Below, piece by piece: positions 1 through 64,000 of a DNA stretch of 64,000 nucleotides. The DNA is from an uncultured Acidobacteriota bacterium. Lineage in GTDB: Bacteria > Acidobacteriota > Thermoanaerobaculia > UBA5066 > Gp7-AA6. The stretch lies in assembly GCA_963829925.1 (NCBI GenBank), contig CAWHKQ010000015.1, positions 354,025 through 418,024 on the forward strand, in the 5' to 3' direction. The notes under the pieces were generated by a model that searched no databases, was not told where the DNA came from, and worked only from the letters and a program-made list of their open reading frames with translations. How positions within the stretch are numbered: the stretch's first letter is position 1; every line of letters begins with the position of its first letter. The translations under genes and the position numbers were made by a program.

Positions 1-2
1 CG

Positions 3-242
3 CGAGTGGCGATCTCGCTGATGGCCCAGTACTACCCGATCCACCGCGCGGCCGACAACGAGAAGTACCGGGCGCTCTCCCGCTCGATCACGTCTGCCGA
101 GTGGGAGGACGCGCTGGCGGCTCTGGAGTCGAACGGCTTCGTCCACGGCTTCCAGCAGGAGTTCGAGACCTCCAACAAGTACTACCGGCCCGACTTCAAC
201 GACCGCGAAACTCCTTTTCGGGACATCCGCGACTTTCGTTGA
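3..242 (+). CDS. C-terminal fragment of a radical SAM protein (PflX/COG1313-like); 5' end lies outside the window
   Basis: The frame is open to the window edge. The tail QYYPIHRA...NKYYRPDFNDRETPF resembles C-termini of PflA-homolog radical SAM proteins. This is family recollection only; no Cys motif is visible in the fragment. Confidence 0.45.
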   Translation, partial: RVAISLMAQYYPIHRAADNEKYRALSRSITSAEWEDALAALESNGFVHGFQQEFETSNKYYRPDFNDRETPFRDIRDFR

Positions 243-382
243 GGCCGCGAACCGTGCCACACTACGGCAGGGTTCGGGATAGAGGGATCGCGTGCGGGCC
301 GGGGCCGGGTGCCCCGGCCCAGTTCTTTGAGCGGCGCTCGACGCGCCGACGGGAGCAGAGAGCGGTTCTCGTCTGATCCCCG

Positions 383-1131
383 TTAGCGGGGCTGGAGAGG
401 CTCGCAGGCGTTGACGATCGCCGCCTCGAAGTCGGGCGCGATGGTGAGGGTGGTCGTGGCGAGGACGCGGCCGCCCGCGCGCAGCTCCAGCCGGTAGTCT
501 CCCGGCCTCGCGAAGAAGCCGCCGGTCTTGACGGTTTCCCGGATTTCGGCGGTGCCGCCGGACTGGGGGACCCTTCCAGAGGATCCGTTCGGCGCCGTCG
601 GGCGCGACCGCCGCGATGCGGATTTCCTCGCGAGTCGCCGCCGCGGCGCGCGCGTCGATCGCCAGCTTCTCGACGCTGCCCGCGAGCTGCCAGCGCGCCT
701 CTCTCGATTCGCCGCCGGGAATGTACGCCCAGAGCGAGTCGTGCGCCGGCTCGGACGGGTCCTGGCGCACGAGCCCCACGGGAGTCGTGACGAGAATCCG
801 CGTCGGCCACCGGGTTTCCCTCGATCGAGGCCGGGGAAAAGCGCGAGCGCCGGACCGACGCCTCCGCGTACGGAGCGAGCTCGGCGATCCGGCTGCGCGT
901 CGGCCGGACCGCTCCGACAGCGCCGTCTTTCCGGATGACGACCTCGTCGACGACCTCGCCCCCCACGCGCGCGGCCAGAAAGGAATCGGGCAGCGTCGAG
1001 GGCCCCTGCGAGATCCGCAGAGGTGGCGTGAAGCCGGAGCACGCCGGCGCCGGAGAGGCGGCGGGAGCGGAGGCGCAGGCGAGGGGCGCCGCGGCCGCGA
1101 GAACACCGAACAGCCGGCCGCGCAGGCTCAT
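383..1131 (-). CDS. secreted TonB C-terminal-domain protein, paralog 1 (needs ~2 frame changes)
   Basis: Signal peptide MSLRGRLFGVLAAAAPLACASA. A TonB_C-like segment follows (PPLRISQGPS...GGEVVDEVVIRKDGAVGAVRP...ASIEGNPVA). The C-terminal part continues in two other frames and ends ...GDYRLELRAGGRVLATTTLTIAPDFEAAIVNACEPLQPR. The start lies 5 nt after the stop of the upstream paralog. Confidence 0.55.
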
Positions 1132-1135
1132 CGGG

Positions 1136-1902
1136 TCAATTGGGAGACGTCGGGATCACGAAGGAGAACTTCGACGGGTCCGCGGCCAGCCAGAACTGGC
1201 CTCCGCCCACGCCCGCGCCGTCGAGAGTGAAGCGCAGCATCCAGACGCCATCTTCCCAGTCCGGCCCGATCCGGGCCACGACCGGGATGCGGACCTCGGC
1301 CGCGTTGGCCGGCACCGCGACGGGGGGCTGGAAGACGGCGATGCGCTTGCCCTTCGGCGAGACGGCCTCGACTTTCACGGTCATCGTGCGCGCCTCGGCA
1401 GCGGGCGGGATGTCGAGCAGGGCCTCGGCGCGCAACGCCGGATCCTGGCCCCGGCGAATCGGGAAGCCCTCGGGCGCGGACTTCCTGCCGGAGGCATCGG
1501 CCGGCGAGATCGCCACGTCGCCCGAGGATGGGGGCTTCGAGTTTGCCCCGCTTCTCGCCCTCGATCCGGAAGCGGACGGCCACGTTCAGGAACACCTCGA
1601 CGGGCTTGCCGTCGCGCAGCGCGGGACGGAATTGCCACGCCCTGGACGGCCTCCACCGCCGGCTTGATGAAGTCCGAGGCGCTCGCGGCGACCAGATGGA
1701 GATCCGAGACCCGGCCCTGCGTGTCGATGCGGCCGGCCAGCAGCACGTTGCCCTGACGGTCGAGCTTGGCGAGGTTCTCGGGGTAGACCGGCGGCTGATA
1801 TCGCGTCCGGACCGCTTCGCGGTTCTGTGCGCCCGCGCTGGCGGCTCCCGCGAGGAGGAGACACGTGGACAGGCCGACGCGAATCTTGCGAAGAAGGAGC
1901 AT
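1136..1902 (-). CDS. secreted TonB C-terminal-domain protein, paralog 2 (needs 2 frame changes)
   Basis: Signal peptide [26 protein letters not shown]. The TonB_C motif reads [31 protein letters not shown]...AVEAV, then (next frame) [13 protein letters not shown], then (third frame) a beta-rich tail ending [10 protein letters not shown]. Confidence 0.6.
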
Positions 1903-1911
1903 TCGGGGTCC

Positions 1912-2821
1912 TCAGGCCGCGGGGCCGTCGAAGGCGCGCCGCGCGTGGTAGGAGGAGCGCACGAGAGGGCCCGCTTCGACGCGGAAGAATCCCATGGCCT
2001 CGCCCTGCGCGCGCAGGTCGGCGAACTCCTCGGGGGTGTAGTAACGCTCGATCGGGAGCCGCCGCTCGTGCGGCTGGAGATACTGCCCGATGGTCGCGAT
2101 GTCGCAGCCGGCGGCGCGGAGGTCGCGGAGCGCTCCGAGGAGCTCCTCGCGGGTCTCGCCGAGACCGACCATCACGCCGGACTTGGTCTTGCAGGGCGAG
2201 GCCCGTTCGCGCTCGCCGTTCGTGGGCGCGGGCGAGAAGCTCCAGCGACTGCGCGTACTTCGCGTCGGGCCGCACGCGTCGGTAGAGCCGCGCGACCGTC
2301 TCCAGGTTGTGGTTCAGGATCTCGGGAGCTTCGTCGAGGACGATGTCGAGAGCGCTCCAGTTGCCCTGAAAGTCGGGGATCAGGACCTCCACCGTGCAGC
2401 CGGGATTCCGGCTCCGGATCGCCCGGATCGTGGCCGCGAAGTGCGCCGCGCCCCCGTCGGGCAGGTCGTCCCGGTTGACCGACGTGACGACCGCGTGAGC
2501 GAGCGACAGCTCCTTCGCCGCTTCGGCGACGCGCCCGGGCTCGTCCGGGTCGAGAGAGCCGGGCGTTCCCTTGCCGACCGCGCAGAAGCCGCAGTGGCGA
2601 GTGCAGATGTCGCCGAGGAGCATGAAGGTGGCCGTCCGCTCCCGCGCCCAGCATTCGTGGATGTTGGGGCAGCGCGCCTCCTCGCAGACGGTCACGAGCG
2701 AGAGACGCCGCATCATGCGGCGCACTTCCTCGTACTCGCCGGTCGTGTTGAGGCGGACCTTCAGCCACTCGGGCCTCTCGAGGCGCGTCGGCCGGCCGTG
2801 CACGGGCAGCTCCGAGCTCAC
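1912..2821 (-). CDS. lipA: lipoyl synthase LipA (one frameshift near 2189)
   Basis: Matches RPEWLKVRL...[15 protein letters not shown]...[13 protein letters not shown]...NHNLETV, then [11 protein letters not shown]...[17 protein letters not shown] in a second frame. The join is restored by removing 1 nt in the TT at 2189-2190. The GTG start overlaps the lipB stop (GTGA). Confidence 0.9.
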
Positions 2822-3504
2822 GTCGCGATTATCTCCCGACCGAAGACGGCGCCGAAATGCCCGAGCAGGACGCCCGAGATCTCGCCGGACGCGACGGGCC
2901 GGCCGAGCTCCCGCTCCATGGTCGTCACGCCGCCGTCGGTGATCCCGCAGGGCACGATTCCCGCGAAGTAAGGAAGGGGCTCGTTGCCGACGTTCAGAGC
3001 GAAGCCGTGGGTCGTGATCCAGCGCGAGAGGTGGACGCCGATGGCCGCGATCTTGTCGTTGCCGACCCAGACGGACGTCACGCGCTCCTTCCGGTCCGAA
3101 CGGGCGGCGGGGATGCCGAAGTCGCCGAGGGTCAGGATCAGGACCTCCTCGAGGTCCGTGACGTACCGCTTGACGTCCCGCCGGTCGGGCGAGAGGTTCA
3201 GGATCGGATAGCCCACCAGCTGGCCGGGACCGTGGTACGTGACCTTGCCGCCTCGATTCGACTCGCGGACGGCGATCCCGAGCTCGGCGCACCGTTCGGG
3301 CGTGAGGAGGACGTCGGCGGCCGTCGCGTTGCGTCCGAGGGTGAAGACCGGCTCGTGCTCGAGGAGAAGCAGGCTCTCTCTTCTCCCGCCGCGGCCCGCG
3401 CCGCCGCCTCGGCCTGCAGCGCGAGAGCCCGGTCGTAGTCGACGCGTCCGAGCCAGCGCGCCGAGAGCCGCCGGGTCCTGCGGGTCGGCGGTCACAGCTT
3501 CCAT
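2818..3504 (-). CDS. lipB: octanoyltransferase LipB (N-terminal frameshift near 3380; start uncertain)
   Basis: Matches [16 protein letters not shown]...[20 protein letters not shown]...[22 protein letters not shown]...PCGI. An alternative frame upstream reads [14 protein letters not shown], which is typical of the LipB N-terminus. Confidence 0.85.
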
Positions 3505-3522
3505 CGTTCTCAGTCTAGCCTC

Positions 3523-4321
3523 TCAGTGTCCCAGCATCAGGGTGTCCTGGCCGGCGGGGCGAGCGCTGCCCGGGAAATAGCCGGCCGACATCCAGATGAC
3601 CCGCAGCCCCGCCGCGAAGATCATCGCCTCGAAGAGCTCACGTCCGAAGGCCACGGCCGCCGATGGCCGCGAGCGAAGGCGCCAGCGAACGGGACGGCCG
3701 TCCGAGAACGGGAAGGCGCGCTCGACCTCCGGGAGGCGCGGGCCGTTCTCGTCGTACAGAAACGCGGTCACCACGGCCCCGCGTCCCGGCCGGAGAACGC
3801 GGCGGATCTCGGCCAGGTAGTGGCGCGCGTCCGCCTCGAGCAGATGCGTGAAGACGGACTTCGCCAGGACGAGATCGGCCTGGCCCTCGTCGAGCGGGAA
3901 ACGATAGGTGGACGCGGCGCCCGGCGCCCGGTCCCCAGGCCGAAACGACGTCGGCATGCTCGAACCGCAGGCGCGGATCGCCTGCGTGACTTGTCCTCGC
4001 CCAGCGGATCGAGGCCGCGTGCACGTCGAACCCGATGTAACGCCCCGCCGGGCCCAGGCGCCGCGCGAGCTCGGGGACCATCGCGCCCGGTCCGCAGCCG
4101 ACGTCCAGGACCGTGTCGCCGGCGCGGACGAGCGCCAGCCGATCCAGGAACTCGGCGGTCTCGCGGGCCGCGCTCTCGAATGCGGCGACCGGCCCCGTGT
4201 GCCGGCGCAGCCACAGCGGCGGAAGATGCTCGCGGCCCGTGGCGCGCAGCCAGAGCCGGTCCAACGGGCTCGCGAGCCGGAGCGCGGCGGTACGCGCGCC
4301 ACGGAGGGCGTCGGCAATCAC
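3523..4321 (-). CDS. class I SAM-dependent methyltransferase (one frameshift near 3935)
   Basis: The SAM-binding motif DTVLDVGCGPGAMVPELARRLGPAGRYIGFD is in one frame. ADLVLAKSVFTHLLEADARHYLAEIRRVLRPGRGAVVTAF is in the next. The GTG start overlaps the stop of the upstream GT-C gene (GTGA). Confidence 0.75.
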
Positions 4322-5562
4322 CGGCGCCACGCCGCGAAGACCCCGTAGAGGATCAGGATCGGGTCCCAGTAGGGGATCCGGTAACGCCAGACGACCTGAA
4401 GCGCGACGTGAACGAGCATGCTGACGACGAGGACGGCCACGCAGAACGCGGCGACGCCCCGGCGCGGGGATCGGCGCAGACCCAGGGCGGCCAGCACGTA
4501 CAGGAGAACGTAGAGGACCCCGATTCCCCATACGACGGCCGCACCCCAGTACCAGGGCGTCGGATACGGCCGCACCCAGTGCCAGGCTTTTCGCGCGAAG
4601 AGGCGCAGGCTTCCGGCGGGATCGGCCCGGATCTCGTCGATCGCGAGTCGGGCAAACGCCGCCGAGCGGCGGCCGGGCGAGACCGGGCCATTCGCCTCGA
4701 TGCGCGCGAGACGGGCACGCAGGTCCAGGTCGAAGTCGTCCAGCCAGCGGACGTATTCCTGCCGGCTGCGCACCTCGTAGAAGCTCCGGGTCCAGCCGGA
4801 GTTGCCGGCGTACAGGCTCACGCCGCCCGCGTCGCTGACGGGGAGAAGCTCGTGGAACCGGAGCGCGTTGCGCAGCGTCCACGGGGCGAGCGACAGCAGG
4901 AACCCGAGGAGAGCCGCGCCCGCGAGCTTTGCTCCGGTACGACGCGGCTGGCGCCGGTCGAGCAATGGCGCCGCCAGCAGCGGAGCCAGTGCCAGCGCGG
5001 AAGATCGCGTCAGAGCCGCCAGGCCCAGCATCGCTCCCGCCGCCAGGGCGAGGCGAGCGGACGGTCGGTCGGAGGCGCCCAGCAGGAAGAGCCCTGCCAG
5101 CAGCAGGAAGAGAAGGAAGAGCGGCTCGCTCTGGACGTCGGTCGAGAGGAGCACCAGGCTCGGGTGCAGCGCGGCGGCAGCGCCCGTGGCGATCGCGACC
5201 CCCCGATGGCGGAAGACTCGGGCGGAGAGAAGCGCCAGCAGAACCGCCGCGAGAGCTCCGAGCAAGCCGTTGGCGATCTTCGCGGCGGGGATGCATTCGG
5301 TCCGGCCGAGCGTCGCGACGACCAGGAAGAGGGGGTAGGCCGGCGGCCGGAAGAAGTACGGCTCCGTGCGATCGGGGTACTTTCCGTGCTCCGCCAGCTC
5401 CGTGGCCGCGTAGAGGTAGCGGGACGCGTCGCCGAATCGGAGCGTCGAGAACCCGACGGCGGCGGTCGCCCCGAGACGTACCACGAGCGCGAGCAGAAAG
5501 ATGGCTGCGACGGCGTTGCGCCCCAGGCGGGGAACGTCGGGCTGCAGGTCTCCGGCCGTCAT
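4318..5562 (-). CDS. polytopic GT-C fold glycosyltransferase, PMT_2/ArnT-like (copy 1)
   Basis: Intact ORF starting at MTAGDLQPD. It has many hydrophobic spans. The first-loop motif RFGDASRYLYAATELAEHGKYP...YFFRPPAYPLFL resembles ArnT/PMT family GT39/GT83 proteins. ATGA overlap with copy 2. Confidence 0.6.
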   Translation of the reverse strand: MTAGDLQPDVPRLGRNAVAAIFLLALVVRLGATAAVGFSTLRFGDASRYLYAATELAEHGKYPDRTEPYFFRPPAYPLFLVVATLGRTECIPAAKIANGLLGALAAVLLALLSARVFRHRGVAIATGAAAALHPSLVLLSTDVQSEPLFLLFLLLAGLFLLGASDRPSARLALAAGAMLGLAALTRSSALALAPLLAAPLLDRRQPRRTGAKLAGAALLGFLLSLAPWTLRNALRFHELLPVSDAGGVSLYAGNSGWTRSFYEVRSRQEYVRWLDDFDLDLRARLARIEANGPVSPGRRSAAFARLAIDEIRADPAGSLRLFARKAWHWVRPYPTPWYWGAAVVWGIGVLYVLLYVLAALGLRRSPRRGVAAFCVAVLVVSMLVHVALQVVWRYRIPYWDPILILYGVFAAWRR

Positions 5563-6770
5563 GGCAGCGCGGACGCTGCGTTTGCTCGCCGCCGCAGCAG
5601 GACCGCGGCGCCGGAGGACGCGTAGAGGATCAGCACCGGGTCCCAGTAGACGGACCGATACCTCCAGCTCGTCTCGAGCACGACGTGAAGAAGCATCGTC
5701 ACCGCGAGAAACAGCAGGCAGAAGGCTCGACCCCCGCGGCGTTCGGCCGTCGCCAGACCCACGATGGCGCACGCGGCCAGCGCCGTGAAGTACAGCCCGA
5801 GGATCACGACGGCGGAACGGGGCCAGAATCGCGGGTCCGGATACGGGCGAAGCCAGTCCCAGCTCTTCCACGCGAGGAGGCGCAGAGTCCCCCGCGGGTT
5901 GGCCCGGCGCTCCGCCAGCGCGGCGGAGAACAGCGCGCGCGAGAGGCGGCCGGGGGAGCTCCGCACCTCGGCGGGCAGGGCCGCGATGCGCTCGCGCCTC
6001 GCGCGCTCGAGCTCCGCGGAAGCTGTTTCGAGGTCCTCCCGGCTCTTCGCCTTCGCCATGCCGATCGCCGCTTCGGAGTTCCTTCCGTAGAACAGGTATC
6101 CGGCGCCGTCGTTGACGAGGATCACCTCGCGGAACTCGAGAAGGTTGCGCGCCGTCCAGGGCGCCAGCGCCGCTCCGAACCCGAGCAGCGCGGAGAAGGC
6201 GACGTGCGCGCCGGCGCGGAGGGGGTGGCGGCGGTCCCGCAGAGGAGCCAGCAGCAGCGGGGCGAGCACGAGGGCGGAGGAACGCGTCAGGGCCGCGAGC
6301 GCCAGGAAGACGCCGGCGAAGAGGGCCAGGTTCGACGAGGGCCGGTCGGTCGACGCGAGGAGAAGGTATCCGGCGCACAGCAGCAGGACGAGAAAGAGCG
6401 GCTCGGATTGAAGGTCCGCGCTCGCCAGGAGGAAGGGCGGGTGAAAGGCCGCCAGAATGCCCGCCGCGACGGCTACCGAACGGCGCCGGAAGAGTCGGGC
6501 CGCGAGCGCGGCGACCAGGAGCGCGGCGAGCGAACCGAGAACGGCATTGGCGACCTTCGCGGCCGCGATCCGCTCCGGATGCCCGAGAGTGGCCGCGACC
6601 AGAAAGGCCGGGTAGCCGGGCGGGCGAAACAGGAATTCCTCGGTGCGGCGCGGGTAGTGCCCGGTCTCGGCCAGCGCGCGCGCGGCGAAGAGGTACGCAG
6701 GCGCGTCGGCGAACCGGACCGTCGAGAAGCCGACGGCCGCCGTCGCGGCGAGCCGCGCGGCGAGCGCCAC
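5559..6770 (-). CDS. polytopic GT-C fold glycosyltransferase, PMT_2/ArnT-like (copy 2, tandem paralog)
   Basis: Colinear with copy 1 (RFADAPAYLFAARALAETGHYP...FLFRPPGYPAFL ... WRYRSVYWDPVLILY). The frame is open up to the E2 stop at 6844, so the exact start is uncertain. Confidence 0.6.
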   Translation of the reverse strand: MALAARLAATAAVGFSTVRFADAPAYLFAARALAETGHYPRRTEEFLFRPPGYPAFLVAATLGHPERIAAAKVANAVLGSLAALLVAALAARLFRRRSVAVAAGILAAFHPPFLLASADLQSEPLFLVLLLCAGYLLLASTDRPSSNLALFAGVFLALAALTRSSALVLAPLLLAPLRDRRHPLRAGAHVAFSALLGFGAALAPWTARNLLEFREVILVNDGAGYLFYGRNSEAAIGMAKAKSREDLETASAELERARRERIAALPAEVRSSPGRLSRALFSAALAERRANPRGTLRLLAWKSWDWLRPYPDPRFWPRSAVVILGLYFTALAACAIVGLATAERRGGRAFCLLFLAVTMLLHVVLETSWRYRSVYWDPVLILYASSGAAVLLRRRANAASALP

Positions 6771-6843
6771 GAGAAAGATCGCGAGGCAGACTTTGCCGCC
6801 CAGGCGCGGGATGGAGGACTGCGAAACGGGGGCCGGCGGACGG

Positions 6844-8333
6844 CTAACCGAGATCGAACTCTCCGGCTTCGAGCGTCTTCTTGACGCTGGACATGAACCG
6901 GTCGGCGTCCGCGCCGTCGACCAGGCGGTGGTCGAACGAGAGCGCGAGATATCCGACCGTGCGGATGCCGAGCGCGTCCTGGCCGTGGTCGTCGGCGACG
7001 ACGACCGGCCGCTTCTCGATCGTCCCGACGCCGAGGATCGCGACCTGAGGCTGCGGGATGATCGGCGTGCCGAAGAGCGAGCCGAAGACTCCCGGATTGG
7101 TGACCGTGAAGGTCCCGCCCTGGATCTCCTCGGGCTTCAGGCGCTTGGTCCGCGCCCTCTCGGCCAGGTCCTGCGTGGCTCGGGCGAGGCCCAGGATCGA
7201 CTTCTCGTCCGCGTTCTTGATCACCGGGACGATCAGGCCCCAGTCGAGCGCCACCGCCATCCCCAGGTGGATGTCGCGGTGATACACGATGTTCTCCCCG
7301 TCGATCGAGGCGTTGACCTGCGGGAACTCGCGCAGCGCCTGGATCGCGGCGCGGAAGATGAACGGGAGGTACGTGAGCTTGACGCCGTTCTTCTCGAGGA
7401 AGGCGTCCTTGTGCTTCGCCCGGAGCCGGGCGATGTTGGTGTAGTCCACCTGAAAGACGGTCGTCACGTGCGCCGACGTGCGCTTCGAGAGGATCATGTT
7501 CTCGGCCGTGATCCGCCGGATCTTGGTCATCGCGACGACCTCGTCGCGCTCCGTGACGGGGATGGCCGGCCGCGGCGGCGGCGGGGCTTCGGCGGGCTCG
7601 GCGCGGCCGGGCACCTCCGCGGGAGCGGCGGAAGAGCGTGACGGCGCGGGGCCAGCGACCTTGCGGTTCTCGAGGTAGGAGAGGACGTCGTTCTTGGTGA
7701 CCCGGTTGTGGATGCCGGTGCCCTCGACCTCACCGATCTCGATCGAGTGCTCCTGGGCGATCTTCCGGACGAGAGGCGAGGAGCGCCGGCGAATCCGCTC
7801 CTCGATCGATTCGACCTGGCCGCCCCCCGAGCCCTCGGCGGGCGCGGTGGCAGGCAGGGCCGGGGCGGGCGTCGGCCGGGTCGGGGGAGCGGGGGCGGGC
7901 GCGGCCGACGCGGCGGGTGCAGCGGCCGCGGGCGCGGGCGCCGGGGTGGCCGGCTTCGATTCGGGTTTCGGGGCGCGGGCGCGGGCTCGGGCTGGGGAGC
8001 CTTCTGGGCCGCGGGGGCGGGCGCCGCTGCCGCCGCGGGCGCTGCCGGTGCCGAGGCTTCGGGCGCCGGCGCCCCTTCGGCAGCCGGCTTTTCGCCGGCC
8101 TCGCCGATCACGCCGACGACCGTGTTGATCGGCACGGTCGTGCCTTCGGCGGCCTTGATCTCGAGGAGCGTGCCGGCCACGGGCGACGGGATCTCGGCGT
8201 CCACCTTGTCCGTCGAGATCTCGAAGATCGGCTCATCGCGCTTGATCGTGTCGCCGACCTTCTTGAGCCACTTCGTGATGGTTCCCTCGGCGATCGATTC
8301 CCCCATCTGGGGCATGATGATTTCAGTCGGCAT
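6844..8333 (-). CDS. 2-oxoacid dehydrogenase E2, dihydrolipoyl acyltransferase (one frameshift near 7980)
   Basis: Lipoyl domain MPTEIIMPQMGESIAEGTITKWLKKVGD...EISTDKVDAEIPSP. An Ala/Pro linker follows. The E3-binding domain SPLVRKIAQEHSIEIGEVEGTGIHNRVTKNDV and the catalytic domain ...LSFDHRLVDGADADRF are in a second frame. The shift falls in GGGG at 7980-7983. GGAGGAGG lies upstream of the ATG. Confidence 0.9.
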
Positions 8334-8452
8334 CGATCCTCCTCCCTCGCACCGAACAGCATAGGGCAAAGCGGTCGAATCGAGAAGCACGCACCGTAGC
8401 CGACCTGCGCCGTCTTGATCACTGCGCCCTTTCGCGATATACAGGCGCGTCA

Positions 8453-11400
8453 ATGGCGAGGGGCGCGGGTGGGCGCCTCCGATCTCATTCGATATTCAGG
8501 AGGTTGAGATGGCTGCGGATCCAGTCCTGCGCTCCGTGTGACCCTTGCCCGGCGCCGCGGCGATCCTGGGGTTTCCTCTTGCGCTCTGCGGGGATCGCCC
8601 TCGCCGCCCTCGCCGCCCTCGCCCCGCCCGGCCGCGGCCAGACAGAGCCCGTTGCCGGCCAGAACGTGAACATGGTTTCCGGCACCCAGTTCCCGGGCGG
8701 CGATCCCTTCCTCCAGCGCCAGAATGAACCGTCGCTCGCCGTTTCGTCGCGCAACCCGCTGCATCTGCTTGCCGGCGCCAACGATTATCGCACCGTGGAC
8801 CTGCCGGTTTCGGACACGGTCCCGGGGTCGCTGGCAGGCGACGCCTGGCTCGGCGTGTTCAAGTCCTTCGACGGCGCCCAGTCCTGGCAGAGCACGCTGC
8901 TTCCCGGTTTCCCCCAGGACCAGTCCCCGGAGGGCCTCGCTTCGCCCCTGAAGGCCTACAACGCGGCGGCCGATCCGACGGTTCGCGCCGGGACGAGCGG
9001 CCTCCTCTACTTCAGCGGCATCGCCTTCAACCGCGGCACGAACAACGGCGCGGTCTTCGTGGCGCGGTATCTCGACGCCAACCAGAAGGAAAACGGCGAC
9101 GCGGCGCTCGGGAAGGACACGATCAAATACGTCTCGACCGTCGTGGTCGACACCGGAACCTCCGGCCAGTTCATCGACAAGCCCTGGATCGCGGTGGACA
9201 TTCCGCGCGCGGGCGCCGCGATGTGCACGTTCAGCCCCTTCGGGACCCCGCAGAGCTTTCCGGCCGGAAACGTCTACCTGGTCTGGAGCCGATTCACCGG
9301 CAGCACGAGCACCAAGATCATGTTCTCACGTTCGCTCGACTGCGGGAAGACGTGGTCGAACCCTTTCAAGCTCTCGGAGTCGAACTCGATCAATCAGGGA
9401 ACGAACATGGCGATCGACCCGGCCTCCGGCGCGATCTACGTCACCTGGCGCCGGTTCGCGGCCTCGAGCCAGCCGGACGCGATCCTGATCGCGAAGTCGA
9501 CGGATTTCGGGAAGACTTTCCCGTCCCGAAACACGACGACCGTCGCGACGATCGCCCCCTTCGATCAGGGCACCACCCCGACGCAATTTCGGACGAATGC
9601 GCTGCCCACGATCGCCGTTTCGGTCGACGCCTCGGGCGCCAGCCGCGTCCACGTGGCCTGGGCGCAGCGCAACGCCTCGACGGGGGACGCTCAAATCGTG
9701 ATGTCGACGTCGTCGAGCGGCGCGACCTGGGGGACGCCGGTGGCGGTCGACACCGGGGCGATGACCGACGACTTCGGTCACGCGTTCTCCCGGGGCCATC
9801 AGTTCATGCCGCAGCTGACCTTCGTGGCCGGGCGTCTCGTGCTCGTCTACTACGACCAGCGGCTCGATCACACGCTCGGCTTCCACATCCCGAACAACCC
9901 GTTCGCTCCGGACCCGGGATTCGGGCCGGACCCGCAGGGGCGTTTCTACCTCGTGCGGCGCGATCCGAAAGGGCGAGCTGCCGGCCCATCCCGAGCAGGT
10001 CTTCACGCTTCAGATCGACGACGCGACGCTGACCACCCGCCGGCACACGGTGGACCTGCGCGTCGCCCGAGCCTTCGCGGGTGCCGCGCCCGACTTCACG
10101 TCCGCCACCGTCTCGCAGTACCGCTTCGGCCTCACGGCGGCCGACACGGGGCTGCCGACCGGGCTCACACAGCTGCAGTTCAACGCCCCGAACCTGCCGC
10201 TCTTCTCGCAGGGGACGATTCCGTTCCTGGGGGACTACATCGACGTCGGCGGGGCAGAACTTCAAGGCGAACGGCACGGGCGGCTGGGCTTTCAATACCT
10301 CCGCCTCGAGCCCGCTGATCGCGTACGCCACCTGGACCGACAACCGCGACGTGAAACCGCCGATGGACGGCAACTGGGCGAACTACACGGCGACGGGCCC
10401 GGTGCACCAGAGCGTGCTCGACCCGGCGCACCAGACTCCGCCCTGCGTCAACGGGCAGGAGGGCATGCGCAATCAAAACGTCTACAGCAGTCGGATCACC
10501 GAGGGGCTGGCCGTCGGATCGCCGCAGAACGTCAAGCCACTCTCGGCCACGCTCCAGCGCTCGTTCGTGGTGACGCTGCAGAACCTCACGGGCCAGCAGC
10601 GCACGTTTCGCCTGACGGTCACCCAGCCCTCGGGGGGACAGGCCTCGTTCCTGCAGACCACCTCCCAGACAACGCTCGACGTCACGATCGCCGCGCGCTC
10701 GGGCGCCGCCCGGCCCGTGTTCGCGAAGTCTCCGAACGTGGCCGCCAGCTTCACGGTCAACGTGGCCGAGGTCGGCGGGCCGCTTTCGGGGTCGATCGTC
10801 ATGAACCCCGAGGGCTCGGTCTCGCCGCTCGCGCAGCCCGACGGCACGACGGCCGACATCGGGACGCTCGAGATCTACACTCCCGGCTTCCAGGTCTGGA
10901 ATCCGGCCAACCCGAATCCGTTTCTGAACATCTCCAACCCGAACCAGGTCCTCAACATCTCGAACCTCAACATTTCCAACGCCGAGCCGGCGATCCTGAA
11001 CATCTCCAACCTCAACATCTCGAACCTGAACATCTCGAACCTCAACATCTCCAATCCGGACCCGGCGGCCCTGAACATCTCGAACCTCAATATCTCGAAT
11101 ACGACGGCCGCGAACCTGAACATCTCGAACCTGAACATTTCGAACCTGAATATCTCGAACGTCCCCGAGAGCGACTCGACGTACGCCGTGGTCAACTCCG
11201 GGAACACGGCGCACTCCTACCGGATCGCGCTCTACGGCAACAACCCGTACGGCAACGTGCCGCTCCAGGTCATCGTGACGAAAAACTCCACGACGCCTGC
11301 GAGCGTGAGCTGCGTCCTTCTGAACCAGCCCCAGAGCGTCGTCGTGTCGAACGTCAACGACGCGTTGATCTCGCCCGACCTCGCTTCGGCCACGAACCCG

Positions 11401-12858
11401 AACATTTCCGACTCGAGCGTCTCGAACTCGACGATGGCCCTGGCGCCCGGCGAGACGGCATTCGTGACCCTGCGCGCGGCACTGACGCCGGAGCAGATGG
11501 CGGAGTTGACGCGCAGCCTGACGCCGGTCGTCACCGCGCACGGCACCAACACGAACGGATCCGCGCCGGACTTCGCGGCGCTCCTCTCGATCCAGACGGC
11601 GGGCGGGACGACGCTTCCCGCGGCCCTGGTCGGGACTTCCTACAGCACCACCCTGCAGGCGCTCGGCGGCAAGCCGCCCTTGGCGTGGACGCTCGCCCCG
11701 GGAAGCACGCTGCCCACGGGGCTGACGCTCTCGACGGGCGGAGTGATCTCCGGCACTCCCTCCGCCTCGGGAAGCTTCACGTTCACCGTGAAGGTGTCCG
11801 ACTCGACCCCGGGGACGCCGCAGACGGCCACCCAGCCGTTCAGCCTTTCGGTCAACGGCCGGGCGACGGCGACCTCCATCGCCCTGGGGACGAATCCCGT
11901 CGTCGTGGGCCAGACGTCGTCCGTGACGGTCACGGTGACCGACACGCAGGGCAGCGGGGCTCCGGCGAGCCCGACCGGGACCATCGCCCTGACCGGTTCC
12001 GGGCTATCGGCGTCGAGTTGCGTCCTGGCGCCCACGGTGGCCGGGGCTTCGGCCTGCGCGGTGACGGTGACTCCGACCTCCGCCGGGACGTCCGTCATCG
12101 GTGCGAGCTTCTCCGCGACGTCGGTGCACCTGCTGAGCGGCGCGACGACCGGTCTGACGGTGAACCCGGCCGACACGGCGACCACCATCGCGTCCAGCCT
12201 GAATCCGTCCGCCCTCGGCCAATCGGTCACCTTCACGGCGACCGTGACGTCCGTCGCGGGCGTTCCGGCGGGAACCGTGACCTTCCGCGACGGGTCGGCG
12301 ACGCTCGGCACGTCGGCGCTCACCGGCGGCGCCGCGAGCTTGGCCACGGCGGCGCTCTCGGCCGGTCCGCATTCGATCACGGCGGTCTACGGAGGGAGCA
12401 CGAGCTTCGCCGGCAGCACTTCGGGCGTCCTGAGCCAGACGGTGACGGTCCCGGTTTTCTACACGTTCACGGGCTTCCTGTCGCCGATGGCGCCGGCGGG
12501 GACGCTGGCGGCGCCGAGCTTCTCGGGGAGCGCCAACTACGGGTCGGCGACGCCGGTCAAGTGGAAGCTCCAGGACCCGGCGGGCAACTTCCTCTCCGAC
12601 CTCTCCACGACACAGCTGCTTCAGGCCGTCGCCTACACCGGCGGGACCTGCTCCGGCCAGGCGACCGGCCAGGCGTACGTTCTCTACAAGCCGACGGTCG
12701 GCGCAACGGGCGGGAGCACCTTCCGGTACGACTCGGGCATCAACCAGTTCATCTTCAACTGGGACACGTCCTACGTCGCGGGCCCCGGCTGTTACGAGCT
12801 CGAGCTGCAGTTGAACGACGGCAGCGCGATCAAGGCGACGATCGAGAGGCTCCAGTAG
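8453..12858 (+). CDS. giant secreted multidomain protein: BNR/Asp-box propeller, pentapeptide-like LNISN tract, He_PIG-like and Big-like Ig domains, and a PxKF-like C-terminal domain (2 frameshifts; start uncertain)
   Basis: Four Asp-boxes are present (SFDGAQSW, SLDCGKTW, STDFGKTF, SSSGATWG). Frame changes fall at ~9970 and in GGGG at 10251-10254. Ig-like segments include LTLSTGGVISGTPSASGSFTFTVKVSD and SLNPSALGQSVTFTATVTS...TVTFRDGSATLG...GPHSITAVYGGSTSFAGS. The end reads GSATPVKWKLQD...CYELELQLNDGSAIKATIERLQ. A hydrophobic leader GIALAALAALAPPGRGQ is present. The best RBS-ATG pair (8498-8511) is in another frame. Confidence 0.7.
10924..11160 (+). repeat. in-frame 15-bp tandem repeat (CTSAACATYTCSAAC) encoding 12 LNISN units
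   Basis: Read directly from the sequence. The LNISN units occur in blocks of 1, 2, 4, 2 and 3. The last three spacers are 5 residues long (AEPAI, PDPAA, TTAAN), so the pentad register is kept from the third unit onward. Confidence 0.9.
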
Positions 12859-15796
12859 GGTCCAGCCGGCGGCGGGCGTCGGCGGCGAGTGGGCCGCCCT
12901 CGCCCGTTTGGAAAGAGAGAAACGTCCGGAAGGCTTCGGCGGCTCCGGCGCTCTTCAGTCCTTCGCGGGTGCGGCCGAGGTAGTAGTAGACGGGCGGAAA
13001 AACGCGGAAGGTCGGCACCTCGTCGAGGTAGACGGCCGCCGCCTCGCCGCGCCGCTTCACGCAGGCGTCGAACTCGGTGTCCGCCTCGGTGAAGGAACCC
13101 GCCTCCAGGTAGGCCCGCCCGAGGGCGTACCGAACGAGCCACGAGTCGGCGACTTTGCGGGCCTCCTTGAGCCGGGTGATCGCGTTTCGGTAGCTCCGTC
13201 GTTCGAGCTCCGCCTCGCCGCGCAGGAGCCCGGCGTACATCTGCGGATCGGGCTCCAGTCGCGCTTCGAGTTGTCCGGCCGCGGCGAGCGCCTTTTTCTC
13301 CTCGCCCGCTGCGATGAGAACGCGGGCCGCGCTGACGACTACGGCAAGCTCGCCGCTCATGCCCATCGCCCGCTCGGCCTGCGAGATCGCCCGGGCCGTC
13401 TGGCCGCCGGCGAGATCGGCCTCGGCGAGCGTCGTCAGCTTGCGGGCGGCCTCGTCGGTGTTTTTCGCCGCGAGGTCGGACTCGATCGCGCTCTGGAGAA
13501 CCGTCCGGGCGTCGGCGATCCGTCCCTGGTAGAGAGCGAGGTCCGCCAGCCCCGCCGCGGCCGAGGAGGCCCCGGCCGGGCCGATGGCGGCGAGCCTGTT
13601 CCAGGTCGCCAGGGCCTCCTGCGGCCGTCCCGCGCCGAGCTCCGAGAGGGCGAGGCCGACGTAGGCCAGCACGAACTGCGGGTTCATCTGGAGGACCGTC
13701 TTCTGCTCGCGGGCGCCGGTCTCGAAATCGCCGGCGTACATCGCGATGAGTCCAAAATTGTTTCGTTGCGGGACGTTCTTCGGGTAGATCTCGATCGCGC
13801 GGCGCCCCCAGGTGAGGGCGTTCGCCATGTCCCGTTTGACGAAGTACGCGAAGGCCAGGTTCGCGATGCCCGCGGTGTCCGCCGGGAACTGCCTGACCAG
13901 GGAAGTGAACTCCTCGATCGCGTTGTCCGGGTTGCGAATCAGGAGGTAATACCCCCCGCGGGTGCGGTACTTCTCGCGCTCGCTCATCCGGTCGATGCGG
14001 GCCAGGGCTTCCCTGTAGTTCTTCTCCGCCGCCTGGCGTTGCCCGCGGTTGCTCTCGACGGCTGCGAGGCCCGCGTAGGCCCGGCCGAGGTTGGGATCGA
14101 GATCCAGGGCCTTCCGGTAGCGGCGGATCGCTTCGTCCCATTGGCCTTCCCACTGCAGGTTCTGCGCGACGGCGTATTCGTGAGCGGCCTCGAGCGACCC
14201 GGCCGTATAAGTCTCCGCGGCGGCGAGCTGCGTGGACTCGGGCGTGGCGTCGCCGAGCGCCTTGCGGACCTGCGCGGCGAGCCGGGCCACCGAAGCGAGC
14301 ACGGCCTCTTTGCCGGACGCGCCCTCCCGGTCCTCGACGATCGTTTTCCCGGTGCCGGCGTCAATCGCCCGAACCGAGACCTCGTAGCCCTCCCGGCGCT
14401 TCTCGATGGAACCGGAGGTCACGACGTCGACGCCCTCTCGCACTGCGACCAGGCGGGCGAGAGTCTGGTCGAGGCCCGTGGCGCCCGGCGAGAGCTGCGC
14501 GGCCACCTTGCGGGCCGCGCTCCGGTTGTAGGAGCTGACGAACGAGGCTCCTTCGAGCGCGATCGTGAAGGCAGGCTCGAGTGTTCCGTCGAAGACGGGG
14601 TCTCCGGCATGATTGGCGAAATCCGCCACCAAAACCGACTGAGTCGGCTGCGCGGTGGGCGTCGTGGAGCGGCCCTTCTGGTACAGCCAGAAGCCCGCGC
14701 CCGCCAGCAGCGCCGCGACCACGGCCGCCGCGGCCGCCGGCCGCACCAGCCGCCGCGACATCGCCTGGTAGCGGACCGCCGACCGAACCGACTCCGCGTT
14801 CAAGTCCTCGAGGATCTGCTGGACGTTCTTGTAGCGCAGGTCGAGATCGACCGCGAGACAGCGCTCGATGATTTTCTGCAAGTAGACCGGAAGCTCGGGG
14901 TTGAGCTCCCGGACCGGCTTCGGCGGGCGCTGGATCCTCTGGACCATGACCTCGAACGGGGTGGCGCCGCCGAAGGGGACGGTCCCCGTCGCCATCTGGT
15001 AGACGATGACGCCGAGCGAAAAGATGTCGGACTGCGGGCCAACCGGCTCGCCCTTGACCTGCTCGGGCGACATGTAGAACGGGGTCCCGATGACGGCGCC
15101 CGTCTGCGTCATTCCCGATTGCTCGGCCGATTTGGCCAGTCCGAAGTCGGTCACGTAGACCCGTTCCGAGGCGTCGAGCATGATGTTCTGGGGCTTCAGG
15201 TCCCTGTGGATGACGCCCTGATCGTGCGCGGCTTTGAGGCCTTCCGCGGTTTGGCGGAAGACGCGCAGCAGCCGGTCGGTCGGGAGCTTTCCCTGTTTCT
15301 TCAGGATCGTCGAGAGGTCCCGACCGTCGACGAACTGCATCGTGAGGAACTTGATGCCGTCGCTCTCTCCGAGGTCGAAAACTCGCAACACGTTGGGGTG
15401 CGTGACCCGGCTGGAGAGCTGGATCTCGCGCTTGAAACGCTCGAGGGCGTCAGTGTCCTCGGCGATGTCCGAGCGAATGAGTTTCAGGGCGACGTCGCGG
15501 TCGAGCCCCTTGTCATGGACGAGGTACACTGCCCCCATTCCGCCCATGCCGAGGAGGCTCTTGACCCGGTACCGTTGGCCAATTTCGAGGCCTGCGGGCA
15601 GGACGAGCGAGGACACGCTCCGCTGGGACTGGCTGGCCCACTGCTTGAAAGAGGCCGGGCCTCCCAACGTGGGCACCGAAGTCAGCTCCGCGGGGTGGGA
15701 CTCCTCGGCCAGCGGGGCGCCCGCGAAGCCGAAGCCGCAGTACAGGCAGCTCTCCGCCGGCTCCGCGTTGGGCGTCTGGCACTTGGGGCAGATCAT
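12830..15796 (-). CDS. Ser/Thr protein kinase with an N-terminal zinc ribbon, one TM helix, a periplasmic alpha/beta sensor module and TPR repeats
   Basis: Intact from MICPKCQTPNAEPAESCLYCGF. Hanks-type kinase motifs are present (GMGGMGAVYLVHD, VALKLI, HRDLKPQNIML, DFGLAK, GTPFYMSPEQ). The TM helix is AAAAVVAALLAGAGFWLY. TPR-like helices run to the C-terminus. The 3' end overlaps the convergent giant gene by 29 bp. Confidence 0.9.
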   Translation of the reverse strand: MICPKCQTPNAEPAESCLYCGFGFAGAPLAEESHPAELTSVPTLGGPASFKQWASQSQRSVSSLVLPAGLEIGQRYRVKSLLGMGGMGAVYLVHDKGLDRDVALKLIRSDIAEDTDALERFKREIQLSSRVTHPNVLRVFDLGESDGIKFLTMQFVDGRDLSTILKKQGKLPTDRLLRVFRQTAEGLKAAHDQGVIHRDLKPQNIMLDASERVYVTDFGLAKSAEQSGMTQTGAVIGTPFYMSPEQVKGEPVGPQSDIFSLGVIVYQMATGTVPFGGATPFEVMVQRIQRPPKPVRELNPELPVYLQKIIERCLAVDLDLRYKNVQQILEDLNAESVRSAVRYQAMSRRLVRPAAAAAVVAALLAGAGFWLYQKGRSTTPTAQPTQSVLVADFANHAGDPVFDGTLEPAFTIALEGASFVSSYNRSAARKVAAQLSPGATGLDQTLARLVAVREGVDVVTSGSIEKRREGYEVSVRAIDAGTGKTIVEDREGASGKEAVLASVARLAAQVRKALGDATPESTQLAAAETYTAGSLEAAHEYAVAQNLQWEGQWDEAIRRYRKALDLDPNLGRAYAGLAAVESNRGQRQAAEKNYREALARIDRMSEREKYRTRGGYYLLIRNPDNAIEEFTSLVRQFPADTAGIANLAFAYFVKRDMANALTWGRRAIEIYPKNVPQRNNFGLIAMYAGDFETGAREQKTVLQMNPQFVLAYVGLALSELGAGRPQEALATWNRLAAIGPAGASSAAAGLADLALYQGRIADARTVLQSAIESDLAAKNTDEAARKLTTLAEADLAGGQTARAISQAERAMGMSGELAVVVSAARVLIAAGEEKKALAAAGQLEARLEPDPQMYAGLLRGEAELERRSYRNAITRLKEARKVADSWLVRYALGRAYLEAGSFTEADTEFDACVKRRGEAAAVYLDEVPTFRVFPPVYYYLGRTREGLKSAGAAEAFRTFLSFQTGEGGPLAADARRRLDPTGASRSSP

Positions 15797-15974
15797 GAAG
15801 CGGGGCGGCCCGGGCTGATACGGATGATCTTCATCTCCTTGGCGGGCCCGATTGTAGCTTCCCCGGCTTCGTCTGCCGCCGGACGGCCGACGTTGGCCGG
15901 CGCCGGGACGCCGTTGGCCGAAAAGCGCGGAGACGAGTTCCTCGGCATTTCGTAGTTTGCGGGTGAGGGACAAC

Positions 15975-16748
15975 ATGAACGAAAGAAACCAATTCCCGCT
16001 CAACGGCAAGGTCATCGCCGGTTTCGTGCTCCTCGGTGTCGGCATCCTGTTCGGGCTCCAGAGTCTCGGGTGGATCGAGGGATTCGAGATCTGGGAATTC
16101 TGGCCGCTCATCCTGATCGTCGTCGGCCTCAACCACGTGATCCGCCCGCGGCAGCCGGGCCACCGGACCTGGGGCTTCTTCGAGATCGCGTTCGGATTGT
16201 TTTTCCTGCTTCGGACCCTCGGCGTCTTCTGGATCAGCCTCTGGAAGGTCTGGCCCGTCTTCTTCGTGTTTGCGGGACTCCACCTGATCTGGCAGGCGTG
16301 GTACAGCCGCCGCGCGGCCGCCGCGGCCATCGGCGAGCGCGCCCACGAAGGCGCCATCGCCGGGCTCGAGGCAACGCGCGGCCTGCGGGAGCCGAGTCCG
16401 TCCTCCCGCACGCTGGAGGAGCTGGCGGTCTTCGGCGGGGGGGACCGCGTGGTCCGGACCGACGACTTCCGAGGCGGCAGCATCAGCGTGATCTTCGGGG
16501 GCTTCGACATCGACCTGCGCGAGGCGGTCATGAAAACCGACTCCGTGACGATCGACGTCTTCGTGTGTTTCGGCGGGGTGGACCTGCGCGTGCCCGAAAA
16601 CTGGAACGTCATCATCCAGGCGGCGCCGATCTTCGGAAGCTCCGAATACAAGCCGCCGCCGGGTGGCCCGCTCACGCCGGCAGCCGACCGCAAGACGCTC
16701 ACGATCACGGGGGCCGTGATCTTCGGCGGCGTCGAAGTGAAACAGTGA
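15975..16748 (+). CDS. LiaF-like (DUF2154-type) membrane protein
   Basis: The N-terminus has several TM helices. The C-terminal segment FGGGDRVVRTDDFRGGSISVIFGGFDIDLREA...VFVCFGGVDLRVPENWNV...GAVIFGGVEV is typical of the LiaF C-terminal domain. The ATG at 15975 has a GAGGG-type RBS. The track ORF begins at a TTG at 15957. Confidence 0.6.
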   Translation: MNERNQFPLNGKVIAGFVLLGVGILFGLQSLGWIEGFEIWEFWPLILIVVGLNHVIRPRQPGHRTWGFFEIAFGLFFLLRTLGVFWISLWKVWPVFFVFAGLHLIWQAWYSRRAAAAAIGERAHEGAIAGLEATRGLREPSPSSRTLEELAVFGGGDRVVRTDDFRGGSISVIFGGFDIDLREAVMKTDSVTIDVFVCFGGVDLRVPENWNVIIQAAPIFGSSEYKPPPGGPLTPAADRKTLTITGAVIFGGVEVKQ

Positions 16749-16808
16749 CATGCGAGATCGTCCTGACATGGGCTCGTCATTCGAGCAAGCAAGGATCCCA
16801 AGCTCCTG

Positions 16809-17871
16809 ATGCATCCCCTCCTCGCGCGCCGCGGCCGCCTGCTGCCTTATCTGGCCGCGTGCGCGCCGCTGGCGGCGATCATCACGGCGCTGCTGGCCCG
16901 GCCGGGAGGTCTCACGTTCGGGGCGGCGGTCGCGCTCGCGGTCCCCCTGACGCTGGCGTACGCGTTCATCGGGCTCTCGGCCTGGTACCCGTGCAAACAG
17001 TTTCCTCTGGGCCGTGGACGAATCCCGCAGATGGTGGCGACGTTCGTCGCCGGCGCCCTGGTCACGAGCTCCCTCTGGGCGCTGCTCGGGAGCGGGCTCG
17101 CGCGACTGCTCGGCGCCCTGCCGCAGTTCCCGAACCTTCCGACTCACTACGCGGCCCAGGTGCCGGCCCTCATTGCCACCGGCGTTCTCCTGTATTTCCT
17201 GTACGCGGCGCTGCACTACGTCCTTCTCTCCTTCGAAGCGACGCGGGAGGCGGAGAGGAGGGAAGCCGAGATGCAGATCCTCGCCCGCGAAGCCGAGCTG
17301 GCCGCGCTGAAGGCCCAGATCCAGCCGCACTTCCTCTTCAACAGTCTGAATTCCATCTCTTCGCTTGCCGGCAGCGACCCCCCGCGGGCGCAGGAGATGT
17401 GCGTGCGCCTCTCCGAGTTTCTCCGCAAGAGCCTGGCCGTGGGGGAGACCCGGAGCATCGCGATGGGCGACGAGCTGGCGCTGTCGCGCGCCTACCTTTC
17501 GGTCGAGGAGATGCGGTACGGGCCGCGTCTGGTGTTCGAGGAAGACCTCGACGAGCGGAGCGGGAGATGTCAGGTGCCTCCGCTGCTGCTTCAGCCCCTC
17601 GTCGAAAACGCCATTCGTCACGGGATCGCGACCTGCGTGGGCGGGAGGCACCGTGCGTCTGGCCGTCCGATTCGCGGGCGGCCGGTTGCGGATCCTGGTC
17701 GAGAACCCCTATGACCCGGAATCTCCCGCCCGGGCGGGAGTCGGCCTGGGTCTGGCCAACGTGCGCCAGCGGCTGGCCGCCCGCTACGGAGGCGAGGCCT
17801 TGTTCGCCGCGAAGAGGCTCAAGGACCGCTTTCTCGTCGTGATCTCGGTGCCGGCGGAGCTGCCCGCGTGA
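16809..17871 (+). CDS. LytS-type sensor histidine kinase (one frameshift near 17648)
   Basis: TM-rich N-terminus. The His_kinase (PF06580-type) motif is LKAQIQPHFLFNSLNSISSL. The ATPase part LLLQPLVENAIRHGI continues in a second frame as GGTVRLAVRFAGGRLRILVENPYDP...GVGLGLANVRQRL. Confidence 0.8.
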
Positions 17872-18636
17872 CGCCCGCCCCGCCGCCGGTCTCGGAGATC
17901 CGCGCCCTCGATCGTCGACGACGAGGCGCCGGCGCGCCGCCTTCTCCGGGACTATCTGGGCCGCGTGCCGGGCGTGCAGATCCTCGGGGAGTGCGCCAAC
18001 GGCCTCGAGGCGGTGCGCGCGGCCGGCGAATCTCCGCCCGACCTGGTGTTCCTCGACATCGAGATGCCGAAGCTCAACGGCTTCGAGGTGCTGGAGCTGC
18101 TCGACCCGGCGATCGCCGCCGTGTTCGTGACCGCCTACGACGCGTGGGCCGTCAAGGCGTTCGAAGTCCACGCGGTGGACTACGTCCTGAAGCCCTACCC
18201 GCCCGAGCGGATCGCGGCGGCCGTGGACCGGGCGCGGGAAAGGCTCCGCGGCAAGCCCGCGGTGCGCCCGGAGGAGCTCTCGGCGGCGGCCCGCCCGCAG
18301 GGGACCTGGCTCGAGAGGATCGTCGTGCGCGACGGGTCCCGCGTGCAGATCATTCCGGTCGAGAAGCTCGCCGCGGCCGAGGCCCAGGACGACTACGTGG
18401 CGCTGCGAAGCGGGGGTAAGACGTATCTGAAGTCCCAGACGCTCGCGAGCCTGGCCGCGGCGCTCGACCCCACGCGGTTCGTGCGGGTGCACCGCTCGCA
18501 CCTGATTCGTCTGGAACAGCTCGAGCGCCTCGAAGCGTACGCGAAGGGCAGCTACGTCGCGATTCTGAGCGACGGGTCGCGCGTTCCCGTCAGTCGCGAA
18601 GGACACGCCCGGCTCAAGGCGCTCCTGGAGCGCTGA
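17868..18636 (+). CDS. LytTR-family response regulator (one frameshift near 17908)
   Basis: The GTG overlaps the kinase stop (GTGA). The receiver domain reads IVDDEAPARRLLRDYL...DLVFLDIEMPKLNGFEVLELL...YVLKP. The LytTR domain reads IVVRDGSRVQIIPVEKLAAAEAQDDYVALRSGGKTYL...FVRVHRSHLI. Confidence 0.85.
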
Positions 18637-18654
18637 GAGTAGGATCGTCCGGAC

Positions 18655-19848
18655 GTGCGTTCGACGCTCTGCGCGTGGACTCTGCTTCTGGCCGCGTGGA
18701 CGATCGCTTGCTCCTCGGGGCCCCCTCCTCCCGGAGCGTTCTACGGCGCGCCGGACGAAGGGATCGCCGGGCCCGGGCGCGCTGATCCGGTCGGAGGAAA
18801 TGAAGGGCTCGCCGCCCGGCTCCTCGGCCTGGAAGATCCTGTACACGTCGGTCGGCCTCGACGGCCAGCTCATCGAGGTATCCGGCGTCGTGATCGCGCC
18901 GGACCTGCCGCCCCCGACGGCCGGCCGGCACGTCGTGGCGTGGGCGCATCCGACGACAGGAGTCGGCGACCGCTGCGCCCCGTCCGCCTTTCCCGAGTTC
19001 TTCGAGACGATCCCGCACCTGACGGCCCTGATGGCGCTCGACTACGTCGTCGTGGCCACCGACTACCCGGGCCTCGGAACCGCCGGGCCGCACCCGTATC
19101 TCGTCGGCCTCAGTGAGGGGCGCGCCGTCCTGGACTCCGTGCGGGCGGCCCGCAATCTCCCGAAGGCCGGGGCCGGCAAGCGGTTCGCCGCGTGGGGCTA
19201 CTCGCAGGGCGGCCACGCGGCGCTGTTCGCCGGGCAGCTCGCCCGCGAATACGCCGCCGAGCTGACTCTGGCCGGCGTGGCCGCCATCGCGCCGCCGACG
19301 GACCTGGCGGTCGCTCCTGCGGGACGATCTTGCCGAGCGCGCCGGCCGCGTCCTGGGCGCTTACGCGATGTGGTCCTGGTCGCAGTCAGCGGTCTACGGG
19401 GCGCCGCTCGAGCCCTTCATCGCCGCGGGCAGGATCCCGGCGATCGATCGGATCGCCGGCGACTGCATCGAGACGGAAGGCGAGGCGTATCGCGCGGCCT
19501 TCGAGTCGCTCCCTCTTCCGGGGGACTTCGTTGCCGTGGACGCCTTCTCCGAGGAGCCATGGAAGGGTCTCCTGGAGCAGAACCGGCCCGGAGGCGCGCC
19601 GATCGGAGCCCCGATCTACATCGCGCAGGGGTCGGCGGACCCGATCGTGCGTCCCTCCGTAACGGCCGCCTTCATCGATGGGCTCTGCACCCGGGGCGAG
19701 ACCGTCGTCCTCGACGTTCTGGAGGACGCGGGGCACATGCGCGCCGACCGGATCAGCGCGACCGACGCGATCCAGTGGATGCGCGACCGGTTCGACGGCG
19801 TCCGCGCGCCCTCGACCTGTGGCCGCGAGCGGGCCGGCTTTCCCCTAG
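18655..19848 (+). CDS. secretory lipase (LIP family, alpha/beta hydrolase) lipoprotein (at least 2 frameshifts; 3' end uncertain)
   Basis: Lipobox LLAAWTIAC. Matches HVVAWAHPTTGVGDRCAPS, DYPGLGTAGPHPYL and the nucleophile elbow WGYSQGGHA. Later frames read YAMWSWSQSAVYG...IYIAQGSADPIV...WMRDRFDGVRAPSTC. As given, the frame runs on to 20294 across a convergent gene. A 1-nt correction would end it at the TAG at 19846-19848. Confidence 0.65.
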
Positions 19849-20758
19849 GGCGTCGCCGGAGGCGGTGGGGCGGAGTCGCGGCCGGAGTCGGCATCGGCGG
19901 TGGCTTCTCGAAGAGCTTGGCGGTCCACTCCGGCGTTGAACCGGCACTCTTCGAGGATGAGGGTCTGGTCCTTTTCGCCGTTGGTGGTCACTTCCAGCCG
20001 GTGCGCCACGGGGAACCCGTCCACCGCCCGAAAGTCCGAGTAGTCGGACACGATGCTCGCGGTCTTCCCGTCGGGCCCGACCGCGCTGTGCGAGGTCCGG
20101 AGGATGCGCCCGGTCGCCGGGTCCACGAACCAACGGACCTTCATGTCGTCGTAGCGGACGTCCAGGATGGCGGCATCGACGGCGCCGATCTTTCGGTCCC
20201 CGCCTTGGCCGCGACGAGCCTGGGGTCGTCCGCCAGCCGCGCGAGGTGGAGCGGCACCCTCTGGACTTGCCGGAGCAGCTCGTCCCGCATGTAGTCGGGC
20301 AGATCCTGACTGCCAGTCGGGCCGACGACGAAGGCGCCGGCGGGCGTCGCGATCATGGCCAGCCGTCCGAACGGAGCGTCGACCTGCTGCGCGGCGGCCG
20401 ATGATCCTGCCGTCTGGATATCCATGGTCATGTCGCCTTCCGGCGTCTTGGCGGTGATCTGACCCCGGGTTTGAACGTCGCGGACGCCGCGCGCTTTGGC
20501 CGCTCCGCCGAGGCCCTCCACGACCTTCGCGAAAAGGACCTTCCCGGCCGCGAGCGACTCGGGCGAGGGCGGAGTCGGACGGGTGGGAGTCGTCGCGGGC
20601 CGGGCCGGCGTCGCCGCAGGCCGGGCGGGAGTCGCCGCGGCGGGCGCGGGCGTCGTCGCCGGAGCCGGTCTGGTCGGCGTCTGGGCAGGAGCGGCGGCGT
20701 GCAGGACGGACGCGGCGATCACGGCCGCCAGGAGACGGCCGGAAAAGTTCGGGCTCAT
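19845..20758 (-). CDS. secreted protein with a Pro/Thr/Ala-rich linker and a LolA-like (lipoprotein-sorting-like) C-terminal region (one frameshift near 20195)
   Basis: GGAGGAACC precedes the ATG. Signal peptide MSPNFSGRLLAAVIAASVLHAAAPAQ. The low-complexity linker is TPTRPAPATTPAPAAATPARPAATPARPATTPTRPTPP. The C-terminus reads VRYDDMKVRWFVDPATGRILRTSH...FPVAHRLEVTTNGEKDQTLILEECRFNAGV. The fold assignment is a weak recollection. Confidence 0.5.
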
Positions 20759-20879
20759 GGTTCCTCCGAGCGCGGGAGCATATCCCGAAGTAGCATGCCC
20801 GCCGTGCCGCCGCGCCGTGGGGACTCGTTGCTGACCCGCCTCGAGGAGGCGCCGCCACCTCCGTCCCGGGGCGCGCCAT

Positions 20880-22513
20880 GCCGAGAGGTTACTGCGCGAG
20901 GCCAGAAGCCTGCGCCTCGCCGACGCGCGCCGCGTGATCGGCTCCACGAGGCGACTCTCTTCCTGCGCGCCTATCCCCACAGTCCGGGCGTGCTCCGACT
21001 GGCGGAAGACCTTCTCGCGGGCTTCGAGAAACGCGTCGCGGCCCTCGCCGCCGCCGGGGAAGACCTCACGCCCTTCGACGCGCCGGAGGTCGCCGGAATC
21101 GCGGGCACGCGAGGTCGGGACGGATTTCTCGCTCGACGATCGCGCGCCTCCTGACGCTCCGCCACGGCCGGAGCGTCCGGATCGACTGGGACGCGGGCGA
21201 GGAAAGCGACCGCATGCGCGCGACCTGGCCCGCCTTCCTGCCGCTGCTCGAGGAAGAAGCACTGGCCGACGCCAACGTCCCGTATCTCGCGTGGCTCCGG
21301 GCGGCTGCCGGCCGGCGGGTCGCGGATCCCGCCTGGCTGCTGCGGCGCTATGACCGCCTTCCGCTTCCGCCGGACGACCGGGCGGAGCACTTCGACGCCC
21401 TGGGTCTCCCGATCGCCTGGGACCTCGGGGGCTCGCGGGCGTCGCGCACGAAGATGCGCCGGCCCGGTCCGCCGCCCTTCTTCCACGACGCGCCGTTTCT
21501 GGCGCGGCGGGACGTGTCGCTCGATGCCGAGCTCACCGGACGCGCCGCCTCGACTCCGCCGTCTCTCGCGCGAGCGAGGGAGAGCGGCTCTGCGACATGG
21601 TGCGCGACACCACGGCCGCGCGCTATCGCGAGCTCTACCAGTTCACCTTCGCGGATCCGACCTCGGTCGTGGCGGCCCGGCCGGGCCGGGGCGTCGAGAT
21701 GTTTCTCGTCGGAGTCCGGCCCGACAGAAGGCTTCCCCTGCGCGCCGCCTACGGAGGCTTCGTCGTCAAGAACGGCGTGCCCGATCGGCTACACCGAGGG
21801 CCTCGCGTTTCTCGAGCGCCTCGAGATCGGGTTCAACATGTACTACACGTTCCGGGAAGGCGAGTCGGCGCTGGCTCTACGCCCAGATGCTCCTGAGGCT
21901 CCACCGGGACGTGCTCGGCGTGACGTCCTTCTCGGCCGATCCCTACCAGATCGGACACGAGAACTCCGAGGCGATCGAGTCGGGCGCGTTCTGGTTCTAC
22001 CGAAAGCTCGGTTTCCGTCCGACGCGACTCGGGGGTGCGACGGATCCTCGCGGCGCGAGGAGCGCGGCTCCGGCCGATCCCGCGTACCGGTCCTCGCCCG
22101 CCACGCTGCGCCGCCTGGTGACGCACAACCTGATGTACGAGGCGCCCGGCGCGCCGAGCGGCGCCTGGGACCGGTTCCACATCCGCAACCTCGGCCTCGC
22201 CGTGAACCGGAAAATGGCTCGCGAGTTCGGCGGCGAGGCGGCGAGGCTGCGCCGGTCGGCCGAGAAGCGCGTCGCGAAGGCTCTCGAACTGCGGCCGTCG
22301 TCCCTCTCGGCGCTGGAGCTCCAGGGCGTTCCGGGAGTTCGCGCTGGTCCTGGATCTCATCCCCGATCTTCCGCGGTGGAAACGCGGAGAGCGCCGCGGA
22401 CGTGGCCGAGATCGTGCCGGGCCAAGGCCGGGCGCTACGAGCGCGCCTACCTGCGGCGGCTGCAGCGGCACCTGCGGCTGCGCGAGGCGTTGATCCGGCT
22501 TAGGAGCTCTTAG
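20880..22513 (+). CDS. conserved hypothetical protein, heavily frame-disrupted (at least 5 frame changes), possibly with a GNAT-like C-terminal region
   Basis: Protein-like segments are spread over three frames. They include LFLRAYPHSPGVLRLAEDLLAGFEKRV, RIDWDAGEESDRMRATWPAFLPLLEEEALADANVPYLAWL, RYRELYQFTFADPTSVV, GFVVKNGVPIGYTEGLAFLERLEIGFNMYYTFREGES, and HENSEAIESGAFWFYRKLGFRP (GNAT motif-like). Start and function are unknown. Confidence 0.35.
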
Positions 22514-22568
22514 GTCCCCGATTCTCAAGAAGGGTAATTGTTCCGTCGACGCGTCAACGGGCGGGAAG

Positions 22569-22605
22569 CTTACCCCCTCTCCCGGCGGGAGAGGGTTGGG
22601 GTAAG
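22569..22605. repeat. GC-rich hairpin repeat (CCCTCTCCC-GGC-GGGAGAGGG core, 22575-22595)
   Basis: A perfect 9-bp stem with a 3-nt loop, read directly. An alternative outer pairing CTTACCCC/GGGGTAAG is also possible. Confidence 0.8.
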
Positions 22606-22666
22606 GGGTAGGCTTGTCAGCCGAGGCGTAAGCATTTTCTCTGGTGGGCCGCTGTTCTGAACCGCC

Positions 22667-23724
22667 TCACCCTGCCCTCTCCCCTCGGGGGAGAGGGATT
22701 TCGCTTGGCGATGCGGGTTTGTTCCGCAACGCGACGACCTGGGCGACGATCGCCAGGGCGATCTCCTCGGGCGAGCGGCCGCCGAGGGGCAGGCCGATCG
22801 GGGCGTGGAGACGCGCGAGCTCCTGCCTCCGTCACACCCGCGGCGAGCAGGCGCTCGCGGCGCTTCTCGTGCGTGCGGCGGCTGCCCAGCGCTCCAACGT
22901 AGAAGGCGGGGCTGCGCAGCGCCGCCGTCAGCGCCGGATCGTCCAGCTTCGGATCGTGGGTCAGCACGGCGATGGCCGTCGAGGAGTTGGCTCGCGACGT
23001 TCCCGAGCGCGGCATCCGGCCAGTCGGACACGATCTCGTCCGCGTGCGGAAAGCGCTTCGCGTTGGCGAAGGACTCCCGCGGATCGACGACGATCGTCCG
23101 GAAGCCGAGGAGTCTTCGCTAGCGTGACGAGCGGAATGGCGACATGCACCCCGCCCACGATCACCATGCGGGGGAGGGGAGAAGCACGTCGACGAAGAGC
23201 TCGGTCTCCCCGAGCGAGACGCGGCGGCTCACGCCCTCCGCGAGGGCGGTGCGCGCCGCGGCGAGGGTGGCGTCGTCGGCGGTCCCCGCCGTGCTCCCGT
23301 CGGCGAAGAGGGCGAGCTTGTTCCCGAGGAGTGCGTCCGGTCCGCGAATGACTGTGGCGACGGCGGCGGGGCGCTCCTGAAGCAGCGCCTCCCGCACCGG
23401 GTCGAAGATGTCCTCTCCCAGCGGCTCGACGAAGACTTCGATCGTGCCGCCGCACGCCAGCCCCACGCTCCACGCGGTGTCGTCCGAAATCCCGAAGTGG
23501 AGCAGCTGCGGCACCCGGGACGCGAGCGTTTTCTGCGCGGCCTCGACCACGGCATTCTCGACGCAGCCTCCCGACACCGAGCCCGAGATGCTCCCGTCCG
23601 CGCTGACAGCCATCTTCCCGCCGGCCGCCCGGGGCGCCGAACCCCAAGTTTCGACGACTGTCGCGAGCGCGATCGGGCGGCCCTCGTCCCGCCAGCGATC
23701 GATGTCGGAAAGGATGTCGCGCAT
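22667..23724 (-). CDS. XdhC/CoxI-family accessory protein (at least 3 frame changes)
   Basis: Matches MRDILSDIDRWRDEGRPIALATVVETWGSAPRAAGGKMAVSADGSISGSVSGGCVE. Later segments in other frames read MVIVGGVHVAIPLVTLAK, AVLTHDPKLDDPALTAALRSPAFYVGALGSRRTHEKRRERL and PIGLPLGGRSPEEIALAIVAQVVALR. Confidence 0.7.
22675..22697. repeat. GC-rich hairpin repeat (CCCTCTCCCC-TCG-GGGGAGAGGG)
   Basis: A perfect 10-bp stem with a 3-nt loop. It is related to the hairpin 80 bp upstream. It lies inside the last ~10 codons of the reconstructed XdhC-like ORF. Confidence 0.8.
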
Positions 23725-23734
23725 GGCGGGACGA

Positions 23735-26028
23735 TTATGACTTCTGCAGCCGCTCGAGCTCCAGCAGGATGGGATGGTCCGCATCAGCGAGGGCGAGGAG
23801 CCTCCGGAGGTCCGCCTCGACGGCGCGTGCGTCTTCGCCGCGGCCGACTCTTCGATACAAGCGGGCGAGCTCGAATCGCGCTCTCATCCAATAGGGCCCG
23901 GAGTTGTTGTTGATGATCGCCTGAAACTTCCTCTGCGAGGCTCGCTCCAGAGCGTGGATAGCGCGGCTCGCGTCTCCCCTTTTCTCGAAGGCCGATGCGA
24001 GCGACTCCGCGCCCAGGAAGAAGCTGGGCGATTGTCGATTCCACTCCGGCGCGAGGCTGGCGCCCTCTCAGCTCGGCGATCGCAGACTCGAGGTTTCCGT
24101 GCTCGAGCGCGATCTCACCCGGAACGTGAGATTGAAGGCTATCGTCCTGTCCCTGAACTGCTTTCACGAAGCGGCGAGCCTCCGACGTCAGGCCGGCGCG
24201 GGCCTGCAGGATCGCGATCGCCTCCCACCAACCGGGTGAAGGACCCCGAGGTTGCGATCTCCGGGGAATCGCAGCTGGTTCTCGAGCGAGCGCCCGTCGC
24301 CTCGGAAGAAAGGAATCTGCGCAAGGGCGTCGTTGCGAATGATTGGATCGTAAATCTTCTTGGCCGCCCTCGAGGCTGTTTCGATGCGACCGAGCGTCAA
24401 GTTGCCCAGAACGTTTTTCACGGCGAACATTCCCTGGGGCCTCGACCCAGCGAGTCGAGCTTCGCCGCCACGCGGTCGAGTTCGGAAGCCGCCGCCTCGA
24501 CGTCTCCCTTGAGCCAGAACTGCGTGAAGGGCAGATCCATCCAGCTCGCGGCCCAGCGGTCCCGTTCCATCACCTCTGGCGTCAACAGCCCTTTGGCTCG
24601 CCGCAGGTAGGGCTCGGCGCGGGCCGGATCGCGCTTCCACACCACGAAGTTGTAGCCGGCGTGCCAGTTGAAGTTGAAGCTTCTCGGGTGGGCGTCCGCG
24701 AGGCGGGCCTCGATCTGCACGGCTTTGTCCAGATCCTGTGGCAGGTCGTAGAGACTGGTCAGGCCCCCGACCGCCCACCCGTGGTCGGGATGAAGGCTCA
24801 CGAGCGCTTCCCAGGCTGCGATCGCCCTTTCCCTGTCCCCGAGGAAATAGTAGTAACTGCCTCGGATGAAATACCGCTCGCGCTCCGTAGTCGCGTCGGA
24901 AAGACGGAATGCGGTCTCGGCGTAGGGCAGGTAGTCCTCAGGCGGGCGGCTCTGATTCTTGAGGGCGTGCGCCAGGTGAATGTAGGCCGAAGCGAAGCTG
25001 GAATCCTCGGCCACCGCCTGTCGCAGGAGCTCTTCGGCGCTCGACTGGCCGTCATGAAACTGCGCCACGCCGCCCGCCATGAGGGCGTCCGCCCGGGAGT
25101 AGAGTTGGAGCGCCCGCAGGTTGGAGGTCGTGACCTTCGCGAGATGCGCCCCATCCTGGCCGGCCGGGTGTACCTCGCCGAGCCACGACCGAACGCGGTC
25201 GGAAATGCGTCTCATAGCCGCCAGGGAACCTTCCGTTCCTGAGCTGTCCTCGCTGAAACCGGCGAGAACAGTTCCCTGCTTCGGATCGACGAGCTCGACG
25301 CTGAAGACATACTTCCGACCGAGCTTCTCGACCCGGCCGGTGAGTAGGGCGCGTATCTCTCCGTCTCTCAGGCAGACCTCGCGTGCCAGGGTCGCGTCGA
25401 GCCTGGCGTCGAGCGGTTTTCTCATCAGCCGCAGGGCGTCACTGACTCGATCGCGCGAGACCACGGCGACGTGGCGAGAGTTGGAAAGCTCTCTACCGAG
25501 CGCGTAATCGAGCGTCCCGTCGAACAGCGGCTCCCCGGTGCGGTTTTCGAAAGCCGCCACGAGAACCCAGTCCCGCGCATGGAAGGGAAGTGGCCGCACC
25601 GATCCGCTGTCGGAGCCCGAACCGTTCCGGGAGAGCAAGGCGATCAGACCCGTCGCCAGAGCCGCTGCGACAAATCCGACCGCCACCCACGTGGCTCTTC
25701 GGGGCCTGCGAGGCGGAGGAGGAGGGACAAGCTCCCGGGCCACCTCGGCCGTGACGGGCTCGGCCGGCACAACCAGCGCCTCTTCCGCGCCGTTCTGCGC
25801 TGCGAGGATCGCCCCCCGCTCCTTCCACCAAGCATCGAGCTCGGGTGCAAACGCGTACACCGTGCCGGCTTTTCCGTGAAGGTGCCGACGCACGGGCATT
25901 CCCTCTTCCGCTTCCCACCGCTGAACGCTGCGGACGCTTTTTCGCAGGTAGGAGGCAATCTCCTTCCAGGAGTCGAGCCGGCCGCCGGCAGGCGAGGCCT
26001 GCCGGGACTCGGCGGAGGGGTCGTCCAC
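23735..26028 (-). CDS. membrane-anchored one-component regulator A: N-terminal HTH, TM helix, periplasmic alpha/beta module and TPR-like region (at least 3 frame changes in the 3' third)
   Basis: The N-terminus RLDSWKEIASYLRKSVRSVQRWEAEEGMPVRRH is an excisionase/MerR-like HTH. A Pro-rich linker follows. The TM helix is WVAVGFVAAALATGLIALL. The next domain reads WVLVAAFENRTGEPLFDGTLDYALGRELS. The TPR-like remainder is colinear with regulator B through frames ending ...DADHPILLELERLQKS, with the stop at 23735-23737. Confidence 0.7.
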
Positions 26029-26247
26029 GGGCGTTTCTCGGCTCGAAGTCTATCCGTGAAGGCGAGGACGCGGGCCGAGTCGCGCCAAGGCACGCCATAC
26101 GACCGATGGCGCACCTTGACGCTTGCGGGCCGTCGCCGCGCACAGGAGGCTGCGAATGCTCACTCTCAACGAAAAGGAGGAAAGCAGCGTGTCAGCCCGA
26201 CGTGTCACGGACAACATCAACGTTTGTAAAGGATTAGGAGCCCCTCC

Positions 26248-26883
26248 ATGCACTCGAAGAGAATTCTCATCGCCTCGAGTCTGGTCTTGGCACCCGCAGC
26301 GATCGCGGTTTTCAGCGCATCGCTCTTCGCGAGGCCGCCCAAGCCGCAACCGCCGATTCCGGTGACGGCGACCTACCGCGACGATCCAGCCGACGCTCTT
26401 CGAAGCGATGGCGGCGGATCCTACGCGACCTCCCTTCCTGCGGACGGTAGCCGGCTCTTTTTCACACACAATTCCTGCTACTTCGAAACAACGGCCTTCG
26501 ACGACGGTGCTGATTGCCTCGAAGGGAATCTGGCCGATGGTTTCTCGATGTGCGGCGGGGGAGAGATCGTGGTGACTCCCCAGTTCGAGAGTTTCTTCGC
26601 GATGACCGCCGGGGAGACGCAACCCGCCGATGCGACGGCGAGGATCGTCGGAAACGACAACTTCCGGTATTTCGTCCGCTTCAAGCCGACCGACACCCTG
26701 GTTTCCGGTCCCAACTGCTCGTCGCAGGTCACGATCACGCGGATCGATGCGACCCACTGGGAGATCGAGGGCTTCGCCGACGACGTCGCTCGGGTGCTGA
26801 CCAACAAGATCCAGGGAGGCGGCGGCTACACGAACCGCGGCCATTACCTCGCGCCGTTCAAGATCAGCGTGTCTCAACCCTGA
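26248..26883 (+). CDS. small secreted protein, family P member 1
   Basis: AGGAG RBS. Signal peptide MHSKRILIASSLVLAPAAIAVFSASLFA. It carries the shared motif DALRSDGGGSY and the shared C-terminal pattern THWEIEGF...HYLAPFKISVSQP. It is divergent from regulator A. Confidence 0.65.
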   Translation: MHSKRILIASSLVLAPAAIAVFSASLFARPPKPQPPIPVTATYRDDPADALRSDGGGSYATSLPADGSRLFFTHNSCYFETTAFDDGADCLEGNLADGFSMCGGGEIVVTPQFESFFAMTAGETQPADATARIVGNDNFRYFVRFKPTDTLVSGPNCSSQVTITRIDATHWEIEGFADDVARVLTNKIQGGGGYTNRGHYLAPFKISVSQP

Positions 26884-26989
26884 CGACTCGACAATGCCGA
26901 GTTGAGAGCGGCGTGGAGCCTGGCGAGAGGGCTCTGCGTCGTCTCTCCCTCGAAGTCTTCCAAGCGGCATGGCGAAGTGAGGTGGTGTT

Positions 26990-28285
26990 ATGAAGGTCCC
27001 TTGCTTTCTCTTCGTGCTGTCCGTTCTCGTCGACGCAGCGGCCGTCGGCCAGGAATTCACGGAGTACCCAGGAGCCACGACTCCGATCCAGATCGTAGCG
27101 GGCCCCGACGGGAATCTCTGGTTCACTGAGTTCTCGAGGTTCGGAAACGCGATCGGACGAATAACTCTCGCCGGTGAAATTACGAAGTTCCATATCCCGA
27201 CCGTTCGGGCCTTGCCAGTCGGCATCACCGCGGGACCAGACGGCAACCTCTGGTTTGCCGAATCCGAAGGGAACAAGATCGGCCGCATTACGCCTTCCGG
27301 CGAGATCACCGAGTTTCCGCTTCCGGTCGCCGGGAGGTTTCCAGGAATGATCACGGCCGGCCCCGACCAGAACCTCTGGTTCACGGACGGCATGTCGGTC
27401 TGGCGGTTGACAACCGCCGGGGCTTTCACGGAGTTCCCGCTCCCCTTGCCTGCCTACGGTGGCGGGGCGATCACCACGGGTCCCGACGGGAACCTGTGGT
27501 TCGCTGGGAGCTTCGCTCAGAAAATCGGGCGAATCACGCCGGCCGGCGCTTTGACCGAATTTCCTCTCCCCGCCTTTTCGTACCCCTTCGGCATTGTCAC
27601 GGGGTCCGACGGGGCGCTGTGGTTCACGGAGTCGGGCTTTCCCGGGAAGATCGGTCGGATCACGACCTCCGGCACGATCACCGAGTTTCCGGTTCCCACG
27701 CCGCGCGGCGTCGAGTCGACCCCGAGTATCGTGGCCGGCCTCGACGGGAGTCTCTACTTCGCCGAGCCCGGCGCAAGCCAGATCGGACGCATCACGACGT
27801 CGGGCGTGATCACGGAGTTTCCGCTGCCGACTCCAGGGTATTTCGAGGGGATAGCGCTGGGCCCCGACGGCGCGATCTGGATCGCCGAGTATCAAGCGGG
27901 TCAGATCGGTCGGATGTCGACGGGCGCCCCCGTGACCTGCGACGCGGACGCCACGACGATGTGCCTGAATGCCGGCCGTTTTCGCGTCACTGCCGAGTGG
28001 AGGAAGGCCGACGGGACTACCGGCCAGGGCCAGGCCGTTCCGCTGACTTCCGACTCGGGCTACTTCTGGTTCTTCAACGCCGCGAACATCGAAGCCGTCG
28101 TCAAGGTCCTGGATGCCTGCTCCTTGAACGGTCACCACTGGGTTTTCGCTGCCGGTCTGACGAACGTGGAAGTCTCCCTTCGGGTCTTCGACACCTTCGC
28201 CGGCTCACTCAAGACCTACGTGAACCAGCTGGGCACGGCCTTTCAGCCGATCCAGGATGCCTCGGCGTTCGCGACTTGCCCGTGA
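26990..28285 (+). CDS. secreted Vgb-like (streptogramin-lyase-type) beta-propeller repeat protein with a conserved Cys-bracketed C-terminal domain
   Basis: Signal peptide MKVPCFLFVLSVLVDAAAVG. About 7 repeats of GPDGNLWFTE...IGRITP.GEITEFPLP are present. The C-terminal ~115 aa read CLNAGRFRVTAEWRK...GYFWFFNAANIEAVVKVLDAC...FQPIQDASAFATCP. Confidence 0.8.
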   Translation: MKVPCFLFVLSVLVDAAAVGQEFTEYPGATTPIQIVAGPDGNLWFTEFSRFGNAIGRITLAGEITKFHIPTVRALPVGITAGPDGNLWFAESEGNKIGRITPSGEITEFPLPVAGRFPGMITAGPDQNLWFTDGMSVWRLTTAGAFTEFPLPLPAYGGGAITTGPDGNLWFAGSFAQKIGRITPAGALTEFPLPAFSYPFGIVTGSDGALWFTESGFPGKIGRITTSGTITEFPVPTPRGVESTPSIVAGLDGSLYFAEPGASQIGRITTSGVITEFPLPTPGYFEGIALGPDGAIWIAEYQAGQIGRMSTGAPVTCDADATTMCLNAGRFRVTAEWRKADGTTGQGQAVPLTSDSGYFWFFNAANIEAVVKVLDACSLNGHHWVFAAGLTNVEVSLRVFDTFAGSLKTYVNQLGTAFQPIQDASAFATCP

Positions 28286-28373
28286 CCTGATTCGAGGCGA
28301 GCGAGTACTGGACCGAGCCCGGCGGTAGTCGACTGCGGTGGTCCGCGGTAGCGCCCGCACCTCGTGAAGAGTC

Positions 28374-30708
28374 TCAGGTGTTCCGCAGCCGGTGGAGCTC
28401 CAGGAGGATCGGATGGTCGGCGTCGGCGAGGGCGAGCAGCTTCGAGAGCTCCGCTTCGACGGCCTGCGCGTCTTCGACGCGGCCGACACCTCGATACAGT
28501 TTGGCAAGCTCCAGCCGGTTTCTCAGCCAGTAGGCGCCCGTGTTGCCGCTGATCACCGCATCGCGTCTCTCCGGGTGCCGCTCGAGGACTTCGATGGCTA
28601 TCGGCGCATCTCCGCTTTTCGCGAGGGCCGCCGCCAGGGATTCAGAGCCGAGATAGAAGCCGGGGCGCTTCGGGCCCGCGCGATCGTCGAGCGCCATGGC
28701 TTTCTCGAGCTCGGAGATCGCCCCCGCGAGGTCTCCCCCCGCGAGCGCGATTTCCCCCGGCACCCTGTGGAGTTCCGGCAGGCCCTCCGTCTCTTCTTTC
28801 AGGCTCGCTGCAAGGAAGAGCCGCGCCTCCGACGTTAAGCCTGCCCGGGCCTGAAGAATGCTTGTTGTCTCCCAATAAACAAGCAGGAAAGCCCCGGGAG
28901 TCTCCCTCGTCAGCCCTGCAGTTCGTTCCGGTTCCTCGCTGATGCGCAAGAGGCGTGAAAGGGCGGGGGCGTCTCCTCTGACGAAGGCGATTTGCGCGAG
29001 CACGTCGTTACGAATCACGGGATCGGCGATCTTCGCGGAGGTTCGGGCGGCCGCCTCGATCCGGCCGAGCGTCAGGTAACCGAGAGCGGTCGCGAGGGCA
29101 AGGCGTTCTCTGGCGCGCCCTCCGAGAGAGTCGACCTTCCCGGCGACCCTGTCGATCTCACTCGCCGCCGTCACGAGTTCTCCCTTCAGCCAGTATTCGG
29201 TGAACGGCAAGAGGTCCAGCCAGGTGACCATGTTCGGAGCGCGGTCGGTGACCTCGGGCGTGATCAGCTCCGTGGCCCGGCGCACGTACGGTGCGGCTCG
29301 AGCCGGCTCGTCGATCCGAACGACAAAGTTGAAAGCGGCGTTCCAATTCGCACCGAAGCTGGTTGCGCGCGAGTCCGCGTACCGAGCCTCCAGTTGCACG
29401 GCCTTCTTCAGATCCTGCTCCAGGTCCCGCCACTTGTAGAGGGCGGCCAGGTTCCCCACGGCCCAGTAGTGGTCGGGGTGGAGACCGACGAGGGCCTCGT
29501 AGGCGGCGATGGCCTTTTCGCGTTCGCCGAGGAGGTGGTAGTAGCTCCCTCGGATGAAGTACCGCTCGCGCTCGGCCGTCGTTTCGGCGAGGCTCAGAGC
29601 CTTTTTGGCGAAGGGCTCGAAGTCCTCGACAGGCCTCGCCTGATTGGCAACCGTCCATGCCAGGTGGATCCAGGCCGACGCGAACTTGGGGTCCTCGGCG
29701 ACTGCCTGCTGTAAGAGCTCTTCCGCTGCCGCCTGGTTGTTGTCCCGCGCCATCAGCAGGTCTGCCTGGGAATAGAGCTGCAAGGCTCTTAGATTGGCAG
29801 TCGTGACCTTCGCGAGCCCGGCTCGTTCAGGATCGCCGGACGGGGGCTTCTTTTCACCAAGCGCTGACCGAACGCGATCCGAGATACGTCGCATAGCCGA
29901 GAGCGAACCGTCCATTCCGGGGCTTTCCTCGCTCAACCCGGCCAGCGTGGTGCTCTGCTTCGGGTCCACGATCTCGACGCTGAAAAGGTACTTCGGGCCG
30001 AGCTTCTCGACGCGTCCGGTAATCAGGGCCCGGATCTCTCCATCCCTCACGCAGACTTCCCGCGCCAGCGGCGCATCAAGGGGAGCGTCGAGTGGCTTCC
30101 TCATCAGCCGCAGCGCGTCCTCGACTCGTTCCCGGGAGACCACGTTGACGTGCCGCGAGTTGGAGAGCTCTCGTCCGAGCGCGTAATCGAGCGTTCCATC
30201 GAAGAGCTTCTCTCCGGTTCGGTTCTCGAAACCCGCGACTAGGACCCAATCCCGAGCCTCGAAGGGGAGCGTTCCCGCGGCTGGACCCGAACCGTTGCGC
30301 GACAGCCAAGCGACGATACCCGCGGCCAGCACCGCCGCCGCGAAGCCTGCCGCCACCCTCAGGGCCCGTCGGGGTTTGGGAAGGGAAGGGGCGAGCACCG
30401 GTGTCGGCGCGGCCGTCGGAGCCACCACGTCCACGGATTCGGGCGCTGGAGCCTCCGCCTCTAAGGCGCCGTTTTGCTCCGCGAGAACCGCGCCCCGCTC
30501 CTTCCACCAGGCGTCGAGCTCCGATGTGAAGGCGTAGACCGTGCCGCGCTTCTCGTGCTGGTGCCGGTGGACCGGGCAGCCCCTCTTCCGCCTCCCAGCG
30601 CTGCACGCTGCGCACGCTTTTCCGCAGGTAGGAGGCGATCTCCTTCCAGGAGTCGAGCCGGCTCCCGGCAGGGGAGGCCTGCCGGGGCTCGGCGGAGGGG
30701 TTGTCCAC
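28374..30708 (-). CDS. membrane-anchored one-component regulator B (paralog of A; one frameshift near 30567)
   Basis: MDNPSAEPRQASPAGSRLDSWKEIASYLRKSVRSVQRWEAEEGLP is in one frame. VHRHQHEKRGTVYAFTSELDAWWKERG..., the TM helix, WVLVAGFENRTGEKLFDGTLDYALGRELS and the long TPR-like region are in the next. B carries 1 extra nt relative to A at the join. Confidence 0.75.
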
Positions 30709-30910
30709 GGCTTTCTCTCGACTTCAGTCTATCTCCGTGCCGTCTCGCCCTGCGGATCATCTGAGTACGCCAAGACACGCCATCCGTGCCCTGGCGCCTC
30801 ATGACGCTTGCCGGGGCTCCGCGATCACGCGTATGTGGAACTCGAATGATTTTCGACATCCCTCCGGGATTCACCCGGCGGAATCTCGAGAAAGAAACGA
30901 GGAAGAGGCG

Positions 30911-31582
30911 ATGAACAGGAACCTCATGAGATCCGCGATCGGGTTCGGTGCCGTGATCGTTCTCCTTGGCTGGGCGTCCTCGGCGACTGCTTTGCCGAAA
31001 CCCCCGTGCCTCCGCCGAGCCACGACCACGCCGTGGCGGTCACTGTCTCGAACAACGTCGGTGACTCGATTCTGGGCGATGGCGGCGTCTATACCGACGG
31101 TGTCGACGGTGTGGGAGCCAGGATTTGGGACTTCGGTCCCCCTCCTGCTACCGATCATCTCCATTTTCAGGTCGGCACCAGCCGGCCCCTGAGCCTCGTG
31201 ATCGCGGATCAGCCCGGCCTCCCCGCTGGCGGGGTGAACGTGCAGTGTCGGGCGAGCCGGCTCAAGCCCAATGAGAGCCCGATCGGCTTTCAGTTCTACA
31301 ACGACCCCAACTTTCCTGTCGGCGATAGCACGAGCGGGCCCGAGAACTATGGAGGCACCTTCAAGTGCACTACGGACAATCCTGGGAAGATCGGCTGGTT
31401 CGTTCACTGGAATCCTTCGGATGAGTGCATCGTCGTCTCGCATCCAGCGGCCTCCACCTACACCTTCACCGCAGGAGCCGGCTGTGCAGCCGATGTGTCC
31501 CGGATCGTCAACGGTACCGTCCAGGCACCCTCTGGGGGCGTACGACGTTCCGTTCCAGGTCATCGCCGTTGAGCTTCCGTAA
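30911..31582 (+). CDS. small secreted protein, family P member 2 (2 frameshifts)
   Basis: Signal peptide MNRNLMRSAIGFGAVIVLLGWASSATA. The first shift is in CCCCC at 31001-31005. Then comes VGDSILGDGGVYTDG. The second shift is at ~31530. The end is YDVPFQVIAVELP. It is divergent from regulator B. Confidence 0.55.
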
Positions 31583-31680
31583 CGAAGTTGTGGCTGTGTC
31601 GAGAGTCGCGGCGTGGAGCAGTTCTGCTTGGGCTGCTCCACCCCGCCCGTACGACGTGTGAGCAAACACTGGAGGCGGAC

Positions 31681-32892
31681 ATGGAGACTGCAAGGCTTCT
31701 CAGAACGATCGTCCTAACGTCGGTCTTCGCATCCGTCTTTGCGATGACCGAGGTCGAGGCTCAGATCCCGGGCCTCATTCACCACTACCCGGGCGACGTC
31801 GACGGAAGCGACATGGCGGGGACGAACCCGGGCACCTTCGAGAACGGCGCGACGGCGGGGACTCCGGGGAAAGTGAGAGGCGCCTTCTCTTTCGACGGGA
31901 TCGACGACGGGGTGAACCTCGGAAACGTCCCGGACCTCGACTACACGGCAACGAGCTCTTTCACCTGGGAAGCATGGGTCAACAGCTTCGGACCGGGCGC
32001 GCAGCCGTTCCAGTTCATCATCAATACCAACTACGACTGCACTCTTTCAACCCACGCGTCCCAAGTTCTGTGGATCGACTCTTTCTCCCCCCTCGGTAAG
32101 GTGCATTTTCGCGTTTGCGACGGGCCGAATTGCGTGCTGCTGGACTCTCCATCGCTGATTGCCTTCAACGTGTGGAATCACATCGTCGTGGTTCGCGACG
32201 TCACGCCGTCAGGGAAACTGCTCAAGATCTATGTCAACTGCGCGCTGGTGGCAATCGCCGAGGACACGACGACTGGATCGCTCACGTCTCCGGGCGATGA
32301 CTTCATCGGAAGGCGGTTTGTCTGCCCGACAACGGGCAACTTCAACGGGCTGATCGACGAGGTGCGCTTCTACGATCGGGCCCTCGCCGACGAGGAAGTC
32401 GCGCAGGGCTACTGCAATGGCGACGCCGACGGCGATGGTATCGGGGACGGCAACGACAACTGTCCTATCACCTCGAATTCTAACCAGACGGACGTCGACG
32501 GCGACGGCGTCGGCGATGCCTGTGACGGTGATGATGACAACGATGGGGTCCTGGACGAAGGCGACAACTGTCCCATGATCGCGAACTCGGCCCAGGGGGA
32601 CCTCGACGGAGACGGCATCGGCGATGCCTGTGACGGTGACGATGACAACGATGGGGTTTCGGACGCAGTTGACGGCTGCCCCGGCACTCCCCCGGGCGGG
32701 GTGGTCAACTCCGACGGTTGCACGATCGCAGCCCTATGTCCGTGTGAGAACTCCTGGAAATCCCATGGCGCCTACGTCTCCTGTGTCAGCCGTACGGCCG
32801 AGACCTTCGTTGATGCCGGGTTGATCACGGAAGTGCAGAAAGGTGCCATCGTCTCCGAGGCGGCGCTGTCAGACTGCGGTAGCAAGAATTAA
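31681..32892 (+). CDS. secreted LamG-domain protein with thrombospondin type-3 (calcium-binding) repeats
   Basis: Signal peptide METARLLRTIVLTSVFASVFAMTEVEA. The LamG/Laminin_G_3-like region reads AFSFDGIDDGVNLG...FTWEAWV...WNHIVVVRD...IDEVRFYDRAL. It has 5 repeats of the DxDxDGxGDxCD/DNC type. The Cys-rich end is CPCENSWKSHGAYVSCV. Confidence 0.8.
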   Translation: METARLLRTIVLTSVFASVFAMTEVEAQIPGLIHHYPGDVDGSDMAGTNPGTFENGATAGTPGKVRGAFSFDGIDDGVNLGNVPDLDYTATSSFTWEAWVNSFGPGAQPFQFIINTNYDCTLSTHASQVLWIDSFSPLGKVHFRVCDGPNCVLLDSPSLIAFNVWNHIVVVRDVTPSGKLLKIYVNCALVAIAEDTTTGSLTSPGDDFIGRRFVCPTTGNFNGLIDEVRFYDRALADEEVAQGYCNGDADGDGIGDGNDNCPITSNSNQTDVDGDGVGDACDGDDDNDGVLDEGDNCPMIANSAQGDLDGDGIGDACDGDDDNDGVSDAVDGCPGTPPGGVVNSDGCTIAALCPCENSWKSHGAYVSCVSRTAETFVDAGLITEVQKGAIVSEAALSDCGSKN

Positions 32893-32928
32893 GACCCGAA
32901 GGAACTGAGAAAAAAAGAGAAAAAAGCG

Positions 32929-33200
32929 ATGAACAAGATTCTCATGAGAAGGGCGATCCGGCTCGGGGCCCTGATCGTTCTGGTGGGCCGGGCGTCCTTG
33001 GCGCCCGCGGCGCCAAGATCAGCCAGCGTCCCCCATCCGTGTGACGTAGCGGTCGCCGACCGACCGGGCGACTCGATCCTGAGTGATGGTGGGGGAAATC
33101 TACACGGATGGTGCCGAGCTCAGGCAAGACCTACGTGAACCCGCTCGGCACGGTGTTCCAGCCGATCCAGGACACGTCGGCGGTTGAAACATGTCCATGA
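32929..33200 (+). pseudogene. chimeric remnant: the 5' ~60 codons of a family-P gene joined to the last ~25 codons of a Vgb-type C-terminal domain
   Basis: MNKILMRRAIRLGALIVLVGRASLA...GDSILSDGGG(I)YTDG aligns with P2. From ~33108 the DNA aligns with 28197-28285. KTYVNPLGTVFQPIQDTSAVETCP* corresponds to KTYVNQLGTAFQPIQDASAFATCP*. Two frame changes are needed. Confidence 0.5.
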
Positions 33201-33256
33201 CCGAAGAGCCATGCACGCCTCGCGCCGGCTGAGAACTGGGGTGGGAGTGGAGGGGA

Positions 33257-33904
33257 ATGTTACGTAAAGTCTGGTTCGCGCTGTCGAACGCAGCTCGTTC
33301 CGGCGCGAGACCGCCGCCTGAGAACTCGACGACAGCGAGCCTCGACCTAGCTCCGAGCGAGCCTGCGGGCGCCGGCCTGATGGAGGTCACGGGGATCTAC
33401 CAGGACGGAAAGGGCACTTACCTGCCGGGTGACTCGGTGGAGTTCTTCCAGAGCGACCTGCGGATCACACCGCTCTGCTCGGCCAATCGCTCGCTCAACG
33501 CCCTGCTGCCCGCAGCGGCGCTGGCACGGTTGACGGGACTCATGGAGACCTGCCGCGGAAAGGGAGCTCTCCTGAAGATCCCCGCACTGCTGAACGCCCA
33601 GACAGGAGTCGTCGGCGAGCCGTCGCTGCCGCCCGACTATCCCAAGGGCGCCAGCGTCTTCTATTACTTCTTCGTGGACTCGAATGGCGACGGCAGGGTC
33701 TCGCCAGATAACGACGCGTACGCGCTCGTCTGGCAGAACGGGATCCATTTGACGCGCATCGAACACGCTGACCGGACGGTCTATGAGCTCACGACGGACC
33801 TCACCTCGACCGACGCCGAGCTGATTCGCGAAACCGAGGCGGGCGGCGTGAGCGAGGGTGTTTTCTTCGTGCCCCTCCGGCTGACTGCAACCCGGTTGAA
33901 GTGA
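33257..33904 (+). CDS. family-P-like protein lacking a recognisable signal peptide (possibly 5'-truncated)
   Basis: GIYQDGKGTY matches the G(V/I)YTDG position of P2 and the remnant. The C-terminal pattern TVYELTTD...AELIRE...GVFFVPLRLTATRLK matches the ends of P1 and P2. The true start is unclear; there is an ATG near 33380. Confidence 0.45.
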   Translation: MLRKVWFALSNAARSGARPPPENSTTASLDLAPSEPAGAGLMEVTGIYQDGKGTYLPGDSVEFFQSDLRITPLCSANRSLNALLPAAALARLTGLMETCRGKGALLKIPALLNAQTGVVGEPSLPPDYPKGASVFYYFFVDSNGDGRVSPDNDAYALVWQNGIHLTRIEHADRTVYELTTDLTSTDAELIRETEAGGVSEGVFFVPLRLTATRLK

Positions 33905-34054
33905 CCGAAGGGCGGCGCAAAATGGCTGCCGGGGTATAGACTTCCCTCAACATTCGATTCACACCGGAACCGGTCCGCCGAGCGGCCTCCGTGCCCGACG
34001 CTCCGCCTTCCACGGGAGAGAGGGGTGGGTTACGAGGAGACCGGTCCCCGTCCC

Positions 34055-36984
34055 ATGCGTCGTCGTCCTGGGTCTAGCCGTCTCGCTGCTGACGGTCGGA
34101 GCCGGGGCCGCCCAGACGACCGGAGGCATTGCCGGCAAGGTCGTCAATTCCGAAGGCGCAGGCCCTTCCGGGCGCGGCCGTCGAAGTCTCGAGCCCGAGA
34201 CTCCAGGGGACCCGGAACGCCGAGACGTCAAGCGACGGGACGTACCGGATACCGTTTCTGCCGCCGGGGCCGTATCGAGTTCGCGCCACCGTTCCGGGAT
34301 TCGCCGGGGCGGAGCGATCCGCGACGGTGACCCTCGATGCCACGGCAACGGTGGACCTGGCCCTGCGGATTCTCGCTGAAGAGCAAGTCCTCGTCTCGGG
34401 ACGCCCGCCGCACCTGGACTCGACGGCGACGACCACGGGCACGAGCTACACCTACGACGTCATCAAACACCTTCCCGTGGCGCGGAACTACGCCCAGGTC
34501 GTGGAGGCGAATCCCTGCGTCTTCTCGGACCGGGGCGTGACGCAAGGGCGATCCCTGGCTCTCTCGATCTACGGCGCCACTTCCGCCGAGAACCAGTGGG
34601 TCATCGACGGCATCAACACCACGAATGTCCTCCTCGGGATCCAGGGCAAGGCACTCAACAACGAGTTCGTCCAGGAAGTTCAGGTCATGACGGGCGGCTA
34701 TCAGGCGGAGTATGGCGGGGCGCTCGGGGGCGTGATCAACGTGGTCACGAAGGCGGGGAAACGTGTTCCACGGTGATGCGTTCGCCTACTACGACTCGGG
34801 CTCGCTGAGCGCGGAGAGGACATTCGTCGCCGAAGGGGACTCGCCGCTCACCGGGATGCGCCTCGCCGAGTACCAGCGCATCGATTTCGGCGTTGGTCTC
34901 GGAGGGTTCATCGTCAAAGACCGGCTGTGGTTCTTCGGCGCCTACAACCGCGTGGAGTTTCCGCAAAGGTCTCGCGTTACGTCGCCACCGAGCTGGTGGA
35001 TGAGACGATGGAGTTTCCGTTGAACGGAGTGGAGAATCTCTACACCGGCAAGCTGACTTGGAACGTCGCCCCGGGGTCCACACTCATCGCGGCGGTCCTG
35101 GCCGACCCGGTGACGAATTCGGGGGCGGGGCTCGCCGATCCGCGGCAGGGAGGAGGGGTCGGCGCCCAGGACATCACGAACCCCGACCCCTCGACGTGGG
35201 AGTCGAAGAGATCCGGAGGCGGCACCGACTTTGGCGTACGCTGGAATCAGGTCTTCGGCGCCACCGCTCTGGCGACGCTCCAGATCGCGCGGCACCAGGA
35301 CCGCTACCAGCTGGAGGCGACGGGGTCGGCGTCCGAACCGCGTCTCGAGGATTTCACCTGTGAAGGAGGCAGACGCCAACTGCCATGCGAGATACCGCCG
35401 GTCCCCCGCTTCGCCACAGGCGGGTTCGGCCGGCTGGGCGGCGCCCACAACAACAGCTCCTCCTACCGCAACCAGCTGCGGGCCGACACGGTCGTCTACC
35501 GGGGAGTGCATGAGATCGGAGTGGGCGGCGCGTACCAGAGCGCCCGGACCAACGTGGAAGTGTTCTTCACCGGGGGCCAGGTGATCAGCCGTTACAACGA
35601 ATACGGACAGGAGTACTACGAGCACCGCTTCTACACGGGGAATCCCGACGATCCCTCTGCCGACGATCGAAGAGCACGCGCCAGCACGCGGGAACTCGGT
35701 TTCTACGTGCAGGACTCGTGGCGCGCGGCCCCCGGCCTGACGATCAACGCGGGGCTGCGGTGGGACGGAGAAGACGTCCAGAGATTCGATGACGAGACCG
35801 TCCTCCGAACGGAGCAGTGGCAGCCGCGTCTCGGGGTCGTGTGGGATCCCTGGCGGGATGGAGCGACGAAGATCTACGCTTTTGCGGGTCGGCTCGCCTA
35901 CGCGCTGCCGACCGACCTGGCCGCGCGAGCCTGGCTCGACTTCGTCACGGTGACGACCTACAACTTCGACCCGGTCGGTATCGCGCAGGCCGAGAATGTC
36001 TTCGGGCACGAGACGAATTTCGTGTACGGTCAGGGTTTCGGAACCATTGTGGACGGGGACCTGGACCCGTTCGTTCAAGACGAGCTCTCCATCGGCATCG
36101 AGAGGCTGCTCAATCCGTCATTGACTCTCGGCCTGAAGGCGAGCTATCGCCGTCTTTCGAGCGCGATCGAGGACCGCTGCGACCTGGACTACAACGCGCC
36201 GGAGAACAACGGGTCCTTCTGCGCCATCACGAACCCGGGCTCACAGAATCCGTACGCGCGCGGCGACTTCCCCTCCTGCGACCGGCTCGATGCGTACGAC
36301 AGCTGCGCCGACGGCATCCCGACGTACCCGGCGCCACGGATGCCCGAGATCAGCCGCATCTACCGGGGAATCGAGCTGCTCGCGCGGAAGTCGCTCTCGG
36401 ACGGGCTCTGGCTCCAGGCGTCCTTCGTATTCTCCTCGCTCCGCGGCAACTACGACGGGATGGTCTCCGAGAGCGGTCAGACGGACCCGGGGATCAACTC
36501 CGACTTCGATTACCCGGCCATGTATCCGAACAGCTACGGGCGTCTCTTCCTCGACCGGCCGTACAGCCTCCGGTTCGACGGCTTCTATGCGACGCCCCTT
36601 CGCCTCTCGATCGGGCTCCAGGCGTGGCTCCGCTCGGGAGCGCCGCTCAACCAGTACGGGTATTACAACTGGGGCTACGGAGCCACTCGGCTCGTGCCCC
36701 GGGGTTCCGCGGGCCGACTCCCGATGGAGTGGGACGCCAACCTGACGCTCGAATACCCGATCGTCGTCGGCCCGGTGACCGTGACCTTGCAGGGCTACCT
36801 GTACAACGTGTTCAACAATCAGATCGAGACAGGCCGGGACCAGGTCTGGTCCAATCAGCCTCCGGCGGACTATCCCGACTCGCTCTACGATCCGAACCAG
36901 CCTCAAAGCAATCCCTACTATGGACTGACCACCGCACGGCGGGAGCCGAGACTCTTTCGCGCTGCGCTCCGGGTCTCGTTCTGA
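34055..36984 (+). CDS. TonB-dependent receptor with an N-terminal carboxypeptidase-regulatory-like domain (about 4 frame changes in the first kb)
   Basis: Leader MRRR..LGLAVSLLTVGAGAAQT. The CarboxypepD_reg-like part reads GIAGKVVNSEG...AVEVSSPRLQGTRNAETSSDGTYRIPFLPPGPYRVRATVPGF. The plug reads ENQWVIDGINTTN...VQVMTGGYQAEYGGALGGVINVVTK. A long barrel ends in ...FRAALRVSF with a terminal Phe. Confidence 0.8.
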
Positions 36985-37202
36985 GGCGCTAGCCTCCGAC
37001 CCGCGTGTCGGATATCGAGGCAGCGCGCCGCTGCTGCCGGCGGAACGGCCGTTCTTCCGGCAGCGCCTCCAGCCTCCGCGCGAGCGACTCGAGGCTCGCG
37101 AGGTTGTCGTCTGCTCGTGTTGGTGAAGACACCGTAGACGTCCTCGTGGATGTTCCTGATGTCGTCGGCGTCCACCGGAATGTCTCGCGGATCGAGTTCC
37201 GA

Positions 37203-38393
37203 CTACCGGACAGTGCCGTGTGGATCGAGCACGAACTTCTTGGCGGCGCCGGAATCGAAGTTCTTGTATCCCTCGGGCGCTTGCTCCAGCGGAATCACTG
37301 TCGCATTGACGATCTTTGCAATCGGGAGCCGGTCGTGGAGGATCGCCTGCATGAGCGAACGGTTATAACGGAGCACCGGCGTCTGGCCGGTGAAGAACCC
37401 GTGCGACTTGGCCCAACCGAGGCCGAATCGCACGCGCAGGTTGCCGTGCTTGGCCCCCTCGTCGACGCCGCCGGGATCGTCGGTCACGTACAGGCCCGGA
37501 ATTCCGATCCGGCCGGCCGCCCGGGTGATGGTCATCAGCGAGTTGAGTACGGTCGCGGGGGCCTCCGTCACGTGGTCCTTGCCGTGCCCGCGGGCTTCGA
37601 AGCCCACCGCGTCCACGGCCGCGTCCACCTCGGGGGTCCCGAGGACCTGTTCGATCAGCTCCTCGAGCTTGTCGCTCTTGGTCAGGTCGATCGCTTCGAA
37701 TCCGACGGACTTCGCGTGCGCGAGGCGCACAGGGTTCATGTCGCCGATCAGGACCACGGCGGCTCCGAGCAGGCGCGCCGAGGCGGCCGCCGCGAGACCG
37801 ACGGGACCGGCACCGGCCACGTAGACGGTGGAGCCGGCGCCGACTCCCGCCGACACCGCTCCGTGGAAGCCGGTCGGCAGAATGTCGGACAGCATGGTCA
37901 GATCCAGGATCTTTTCGAGAGCCTGCGCTTTGTTCGGAAACTTCAGCAGATTGAAATCGGCATACGGCACCATGACGAAGTCGGCCTGGCCGCCGACCCA
38001 GCCGCCCATGTCGACGTACCCGTAGGCGCCTCCGGCCCGGCCGGGGTTCACGTTCAGGCAAACGCCGGTGCTCCCTTCGCGGCACGTGCGGCATCGCCCG
38101 CAGGCCACGTTGAACGGCACGGTGACGAGGTCGCCGATGTTCAGGTACTCGACGTCGCCGCCTTTCTCGATGATCTCCCCGGTGATCTCGTGCCCGAGCA
38201 CCAGGCCTTTCGGAGCGGTCGTTCGGCCGCGGACCATGTGCTGGTCGGAGCCGCAGATGTTGGTGCAGACGACCTTGAGAATGACGCCGTGCTCGATGCT
38301 CTTCTTGTTGGGCGCGACGAACTTCGGATAGTCGATCGACTGGACCTCGACCTCTCCGGGTCCCAGGTAAGCCACACCCCGATTGCTTGCCAT
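37203..38393 (-). CDS. fdhA: glutathione-independent formaldehyde dehydrogenase (Zn-dependent)
   Basis: Intact 396-aa ORF. Matches KVVCTNICGSDQHMVRGRT...GHEITGEIIEKG...CGRCRTCREG...GGWVGGQADFVMVPYADFNLLKFP...VAGAGPVGL. Confidence 0.9.
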   Translation of the reverse strand: MASNRGVAYLGPGEVEVQSIDYPKFVAPNKKSIEHGVILKVVCTNICGSDQHMVRGRTTAPKGLVLGHEITGEIIEKGGDVEYLNIGDLVTVPFNVACGRCRTCREGSTGVCLNVNPGRAGGAYGYVDMGGWVGGQADFVMVPYADFNLLKFPNKAQALEKILDLTMLSDILPTGFHGAVSAGVGAGSTVYVAGAGPVGLAAAASARLLGAAVVLIGDMNPVRLAHAKSVGFEAIDLTKSDKLEELIEQVLGTPEVDAAVDAVGFEARGHGKDHVTEAPATVLNSLMTITRAAGRIGIPGLYVTDDPGGVDEGAKHGNLRVRFGLGWAKSHGFFTGQTPVLRYNRSLMQAILHDRLPIAKIVNATVIPLEQAPEGYKNFDSGAAKKFVLDPHGTVR

Positions 38394-38436
38394 TTTGCCT
38401 CCTCTCCGGCCGCTTCGGGCCGCTTCGACCGGTCGC

Positions 38437-38832
38437 CTAGAAAGCCTTCGCGCCCGCTTCGGCGACGGAGTGGTCCTGGTCGCCAGATCCGCCGCTGACG
38501 CCGATGGCCCCGACGACCTTCCCGTCCTTCTTGAGCGGTATTCCGCCCGCGAAGATCATGATCTTTCCGTCGTTGGAGGCGTGAATGCCGAAGAACTGAC
38601 CGCCCGACTGGGAGTGTGTGGCGAGGTCCTTCGTCTCGATGTCGAAGGCGCGGGAGGTGAAGGCCTTCTTGATCGAGATGTCGATGCTCCCGAGCCAGGC
38701 CCCGTCCATGCGCACGTGGGAGACCAGGTTGCCGCCGGCGTCGGCGACGGCGATGTTCATGGGCTGCCCGATCTCCTGCGCCTTCTTTTCCGCCGCCGTG
38801 ATGACTCTCCGCGCGTCCTGAAGGGTGACCAT
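38437..38832 (-). CDS. GlcG/HbpS-like heme-binding protein (DUF336)
   Basis: GGAGG RBS before the ATG at 38832. Matches MVTLQDARRVITAAEKKAQEIGQPMNIAVADAGGNLVSH...SIDISIKKAFTSRAF...GGIPL...GAIGVSGGSGDQD. Confidence 0.8.
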   Translation of the reverse strand: MVTLQDARRVITAAEKKAQEIGQPMNIAVADAGGNLVSHVRMDGAWLGSIDISIKKAFTSRAFDIETKDLATHSQSGGQFFGIHASNDGKIMIFAGGIPLKKDGKVVGAIGVSGGSGDQDHSVAEAGAKAF

Positions 38833-39059
38833 TTGCCGTCCTCCTGTGTCGTTTTCAGTTTTCGTTCGCCGTTGCTTCCTGCCCCGGCGTCGCGTCGCGG
38901 CGATCTCGTCCCCATCCTCGGGATCCCGTCGGTAGCATATCGCCCGATCCCGTTTCACAACGAGGCGGAGCGGCGACGAGAAAACTCGGGGTCAGCAGAC
39001 GGAACCGCCCCTCAGAACGCGGCGGACGCTGACGGGAACGAACCGAGAGTAGGGCGTTA

Positions 39060-40087
39060 TCAGTACGCCGCGAGCGCGCGTGCGGCTCGGCAGAGCTTTT
39101 CCGAATTCGGGAGGAAGAACTCTTCCAACGGGGGAGAGTACGGCACGGGCGTGTCGGGGGCCGTCACGCGGATCAGCGGGCCGTCGAGGTACTCGAAGCA
39201 GCGCTCGGAGAGGACGGCGGCGATCTCCGCGCCGATGCCTCCGGTGCGCGTGGCCTCGTGGAGAAGAATGGCCTTGTTGGTCTTCGCCACCGACTCGAGC
39301 ACGGTCTCCTCGTCCATCGGGAACAGCGTGCGCAGGTCGACGACCTCCGCGTCGATGCCCTCGGCCTCGAGGGTCCGGGCGGCCTCGAGCGCCGTCCACA
39401 TCATCGCTCCGTACGTGATGATCGAGAGATCCCGGCCCGGCCGGCGGACGATGGCCTTGCCGATCGGGACGATGTAGTCCTCCGTGGGCAGCTCTTCCTT
39501 GATCCGCCGATAGAGAAACTTGTGCTCGAAGAACAGGACGGGATCGTCGTCCCGGATCGCCGCCTTGATCAGCCCCTTTGCGTCGTACGCGGTCGCCGGC
39601 TGGACGACCTTCAGCCCCGGGGTGTGCGAGAAGTACGCCTCGGGATTCTGAGAGTGGAACGGTCCCCCGTGGACCCCGCCGCCGGAGGGGCCGCGGATGA
39701 CCAGGGGCACTCCGACGCCCGTGCGGTAGCGCGACTTGGCCGCGAAGTTCGTGATCATGTCGAACGCGCACGAGATGAAGTCGATGAACTGCATCTCGGC
39801 AACGGGCCGCATCCCCATCATCGCGGCCCCGACGGCCGCGCCCACGATGGCGGTTTCGGCGATCGGCGTGTCGATCACGCGCTCCTCGCCGAATTCCGAG
39901 ATGAGCCCGTCGGTGACCTTGAAGGCGCCGCCGTAGACGCCGATGTCCTCGCCGATCAGGAACACCCGCTCGTCGCGCGCCATCTCCTCGCGCAGGCCCT
40001 CGCGGATCGCGTCGACGTAGGTCGTCTGGCCCTTGCCCGCCGGCGCTGCGGGGTCCGGGCCCCCGAGATGGGGCGCGTCGCTCAGGA
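39060..40087 (-). CDS. 2-oxoacid dehydrogenase E1 component, beta subunit
   Basis: Matches TYVDAIREGLREEMARDERVFLIGEDIGVYGGAFKVT...IDTPIAE...FIDFISCAFD...VDLRTL.PMD. The frame is open up to the E1-alpha stop with no ATG, GTG or TTG. The probable start is a CTG overlapping the TGA (CTGA). Confidence 0.9.
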
Positions 40088-41086
40088 GCGCCTCCGCACG
40101 ATCGCCGGTTCGGCCTCCGGAACGGGGGCGTAGACGCCACGCAGGGCGTCATCGGGCGACGGCATCGGGCTCTTCTCGGCGGCCTCGACCTCCCGGTCCA
40201 CGTCTTCCGCGACGGAGCGGTCGATCGCCGCGATCTCTTCGGCCGTGACGGCGGCGGACGCGACGAGGGCCGCCGCGCACCGCTCGATCGGGTCCTTCCG
40301 GCGCCACTCCTCGAGCTCCTCCTTGGGCACATAGGTCTGGCCGTCGTGCTCCGCGTGGCCCTTCATCCGGTAAGTGATCGCCTCGACCAGCGTCGGGCCG
40401 CCGCCTTCCCGCGCCCGGTCGACGGCCCGGCGGGCCACGTCGTAGACGGCGAACACGTCGTTGCCATCCACCTGCTCGCCGGGAATCCCGTAGGCGACGG
40501 CCTTCGCGACGAGCGTCGGGGCGGCCGTCTGTTTCTTGAAGGGCGTCGAGTAGGCCCAGCCGTTGTTCTCGGCGATGACCACGAGGGGCAGCTTCTGGAC
40601 GGCCGCGAAATTGAGCCCCTCGTGAAAGGCGCCGGTGGACGTGCCGCCGTCGCCGATCCAGGTCATCGTGACCAGGTTCTTCTTCTGCAGGCGTCCGGCC
40701 AGAGCGATCCCCGCCATCACCGGAATGAGGGCGCCGAGCATCGAGATGGGAGAGATCACCCCTCGCTCCGGCCGGCCGAAGTGCAGGTTGCAGTCCTTGC
40801 CGCCCGAGGGCGAGGTTCCGCGCGCCATGTACTGCGTCATCACGTCCCGCGGCGAGTAGCCCATGACGAGGACGACGCCCATGTTGCGGATCAGCGGGCC
40901 GACGATGTCCCCCTTCTGGAGGGCATAGGCGGAGCCGACGGAGGTCGCTTCCTGGCCGAGCGAGCGGTACAGGCCGCCCACGACCTTCCCCTGGCGGTAG
41001 AGGTTGACCAGCCGCTCTTCGACGACGCGGTTCAACCGCATGTAGCGGTACAGCTCCAGCTTCTGTTCGCGCGTCAGATCGGCCAC
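40082..41086 (-). CDS. 2-oxoacid dehydrogenase E1 component, alpha subunit (TPP-dependent)
   Basis: GTG start preceded by GGGAGG. Matches YRYMRLNRVVEERLVNLYRQGKVVGGLYRSLGQEA...WIGDGGTSTGAFHEGLNFAAVQKLPLVVIAENNGWAYSTP...YRMKGH. Confidence 0.9.
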   Translation of the reverse strand: MADLTREQKLELYRYMRLNRVVEERLVNLYRQGKVVGGLYRSLGQEATSVGSAYALQKGDIVGPLIRNMGVVLVMGYSPRDVMTQYMARGTSPSGGKDCNLHFGRPERGVISPISMLGALIPVMAGIALAGRLQKKNLVTMTWIGDGGTSTGAFHEGLNFAAVQKLPLVVIAENNGWAYSTPFKKQTAAPTLVAKAVAYGIPGEQVDGNDVFAVYDVARRAVDRAREGGGPTLVEAITYRMKGHAEHDGQTYVPKEELEEWRRKDPIERCAAALVASAAVTAEEIAAIDRSVAEDVDREVEAAEKSPMPSPDDALRGVYAPVPEAEPAIVRRRS

Positions 41087-41158
41087 GCCGCCTCCCTTGC
41101 AAAGATTATACGAGGCGCCCGGGCGCGGGCCTCCGCGGACGCATATCATCGGATCTTC

Positions 41159-42127
41159 ATGGATCCGTCCGTCTCCGTCGTGATCGCTTCCGACCGCGTG
41201 GGCACGCTCCTGCCGGAGTGCCTGCGGTCTCTCGAGACGCAGGCCGGCGCTGCGCCGTTCGAGGTCCTCGTCGCCTCGCGGGAGGACCCGTCGGCGGAGG
41301 GATTTCCGTTCCCGGTCCGCTGGGTTCCGGTCGACTCGCGCAACCCGGCCCGGCGGCGCAACCGGGCCGCGGCCGAGGCACGCGCGCCCCTCCTCGCGTT
41401 TCTGGACGACGACGCGGCCGCCGAGCCCGGCTGGCTGGCCGCGGGCGCGCGGGCCTGCGCGTCGGCCGAGATCGTGGGGGGCCCGGATCCGGGCCCGAGC
41501 GACGCCCCGTACGCCGAGCGTCTGTCGGACCTGCTTCTGGCCACGCCGTGGATCGGCAGCGGGATCCCGGCCCACGAGTGGAACCCCCGGGGCGGTCCCG
41601 TCCGGTCGGCCCACGACGTCGCGCTCTGCAACCTGTTCGTGCGCCGCGAGACCTTCGAGTCGCTCTCGGGCTTCGACGAGGGCTTCGGCTACATCGGCGA
41701 GGACACCGACTTCGTGCGGCGGGCGCTTTTGCGCGGTGCGCGCGTCGTTTTGGATCCCGCCGTCCGCGTGCGTCACCGGCGGCGCGGGTTCCCCGGCCCG
41801 TACGTCGCCCAGCGCTGGCGCTACCGCGTCAAGACGGGCCGGCTCCTCGTCGAGCGCCCGGGCCTCCACGCGCGCGGACGGGTCGCCGCGTTTCTCGCGG
41901 CGGGTTTCGCGGGCTCGGCCGGCGCGGCGCTCTTCGGCGCGCGGTTTCTCCTGCCGGCCGCGGCGCTCTACGCCCTTTCGACCTGGGCGCTGTCGTTTCC
42001 CCTGTGGCGCCGCGACCCGGCGCTGGCTCCCGCGGTCCCGTTTGCGTTCGCCGTGCACCACCTGACGTACTTCACCGGCCTCCTCGCCGGTATCGCCCGC
42101 GGCGTCGCGGCGGTGGCCGCCCGATGA
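41159..42127 (+). CDS. family 2 glycosyltransferase with a C-terminal membrane segment
   Basis: Matches VSVVIASDRVGTLLPECLRSLETQ...NPARRRNRAAAEARAPLLAFLDDDA...GEDTDFVRRA. The tail is hydrophobic. The stop overlaps the next ATG (ATGA). Confidence 0.8.
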   Translation: MDPSVSVVIASDRVGTLLPECLRSLETQAGAAPFEVLVASREDPSAEGFPFPVRWVPVDSRNPARRRNRAAAEARAPLLAFLDDDAAAEPGWLAAGARACASAEIVGGPDPGPSDAPYAERLSDLLLATPWIGSGIPAHEWNPRGGPVRSAHDVALCNLFVRRETFESLSGFDEGFGYIGEDTDFVRRALLRGARVVLDPAVRVRHRRRGFPGPYVAQRWRYRVKTGRLLVERPGLHARGRVAAFLAAGFAGSAGAALFGARFLLPAAALYALSTWALSFPLWRRDPALAPAVPFAFAVHHLTYFTGLLAGIARGVAAVAAR

Positions 42128-43189
42128 ACAACCTGGAGCTGGCGGCGCACTGGCTGCGGGGCCGGGAGACGCTGCCGCGCTATCTGATCCTCGGAATGAC
42201 CAACCTCTGCAACTCGAAGTGCGTGACGTGCTTCTACTGGGACCACCTGAACGTCAACCGGCACCTCGAGATGCAGCTCGAGGAATACGACCGCGCGCTC
42301 GCCGACCTCGGGTCTCTGTACTCCGTCGTGCTGACGGGCGGTGAGCCGACCTTGAATCGCGAGCTTCCCGACATCACGCGCATCCTCTACCGGCGCCACG
42401 ACGCGTCCAACGTCACGATGCCGACGAATTCGCTGATTCCCGAGCAGGTCGAGGCGATCGTGGCGCGCGTGCTGGAGTCCCGGAAGGACGACCGGCAGAC
42501 CTTCACCGTGGGGCTCTCGCTCGACCACCTGGGCGAGAGGCACGACGTGATCCGCGGAGCGCCGGGGAACTTTCCGAAGGTGATCGAGACCTACGAGCGT
42601 CTGGCCGCGCTCAAGAAAGCCACGCGCGGCTTCACGCTGAACGTCCAGACGGTGCTGGCGTCCTTCAACCGGGACGACCTTCCGGAGATCACCGGGTGGG
42701 TCCGCGACAACTTCCCGGCCATCGACTTCCACTCCTTCGAGCTGCTGCGCCCGCCGTTCCCGGACCCGTCCATCCACCCGCTGACCAACGCCGAGTACGC
42801 CGAGGCCCTCCGATTCCTGAAACCCTACTGGGCCGGATTCGACCAGTACCGCCCGATCCTCCGCAACCTGAAGATCGCCGCCCGCGAGGCGGAGCTCGAG
42901 ACCCTCGAGCAGGAGCGCATGGTCTACAAGTGCTACGCCGGCACGATCTCGGGGGTCCTGAACCCGGAGGGCACGGTCTCGCTGTGCGAGGTCCAGTGGG
43001 AGATCGGCAACATCCGGGACTTCGACTACTCCTTCCGCGAAGGCCTGGTTCTCGGCGAAGGCCGTCGACATGCGCCGCCGCATCGCCGCGCGCGAATGCT
43101 GGTGCACGCACTCCTGCTTCATGACGTCCTCCCTGCCGTTCTCGGTCAAAGGCGCCGCCCACCTGGCCAGGACCGCTCTGCTTCCTTAG
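42124..43189 (+). CDS. radical SAM protein with a SPASM/twitch-like C-terminal Cys cluster (one frameshift near 43040)
   Basis: The CX3CX2C motif is LGMTNLCNSKCVTCF. GGEPTL is present. The C-terminal CYAGTISGVLNPEGTVSLC fits CX12GX4C. The tail in the next frame reads RIAARECWCTHSCFMTSSLPFS. Confidence 0.8.
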
Positions 43190-43237
43190 GCCGTGGCCTG
43201 CACGTCGCTAGCGTTCCATCCGCACTCCGGCTTGAAA

Positions 43238-43262
43238 CTCCGAAGAATCCAGACCTGACCCC
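43238..43262. repeat. half-copy of the dispersed repeat CCGAAGAAT..AGACCTGACCCC
   Basis: 43240-43262 matches 46010-46032 at 21 of 23 positions. Confidence 0.75.
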
Positions 43263-43296
43263 GTCTTTTCCCTGGTCGGTGAACGCGGCGCGCGCG

Positions 43297-43362
43297 TAGC
43301 GAAGGATCAGGCCCGCGGTCGAGCCTGCAGGCGCAGATCCGTAGCGCAGTGCTCGCGACGGT
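43297..43362. repeat. single-arm copy of the palindromic repeat family seen at 60.6-61.0 kb
   Basis: TAGCGAAGGATCAGGCCCGCGGTC (43297-43320) is identical to 60914-60937. GCAGATCCGTAGCG.AG.GCTCGCGACGGT (43333-43362) matches 60979-61008 with 2 mismatches. Confidence 0.8.
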
Positions 43363-43394
43363 AAAAAAAGAGGGGGCCGATTGCTCGGCCCCCC
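43363..43394 (-). terminator. Rho-independent terminator of the BON-domain gene
   Basis: On the minus strand the sequence reads GGGGGGCCGAGCAATCGGCCCCCTCTTTTTTT. That is a GC stem, a 5-nt loop and a T-run, about 35 nt after the stop codon. Confidence 0.8.
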
Positions 43395-43430
43395 GGAGAA
43401 AGCAGCGCTTCCGCGCCGCCGGGATACGGG

Positions 43431-44045
43431 TTACTTCTTGTCGCCGACGACGAGCTTGCTCTCGACGTTCTTGACGCCGGTGGTCTCGCGGGCGAGCTTG
43501 ATCGCCTGATCGATCTCCGCCTGGCTCTTCATGTTGTCGCCCGTCAGGTAGACGACGCCGTTGCGCGTGTCGACGTCGATCTTCAGGCCGCCGACCTGCG
43601 AGTCGCCCAGAAGCTTGGTCTTGACGGCAGCCGTGATCTGCGCATCGTCGACGGTCTGTCCGGCCGACCGATCCGGCTCCGGGTTGGGCGCATTGCCGCC
43701 CGCCGCCGCGTCGCCTTCTCCGCCGGGCGCCGGTGCGCCGCCTTCGCCGGGCATCGCCGCGGAACCGGTTCCCACCGTGATGTTGTTGGCGACGTCGACC
43801 ACGCCGGTGGTCTGACGCGCCAGCTCGGCGGCCCGATCCTTGGCCGCGGCGCTGTCCACGTTGCCCGACAGCGTGACGACCTTCTCCCTGGTATCCACGT
43901 CGATCTGGTAGGCCTTGACGGTGTCGTCGGCAGCCAGCTTGGACTTGACCTTCGTCGTGATGCCGGCATCCGTCTGCGCGCATCCGACTGCGATCACTGC
44001 CGCCGCGAGAAGCCCGAGAAGCCCGAGAAGTGAATGTTTCCTCAT
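43431..44045 (-). CDS. BON-domain (OsmY-like) lipoprotein with two BON domains
   Basis: Lipobox LAAAVIAVGC. Two repeats are present: ITTKVKSKLAADDTVKAYQIDVDTREKVVTLSGNVDS and ITAAVKTKLLGDSQVGGLKIDVDTRNGVVYLTGDN. A Gly/Ala/Pro linker joins them. Confidence 0.85.
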   Translation of the reverse strand: MRKHSLLGLLGLLAAAVIAVGCAQTDAGITTKVKSKLAADDTVKAYQIDVDTREKVVTLSGNVDSAAAKDRAAELARQTTGVVDVANNITVGTGSAAMPGEGGAPAPGGEGDAAAGGNAPNPEPDRSAGQTVDDAQITAAVKTKLLGDSQVGGLKIDVDTRNGVVYLTGDNMKSQAEIDQAIKLARETTGVKNVESKLVVGDKK

Positions 44046-44251
44046 GTCTGTTCCTCTCTTGCCTCGTCCCGACTGGCGGGATCTCGGCGTTTAAACCCCC
44101 CACGCTGCGGGCTTTCCCGGTCGGGCCGGGGTCCCGTCGTACACCAAACCGCGTGGCCTCGGTGCCGTAGTTGCAGGTTTCATGCCGCCTTCCGGGCGGG
44201 CCTTGGGAATCCTGCGGGGAACGGCTATCCTCTGGACGGAGGTAGCGCTCG

Positions 44252-45946
<1,695 letters not shown>

Positions 45947-45947
<1 letters not shown>

Positions 45948-46031
45948 GGTCAGGTCTTCATTTTTGAGTTCTGACGGCGCCCCCACGGAGGCGGCGGGGC
46001 GACGAAAGTCCGAAGAATGAAGACCTGACCC
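45947..46031. repeat. long hairpin repeat element: perfect 16-bp stem (45947-45962 with 46016-46031) and a 53-nt loop
   Basis: GGGTCAGGTCTTCATT pairs with AATGAAGACCTGACCC, read directly. The right arm belongs to the same family as 43240-43262. The element lies between the mutase stop and ribBA. Confidence 0.85.
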
Positions 46032-46069
46032 CCTGAAATCGACTTCCAGTACCGTGAGAAAATAGCCCT

Positions 46070-47281
46070 GTGACTGATAGCCCCTTTAGCTCCATCGAGG
46101 CGGCCGTCGAGGCGCTGCGTGCGGGCAAGTTCGTCGTCGTCGTCGACGACGAGGACCGGGAGAACGAGGGCGACCTCGTCATCGCGGCCGAGAAGGTGAC
46201 GCCCCAGGCGATCAACGCCATGGCGCGCGAGGGTCGGGGGCTCATCTGTCTGGCGCTGACCGAGGAGCGCTGCGACGCCCTCGAGCTGCCCCCGATGGTC
46301 CAGGAGAACACGTCCAACTTCGGCACGGCGTTCACCGTCTCGATCGAGGCACGCGGTCGGACGACGACCGGCATCTCGGCCGCGGACCGGGCCGCCACGG
46401 TCCTGACCGCGATCGATCCGGCGACCCGGCCCTCGGATCTCAATCGTCCCGGCCACATGTTCCCGCTCCGCGCCCAGCGCGGCGGTGTCCTGAAGCGGGC
46501 CGGGCAGACGGAGGCCTCGGTCGACCTGGCGCGGATCGCGGGGCTGGACCCCTCGGCCGTCCTCTGCGAGGTCATGAACGAGGACGGCACGATGGCCCGG
46601 GTCCCGGACCTCGCGAAGTTCTGCGAGCGGATGGGCCTTCTCATGGTCACGGTCGCCGATCTGATCCGCTACCGGATGAAGACGGAGCGGCTGGTCGAGC
46701 GGATCGCGGCCCCGCACCTGCCCACGCGTCTCGGAGACTTCCGGCTGTTTGCCTACCGCAGCGAAGTGACGCACGAGGAGCACCTGGCCCTCGTGCACGG
46801 CGAGATCACGGAGGAGGAGCCGGTCCTCGTCCGCGTGCACTCCCAGTGTCTGACGGGCGACGTGTTCGGCTCGGCGCGATGCGACTGCGGCGAGCAGCTG
46901 GAGCTCGCGATGGAGAGGATCGTCGAGGCGGGCAAGGGCGTCTTCCTCTACCTGCTGCAGGAGGGCCGCGGCATCGGCCTGATCAACAAGCTCAAGGCCT
47001 ACGAGCTGCAGGACCAGGGCCACGACACGGTGTCGGCCAACGAGAAGCTGGGCTTCCCGCCCGACATCCGCAACTACGGCGTGGGCTGCCAGATCCTGCG
47101 CGACCTCGGCGTGCGCAAGATGCGCCTCCTGACCAACAACCCGTCCAAGTACGTGGCCATCGACGGCTACGGCCTCGAGATCGTCGAGCGGGTGCCCCTC
47201 GAGGTCCACCCCACCGACCGTTCGCGCAAATACCTCGAGGCCAAGAAGAACAAGATGGGTCACCTGCTCAAGCTCGTGTAG
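46070..47281 (+). CDS. ribBA: bifunctional 3,4-dihydroxy-2-butanone-4-phosphate synthase / GTP cyclohydrolase II
   Basis: Intact 403-aa ORF. Matches [20 protein letters not shown]...FTVSIEA...TGISAADRA...[24 protein letters not shown]...[21 protein letters not shown]. Confidence 0.95.
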
Positions 47282-47334
47282 GTCTCCCGTCCCCGCCGAT
47301 TCGCCGATTTTCCGCTTCCCATAAGGAGGAGCTC

Positions 47335-48178
47335 ATGCCCAGGACCTTCGAAGTCATTCCCACCGCCGGGCCCGGCCCGAAGTTCGTTCGCCGGGCGATC
47401 ATCGCGGCCGTGCTGTTCGTCCTGCTCGTCATCGGAGGCCCGATCACGGTTGTGCCCGCCGGGCACGTCGGCGTGAAGGACTTCTTCGGCAGGGTGTCGC
47501 CCAACGTTTTGCCTGCGGGCGTCCACGTCGTCGTGCCGTTCACACGCGTCATCAAGATGTCGATCCAGACCCAGGAGGTGAAGGAGACGACCGAGGTGCC
47601 CTCGAAAGAAGGCCTGATGATGGACCTCGAAGGCTCGCTGCTGTTCAAGCTCGATCCCGCCAAGGCGTCGGACATCTACAGGACGGTCGGCAAGAACTAC
47701 CAGGAGAGAATCGTTCACCCTCAGATCCGCTCGGCCATCCGCGAGGTCACGGCCTCCTATGACGCCAAGGCCCTGTACTCCTCGGAGCGGGAGCAGATCG
47801 CCCGGGAGACTTTCGAGCTCTTCCAGAAGATGGCGAGCGGCCGCGGGCATCGTCGCCGAGGCCGTGCTCCTGCGCAAGATCGGGCTGCCGCCGATCGTCG
47901 CGAACGCCATCCAGGAGAAGCTCAAGCGCGAGCAGGAGGCCGAGCAGATGAAGTTCGTCCTCCAGAAGGAGCAGCAGGAGGCCGAGCGCAAGCGCATCGA
48001 GGCCCAGGGCATCGCCGACTTTCAGAAGATCGTCGCCGCCGGGATTTCGCCGCAGCTGCTGGAGTGGAAGGGCATCGAGGCGACCGAGAAGCTCGCGATG
48101 AGCCCGAACACCAAGATCGTCGTCGTCGGAAATCCGAAGTCGGGGCTGCCGATCATCCTGGGAGGCCAGGACCGGTAG
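47335..48178 (+). CDS. SPFH/Band-7 (prohibitin-family) membrane protein (one frameshift near 47840)
   Basis: AGGAGG RBS. The TM helix is AIIAAVLFVLLVIGGPI. Matches VPAGHVGVKDFFGRV...ASDIYRTVGKNYQERIVHPQIRSAIREV. The next frame reads GIVAEAVLLRKIGLPPIVANAIQEKLKREQEAEQ. Confidence 0.85.
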
Positions 48179-48181
48179 GTC

Positions 48182-48811
48182 TCAGCGCTCGTACCAGCGC
48201 GCCAGCCGCTCCGGGGGAACGCCCAGGAAATACCCGGCCACGACCTTCCAGACGCGGAGGACCTGGCGGAGAGCTCCGCGGTCCCGGTACCGGCGCCCCG
48301 AGGTGACCGTGAGCTCGGGCCGGATGACGAACGAGCCGGTGCGGCGCAGCCGGCGCACGAGGTCGAGGTCGTCGCACACCGGCAGGTCGCGGAAACCTCC
48401 CGCCGCCTCGTACGCGTCGCGGCGGCAGAAGATCCCCTGGTCGCCGAAGGGCAGCCGCAGGAGGCGTGACCGGAGGTTCGCCCACCACGCGATCCGGCGC
48501 AGGGCCGCCGAAGGCGTCGCGTACGCCAGCGAGAACGCCCCCCCGGCCGCGCCTCCGGCGATCGCCCGGCGGATGACCGCGACGGCGTCCTCCGGCGGGC
48601 GCGAGTCGGCGTGCACGAAGAAGAGAATGTCGCCGCGCGCCTTCTCGGCGGCGCTCGCGAGACGGGCGCCGCGGCTCCGGCCGTCGTCGATCGCGAACAG
48701 AATCTCGGAGTCCGGAGGGGAGTCGAATCGGGCGAAGGACGCTGCGGCTTCTGGCGGCTCGTTCTTGATCGGAACGATGACCGAGATCATGAGGTCCCGC
48801 GATGCTAGCAT
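48182..48811 (-). CDS. small GT2-like glycosyltransferase (TIGR04283-like, by recollection); start at 48811 or 48790
   Basis: Matches MISVIVPIKNEP...ILFFVHADSRPPEDAV...GGAFSLAY...LPFGDQGIFCRRDAYEAAGGFRDLPVCDDLDLVRRLRR. Confidence 0.7.
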   Translation of the reverse strand: MLASRDLMISVIVPIKNEPPEAAASFARFDSPPDSEILFAIDDGRSRGARLASAAEKARGDILFFVHADSRPPEDAVAVIRRAIAGGAAGGAFSLAYATPSAALRRIAWWANLRSRLLRLPFGDQGIFCRRDAYEAAGGFRDLPVCDDLDLVRRLRRTGSFVIRPELTVTSGRRYRDRGALRQVLRVWKVVAGYFLGVPPERLARWYER

Positions 48812-48820
48812 CGGCCCCCC

Positions 48821-49411
48821 ATGAAGATCCCGATGCCGGCCGCCGTCCTGGCCGGCGGCGCCTCGAGGCGGATGGGCCGTCCCAAGGCCGCGTTGCCCTA
48901 CGGCGCGTCGACCCTGCTGGAGTTTCAGACGACGCGCCTGTCGGAGATCTTCGAGGAGGTTTTCGTCGTGGCCAAGGAGCCGCCGGGGTTCCCCGCCGGG
49001 CCCGTTCGGATCGTGCTCGACGGCGCGCCGGAGCTCGCGGCCATTCAGGGGCTGATCCGGGCTCTCGAAGAAGCTTCCGACCGGATCTTCGTGCTCGCCG
49101 TCGACCTTCCCGCCCTCCCACAGGCGCTGATCCGGGAGATCGCGCAGCGGAGTCTGGAGAGCCAGGCCCCCGCGTTCCTGCCCCGCTCCGACAAGACGCT
49201 CCAGCCCCTGGCCGGCGTGTGGCGCCGCGCCGCGCTCGATGCCGCGCTGCGCCGCCGGGCGCTCGGCCACCTTTCGTTGACCGGCCTGGCCGACGAGGTC
49301 CGAGCCGAGGTCTTCGAGGAAACCGAGTGGCGCGCGCTCGACCCGTCGCGGATCGCCTTCACGAACCTGAACACGCTCGAGCAGTACGCCGCTCTCCGGG
49401 AGAGAGCGTGA
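48821..49411 (+). CDS. mobA: molybdenum cofactor guanylyltransferase
   Basis: Matches AAVLAGGASRRMGRPKAALPYG...LAVDLPALP...LQPLAGVW. It is followed immediately by moaC with a GTGA overlap. Confidence 0.85.
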   Translation: MKIPMPAAVLAGGASRRMGRPKAALPYGASTLLEFQTTRLSEIFEEVFVVAKEPPGFPAGPVRIVLDGAPELAAIQGLIRALEEASDRIFVLAVDLPALPQALIREIAQRSLESQAPAFLPRSDKTLQPLAGVWRRAALDAALRRRALGHLSLTGLADEVRAEVFEETEWRALDPSRIAFTNLNTLEQYAALRERA

Positions 49412-49944
49412 GCGACACCGAGAAACCCGACTCCCGCAAGCCTCGCCGGCCACGGGGCCGCGCGCCGCTTCGGCGCAGCGTCCTGCACGTCGACGCCCGG
49501 GGCCGCGCGCGCATGGTGGACGTCGGGGAGAAGCGATCGACGCGCCGGGTCGCGGTCGCGCGCGGCGCAGTTGCGATGGGGAAGGCGGCGTTCGACGCCC
49601 TGGCGTCCGGCCGGCTCGCGAAGGGCGACGCGCTGGCGGTCGCCCGAATCGCCGGGATCCAGGCCGCCAAGAGGACCTCCGAAATCATCCCGCTGTGCCA
49701 CCCGCTGGCTCTCGAATCCGTCGACGTGGACGTGGTCCTGGAGCCGGCCCGCCGCGAGGCCGTCGTGACGGCCACGGCCCGGATCACCGGCAAGACCGGC
49801 GTCGAGATGGAAGCGCTGACCGCGGCGGCGGCGGCCTGCCTGGCTCTCTACGACATGGTCAAGGCGCTGGACCGGGGAGCCGTGATCCGCGAAATCCTGC
49901 TCGTCGAGAAGTCGGGGGGCCGCTCGGGCACATATCGGCGCTAG
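49408..49944 (+). CDS. moaC: cyclic pyranopterin monophosphate synthase
   Basis: Matches HVDARGRARMVDVGEK...KGDALAVARIAGIQAAKRTSEIIPLCHPLALESVDV...TGKTGVEMEALTAAAAACLALYDMVKA. Confidence 0.9.
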   Translation: MSDTEKPDSRKPRRPRGRAPLRRSVLHVDARGRARMVDVGEKRSTRRVAVARGAVAMGKAAFDALASGRLAKGDALAVARIAGIQAAKRTSEIIPLCHPLALESVDVDVVLEPARREAVVTATARITGKTGVEMEALTAAAAACLALYDMVKALDRGAVIREILLVEKSGGRSGTYRR

Positions 49945-50005
49945 CCGCTTTCAGGCGGAGCGCTCTGTCGCCCCGCTCCCGGTGACCGTTCGCCGCAGCG
50001 CCTGG

Positions 50006-50371
50006 TCAGTCCTCGATCGACGTGCTCTGCCCGATCCAGAGTCGATTTCCGTCCGGGTCGCTGATTCGAAACTCCGTCAGACCGTAGAAGGTGACGTCGA
50101 GCTCCGGCACGACCAAACCGTTCTTTCGAACCTGCTGGTGATACGCGACGACATCCTCCGGGTACAGATAGAGGATGGAGTCGCGAGATTTGGCCGGGTG
50201 CGCATTGATCGATTGATCCACCATCAGCCGACACTCGTCGAAGCGGAGCATGGCCCAGCCCCACTCGTCCTTTCTCTTTTCGACCTCAAAACCGAGCATC
50301 CCGCAGTAATAGTCGACGCTCGCCGGCATGCTCTTGACCGGCAGCATCGGTATCAATCTGGTCATCTTCAT
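50006..50371 (-). CDS. VOC-family (glyoxalase/bleomycin-resistance fold) protein
   Basis: Intact 121-aa ORF. Matches IPMLPVKSMPASVDYYCGMLGFEV...FRISDPDGNRLWIGQ. Confidence 0.8.
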   Translation of the reverse strand: MKMTRLIPMLPVKSMPASVDYYCGMLGFEVEKRKDEWGWAMLRFDECRLMVDQSINAHPAKSRDSILYLYPEDVVAYHQQVRKNGLVVPELDVTFYGLTEFRISDPDGNRLWIGQSTSIED

Positions 50372-50479
50372 CGAAGCTCCGTTCGTGTTTCGACGTTTTA
50401 CGGGCTGCGCATCAGTCCGGGCGCGAGTCAGGCGGCACGCGAGAAGGTCCTCGTCTCTTCCTCCGTCCTGCGCACACCT

Positions 50480-50842
50480 TCAATCATGGTGGAAGTAGAA
50501 GCGGTTTCCGTCCACATCGGCGACGGTGAACTGCCTCAGCCCCCACGGCTTCTCTTCCAGCGGCTCGACGATGTTTGCTCCTGAGGATTCAAGCTCGCGG
50601 TAGGACGCATCGATGTCCTCTGCAAACACCCAGTGGACCGCAGCCTCGAACGGTGGCCCTTTCCTCCGGAAGAAGATCACGACGTCTCCCCGTGACACCG
50701 CTCCGATCTCCTTGTCCGGAGAGAGCCATCCGATCTCGAAGCCGAGAGTGTCTCGATAGTGCTGCTGTGCTCGTTCGACATCCGCCACAGGCAGCTCTGG
50801 CACTGGCTGGCCGATCGAGGACAAAGGCCTTCTGGCGCTCAC
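50480..50842 (-). CDS. VOC-family protein (start uncertain; GTG at 50842 proposed)
   Basis: Matches PELPVADVERAQQHYRDTLGFEIGW...LRQFTVADVDGNRFYFHH. Confidence 0.7.
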   Translation of the reverse strand: MSARRPLSSIGQPVPELPVADVERAQQHYRDTLGFEIGWLSPDKEIGAVSRGDVVIFFRRKGPPFEAAVHWVFAEDIDASYRELESSGANIVEPLEEKPWGLRQFTVADVDGNRFYFHHD

Positions 50843-50891
50843 AAGGCTTTCCTGCCTCGTCACTTCCCGGTCATTGCTGCGCCGCCGAGCC

Positions 50892-51114
50892 TCAAGGCTT
50901 GACCCCCGTGATGCCCGACTCGTCCACGAGAAATTCACAGGGTTCTTTCTCGCAGGTTGCCGAGAGATTGGTCCACTTACAGCCCGTGACGCATTCGAGC
51001 CGGATCCCCTTTGCGCTTGGCCGAACCTTGAAGGAGTAATGAGGCACGGGTTCGGGCGAACGAAACGCCGAAGTGATCACTGCAAGGATCATCGAGACGA
51101 GGAATTTTCTTCAT
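50892..51114 (-). CDS. small secreted Cys-containing protein (one frameshift in an A/T run at 51105-51108)
   Basis: GGAGG lies 8 nt before the ATG at 51114. After a 1-nt correction the product reads MKK..LVSMILAVITSAFRS (signal-like). The mature part is PEPVPHYSFKVRPSAKGIRLECVTGCKWTNLSATCEKEPCEFLVDESGITGVKP, with 4 Cys. Confidence 0.4.
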
Positions 51115-51176
51115 GGACCTGCCTCCGTTCTGATCGAGGACGAAATGTAAGGGCTGCCTGCTTTGTCCCTGGCCGG

Positions 51177-52199
51177 CTAACCACCCCGTGTGTGCATCTC
51201 GAGGTGCGGGTCCTTCTTCAGCTCCGTCAACCCCACCAGAGGGGAGCGTTCCCGCAACGCCAGCCGCTCCTCGGCTCCACGGTCCGCGCGTCCGCTCCAG
51301 CCGGACGAGATGAGCGCGGCGAGCTCCTCGGCGGACGCTCCGGCCCGGAGCGGGCCGCGCAGGTCCAGGCCGCGGGCGGCATAGAGGCAGAGGTACCAGA
51401 GACCGTCGGCCGTCAGCCGGCTGCGGTCACAGGAGCTGCAGAAGGGAGCCGTGGTCGAGGCGATGATCCCGAACGAAGTGCCGTCGGGCAGCCGATAGCG
51501 CTCGGCCGGGGCCGAGCTCGTTTCGACGATCGGCGCGATCGGGCCGTAGTGCCGCGCCAGCGTCTCCAGGATCTCCGCCCGCGGCACGACTCGCTCGCGC
51601 GTCCAGTGCGTGGCTCCGCCCACGTCCATGTACTCGATGAACCGGACTTCGGCGCCCCAACCCCGACCCCGCTCGAGCAGAGCGACAAGCTCCGCGTCGT
51701 TGACGCCGCGGATCACGACGCTGTCGATCTTGAGTGAGGCGAAATCTTCTCCCGCCGCCGCGTCGATCCCCGCCAGCACCCGGTCGAGGGCGTCGAAGCG
51801 CGTCAGCTCGCGGAAACGCTCGGGGTCCAGAGTGTCGAGGCTGACCGTGACGCGGCCGAGGCCGGCGCGCCGCAGGGGCCCCGCCTGCTCCGACAGGAGC
51901 ACCCCGTTGGTCGTCATGGCGAGGTCGCGGATCCGGCCGGTCGCAGCCAGCATCGCCACGAGCTCGGGCAGATCCCGGCGAACGAGAGGCTCGCCCCCCG
52001 TCAGACGGACCCGGTCGACGCCCAGCTCCGCGAAGACTCCGACCAACCGGGTGATCTCCTCGAAGTGGAGGATGTCCTCCCGAGGCAGCCAGGTGTAGTC
52101 CTGCTCCGGCATGCAGTAGGCGCAGCGCAGGTTGCATCGGTCGGTGACCGAGAGACGCAGGTTGCCGAGCGGGCGCCGGAAAGTGTCCAACAGCGTCAT
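51177..52199 (-). CDS. moaA: GTP 3',8-cyclase
   Basis: Intact 340-aa ORF. Matches LRLSVTDRCNLRCAYCMP...LTGGEPL...MTTNG...FIEYMDVG...FCSSCDRSRLTADG. Confidence 0.95.
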   Translation of the reverse strand: MTLLDTFRRPLGNLRLSVTDRCNLRCAYCMPEQDYTWLPREDILHFEEITRLVGVFAELGVDRVRLTGGEPLVRRDLPELVAMLAATGRIRDLAMTTNGVLLSEQAGPLRRAGLGRVTVSLDTLDPERFRELTRFDALDRVLAGIDAAAGEDFASLKIDSVVIRGVNDAELVALLERGRGWGAEVRFIEYMDVGGATHWTRERVVPRAEILETLARHYGPIAPIVETSSAPAERYRLPDGTSFGIIASTTAPFCSSCDRSRLTADGLWYLCLYAARGLDLRGPLRAGASAEELAALISSGWSGRADRGAEERLALRERSPLVGLTELKKDPHLEMHTRGG

Positions 52200-52219
52200 G
52201 AGCGGTCTATATTAGCCGT

Positions 52220-52727
52220 GTGAGCCTGCGCGTCGCGATCATCACGGTTTCCGACGGGGTCGCCGCGGGAGACCGGACCGACCTGGGGGGGCCCGCGTGC
52301 GAGGAGGCCCTCCGCGCGTCCGGAATCGAACATCAGGTTGTTGCCCGCGAGACGATCCCCGACGATGCCCACCAGGTGGCCCGCGCCGTTCGGGTCCGCG
52401 CGGACACGGGGGAAGCGGACCTCGTCGTGCTGACCGGGGGGACCGGCGTTTCGCCGCGCGACCGGACGCCCGAAGGCGTGCGCGAGGCGATCGAGTTCGA
52501 GGTCCCAGGCCTGGCCGAGAAGATGCGCGCGGACACCTCCCGCGGGTTTCCGGCGGCGTATCTTTCGCGGCAGGTCGTGGGCGTTCGCAAGGGGACTCTG
52601 GTCGTCGCGCTGCCGGGCTCGCCTCAGGGGCGCCGCCGACTGCCTGGCGGCGATCCTCGGCCTCGTGCCTCACGCGGTCGCGCTCGTCCAGGGAACGCGT
52701 CCCGACCATCCCGACGCCCCACGCTAA
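52220..52727 (+). CDS. MogA/MoaB-family molybdopterin adenylyltransferase-like protein (one frameshift near 52628)
   Basis: Matches VAIITVSDGVAAGDRTD.GGP...DLVVLTGGTGVSPRD.TPE...LPGSPQG. After a 1-nt correction it continues AADCLAAILGLVPHAVALVQG...APR and ends at the TAA at 52725-52727. Without the correction the track fuses it to the next gene as a 730-aa ORF. Confidence 0.8.
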
Positions 52728-52735
52728 GATCGGCC

Positions 52736-54412
52736 GTGGCCAAAGTCCGCCTCGGAATCGACTCGCTCCTGGAGAGCCCGTGGCCGGTGGCCGGCCGGCG
52801 CATCGGTCTGATCACCAACCATTCCGGCGTCACCTCCGGCGGTGTCCCCACGTGGAAGGCGCTGCGGTCGGCGCAGAACGTCCGGCTCGTCCGTCTCTTC
52901 GGCCCGGAGCACGGCATCGAGGGCGGGGCGGTCTACATGGAGGCTGTCGGCACGGCGGTCCACGGCCCCTCGGGCCTGCCGGTCGTGTCGCTCTACGGGA
53001 GCACGGCCGAGAGCCTGAAGCCGCGGCGCGAGGACTTCGCCGACCTGGAAGCGATCGTGTTCGACGTGGCGGACGTCGGGAGCCGGTACTACACGTACAT
53101 CTGGACGATGCTGCTCGCGATGGAGGCGTGCGCGGCTTCGCGCCTGCGCTTCGTCGTCTGCGACCGCCCGAATCCGATCGGAGGCGCGGTCGAAGGGGCA
53201 TCGCAGAGCACGGGTTATCTGACTTTCGTCGGGCTGCACCCCCTTCCGGTCCGGCACGGGATGACGGCCGGGGAACTGGCGCGGCTGTTTGCGGCCGAAC
53301 GGCGGCTGGATCTCGACCTCGTCGTCTCTCCGGCCACGGGCTGGGCGCGCGACATGCCCTACGCCGAGACCGGCCTTCCCTGGATTCCGCCCTCGCCCAA
53401 CATGCCGACGCCGGGCACGGCCCTCGTGTACCCGGGCATGTGCCTGCTGGAAGGCACCAACCTCTCGGAGGGGCGCGGCACGACGCGACCGTTCGAGATC
53501 TTCGGCGCGCCCTGGATCGACAGCGTGGCACTCGCCGACTCGCTCAACGCGCTCGTTCTGCCGGGAGCGTCGTTCCTGCCCCTGCGGTTCCGGCCGATGT
53601 TCGACAAGCACGCCGGGGTCTCCTGCGGCGGGGCCCTGCTCGAGGTGACCGATCCTCTCGCGTTCCGATCGTTTCAGACGGGCCTGCGTGTCGTCGAGGC
53701 CGCGCGCCGGCTCTCGCCGCTCGAGTTCCGCTGGCGCACGGAGCCCTACGAGTTCGACACGCGGCCCGCCGTGGACCTTCTGACGGGGTCGCCGAGCTTC
53801 CGCGAGATGGTCGACGGAGGCGGCAACCTCCGGGCCGAGATCGCGCGGCATTACGACGCGGCCCAGGCTTTTGCGGCGCGGCGCGAACCGTATCTCCTCT
53901 ACCCGGACCGGCGGCCCGCGGTCGTCGCGTTCGTGGGCGGCCACGATTCCGGGAAGACGAGCATCATCGTGGAGCTGGTGCCGCGGCTGAAGGCCCGGGG
54001 CCTCACGGTCGGAACGATCAAGCACTCGACCCGCGACGTCGAGGACGACGTGGCGGGAAAGGATTCGCAGCGGCACGCCGCGGCCGGGGCCGAGGTGGCG
54101 GCGCTGGTGACACCGCGGCGCGCGACGGCGCGGCGCTTCGGGCAGGAAGAGCCGATCGAGGAGCTCCTGAGGCGGGAGTTCTCCGGCTGCGACCTCGTGC
54201 TGGTCGAGGGCTACAAGAACCTGCCGCTTCCCAAGATCGAGGTCCTGCGCACCGGCGCCTCGCGGCCCGACGTCTTCGAGCCCGCCGCGCGCATCTCGGA
54301 CGGGCCCTTCGCCGGATCGGTGCCGACACTGTCCTTCGGCGATTGGGACGGCATCACCGCGACCGTCCTGCGCCTGGCGGGGCTCGACCGCCAGAAACCC
54401 ACGAAGGCCTGA
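52736..54412 (+). CDS. DUF1343 (NamZ-like exo-muramidase family) fused in-frame to MobB (molybdopterin-guanine dinucleotide biosynthesis adaptor)
   Basis: The GTG start gives VAKVRLGIDSLLE...IGLITNHSGV...LFGPEHG...DLEAIVFDVADVGSRYYTYIWT...VCDRPNPIGG...HPLPVRHGMTAGELA...LLEGTNLSEGRGTTRPFE. With no stop in any frame at the junction, it continues AVVAFVGGHDSGKTSIIVELVPRLKARGLTVGTIKHS...DLVLVEGYK. Confidence 0.7.
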   Translation: MAKVRLGIDSLLESPWPVAGRRIGLITNHSGVTSGGVPTWKALRSAQNVRLVRLFGPEHGIEGGAVYMEAVGTAVHGPSGLPVVSLYGSTAESLKPRREDFADLEAIVFDVADVGSRYYTYIWTMLLAMEACAASRLRFVVCDRPNPIGGAVEGASQSTGYLTFVGLHPLPVRHGMTAGELARLFAAERRLDLDLVVSPATGWARDMPYAETGLPWIPPSPNMPTPGTALVYPGMCLLEGTNLSEGRGTTRPFEIFGAPWIDSVALADSLNALVLPGASFLPLRFRPMFDKHAGVSCGGALLEVTDPLAFRSFQTGLRVVEAARRLSPLEFRWRTEPYEFDTRPAVDLLTGSPSFREMVDGGGNLRAEIARHYDAAQAFAARREPYLLYPDRRPAVVAFVGGHDSGKTSIIVELVPRLKARGLTVGTIKHSTRDVEDDVAGKDSQRHAAAGAEVAALVTPRRATARRFGQEEPIEELLRREFSGCDLVLVEGYKNLPLPKIEVLRTGASRPDVFEPAARISDGPFAGSVPTLSFGDWDGITATVLRLAGLDRQKPTKA

Positions 54413-54422
54413 TCGCGCCGAG

Positions 54423-55079
54423 ATGCCGGCTTTCGTCGTCTTCGACCTGGACGGCACGCTGATCGACGGTTACGCGGCGATCGGCGACGCCCTCGGCCAC
54501 GCGATGGGGCTGCTGGGCGAGACGCCCCCTTCGGACGCTCAGATACGCGGCATGGTCGGGCACGGCCTGGAGAAACTGCTCGAGCAGGCGGTCGGGGCCG
54601 GGCGCGCCGCGGAGGGCGTTCGCCTCTTCCGCGAGCGGTACCCGTTCGTCGCCGTCGAGAAGTCGCACCTCCTGGCCGGAACGGCCGACGCCGTCGCGGC
54701 TCTCGAAGCGCGCGGCCATCCGTTGGCCGTCGCGTCCAACAAGCCGGCGCGTTTCTCCCGACTGATTCTCGAAGCGAAGGGAATCGGCCGCGCGTTTCGG
54801 GACGTCGGCGGGCCGGACGCCGACACTCCTCCCAAACCCGACCCGACGATGCTGCGGCGCCTGATGGAGGGCGCCGGCGCGTCGCCGCGAGAGACCGTCG
54901 TCGTCGGGGACATGGAGGTCGATTTCGAGTTCGCCCGCGCCGCGGGATGCCGCGTGGTGCTCATACCCGGCGGCTCGCGCACGCGCGAAGAGCTCTCGGC
55001 GCTCGTGCCCGACGCGTTCCTCGAATCGATCTCCGAGCTGCCCGCCTGGCTCGACAGGAACGGGGGAGGCGTCCAGTAG
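54423..55079 (+). CDS. HAD-superfamily hydrolase (phosphoglycolate phosphatase-like)
   Basis: Matches FVVFDLDGTLIDG...VASNKP...KPDP...VVVGDMEVDFEFARAAG. Confidence 0.8.
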   Translation: MPAFVVFDLDGTLIDGYAAIGDALGHAMGLLGETPPSDAQIRGMVGHGLEKLLEQAVGAGRAAEGVRLFRERYPFVAVEKSHLLAGTADAVAALEARGHPLAVASNKPARFSRLILEAKGIGRAFRDVGGPDADTPPKPDPTMLRRLMEGAGASPRETVVVGDMEVDFEFARAAGCRVVLIPGGSRTREELSALVPDAFLESISELPAWLDRNGGGVQ

Positions 55080-55092
55080 AATCGCGATCCTC

Positions 55093-56202
55093 ATGACGGA
55101 ATCGTTCGATCCGACCGGCGGAAGGCCGGGGCAGGTACGGTTCTTCCTCCCGGGCCCCGTCTGGGTCCGCGACGCGGTGCGCCAGGCGATGAGCCATGAA
55201 GCGATCGGCCACCGCGGCAAGGCCTTCGCCGACCTCTATGCCCGGATTCCGCCGCGCCTGCAGAAGGTGTTCCGCACCGAAGGCTTCGTCTTCACGGCGA
55301 CCGCGGCGGCCACCGGACTCTGGGAGGCGGCCCTGGTCAACCTCATGCCCGAACGCGTCCTGGCGATCACCTCGGGCGCGTTCTCGGAACGCTGGGCCGC
55401 GTGCGCGCGCGACCTGGGCTTTGCGGCCGACCTGGTCGAGACGCCGTGGGGGACGCCGGTGGACCCCGCCGACGTCGGACGCGCGCTGGAGAACGCCCGC
55501 TACGAGGCCGTGACGATCGTGCACTCGGAGACCTCCACCGGCACGCTCAACGACCTGGCCGCGATCGCGCGCGTCGTGCGTCAGAAATCCGACGCCTTCG
55601 TGCTCGCCGACGTCGTGACCTCGGTGGCGGGGTCGCCCGTCGAGTCGGACGCTTGGAACCTGGACTTCGCCCTCTCCGGGTCTCAGAAGGCGCTGGCCCT
55701 TCCGCCGGGCCTGGGCGTGGCTTTCGCCTCGAAGCGGTACCGGGAGCGGGCGCGCGAGCGCTCACGGGCGCACTACCTGCGCCTTTCAGAGGCCGAGACC
55801 TTCGCCGAGAAACACCAGACGCCCTACACGCCCTCGACACCTCACCTCTTCGCGCTCGACCTCCAGCTCGATCACATCCTGACGGAGACGATGGAGGGCC
55901 GGTGGGCGCGTCACGAGGCCCTGCGCCGCCGCGTCGAGACGTGGGCGGAGGAGCGGGGCCACGTCTGCGTGCCGCCGGAGGGGGCGCGCTCGTGGACCGT
56001 CTCCTGCCTGAAGCCGCGCCCCGGCGTCTCGTCGGAGAATCTCGTGGCCAGGGCCAAGGAGCGCGGCTACACGATCGGCGGCGGCTACGGGAAGTGGAAG
56101 TCCTCCACGTTCCGGATCGGTCACATGGGCGACGTCGACATGGCCTCGCTCGAGGCGCTCCTCGGCGTGCTCGACGCCTGCGCCGGGGAGGCCGCCGCGT
56201 GA
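55093..56202 (+). CDS. class-V aminotransferase (serine-glyoxylate / phosphoserine aminotransferase-like)
   Basis: Intact 369-aa ORF. Matches FLPGPVWV...HRGKAF...TIVHSETSTGTLNDL...LSGSQKALALPPGLG...FRIGHMG. The stop overlaps the serA GTG. Confidence 0.8.
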   Translation: MTESFDPTGGRPGQVRFFLPGPVWVRDAVRQAMSHEAIGHRGKAFADLYARIPPRLQKVFRTEGFVFTATAAATGLWEAALVNLMPERVLAITSGAFSERWAACARDLGFAADLVETPWGTPVDPADVGRALENARYEAVTIVHSETSTGTLNDLAAIARVVRQKSDAFVLADVVTSVAGSPVESDAWNLDFALSGSQKALALPPGLGVAFASKRYRERARERSRAHYLRLSEAETFAEKHQTPYTPSTPHLFALDLQLDHILTETMEGRWARHEALRRRVETWAEERGHVCVPPEGARSWTVSCLKPRPGVSSENLVARAKERGYTIGGGYGKWKSSTFRIGHMGDVDMASLEALLGVLDACAGEAAA

Positions 56203-57773
56203 GCCTGGTCGTCGTGGCCGAGAAGGTCTCGAGCGCCGGTCTCGACATGCTGCGCGCGGCCGGGCATGACGTCGTGGACCTCGCCGGAACCTCGCGCGAG
56301 GAGCTCCTGGCCGCCCTGAAGAACGCCGATGCGCTGCTCGTCCGCAGCGCGACGAAGGTGGACGCGGCGCTCCTGGCCGCCGCGCCGAAGCTGACCGTCG
56401 TGGGCCGCGCCGGCGTCGGCGTGGACAACGTGGACGTCCCGGCCGCGTCCGCGCGGGGCGTCCTGGTGCTGAACTCTCCGACGGGCAACGTCGTGTCGGC
56501 CGTGGAGCACACCTTCGCGCTCCTCTTCGCGCTCCTGCGCCGCGTGCCCGAAGCGGCCGCGTCGATGGCGGCGGGGCGGTGGGAGAAGTCGAAGTTCGTC
56601 GGCTCGGAGCTCGCGGGCAAGACCGTCGGCATCGTGGGCCTCGGGCAGGTCGGCTCGCGGGTCGCGGCGCGCGCCCGCGCGTTCGAGGCGAAGCTCCTGG
56701 CGCACGATCCGTTCCTCCCGGCCGAGAAGGCGCAGGAGATGGGCGTGCCCCTCGTGCCTCTCGAGACGCTTCTCGCGCAATCCGACGTCGTGACGCTCCA
56801 CTCGACCGCGACCGGGCAGCAAGGCGCTTCTCGGAGCGGCCGAGATCGCGCGCATGAAGCCGGGCGCCGTCCTGGTCAACGTCGCCCGAGGGAGCCTCGT
56901 GGATCGCTCCGCGCTGCCACGACGCCCTGCGAGAGAAGCGGATCGCCGGCGCCGCCCTCGACGTCTTCGACCCCGAGCCGCCCGACCCGAACGACCCGCT
57001 GCTGAAGCTGCCCAACGTCGTCGCGACGCCGCACCTCGGCGCCTCCACGGTCGAGGCCCAGGAGCGGGTCTCGACCCAGACGGTCGAGGCGCTTCTCCAG
57101 GCGCTCGCCGGAGCTCCCTACGTTCCGGCGGTGAACCTTCCGTTCCGCGGACCCAAGGACGCGGGCGGCGCTTCCGGCTGGATGCGGCTGGCCGAGCGCA
57201 CGGCCCACTTTCTTTCGGCGCTGGTTTCGGGCCATCTCTCGCGGCTGACCGTAGAAACCTGGGGACTGCCGGAGGACCTGCTTCGCCCGGTCACGGTGGC
57301 CGCGGTCAAGGGCGCGCTCGAGACGCACACGCCCGAAACGGTCAACTACGTCAACGCGATGTTCGTCGCGCAGGACCGCGGCCTCTCGGTCAGCGAGACG
57401 CGGCACGAGGAGCCCGGCGTCTACGCCCGCTCGCTCCGCCTGACGCTCTCCGGCGCCACGACCGGCCGGGCCGACGCCACCCTCTTCACGGGGCAGGACG
57501 CCCGAGTGGTCGAGGTCGACGGGCTGCCGCTCGAGTTCCGGCCGGAAGGGACGGTCGTCTACCTGCGCAATCGCGACGTCCCCGGAGTCGTCGGCAGTGT
57601 CGGCACCATCCTCGGCGAGGCCGGCGTCAACATCGCCGACTTCTCTCTCGCCCGCGGCGACGGGTCCGCGCGCCGCCGCCGTGATCGCCGTCGATTCCCC
57701 GCCGCCGCCAGCCGTGCTGGAGCGTCTCCGGCAGGCGCCTGCCGTGGAAGAGGTCCGCGTGGTGACGTGGTGA
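56199..57773 (+). CDS. serA: D-3-phosphoglycerate dehydrogenase with a C-terminal ACT domain (at least 4 frame changes)
   Basis: Matches [28 protein letters not shown]...[17 protein letters not shown], then [27 protein letters not shown]...[13 protein letters not shown], and the ACT-like [31 protein letters not shown]. These segments are spread over three frames. Confidence 0.85.
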
Positions 57774-58848
57774 CGACGCACCCGGATCGTCGTCCTCTTC
57801 GGGGGGCGATCGGTCGAGCGCGAGGTCTCGCGCATCTCGGCGCGGACGATCTGCCGCGCTCTGGATCCGACCCGGTACGAGGTCCTCCCTCTCGCCGTCG
57901 GAGAGGACGGGCGATTCCTGCCGGCCGTCGAATCGTCCCGTCTCCTGGCCGAAGGCGCCGTTCCGGAGAAGTTCCGCCGCGAGGAGCCGGCCGGAGAGGC
58001 GATCGTCCCGCTGCAGATCCTGCCGGGCCGCGTCGACGTGGTGTTCCCGATCATCCACGGTACGACCGGGGAGGACGGGGTCCTGCAGGGATTCCTCGAA
58101 ACACTCGGGGTTCCGTACGTGGGTGCGGGAGTCACGGCGTCGGCGGTCGGCATGGACAAGGCGGTGTTCAAGGCGCTTCTGCGCGACGCCGGAATTCCGA
58201 CGCCTCGCGGGGTCGCCGTCTCGGCGCGCGACCGGGCCGGCGCGCGGGCGCGGCTCGAGGCGGCCGGCGTGACGCTTCCGGTCTTCGTGAAGCCCGCCTC
58301 CGGAGGTTCGTCGGTGGGAGTCACGAAGGTCAAGCGCTGGGAAGACCTGGAGGGGGCGATCGAAATGGCCCTCCGCTACGACGAGCGCGCCCTCATCGAG
58401 GAAGGGATCGACGCGCGGGAGCTGGAGTGCGCCGTGCTCGGCGACGAGGAGCCGAGAGCCTCGATCCCCGGCGAAGTCGTCCCGGGCCACGAGTTCTACG
58501 ACTACGACGACAAGTACCGGGACGACAAGGCGAAGCTGCTGATCCCGGCCCCGGTGATCCGAGGCCGTGGCGGCCGAGGCGCGGCGCCTGGCCGTCGAAG
58601 TCTTCCGCGTCTGCCGCGTCTCGGGCATGGCCCGCGTGGATCTCTTCCTGGAGCGCTCGACCGGCCGCATTCTCGTCAACGAGATCAACACGCTTCCCGG
58701 CTTCACCGCGATCTCGATGTACCCGAAGCTCTGGGAGGCCAGCGGACTGCCGCTGTCGGAGCTCCTCGACGAGCTCGTCCGTCTGGCGCTGGCGCGTCGC
58801 GACCGGCGTTCAAGGCTTCTGACGAAACCGCCCGCCGAGCTGGCGTAA
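57770..58848 (+). CDS. ddl: D-alanine--D-alanine ligase (2 frameshifts, near 57782 and 58560)
   Basis: The GTG overlaps the serA TGA. Matches [20 protein letters not shown]...[39 protein letters not shown]...[15 protein letters not shown]...ELECAVLG...MARVDLFL...[13 protein letters not shown]. Confidence 0.9.
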
Positions 58849-59122
58849 ACCCGCCTTCCCGTGAGCGGGGCTGCCGTGAGGAGAAAAGCCGCGGCGATGG
58901 CGAGCGCGCTCATGGCGCGCGAAAACGCTCCGCGCCGGGCTCGCCCGGCGGCTTCAACTCGTCGTCGGTTCCTTCGGAAGAATCCCATGGCGCGAAGGCG
59001 GTGAGCACCGTCATTCCCAGAACCCGATCCATGGGCCTGGTGGCGATGGCTTCGCTGTCGACCTCGGGACCGTGGGCGGGCGTTCTCATCCAGCCCGTCA
59101 TTGTACGAGCTAACATCGGCGC

Positions 59123-60052
59123 GTGCCGGAGCTGCCCGACATCCTCGCTTATCTCGCGGCGCTCGAGACGCGCGTCGCGGGCGAGAGGCTCGAATCGATC
59201 CGGCTCGGCAATCCGTTTCTCCTGCGGTCCGTCTCACCGCCGCTCGCGAGCGCCGAGGGGCGGCGGGTGCTCGGCCTCCGGCGTCTCGGAAAACGTATCG
59301 TCTTCGAGCTCGAAGGGGAGCTCTTCCTGGTTCTCCACCTGATGGTCGCGGGCCGGCTCCACTGGAGGAAACGAGGCGCGAAGGTCGGAGGCCGCGCCGC
59401 CATCGCGGCCTTCGATTTTCCGGAAGGCTCGCTCGTCCTGTCCGAGGTGAGCACGAAGAAACGGGCGTCGCTCCACCTCGTGGAAGGCCGGGCCCGGCTC
59501 GAGGACTTCGATCGCGGGCGGCATCGAGGTCCTGGACGCGGACCTGCCCCGGTTTCGAGGCGCGCTGACGCGGGAGAACCACACCTTGAAGCGCGCGCTG
59601 ACGGATCCGCGGCTTCTCTCGGGCATCGGCAACGCGTACTCCGACGAGATCCTGCATCGCGCGCGGCTGTCGCCGGCCCGGCTCACGCAGCGGCTGACCG
59701 ACGAAGAGATCGACGCGCCTCTACCGGGCCGTGCAGGGGGTTCTCCGGCGAGTGGATCGAGCGCCTCGGAGACGAGGCGCTCCGGGCGTTTCCGGAGAAG
59801 GTCACGGCCTTTCGCGAGGGAATGGCCGTCCACGGCCGATACGGCAAGCCGTGCCCGGTCTGCGGCAAACCGGTCCAGCGGATCGTCTACGCGGAGAACG
59901 AGGCGAACTACTGCCCGACCTGCCAGACCGGCGGCAAGCTGCTCGCGGACCGAGCCCTGTCCCAGCTGCTGCGGGGCGACTGGCCGAAGACCCTCGAAGA
60001 GCTCGAGGAGCGCAAGAAATCCGCCAGTCCGGCCGGAGCGAGCGCCCGATGA
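59123..60052 (+). CDS. Fpg/Nei-family DNA glycosylase (2 frameshifts near 59515 and 59720)
   Basis: The N-terminus is MPELPD. The H2TH region [30 protein letters not shown] is in a second frame. The zinc finger is [35 protein letters not shown]. Confidence 0.85.
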
Positions 60053-60607
60053 GACCGCCGTGGCCCTGGCTGGCCGCGGCCGCCCTGGCGTTTCCGTCCT
60101 TGGAACTGAGCGCCCAGGCGCCGGCCCCGGCGGAGAGTGGACGCTCGCCGCAGTGGTCGCTCGCCGCCGGCTACGGCTTCTCCGTAAAGCTCAGTCGCGG
60201 ACGCTCGGAAGAGCAGATGTTCCTCGTGGTGCCCGCGGTCGTCTTTTCCACTCTCGGGTCGCCTCGAGTACACACTCGAGGGACACTTCGCCGGGTTCTT
60301 CCGGCCGCGTGGATACATGCTCGGGTGGATGCCGGTGGGAGCCCGCTTCTTCTTCGGCGGAGCGCGCGCTCAGCCTTACGCCTCGCTCGGCGCCGGCTTC
60401 GGCTGGACCGACCTGACCGGTCTCGACGAGATCGACCGCCGCTTCAACTACCTGCTTCAGGGCAGCGTCGGGATGCGGAGCCGGCTCCCGGACGGAAGCG
60501 CCTGGACTCTGGAGGCCCGCATGTCTCACATCTCCAACGCGGGAACGGTCCTGCCCAACCTCGGGCTGAACACGCTCGTCTTTCTCGGGGGCTGGCGCTT
60601 TCGCTAA
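60049..60607 (+). CDS. PagL-like acyloxyacyl hydrolase / lipid A deacylase outer-membrane protein (one frameshift in TTTT at 60244-60247)
   Basis: ATGA overlap with the upstream gene. Signal peptide [24 protein letters not shown]. Beta-strand-rich body. The C-terminal motif is [31 protein letters not shown]. Confidence 0.65.
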
Positions 60608-60615
60608 CGTCGCCG

Positions 60616-61008
60616 ACCGTCGCCTCCGCTCGTACGGGATCTGCCGCCTGCGGCGGCACCGGCCTGCGGCTCGCCTGTGGGCTCGACCGCAGGCCTGATC
60701 CCTCCCTCGCTGCGGCTCCCGCGGCGCGGGGCTCCTCCCCTGCTGGGAGACTCCCCGCGCCGCGTACACGCCCACCTGTGCCGCTCGCCGACTCTTTCTT
60801 GGCAATCCTCGAGAGCCCGATGCTTTTCGAGGCGCTGGTCGGTGTGTACGCGGCGCCGAGGAAGTCTCCGACGAGCGCGGCGGAGGACGCCTGCGCGCCG
60901 CGGGAGCGAGCGCTAGCGAAGGATCAGGCCCGCGGTCAAGCCCACAGGGGAGCCGCGGCGCCGGTGCCGCCGCAGGCGGCAGATCCGTAGCGAAGCGCTC
61001 GCGACGGT
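60616..61008. repeat. ~390-bp imperfect palindrome (MITE-like or giant hairpin) filling a convergent intergenic region
   Basis: The left arm (~60616-60725) is about 90% identical by eye to the reverse complement of the right arm (~60900-61008). Weaker symmetry continues inward to a central CCTCGA...TCGAGG hairpin at 60807-60832. Arm sequences recur at 43297-43362. Confidence 0.85.
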
Positions 61009-61943
61009 TTAGGGCAACCGGCCGGCTAGCACCTCGGACAGTTTCTCCGGGTCGATGTTGCCTCCCGAGACGACGCAGACGGTTTTGCCGCCGCTCATCT
61101 TCGCCGCGGCGGCGACGGGGACCGCGCCCGCGCCTTCCGCGACGACCCGACGCGCTCGGCGAGAAGGCGGATCGCCGATGCCGTCTCTTCGAGAGACACG
61201 ACGACCGATCCGGCGAGGAGCGCGCTTGCGAGGGGCCACATCTCGGGCAGCACGCTCCGGGCGCCGATGCCGTCCACGAAGCTCGGGTGGTAGGCGGTCG
61301 ACCGGGCGGCCCGCGGCCCGCGCCGCGTGAAGGGCGCGGCGGTCTCGACCTCGCAGGCCAGAACGCGCGTCGCGGGCCGGAGCGCCGTGAGGCCGAGGCG
61401 ATTCCGCACGAGAGACCGCCGCCCCCGAACGGCACGAGCACGGTGTCCACGTCGGGCAGATCCTCCAGGATCTCGAGCCCGATCGTGCCGTTGCCGGCGA
61501 GACCGCGCGGTCGGCGACGGGGTGGAGAACAGGCCTTCGATCCCGGGGTAGCGGTGCTCGACGAGGACCTGCCACCACCGCTCGTAAGGGACCTTCACGA
61601 TCCGGGCGCCGAGGCGCTCGATCGCGGCGAGCTTGGTCCGGGGCGGTGTCGGGCACCACGACCGTGCACGCGATGCCGAGCCGGCGGGCATTCCACGCCA
61701 CGCCCTGCGCCATGTTGCCGGCGCTCGCCGTGTAGACCCCGCGGGCGAGAGCCTCCGGAGAGGCAGGGCCATCGCGTTCCGGCGCCGCGGAGCTTGAAGG
61801 AGCCGATCGGCTGAAGGTTCTCGAGCTTCAGGAAGATCTCGCAGGGCGCGTCGACGGGCAGCCGGAGGAGCGGGGTCCGGAGGGCCGATGGCGGCGATGC
61901 GGGCGCGGGCCGGCGCGGATGTCGTCGAGTCCCGGGCGCTCAA
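61009..61943 (-). CDS. PLP-dependent threonine dehydratase / serine racemase-like enzyme, heavily frame-disrupted (at least 5 changes)
   Basis: Segments across three frames include [34 protein letters not shown] (PLP-Lys motif), [58 protein letters not shown] and [14 protein letters not shown]...[12 protein letters not shown]. The proposed TTG start overlaps the OCD TGA. Confidence 0.65.
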
Positions 61944-62950
61944 TCGGCGTCGTGGCGGCCTCCGCCGAACTCCACCACTTTCCGAGACCGGAGCCGCCGG
62001 CCTTGCAGTAGATGTGGTGCGCGGCGGCGACGTCCTCGATCGCGAGGCCCACGGACTTGAAGACCGTGACGTCGGCGGCGGAGTGCGGCCCTTCGCCGCG
62101 CCGGTCACGAGCTCGCCGAGCTCGGCGACGATGTGCTCGTCGCTCATGGCCCCGTCTGGATCGGCAGCAGGAGGTCGCCCGCCTCGGCGAGGGCGGCGTC
62201 GCGGCTGGTCGACAAAGAGCCGCGAGCGCTTAGGATCGCGCCGTGTCGAGCTCGCGCGCGGTCGCGACGCTGGAGCCGACGGCGTTGACGTGCGCGCCCG
62301 GGCAGAACCACTCCCCGGGACGAGGGCTCGCGCGAAGACGTGACCGTGCAGACGATGTCGGCCCGCTACCGCCGCTTCGACCGAATTGCATGGCGTCAGC
62401 TCGGAGATGCTGTGCCGCTTGGCCTCGCGTTCGGCGAAACTCACGGGCGCGCTCGGAGGTCTTGCTGGCGACGCGGATTCTCCGGATCCTCCGCACGGCC
62501 AGCATCGCCTCGAGGTGCGTGCGGGCCTCGACGCCCGAGCCCACGATCGCGAGGTCGCCGGCGTCCTCCCTGGCGAGAACCCGCGTGGCGAGCCCGCTGA
62601 CCGCTGCGGTCCGCACCGCGGTGACGACGTGGCGTCGATCATGGCGAGGAGGCGGCCGCGGCCCGACTCGAAGAGGAGCACCGCGCCCTGGTGCGAGTCG
62701 AGCTCCGTCCCCTCGTTGCGCGGAAAGAAGGTGACGGCCTTCAGCCCGATCGCCGCGAGACCGGTCAAGTGCGCCGGCATCAGCCCGAGCGCTCCGGATC
62801 TTTCGGGCAGCCAGAGGATCTGCCGCAGGGGCATGTCGGCTTCGCCGCGGGCCGATCGGAGGCGAACGCGCGCGCCATGACGTCGATGCAGTCCTTCATC
62901 GAAAGCAGCTGCGGGACCTCGGACTGACTGACGATGAGCACTTCGAACAC
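61940..62950 (-). CDS. ornithine cyclodeaminase / mu-crystallin family protein, frame-disrupted (at least 4 changes)
   Basis: Segments include LIVSQSEVPQLLSMKDCIDVMARAF, LGLMPAHLTGLAAIGLKAVTFFPRN, AVRTAAVSGLATRVLAREDAGDLAIVGSGVEARTHLEAML, GAHVNAVGS and FKSVGLAIEDVAAAHHIY. Confidence 0.65.
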
Positions 62951-63030
62951 GGATTCCCCCGTCGCGATGGTCCGAGGAGAAACACGAAACGCCGAATCGG
63001 CGCAAGGGATCTCGGGATCGCGAACCCATC

Positions 63031-64000
63031 CTACTGCCAGCGGAAGATCTTCAGCGCGACGGCGAAGCTGACGAGCGCCCCAGAGCGGCCATGACGAGCG
63101 AGCTCGGGCCGATCCGGCCGAGGCCGCTGCCCTTCCATCATCACCGCGCGAGGGCCTCGTTGAGCGCCGTCAGGGGCAGCGCCTGGATGAAGGGCTGGAT
63201 CGCGTCGCGGGAAGCGCTCCGAGGAGAAGAAGACGCCCGAGAGGAGCCACATCGGCACCATCACGAGGTTCATCAGGCCGCTCGCCGCCTCGATCGTGCT
63301 GCGCCCGCGCGACGACCAGCAGGCCCAGCCCGCGAAGGCACATCGCGCCGAGCAGGCGACGAGGCCGAGGCAGCCAGAGCGAGCCGCGCACCGGCACGTC
63401 GAAGGCGAGCCAGCCGAAGCGCGAGCAGCACGCCGACCTCGAGCACCAGGAACACGAGCCGCGACAGCATCTGCGCCAGCAGGTAGTCGCTCTTGCGCAT
63501 CGGCGTCGCGACCAAGCGCTTGAGCAGTCTTGCTTCGAGCCGCGCGTTGACGATCGAGAAGCCGAGGCTCCAGATCCCCGTGCCCATGAGGTTCATGCCG
63601 AGAAGGCCGGGGATCAGGAAGTCGATGTAGCGCGAGCCCTTCTCCTGCACCTCAGCCCGACGCGCGCGGCGAGCGGGTCCGTGCGGCCGGCGGCGCGCTG
63701 GAGGGCGTCGTCGCACTTCCAGGCGCGCGATGCGCGCGTCGGGGCGCGTCGCGTCGAAGTGGAAGACGAGCCGCCGGGCCGGTCCTCGACGAGCAGCGAG
63801 ATCTTGCCCGTGCGCAGGCCCTGCGAGCCCTCCGCCGCGTCGGGTACGCGTCGCGGCCGGACCAGTGCCGGCGACGTCGCGAGCGCCGCGGTGATCGCGC
63901 GCCGTCGGAGCCCGCGCCGGAGACCACGCCGACCGGGATCGGATCGGGCGGCCGCTCGCGGAAGGCGAAGCCGAGGACGACCGCGAGCAGCACCGGGAAG
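63031..64000 (-). CDS. ABC-2-type transporter permease; 5' end outside the window, several frame changes
   Basis: Segments include YIDFLIPGLLGMNLMGTGIWSLGFSIVNARLEARLLKRLVATPMRKSDYLLAQML, MNLVMVPMWLLSGVFFSSERFP and the C-terminal GALVSFAVALKIFRWQ. Confidence 0.65.

What the first reader, a model, noticed from the sequence alone, without database searches (positions are those of the whole stretch)
10924..11160. Twelve in-frame LNISN pentapeptides encoded by a 15-bp tandem repeat
The DNA is a near-perfect 15-bp tandem repeat (CTSAACATYTCSAAC). It encodes LNISN in blocks of 1, 2, 4, 2 and 3. The last three spacers are 5 residues long (AEPAI, PDPAA, TTAAN), so a strict 5-residue register is maintained over ~55 residues. 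Read as SNLNI, the unit fits the pentapeptide-repeat consensus A(D/N)LXX. That predicts about 3-4 turns of a right-handed quadrilateral beta-helix inside an extracellular protein.

Two further points are speculative:
- Each unit contains an N-X-S sequon (NIS), giving 12 potential N-glycosylation-type sites. Two GT-C glycosyltransferase genes lie 4-6 kb away.
- At the DNA level, a 15-bp repeat could change copy number in-frame by slippage.
Basis: partly seen in the sequence, partly recalled or inferred. Interest (0 to 1): 0.6.

Follow-up and report, generated by a model that had tools for sequence, protein, structure and literature searches.

The report
Conserved pentapeptide-repeat module in secreted protein
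The twelve LNISN units are real and form a fixed-length, very strongly conserved repeat module between two Ig-like domains of a large secreted acidobacterial protein; it reads like a divergent pentapeptide-repeat beta-helix, though the fold is unproven, and nothing supports slippage variation or a conserved glycosylation role.

Summary
There are 12 exact LNISN units at 10924-11160 (+), in blocks of 1, 2, 4, 2 and 3, and none elsewhere in the window (0 expected by chance).

The tract lies in a ~1440-aa secreted protein: BNR-like propeller, Ig-like domains, tract, more Ig-like domains, PxKF end. In this assembly two 1-base insertions split the gene.

The tract is one flavour of a family-wide module in Acidobacteriota, x-[N/D/A/S]-[I/V/L]-[S/A/G/T]-N. 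The last Asn and the central aliphatic residue are near-invariant.

Sequence comparison aligns L-N-I-S-N with A-(N/D)-L-S-x of solved pentapeptide-repeat beta-helices.

The fold evidence is mixed:
- PF00805 does not score on this protein, but it does on two relatives' tracts.
- AlphaFold2 with a deep alignment left the tract unstructured.
- AlphaFold2 on the tract alone gave a beta-rich model (pLDDT 77). That is a known AF2 bias for repeats.

Copy number is fixed in close relatives, and all 60 unit residues are identical where the rest of the protein is 57-88% identical.

The N-X-S sequon is absent from 39 of 102 relatives. The GT-C neighbours are PMT_2-type, sit in another operon, and are missing at one relative's locus.

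Verdict: a divergent variant of a known repeat class, of modest interest.

The parts
10924..11160 (+). LNISN pentapeptide tract: 12 exact units in blocks of 1, 2, 4, 2, 3, with spacers PNQV, AEPAI, PDPAA, TTAAN
   Evidence: Conserved unit by unit in relatives.
10888..11178 (+). Tract with its short caps (FQVWNPANPNPF ... VPESDS). This is the segment folded alone.
   Evidence: AF2: mean pLDDT 77.4, beta along residues 12-91. Foldseek: no significant match.
10507..10893 (+). Ig-like (MG/thigh-like) beta-sandwich domain directly before the tract
   Evidence: AF2, pLDDT >90. Foldseek (integrin thigh/calf, CEP192 SPD-2, complement MG). Weak FixG_C Ig-like hit.
11170..11580 (+). Ig-like beta-sandwich domain directly after the tract. 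It starts with the conserved S-D-x-T-Y-x-V-x-N-x-G-N-T motif.
   Evidence: AF2, pLDDT 82-95. Alignment.
8453..9970 (+). N-terminal gene piece (frame 2): signal-peptide-like start and BNR/Asp-box propeller-like region
   Evidence: Weak sialidase/BNR similarity.
9969..10252 (+). Middle gene piece (frame 0), lying between two single-base insertions at about 9968 and about 10250
   Evidence: tblastn. DNA alignment to the intact orthologue. A contig of run X3 lacks one base at 10250.
10249..12858 (+). C-terminal gene piece (frame 1). It carries the tract, He_PIG-like and Big_3_5 Ig-like domains (12193-12447) and a PxKF domain (12472-12843). The stop is at 12856-12858.

Best explanation
The LNISN tract is a structural protein module, not a hypervariable or modification-driven repeat.

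It is the local flavour of a family-wide pentad, x-[N/D/A/S]-[I/V/L]-[S/A/G/T]-N. The module is about 14-18 pentads long and sits between two Ig-like beta-sandwich domains of a ~1440-aa secreted protein of Thermoanaerobaculia and other Acidobacteriota. That protein also has a BNR-like propeller, further Ig-like domains and a PxKF end.

Most likely the tract folds as a short, divergent pentapeptide-repeat (Rfr-like) beta-solenoid of roughly 3.5 coils:
- Leu (i-2) and Ile (i) would point inward.
- The invariant last Asn (i+2) would sit at each turn as an Asn ladder.
- Asn and Ser would cover the faces.

Such a module would act as a rigid spacer or flat interaction surface between the enzyme-like head and the Ig-like stalk.

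Shown here: the repeat, its register, its extreme conservation, its fixed copy number, and its sequence likeness to solved pentapeptide-repeat proteins. Inferred: the fold, the Asn-ladder role and the spacer or surface function.
For: **Sequence likeness and register**
- phmmer of the tract against PDB: 9 of the 10 hits with E < 0.001 are pentapeptide-repeat beta-helices (designed beta1 proteins 4yfo/4yc5 and variants, Np275-276 2j8k); the tenth is a putative adhesin (3pet). Further pentapeptide-repeat proteins (3du1, 6omx, 2o6w) follow at non-significant E of 0.2-7. The best E-value is 2e-6.
- These alignments have a consistent register, L=A, N=N/D, I=L, S=S.
- LNISN fits 4 of 5 positions of the 2019 consensus quoted in PMC8145042.

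**Relatives' annotation**
- Homologous tracts of two relatives pass the PF00805 gathering score: P0061 (TNISN) at 36.3 bits and P0091 (ADIVN) at 30.5 bits.
- JGI names three relatives 'YjbI with pentapeptide repeats'.

**Conservation**
- Across 74 aligned family members, the Asn ending each pentad is invariant or more than 90% conserved at 10 successive pentads.
- The central residue is always I, V or L (T in one protein) across about 30 unit flavours.
- In 11 LNISN-type orthologues all 60 unit residues are identical, while the rest of the protein is 57-88% identical. The chance of this at the background rate is 6e-4 down to 2e-15. That is the opposite of what a disordered linker would show.

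**Structure prediction**
- AF2 on the tract alone, with a gapless alignment, gives mean pLDDT 77.4, pTM 0.67, and beta along the whole tract.
- Weak Foldseek neighbours are almost all beta-solenoids, including the SV2 luminal pentapeptide domain.
- The flanks are confidently Ig-like.
Against: - AF2 on the 376-aa segment with a 74-sequence family alignment left the tract at pLDDT 31-44 with no secondary structure, while both flanks scored above 90.
- The five tract-only models range from 77 to 46.
- AF2 is documented to build confident but unrealistic beta-solenoids from near-perfect repeats (PMC11795689).
- Foldseek finds no significant match; the best E is 0.9.
- PF00805 does not score on this protein even at E <= 10.
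- In many relatives the i-2 position is Pro or Gln (PNISN, PDVSN, PAIAN, QNISN). These residues are not in the published consensus and are hard to place in a tight core.
- Some relatives have 4-residue spacers (P0014, P0016, the LNIGN clade).
- The strict consensus runs for only 4 units at a stretch, against the '8 contiguous repeats' criterion.
Confidence: 0.5

Rival explanations
1. The tract is a flexible or semi-rigid linker with no stable fold: a string of repeated local turns (Asn-Pro / Asx-type turns in the P-containing flavours). It would space the propeller head from the Ig-like stalk, comparable to other turn-rich repeat linkers.
For: - AF2 with the deep alignment gives pLDDT 31-44 and no secondary structure for the tract, between two confident domains.
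- Position 1 of the pentad varies freely (P, Q, L, I, T, A, G), and P-flavoured tracts hit Extensin_1 below threshold.
- Spacers of 4 residues are tolerated.
- PF00805 is silent on this protein.
- The tract-only beta model may be the known AF2 repeat artefact.
Against: - Linkers usually evolve faster than the domains they join. Here all 60 unit residues are identical in orthologues whose remainder is only 57-88% identical.
- The last Asn and the central aliphatic residue are kept across the phylum.
- Total length is held to about 14-18 pentads.
- A hydrophobic residue in every pentad (two in LNISN) is unusual for a soluble disordered linker.
Confidence: 0.3
2. The tract is structured but is not an Rfr-type four-sided helix. 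It might be a beta-solenoid of another coil length, or a fold that forms only in an oligomer or on a ligand or surface.
For: - The tract-only model's weak Foldseek neighbours include many non-Rfr solenoids: SufB/D, ice-binding DUF3494 proteins, FapC, bactofilin and hemolysin A. TM-scores are only 0.2-0.4.
- Spacer spacing (25 and 15 residues here; 30 and 20 in the QNISN clade) is not a multiple of the 20-residue Rfr coil.
- Ile, not Leu or Phe, is at the centre of the pentad.
Against: - The only significant sequence matches to solved structures are Rfr-type proteins, apart from one putative adhesin.
- Two relatives' tracts pass PF00805.
- No data here bear on oligomers.
Confidence: 0.1
3. The tract exists as an array of N-X-S sequons. 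It would be multiply N-glycosylated, with the nearby GT-C enzymes or an STT3-like enzyme doing the work.
For: - Each LNISN unit holds N-I-S, and the protein has a signal-peptide-like start.
- Two PMT_2 GT-C genes lie at 4318-6770 on the minus strand.
- A GT-C gene with an STT3 N-terminal match of 31.8 bits lies on another contig.
- 63 of 102 relatives' units do contain an N-X-S/T.
Against: - 39 of 102 relatives have units without any sequon: LNIGN, PAIAN, QDIAN, PDVSN, PDLAN, ADIVN and others.
- The invariant residues are Asn-5 and the aliphatic residue 3, not the sequon's Asn-2 and Ser-4.
- PMT_2 enzymes are O-mannosyl- or lipid-directed transferases, not N-oligosaccharyltransferases (established knowledge of the family).
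- The two PMT_2 genes sit on the other strand, in a string with methyltransferase, lipA and E2 genes, and are missing next to the orthologue in L003.
- The STT3-like gene shows no WWDYG motif in any forward frame.
- There is no acidic residue at -2, which bacterial PglB needs (own knowledge).
Confidence: 0.05
4. The 15-bp repeat is a contingency locus. Slipped-strand mispairing would change the unit number in frame between cells or strains, varying the length of the surface protein.
For: - The units are tandem 15-bp repeats.
- Rare relatives differ by -1 (P0014), +1 (P0040) or about -5 units (P0051). The QNISN clade has one more unit in each block.
- Each clade has its own homogenised unit flavour, so unit turnover has occurred.
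Against: - 23 of 29 LNISN-type proteins, down to 57% identity elsewhere, have exactly the same 1, 2, 4, 2, 3 layout.
- Contigs from runs X1 and X4 cover 10866-11397 with no indel, including a variant strain with 13 substitutions and no gap.
- Unit-specific synonymous codons (for example ATT in unit 3 and AAT ending unit 7) are shared by orthologous units in other genomes.
- Synonymous variety limits perfect DNA identity between neighbouring units.
Confidence: 0.03

Closest known systems
Pentapeptide repeat proteins (Pfam PF00805; Rfr fold: Np275/276, Rfr23/32, HetL, MfpA, Qnr)
   Same: - Five-residue period.
- Asn/Asp before a central aliphatic residue, a small polar residue after it, and Asn/Gly-type residue at i+2.
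- The best sequence matches to solved structures are mainly these proteins, in a consistent register.
- Some homologous tracts pass PF00805.
   Different: - The centre is Ile/Val rather than Leu/Phe.
- Position i-2 is Leu here, and Pro or Gln in many relatives, rather than Ala.
- The last Asn is invariant.
- The module is only about 14-16 pentads, broken by D-P-A-type spacers.
- It is embedded between Ig-like domains of a 1440-aa secreted protein, not a stand-alone cytoplasmic protein.
- PF00805 does not score on this protein, and the fold is not established.
Luminal domain of SV2A/SV2C (a pentapeptide-repeat beta-helix inside a larger eukaryotic membrane protein, N-glycosylated)
   Same: - A short pentapeptide-type helix used as an extracytoplasmic module of a larger protein.
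- It appears among the weak Foldseek neighbours of the tract model (5jlv_D, TM about 0.42-0.44).
   Different: - The match is not significant (E about 5).
- It is eukaryotic, with unrelated surroundings.
- Glycosylation of the present tract is untested, and the sequon is not conserved.
Secreted YjbI-type pentapeptide repeat proteins of bacteria (e.g. Caulobacter YjbI/PerA, PMC12864828 and bioRxiv 10.1101/2023.03.30.534887, abstracts seen)
   Same: - Pentapeptide-type repeats exported to the envelope or surface.
- JGI applies the YjbI (COG1357) label to three relatives.
   Different: - Those are essentially all-repeat proteins with a role in outer-membrane permeability.
- Here the repeat is a roughly 80-residue insert in a multidomain BNR/Ig protein.
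- No functional link was tested.
Asparagine ladders of leucine-rich repeats and pectate-lyase-type beta-helices
   Same: One Asn is kept at the same place in every repeat. That is the hallmark of a turn-stabilising ladder in solenoids (established knowledge). Two LRR proteins (four entries) appear as very weak sequence hits.
   Different: The repeat lengths differ (20-30 residues per LRR). This is an analogy only and was not tested structurally.

Membership tests
Pentapeptide repeat proteins (PF00805, Rfr fold) | Scores above the Pfam PF00805 gathering threshold | tested here: not met
   No PF00805 hit for the 925-aa ORF, the 93-aa piece or the 97-aa tract at E up to 1-10. Homologous tracts of P0061 (36.3 bits) and P0091 (30.5 bits) do pass the 20.2-bit cut-off.
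Pentapeptide repeat proteins (PF00805, Rfr fold) | At least eight contiguous pentapeptides of the consensus (PMC8145042) | tested here: inconclusive
   14 pentads are in register (ORF aa 291-360). The longest uninterrupted run of LNISN is 4. The spacers AEPAI and PDPAA have Pro at the central position.
Pentapeptide repeat proteins (PF00805, Rfr fold) | Unit fits (A/C/S/V/T/L/I)(D/N/S/K/E/I/R)(L/F)(S/T/R/E/Q/K/V/D)(G/D/E/N/R/Q/K) | tested here: inconclusive
L-N-I-S-N fits 4 of 5 positions; the centre is Ile, not Leu/Phe. The phmmer register agrees with L-N-I-S-N.
Pentapeptide repeat proteins (PF00805, Rfr fold) | Right-handed four-sided beta-helix, four pentads per coil | tested here: inconclusive
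   AF2 with the deep alignment gives tract pLDDT 31-44 and no structure. AF2 on the tract alone gives beta throughout at pLDDT 77, with models ranging 46-77. The best Foldseek E is 0.9. AF2 has a known repeat bias. Coordinates could not be inspected.
Bacterial N-linked glycosylation substrate (PglB/STT3-type) | Sequon conserved in homologues, with an acidic residue at -2 for PglB | tested here: not met
   39 of 102 relatives lack N-X-S/T in their unit. Position -2 of the sequon Asn is Asn, not Asp/Glu. The PglB requirement comes from own knowledge.
Bacterial N-linked glycosylation substrate (PglB/STT3-type) | An oligosaccharyltransferase with a WWDYG motif encoded in the genome, ideally nearby | tested here: inconclusive
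   The neighbours are PMT_2, not STT3. One STT3-N-like gene lies on contig C10 (31.8 bits). It is frame-broken and has no WWDYG in any forward frame. Marker-gene completeness is scored at only 57%.
Bacterial N-linked glycosylation substrate (PglB/STT3-type) | Glycan detected on the protein | not testable with these tools
   This needs mass spectrometry of the native protein.
Slippage-driven contingency repeat | Unit number differs among close strains or reads | tested here: not met
   No indel in contigs of 4 runs over the tract. 23 of 29 LNISN-type proteins have an identical layout. Orthologous units share synonymous codons. Raw-read depth was low, so rare variants are not excluded.

The most novel reading that the evidence does not exclude
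The x-N-[I/V/L]-s-N tract defines an unrecognised extracellular class of pentapeptide solenoid. It would have an invariant corner Asn ladder and faces lined with Asn and Ser, and would be used by soil Acidobacteriota as a flat binding surface for polysaccharide, mineral or ice-like water. In the N-I-S flavours it might instead be a dense array of glycan attachment sites served by a non-canonical STT3-like GT-C enzyme. In either case it would not be a passive spacer.
Probability: 0.12. Interest if true: 0.55.

Novelty: new variant of a known kind. Interest (0 to 1): 0.3.

Why it matters
Pentapeptide-repeat proteins are abundant, but few have a known role, and almost all studied cases are stand-alone cytoplasmic proteins.

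Here a short, divergent pentapeptide module is fixed in length. It is conserved more strictly than the rest of its protein, and it is built into a large secreted BNR/Ig protein found patchily across Acidobacteriota.

If the module folds as proposed, it would be a clear natural example of a pentapeptide helix used as an extracellular building block. Its many unit flavours (LNISN, QNISN, PDVSN, PAIAN, ADIVN and others) would form a ready-made series for asking which pentad positions the fold really needs.

It is also a useful caution for structure prediction: two AlphaFold2 runs on the same tract gave opposite answers.

In practical terms the finding is a modest annotation gain, not a new principle.

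Tried and rejected
- **Pfam scan of the whole 74-protein alignment.** I scanned ten tract flavours instead.
- **Foldseek of the wide model.** It identified only the flanking Ig-like domains.
- **Foldseek of the tract model.** It gave nothing significant, so fold membership could not be settled.
- **Search for an N-oligosaccharyltransferase.**
  - PF02516 in the own genome gave one hit on contig C10.
  - The listed ORFs there had no Pfam hit.
  - The matching frame hits STT3 N-terminal, and weakly TMEM260 and PMT_2.
  - No WWDYG was found.
  - I rejected this as evidence for N-glycosylation.
Rejected, because relatives replace that 'central' Leu with Pro, Gln, Thr, Ala or Gly while keeping the Ile/Val/Leu two residues later.
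- **Recent gene conversion among units as the cause of the 60/60 identity.** Rejected, because unit-specific synonymous codons are shared between orthologues.
- **The lower synonymous divergence in the units** (0.03 against 0.17, and 0.20 against 0.39). I attribute this to strong codon preference for AAC/ATC in a 67-72% G+C genome. It was not pursued.
- **Own-genome paralogues.** None; the gene is single copy.
- **Literature search for PxKF, Thermoanaerobaculia and pentapeptide repeats.** Nothing on this family.
Full report
**1. The observation**

The degenerate 15-mer CTSAAYATYTCSAAY occurs 12 times in the 64-kb window. All 12 are on the + strand between 10924 and 10160+1000 (that is, 10924-11160), and 100 shuffles give none.

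In the frame of ORF 10081-12858 the units read LNISN at ORF residues 282, 291, 296, 306, 311, 316, 321, 331, 336, 346, 351 and 356. That is blocks of 1, 2, 4, 2 and 3. The spacers are PNQV (4 residues) and AEPAI, PDPAA and TTAAN (5 residues each).

Tandem Repeats Finder sees the array, but period 15 scores only 64% matches because of the spacers; period 75 scores 86%. From the second unit onward, 14 pentads (70 residues) are in one register.

**2. The gene**

The tract lies in a 925-aa ORF that is the C-terminal two-thirds of a larger gene. tblastn with the intact relative P0003 (1438 aa) covers three pieces:
- 8516-9973 in one frame
- 9969-10280 in the next
- 10249-12855 in the third

Identity is 82-86%. 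DNA alignment to the syntenic orthologue in L002 shows that the window has one extra base near 9968 (an A/G run) and one near 10250 (a G run), plus an in-frame 3-base insertion. A short contig from run X3 lacks one base at 10250.

The genome is 3.8 Mb in only 16 contigs, yet scores 57% complete. The neighbouring E2 gene is also split across two frames, whereas L002 has a single 488-aa E2. I therefore think the frameshifts are more likely assembly indels than a real pseudogene. This is not proven.

**3. Architecture**

- The N-terminus has a signal-peptide-like start.
- It also has weak BNR/Asp-box sialidase-like similarity (BNR_2 E 9e-4; PDB BNR/sialidase E about 1e-3).
- The C-terminal part has Big_3_5 (E 7e-20) and a PxKF domain (NF038114, E 2.5e-14).
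- AlphaFold2 on ORF residues 135-510 gives two confident beta-sandwich domains (pLDDT above 90) on either side of the tract.
- Foldseek matches those domains to integrin thigh/calf, CEP192 SPD-2 and complement MG domains, all Ig-like.

**4. The family**

The database search returned about 300 relatives at E <= 0.001. The full-length ones are mostly 1400-1600 aa. Where they carry a name, they come from Thermoanaerobaculia, Pyrinomonadaceae and other Acidobacteriota.

In a sample of 301 genomes of the phylum, 9 carry the module, and the same-genus representative does not. The own genome has one copy.

Every relative with the region has a pentapeptide tract at the same place, but with its own unit. 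Examples are LNISN, QNISN, LNIGN, LSISN, INISN, TNISN, PNISN, PNVSN, PDVSN, PDLAN, PAIAN, QDIAN, ADIVN and GSLTN.

- The common pattern is x-[N/D/A/S]-[I/V/L]-[S/A/G/T]-N.
- In the 74-sequence alignment, the Asn that ends each pentad is invariant or more than 90% conserved at ten successive pentads.
- Tract length is held to about 14-18 pentads in most members, with a conserved central landmark: PDPAA here, PDIAT/PDIAD in distant clades.

**5. Register and likeness to pentapeptide-repeat proteins**

phmmer of the tract against all PDB sequences returns mainly pentapeptide-repeat beta-helices at the top: the designed beta1 series and Np275-276 fill 9 of the 10 hits with E < 0.001 (best E 2e-6), the tenth being a putative adhesin (3pet). 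HetL/All3740, Alr5209 and Rfr23 follow at non-significant E of 0.2-7. The alignments put L on A, N on N/D, I on L and S on S.

Relatives replace the leading Leu with Pro, Gln, Thr, Ala or Gly but never lose the Ile/Val/Leu. The Ile is therefore the central residue.

Pfam PF00805 does not score on the window's protein or tract. It does pass its threshold on the homologous tracts of P0061 and P0091. LNIGN tracts hit Pentapeptide_2, and Pro-containing flavours hit Extensin_1 below threshold.

**6. Fold**

The two AlphaFold2 runs disagree.
- With the family-wide alignment and both flanks, the tract has pLDDT 31-44 and no secondary structure.
- With the tract alone and a gapless alignment of 14 close relatives, the best model has mean pLDDT 77.4, pTM 0.67, and beta along residues 12-91. 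The five models range from 77 to 46.

Foldseek of the tract-only model finds nothing significant. The weak list is dominated by beta-solenoids, including the SV2 luminal pentapeptide domain.

Pratt et al. show that AF2 builds confident but unrealistic beta-solenoids from perfect repeats: 32 of 78 random repeat sequences behaved this way (PMC11795689). The second model is therefore weak evidence, and the fold remains open.

**7. Selection and stability**

In 11 LNISN-type orthologues all 60 unit residues are identical to the window, while the remaining about 800 aligned residues are 57-88% identical. At the background rate, the chance of 60 out of 60 is 6e-4 down to 2e-15.

The units are not being homogenised at present. 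Unit-specific synonymous codons are shared by the orthologous units in L002 and L003, for example ATT in unit 3 and AAT ending unit 7.

Twenty-three of 29 LNISN-type proteins have exactly the 1, 2, 4, 2, 3 layout. The six exceptions are:
- one point substitution
- one single-residue insertion
- one truncated fragment
- three true changes in unit number (-1, +1, about -5)

Contigs from runs X1 and X4 span 10866-11397 without indels. One is a variant strain with 13 substitutions and no gap.

Over deeper time, each clade carries its own homogenised unit, and the QNISN clade has one more unit in each block. Unit turnover has therefore happened, but rarely. This pattern fits a tightly constrained structural element. 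It fits poorly with a disordered linker or a contingency repeat.

**8. Glycosylation**

N-I-S is a sequon, but 39 of 102 tract-bearing relatives have units with no N-X-S/T. The invariant positions are not the sequon's.

The two GT-C genes (4318-6378 and 5559-6770, minus strand) are PMT_2-type. They sit in a string with a methyltransferase, lipoyl synthase and E2 (same order in L002). The orthologous locus L003 lacks them.

A search for STT3 found one frame-broken GT-C gene on another contig. It has an STT3-N match of about 31 bits and no WWDYG motif. Glycosylation of this flavour is not excluded, but it cannot be the conserved reason for the module.

**9. Reading**

Most likely (about 0.5), the tract is a short, divergent pentapeptide-type beta-solenoid. 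A corner Asn ladder would stabilise it, and it would serve as a rigid spacer or flat surface between two Ig-like domains of a secreted protein.

The rivals, with my estimates:
- a turn-rich flexible linker, about 0.3
- another solenoid geometry or an oligomer-dependent fold, about 0.1
- a glycosylation array, about 0.05
- a slippage locus, about 0.03

**10. Novelty**

Pentapeptide repeats are a known class, and some relatives are already auto-labelled as such. What is new:
- the variant consensus (Ile/Val centre, invariant terminal Asn, free i-2 position)
- the fixed short length
- the placement inside an extracellular BNR/Ig protein

I rate it a new variant of a known kind, of modest interest.

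Noticed in passing
window 9966-9972 and 10247-10254: Two single extra bases in A/G and G runs split the ~1440-aa gene into three frames. The syntenic orthologue in L002 is intact (1537 aa), and a contig of run X3 lacks one base at 10250. This is probably assembly indel error, but a real pseudogene is not excluded.
   Followed up: partly
window 6844-8453 (-): The 2-oxoacid dehydrogenase E2 gene appears as two overlapping ORFs in different frames. The catalytic domain is at 6844-7614. The lipoyl domain is at 7527-8453, followed by nonsense. No E3-binding domain is called. L002 has one 488-aa ORF with all three domains. This is another sign of indels in this assembly.
   Followed up: partly
own genome G000 (3.82 Mb, 16 contigs): Completeness is scored at only 57% despite very few contigs and 0.06% contamination. 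This is consistent with many frame-breaking indels hiding marker genes.
   Followed up: no
L004 (G000 contig C10, 243500-248000): A GT-C gene has an STT3 N-terminal match (31.8 bits) and a DSDSAYH-type first-loop motif. It reads through at least three frames in this assembly and has PWSLGH where WWDYG would be expected.
   Followed up: partly
window 12830-12858; L002 14586-14614: The 3' end of the gene overlaps the 3' end of the convergent Ser/Thr kinase-TPR gene by 29 bases. The same overlap is present in L002. In L003 the two genes are 40 bases apart.
   Followed up: no
relatives P0002-P0119: Each clade has its own homogenised pentad: LNISN, QNISN, LNIGN, PDVSN, PAIAN, QDIAN, ADIVN, GSLTN and others. 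All keep a central odd pentad (PDPAA, PDIAT, PDIAD). This is concerted evolution of the units under a fixed overall length.
   Followed up: partly
search of 301 genomes of the phylum: The module is patchy. It occurs in 9 of 301 genomes spread over several families, and it is absent from the 98%-complete representative of the same genus.
   Followed up: no
L003 versus window and L002: Gene order around the locus differs. In L003 the LiaF-like/LytS/LytTR module lies upstream of the gene and the two PMT_2 genes are gone (a 121-aa ORF remains). In the window and L002 that module lies beyond the kinase.
   Followed up: no

What the first reader, a model, noticed from the sequence alone, without database searches (positions are those of the whole stretch)
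23735..33904. Repeated cassettes: membrane-anchored HTH-TM-sensor-TPR regulator divergent from a small secreted protein and a variable large secreted protein
Two full cassettes sit head to tail.

- Cassette 1: regulator A (23735-26028, minus), P1 (26248-26883, plus) and a Vgb-like propeller (26990-28285, plus).
- Cassette 2: regulator B (28374-30708, minus), P2 (30911-31582, plus) and a LamG/TSP3 protein (31681-32892, plus).
- Debris of a third follows at 32929-33904.

The two regulators are colinear over ~780 aa. Each has a cytoplasmic excisionase/MerR-like HTH (LDSWKEIASYLRKSVRSVQRWEAEEG), a Pro-rich linker, one TM helix, a periplasmic alpha/beta module and a long TPR-like region. This is the topology of a ToxR/CadC-style one-component membrane transcription factor. 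By eye they are nearly identical in the HTH and proximal sensor and much more diverged in the distal TPR part.

The divergent partner genes encode a family of ~210-aa signal-peptide proteins. I cannot place this family. It is defined by the motifs D(S/A)(I/L)L.DGGG.Y and a C-terminal ...PF.(I/V).V... pattern. The third gene of each cassette is a structurally unrelated secreted binding-type protein.

A conserved regulator with swappable secreted cargo, plus cassette decay, suggests a modular and diversifying sense-and-secrete system. I do not recognise it as a described one. The region also looks more AT-rich than its flanks by eye.
Basis: partly seen in the sequence, partly recalled or inferred. 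Interest (0 to 1): 0.78.

Follow-up and report, generated by a model that had tools for sequence, protein, structure and literature searches.

The report
Membrane-anchored regulator with secreted-protein operon
Two neighbouring copies of an uncharacterised acidobacterial gene cassette pair a membrane-spanning DNA-binding sensor with a divergent operon for small secreted proteins, a secreted propeller or lectin-like protein and an outer-membrane transporter; the pairing recurs in other genomes but is a new variant of a known kind of regulator, not a new principle.

Summary
Two paralogous regulators lie divergent from small signal-peptide proteins (P1, P2), each followed by a larger secreted protein.

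The regulators have an N-terminal MerR/excisionase-type winged HTH, one TM helix, and a periplasmic alpha/beta module plus TPR. The HTH rests on an AlphaFold model and Foldseek hits, since no Pfam model passes its cut-off.

P1 and P2 are distant homologues in an unannotated superfamily of about 448 clusters at 50% identity. It has no Pfam, NCBIfam or PDB relative.

The pairing recurs in related Acidobacteriota loci. An imperfect palindrome is conserved in the intergenic region.

Corrections to the finding:
- RegA, RegB, P2 and the TonB receptor carry frameshifts. These are probably assembly indels, because a methylmalonyl-CoA mutase gene elsewhere in the window is split the same way.
- The "debris" is a P-like 5' fragment joined to a propeller 3' tail. 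ORF 33257-33904 is a conserved gene.
- The operon runs on into a TonB-dependent receptor.
- P-family genes also sit beside Ser/Thr kinases and CadC-type regulators.

Best reading: a transmembrane one-component regulator controlling an envelope uptake or binding operon. This is a new variant of a known kind, of moderate interest.

The parts
23735..26028 (-). Regulator A, about 763 aa when reconstructed: winged HTH, linker, one TM, periplasmic alpha/beta module and TPR. It has three frame changes, near 24430, 24247 and 24069.
   Evidence: Three-frame translation. HMM mapping of the HTH, sensor and C-terminal TPR segments in three frames. DNA alignment to the intact orthologue L083 shows -1, -1 and -2 nt indels. 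Identity to intact P0018 is 79-86% in all segments.
25804..25980 (-). MerR/excisionase-type winged HTH of regulator A (residues about 17-75).
   Evidence: AlphaFold2 pLDDT 74 with topology beta-alpha1-alpha2-beta hairpin-alpha3. Foldseek top hits are RdfS excisionase, RacA, Pukovnik Xis, BldC and CarH. Pfam gives only sub-threshold HTH_23, Phage_Nu1 and HTH_17.
25627..25698 (-). Single transmembrane segment of regulator A (residues 111-134), preceded by RRPRR.
   Evidence: Kyte-Doolittle scan shows a single window above 1.6.
26082..26125 (.). Conserved imperfect palindrome in the RegA/P1 intergenic region (CAAGGCACGCCAT-N7-ATGGCGCACCTTG), followed by GACGCTTG. Candidate operator.
   Evidence: Inverted repeat of 17-nt arms, 82% complementary. 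The 35-nt motif occurs only twice in the window, with 0 expected. The equivalent palindrome is present in L083, L097, L001, L002, L004, L003, L005, L008, L012, L045 and L029.
26248..26883 (+). P1, an intact 211-aa signal-peptide protein of the P superfamily.
   Evidence: ORF. Sixteen homologues at 60-88% identity. No Pfam or NCBIfam hit. Superfamily profile hits.
26990..28285 (+). Secreted Vgb-lyase-family beta-propeller with a C-terminal domain of about 110 aa, 431 aa in all, intact.
   Evidence: Pfam Vgb_lyase 1e-106. NCBIfam VgbA scores 246 bits, below its 600-bit cut-off. A propeller follows the P gene in L001, L002, L004, L008, L010, L012, L083 and L097.
28374..30708 (-). Regulator B, about 777 aa when reconstructed, a paralogue of A. 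It has one frame change just after the HTH, near 30575.
   Evidence: an extra base in a CCCGG context. Intact orthologue P0026/L097 is 79-91% identical.
30776..30810 (.). Second copy of the conserved intergenic motif (RegB/P2).
   Evidence: The same sequence is in L097.
30911..31582 (+). P2, 223 aa when reconstructed, P superfamily. It has two frame changes, near 31000 and 31528, both in C runs.
   Evidence: It is 82.5% identical to the intact L097 orthologue.
31681..32892 (+). Secreted LamG (Laminin_G_3) plus thrombospondin type-3 repeat protein, 403 aa, intact.
   Evidence: Pfam. An orthologue lies in L083 downstream of a Q-type gene.
32929..33135 (+). N-terminal 69-aa fragment of a P2-like gene (signal peptide plus DSILSDGGG), then a stop.
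   Evidence: BLASTP gives 51% identity to the P2 N-terminus.
33087..33200 (+). The 3' tail of a Vgb-type propeller gene in another frame (...TYVNPLGTVFQPIQDTSAVETCP*). It is the remnant of the propeller that sits between P2 and Q in L097.
   Evidence: compared with the C-terminus of 26990-28285.
33257..33904 (+). Q-type small protein, 215 aa, intact. It is a distant P-superfamily member with a weak or absent signal peptide.
   Evidence: 74-77% identical orthologues in L002 and L097, and a homologue in L004 (Q-family HMM E 3e-102), all with the same MLRKVW-type N-terminus. Independent superfamily HMM gives E 1e-5 for Q-type relatives. The hhalign link is only weak.
34129..36984 (+). TonB-dependent outer-membrane receptor (CarboxypepD_reg, Plug, barrel) with two frame changes, near 34760 and 34960. 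It is the last gene of the P2 operon.
   Evidence: Pfam. The same receptor lies next to the cassette in L001, L002, L004, L006, L007, L083 and L097.

Best explanation
Each cassette encodes a single-pass transmembrane one-component transcription regulator.

**How it is built.** A cytoplasmic MerR/excisionase-type winged HTH is tethered by a Pro-rich linker and one TM helix. Outside the membrane sits a periplasmic alpha/beta module followed by about 450 aa of TPR repeats.

**How it most likely works (inferred).**
- The periplasmic part senses an envelope or imported ligand.
- The HTH, probably as a dimer, binds the conserved imperfect palindrome in the divergent intergenic region.
- That binding controls its own gene and the divergent operon.

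**What the operon encodes.** It encodes exported proteins: a P-superfamily small protein, then a Vgb-family beta-propeller or a LamG/TSP3 protein. In cassette 2 a Q-type small protein and a TonB-dependent receptor with a SusC-like N-terminus follow. I read this as an outer-membrane binding and uptake module.

**Origin.** The two cassettes are paralogues made from a small set of recombining modules.

**Shown:** domain architecture, topology, homology, conserved synteny and the conserved palindrome.
**Inferred:** DNA binding at that site, the direction of regulation, the ligand, and the role of P and Q.
For: - **HTH fold.** The AlphaFold model and the Foldseek hits are all MerR/Xis-type DNA binders.
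- **Topology.** There is one TM segment with basic residues on its N-terminal side.
- **Periplasmic part.** It has TPR hits and a partial match to the sensor part of TIGR04510.
- **Divergent P/Q gene.** One lies next to every close HTH-type relative that has upstream sequence and whose locus I read: L001-L005, L008, L010, L012, L045, L083 and L097. L074 is the exception. More distant relatives L020, L029, L030 and L075 have one too.
- **Intergenic palindrome.** It keeps its position across these loci. Its sequence changes between clades while the symmetry is kept.
- **Operon partners recur.** The propeller and the TonB-dependent receptor turn up repeatedly.
- **Distant relatives.** Those lacking a P gene still mostly face a secreted-protein gene or sit beside a TonB receptor.
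- **No defence signal.** PADLOC finds no defence-system signature.
Against: - No Pfam DNA-binding model reaches its cut-off. Foldseek E-values are weak (0.02-0.2) because the domain is short.
- No sigma-70-type promoter was found. The palindrome does not sit in the MerR-style position between -35 and -10.
- Taken one locus at a time, the palindrome is only marginally significant.
- P genes are also adjacent to Ser/Thr kinases, which cannot bind DNA. Adjacency therefore does not prove direct transcriptional control.
- The genes in this window are frameshifted as assembled, so function in this organism is not assured.
- The P1 structure model failed (pLDDT 46), so P has no inferred biochemical role.
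Confidence: 0.5

Rival explanations
1. P and Q proteins are not merely regulated cargo. They are dedicated extracytoplasmic partners (co-sensor, ligand-presenting protein or signal) of the membrane signalling protein. This would be analogous in logic to ToxR/ToxS or VtrA/VtrC co-component systems. The conserved extreme C-terminus or N-terminal motif of P would be read by the periplasmic TPR or propeller domain.
For: - P-superfamily genes sit next to sensor-TPR proteins whatever the cytoplasmic output domain: HTH, CadC-type winged helix or Ser/Thr kinase. Orientations vary: divergent, downstream on the same strand, or convergent.
- In 12 metagenome loci selected through a P gene alone, 9 carry a Ser/Thr kinase, a CadC-type domain or this HTH close by. 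Seven of these are directly divergent from the P gene. In two the CadC-type domain lies about 2 kb upstream on the same strand. Two of the three loci without one have under 0.5 kb of sequence upstream of the P gene.
- Kinases cannot regulate the P promoter directly.
- TPR domains typically bind peptides or proteins (established knowledge).
- The co-component concept is described in PMC9214523 (title and abstract only were read).
Against: - Known co-component partners are co-transcribed downstream of the regulator, not divergent from it.
- Some P-adjacent kinases carry a PD40 propeller instead of the sensor-TPR module. No single periplasmic domain therefore tracks with P.
- There is no structural or co-evolution evidence, and the P1 model failed.
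- About half of the more distant HTH regulators have no P gene.
Confidence: 0.25
2. In this genome the region is a decaying, non-functional paralogue cluster. The frameshifts in RegA, RegB, P2 and the TonB receptor, and the truncated third cassette, would be real pseudogenisation.
For: - There are at least eight frame changes in about 13 kb. My rough, untallied impression is that this is denser than in the rest of the window.
- One clear internal deletion fuses a P-like 5' end to a propeller 3' tail.
- GC is lower than in the flanks.
Against: - A methylmalonyl-CoA mutase gene at 44246-45947 is split by a frameshift exactly at Pfam profile position 313/314. A Band_7 gene also appears to change frame by codon-position GC, though its second piece has no Pfam match. 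Indels therefore occur window-wide.
- Of the six 1- or 2-nt indels, four lie in G or C runs of 2-6 nt, and all six are small. This is typical of long-read assembly errors.
- The shifted segments have no internal stops. They stay 79-86% identical to intact orthologues, the same as the unshifted parts.
- Many sister MAGs are long-contig assemblies that I take to be long-read. Split domain hits in some of them look like similar frame changes.
Confidence: 0.15
3. The adjacency has no functional meaning. Abundant paralogous TPR 'regulators' and secreted proteins would simply be common in Acidobacteriota and lie together by chance, or the N-terminal domain would not be a DNA binder.
For: - The regulator family is large and multi-copy, with more than 579 hits and 2-3 copies on single contigs.
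- The HTH is not recognised by Pfam.
Against: - The P superfamily is rare: 448 of 1.84 billion cluster representatives. Yet about 30 of the 80 loci fetched through the sensor module carry a P or Q gene.
- The pairing is kept across regulators of 40-80% identity, together with a conserved intergenic motif.
- The structural matches are specific to one HTH class.
Confidence: 0.05

Closest known systems
Transmembrane transcription regulators (TTRs; ToxR, CadC, TcpP and similar), as surveyed in PMC10269533
   Same: A single protein with a cytoplasmic N-terminal DNA-binding domain, one TM helix and an extracytoplasmic sensor domain. It probably binds near its own divergent promoter while anchored in the membrane. 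Acidobacteria are noted in that survey as somewhat TTR-rich.
   Different: The DNA-binding domain is a MerR/Xis-type winged HTH, not the OmpR-type Trans_reg_C of ToxR and CadC. It passes no Pfam model, so a Pfam-based census like that survey's would, by my inference, miss it. The sensor is an alpha/beta module plus a long TPR array. No member has been studied experimentally.
CadC-type (Trans_reg_C) and Ser/Thr-kinase proteins of Acidobacteriota that carry the same periplasmic alpha/beta plus TPR module; NCBIfam TIGR04510 'putative peptide modification system cyclase'
   Same: The periplasmic module is homologous: 1e-50 to positions 206-530 of TIGR04510. P0107 pairs it with Pkinase and P0110 and P0131 pair it with Trans_reg_C. 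Loci L006-L073 show the same. One such kinase lies in this window at 12860-16846.
   Different: The output domain is swapped for the MerR/Xis-like HTH. The TIGR04510 score (172-183 bits) is far below its 400-bit cut-off, and the cyclase domain is absent.
MerR-family regulators and excisionase/BldC/RacA-type small DNA binders
   Same: The fold of the first 75 residues is the same: two-helix HTH, beta-hairpin wing and a third helix.
   Different: There is no coiled-coil dimerisation helix or effector domain as in MerR. There is no integrase or att context as for Xis. The domain is fused to a membrane anchor. No operator was seen within a long -35/-10 spacer.
Bacteroidota polysaccharide-utilisation loci and TonB-dependent cell-surface signalling (SusC-like transporter with accessory surface proteins and a membrane-spanning sensor/regulator)
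   Same: The gene set is similar. It has a TonB-dependent receptor with a CarboxypepD_reg N-terminal extension, Plug and barrel. It has several exported binding or enzyme-like proteins and an adjacent membrane-spanning regulator.
   Different: No SusD homologue, glycoside hydrolase, ECF sigma/anti-sigma pair or hybrid two-component system was seen. The accessory proteins (P, Q, Vgb-family propeller, LamG/TSP3) are different families. The substrate is unknown.
Co-component systems ToxR/ToxS and VtrA/VtrC (PMC9214523)
   Same: A transmembrane regulator is paired with a small exported partner protein whose family evolves fast and is hard to detect by sequence.
   Different: The partner there is co-transcribed downstream and forms a periplasmic heterodimer. 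Here the small protein gene is usually divergent, and no interaction has been shown.

Membership tests
Transmembrane one-component transcription regulator (TTR) | Predicted DNA-binding domain | tested here: met
   AlphaFold model with pLDDT 74. Foldseek probability is 0.96-1.0 to RdfS, RacA, Xis, BldC and CarH. Pfam DNA-binding models are all below cut-off.
Transmembrane one-component transcription regulator (TTR) | At least one transmembrane segment separating the DNA-binding domain from a sensor domain | tested here: met
   Single hydrophobic window at residues 111-134, preceded by RRPRR, in RegA, RegB and their intact orthologues.
Transmembrane one-component transcription regulator (TTR) | Binds DNA and regulates transcription from the membrane | not testable with these tools
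   Support is indirect only: the divergent arrangement and the conserved intergenic palindrome.
ToxR/CadC family proper | OmpR-type winged helix (Pfam Trans_reg_C, PF00486) | tested here: not met
   No PF00486 hit in RegA or RegB. The fold class is MerR/Xis. Paralogous proteins with the same sensor do carry Trans_reg_C.
MerR family | N-terminal winged HTH followed by a coiled-coil dimerisation helix and a C-terminal effector-binding region | tested here: not met
   An HTH-like fold is present. It is followed by a Pro-rich linker and a TM helix. No Pfam MerR hit appears among the listed matches.
MerR family | Palindromic operator inside a 19-20 bp -35/-10 spacer | tested here: inconclusive
   The palindrome lies upstream of, or overlaps, a TTGAC-like element. 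No sigma-70 promoter was detected, and acidobacterial promoters are not covered by that scan.
Excisionase (Xis / HTH_17) | Small stand-alone protein next to an integrase, acting at att sites | tested here: not met
   Here the domain is the N-terminus of a protein of about 770 aa. HTH_17 scores E 0.07, below cut-off. No integrase is among the called and Pfam-annotated neighbours in related loci. The window's own flanking ORFs were not domain-scanned.
NCBIfam TIGR04510 (putative peptide modification system cyclase) | Full-length match at or above 400 bits, including the N-terminal cyclase domain | tested here: not met
   172-183 bits, covering only profile positions 206-530 of 814.
Streptogramin B lyase Vgb (for 26990-28285) | Match to NCBIfam VgbA/VgbB at the curated cut-off (600 bits) | tested here: not met
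   246 and 212 bits. The protein does belong to the broad Pfam Vgb_lyase propeller family, at 356 bits against a cut-off of 50.
P superfamily (defined here) | Length about 200-260 aa, signal peptide, N-terminal D.I.SDG.G.Y motif and C-terminal G.Y..PF...V motif | tested here: met
   P1 and reconstructed P2 align over their full length. An HMM built from the library-search hits gives E 2e-36 for P1 and 2e-22 for P2. hhalign gives 86-98%. Membership of the Q-type (33257-33904) is weaker: HMM hits to Q-type relatives at about E 1e-5, and hhalign matches only the C-terminus.
Anti-phage defence systems (PADLOC) | Any component matching a defence-system model | tested here: not met
   The only hit is a marginal HTH match to mad1, E 9e-4.
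Co-component signalling (ToxRS / VtrAC type) | Small periplasmic partner co-transcribed downstream of the regulator and forming a complex with its periplasmic domain | tested here: inconclusive
   A partner-like small exported protein is conserved but usually divergent. It lies downstream on the same strand in L056 and L081. Interaction is not testable here.

The most novel reading that the evidence does not exclude
The P/Q superfamily could be a dedicated class of exported partner proteins for a broad set of acidobacterial single-pass signalling proteins. Those proteins carry a MerR-like HTH, a CadC-type winged helix or a Ser/Thr kinase as output. The small protein would be captured by the periplasmic TPR or propeller domain and would report on envelope or TonB-dependent uptake status. 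This would be a previously unrecognised 'co-component' signalling architecture. It would be interchangeable between transcriptional and phospho-signalling outputs.
Probability: 0.2. Interest if true: 0.7.

Novelty: new variant of a known kind. Interest (0 to 1): 0.45.

Why it matters
- **Missed regulators.** Acidobacteriota are abundant in soils and sediments but poorly characterised. These regulators carry a DNA-binding domain that current Pfam models miss, so I infer that Pfam-based censuses of transmembrane regulators overlook them.
- **An unannotated partner family.** The P superfamily is not in Pfam or NCBIfam. It has about 450 clusters at 50% identity.
- **A testable unit.** The pairing with a TonB-dependent receptor and secreted propeller or LamG proteins outlines a recurrent envelope sensing and uptake unit. 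This unit has a concrete candidate operator. It could help explain how these bacteria detect and acquire substrates.
- **A domain-swap case.** One periplasmic sensor module is combined with three different outputs (HTH, CadC-type helix, kinase), all near P genes. That makes it a natural system for studying domain swapping in signal transduction.

Tried and rejected
- **Structure of P1.** AlphaFold2 with a 14-sequence alignment gave pLDDT 46. That is too poor for a fold search, so I ran none.
- **Third homologue search.** Searching with the 25-sequence P alignment returned only 19 proteins, presumably because low-complexity words filled the candidate list. The exhaustive representative search replaced it.
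- **PDB sequence searches.** Regulator profile searches found only TPR proteins. P-family profiles found nothing, or spurious nanobody CDR2-like matches at E above 0.05.
- **Metagenome locus scans.** A narrower subfamily alignment worked.
- **Promoter and terminator scan.** It was uninformative: 0 promoters and 3 terminator-like sites against 8.5 expected.
- **Palindrome as an RNA hairpin.** I considered this. Mismatches would be G-U wobbles on the minus strand in cassette A, but not in the L012-type sequence (my reading). I therefore prefer a protein-binding site. No covariance model was built.
- **Defence island or mobile element.** No PADLOC hits, and no integrase among the called, Pfam-annotated neighbours in related loci.
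- **P0017 contig look-up.** The look-up failed, so the source assembly and its sequencing technology remain unidentified.

Full report
**1. What is in the sequence**

The window has about 70% GC. From 24 to 40 kb the GC drops to about 64-65%.

Intact genes:
- P1 (26248-26883);
- a 431-aa protein with a Pfam Vgb_lyase propeller, 1e-106 (26990-28285);
- a 403-aa Laminin_G_3 plus TSP_3 protein (31681-32892).

The regulators and P2 are not single ORFs:
- RegA changes frame three times in its last 700 nt.
- RegB changes frame once, directly after the HTH.
- P2 changes frame twice.
- The TonB-dependent receptor at 34129-36984 is also split into three frames.
- The public record of this 496-kb contig likewise carries only the truncated 536-aa and 686-aa products.

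**2. Are the frameshifts real?**

I aligned the genes to intact orthologues from other assemblies.
- The P2 shifts are single-base differences in C runs.
- The RegB shift is an extra base in CCCGG.
- The RegA shifts are -1, -1 (in a G run) and -2 nt.

The shifted segments contain no internal stops. They remain 79-86% identical to intact orthologues, the same as the unshifted parts.

A methylmalonyl-CoA mutase gene at 44246-45947 is also split between two frames, exactly at Pfam profile position 313/314. A Band_7 gene appears to behave similarly on codon-position GC, though its second piece has no Pfam match.

I conclude that window-wide assembly indels are the likelier cause, but I cannot prove it. 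The one clear structural lesion is at 32929-33200. There a 69-aa P2-like N-terminus is followed, in another frame, by the last roughly 25 codons of a propeller gene.

**3. The regulators**

Reconstructed RegA (763 aa) and RegB (777 aa) are colinear. Their identity by segment is:

| Segment | Identity |
|---|---|
| HTH | 85% |
| Linker and TM | 53% |
| Proximal alpha/beta module | 80% |
| N-terminal TPR part | 62% |
| C-terminal TPR part | 56% |

Each has a single hydrophobic segment (residues 111-134) after an Arg/Lys cluster.

Pfam recognises only TPRs. The isolated N-terminus gives sub-threshold hits to HTH_23, Phage_Nu1 and HTH_17.

An AlphaFold2 model of residues 1-76, built with 32 homologues, has pLDDT 74. 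Its topology is beta, helix, helix, beta-hairpin, helix.

Foldseek against the PDB returns these as top hits:
- RdfS excisionase;
- RacA-DNA;
- mycobacteriophage Xis;
- BldC-DNA;
- CarH.

Their probability is 0.96-1.0, their E-values 0.02-0.2 and their TM-scores 0.5-0.7. The domain is a MerR/excisionase-type winged HTH.

The periplasmic part matches positions 206-530 of NCBIfam TIGR04510 at 1e-50. That is far below the family cut-off, and the cyclase domain is missing.

**4. The family and its relatives**

RegA has more than 579 relatives, mostly named 'TPR repeat protein', from Thermoanaerobaculia and other Acidobacteriota. Several can occur on one contig.

The same periplasmic module is also joined to other cytoplasmic domains:
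- Ser/Thr kinase domains;
- OmpR/CadC-type winged helices.

One such kinase, of 1329 aa, lies in this window at 12860-16846.

**5. The small proteins**

P1 has only 16 close homologues, all of them unnamed or labelled only 'hypothetical protein'. P1 and P2 are not similar by BLAST, but profile methods connect them:
- hhalign without signal peptides gives 86% directly, and 97-98% through intermediate subfamilies.
- A profile search of 1.84 billion cluster representatives finds 448 members at E up to 1e-3.
- An HMM built from those library hits, nearly all of them new sequences, re-finds P1 (2e-36), P2 (2e-22) and the neighbours in other loci.

The hallmarks of the superfamily are:
- a signal peptide;
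- ...VT.TFRD..GD.I.SDG.G.Y.DGVDGV... near the mature N-terminus;
- ...G.Y.MPF..TV... at the extreme C-terminus.

No Pfam, NCBIfam or PDB relative exists. The AlphaFold model of P1 was too poor to use.

It has 74-77% orthologues in L002 and L097 and a homologue in L004. All share an odd, weakly hydrophobic N-terminus. Its link to the P superfamily is weak.

**6. Synteny**

From the regulator side:
- Every close HTH-type relative that has upstream sequence and whose locus I read has a divergent, adjacent P or Q gene. These are L001-L005, L008, L010, L012, L045, L083 and L097. L074 is the exception.
- Several distant relatives have one too: L020, L029, L030 and L075.
- About half of the more distant HTH regulators lack a P gene. 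Most of those face another secreted-protein gene or a TonB receptor.

Intact orthologous loci clarify the window:

| Locus | Orthologue of | Gene order |
|---|---|---|
| L083 | RegA | propeller <- P1 <- \| -> Reg -> XdhC. Further along the contig: TonB -> Q -> LamG/TSP3 -> propeller |
| L097 | RegB | TonB <- Q <- propeller (611 aa) <- P2 <- \| -> Reg -> XdhC |

Compared with L097, the window's cassette 2 reads P2, LamG/TSP3, then the P-like fragment plus propeller tail, then Q, then TonB receptor. Most of the propeller has been replaced.

The 'swappable cargo' is therefore drawn from a few recurring modules: propeller, LamG/TSP3 and a propeller-Q fusion in L008 and L010.

From the P side:
- I fetched 12 metagenome loci through a different P subfamily.
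- Nine carry a Ser/Thr kinase, a CadC-type domain or this HTH close by. Seven of these are directly divergent from the P gene. In two the CadC-type domain lies about 2 kb upstream on the same strand.
- Two of the three without one have under 0.5 kb of sequence upstream of the P gene.

**7. Intergenic motif**

Both intergenic regions share a 35-nt motif that is found nowhere else in the window, with 0 expected. In cassette A it is an inverted repeat with 17-nt arms.

Equivalent imperfect palindromes lie at the same relative position in related loci. Examples are GCCAAGAG.GGCC-N10-GGCC.CTCTTGCC and CAAGGCACGCCAT-N7-ATGGCGCACCTTG. The half-sites change together between clades. In any single locus the palindrome is only marginally significant. 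The argument rests on its recurrence. It is a plausible operator for a dimeric HTH.

**8. Interpretation**

- **Best explanation (0.5).** A transmembrane one-component regulator controls a divergent operon for exported proteins and a TonB-dependent receptor. I read the operon as an envelope binding and uptake module.
- **Main rival (0.25).** P and Q are extracytoplasmic partners of the signalling protein rather than mere targets. The reason is that they also accompany kinases, which cannot bind DNA. The two readings are compatible.
- **Real pseudogenisation (0.15).**
- **Meaningless adjacency (0.05).**

**9. Comparison with what is known, and novelty**

By architecture the protein belongs to the general class of transmembrane transcription regulators (PMC10269533). 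It fails the defining features of several named families:
- ToxR/CadC: there is no Trans_reg_C domain.
- MerR: there is no coiled coil or effector domain.
- Xis.
- TIGR04510.

Its DNA-binding domain escapes Pfam, so I infer it would be missed by the Pfam-based census in that paper. No PADLOC defence signature was found.

I rate it a new variant of a known kind, paired with an undescribed small-protein superfamily. Interest is moderate (0.45). Three things limit it: there is no functional evidence, the P structure failed, and the assembly quality here is low.

Noticed in passing
window 44246-45947 (+): A methylmalonyl-CoA mutase gene is split by a frameshift near 45312. Pfam profile positions 2-313 are in one frame and 314-511 in another. 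This points to assembly indels across the window.
   Followed up: partly
window 12860-16846 (-): A 1329-aa Ser/Thr kinase has a C-terminal part that carries the same periplasmic sensor module plus TPR as the regulators (sensor HMM hit at 13763-14641). It is convergent with large Big_3_5 and BNR-like secreted proteins at 8495-12858.
   Followed up: partly
window 47323-48178 (+): A Band_7/SPFH gene appears to change frame near 47840. Pfam matches positions 2-129 of 176 in the first piece only.
   Followed up: no
window 23161-23784 (-); L083 12360-12941; L097 6811-7821: An XdhC/CoxI-like gene lies immediately downstream of the regulator in the window and in both orthologous loci. This is conserved synteny with no obvious link to the cassette.
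   Followed up: no
L008 3440-5167 (-); L010 3445-5283 (-): A Vgb-family propeller and a Q-type domain are fused in one ORF of about 550 aa. This links the small Q protein physically to the propeller.
   Followed up: partly
L086 2323-5175 (-): A P-superfamily gene lies divergent from a 951-aa Ser/Thr kinase whose extracytoplasmic part looks like a PD40/TolB-type propeller by its repeated SPDGR motifs (no domain search was run), not the sensor-TPR module.
   Followed up: partly
L015 5064-5858 (-); L048 4779-5651 (-): More distant HTH regulators face secreted proteins of about 270-290 aa. These have Cys-rich DCDD...DNDCDG repeats. The L015 protein ends in ...VTITVTRTR, which resembles the P/Q C-terminus. 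They may be a further divergent branch.
   Followed up: no
window 50001-51000: This is the lowest-GC kilobase of the window, at 59.5% against about 70%.
   Followed up: no
L083 5664-7079; L002 9024-9233: Toxin-antitoxin genes (Unstab_antitox, PhdYeFM/PIN) lie next to the cassette in two related loci.
   Followed up: no
P superfamily N-terminal motif (e.g. window 26390-26440): The D.I.SDG.G.Y.D.V.G motif draws weak, non-significant hits to the nanobody CDR2/FR3 region (E 0.05-0.8). I treat this as coincidence.
   Followed up: yes
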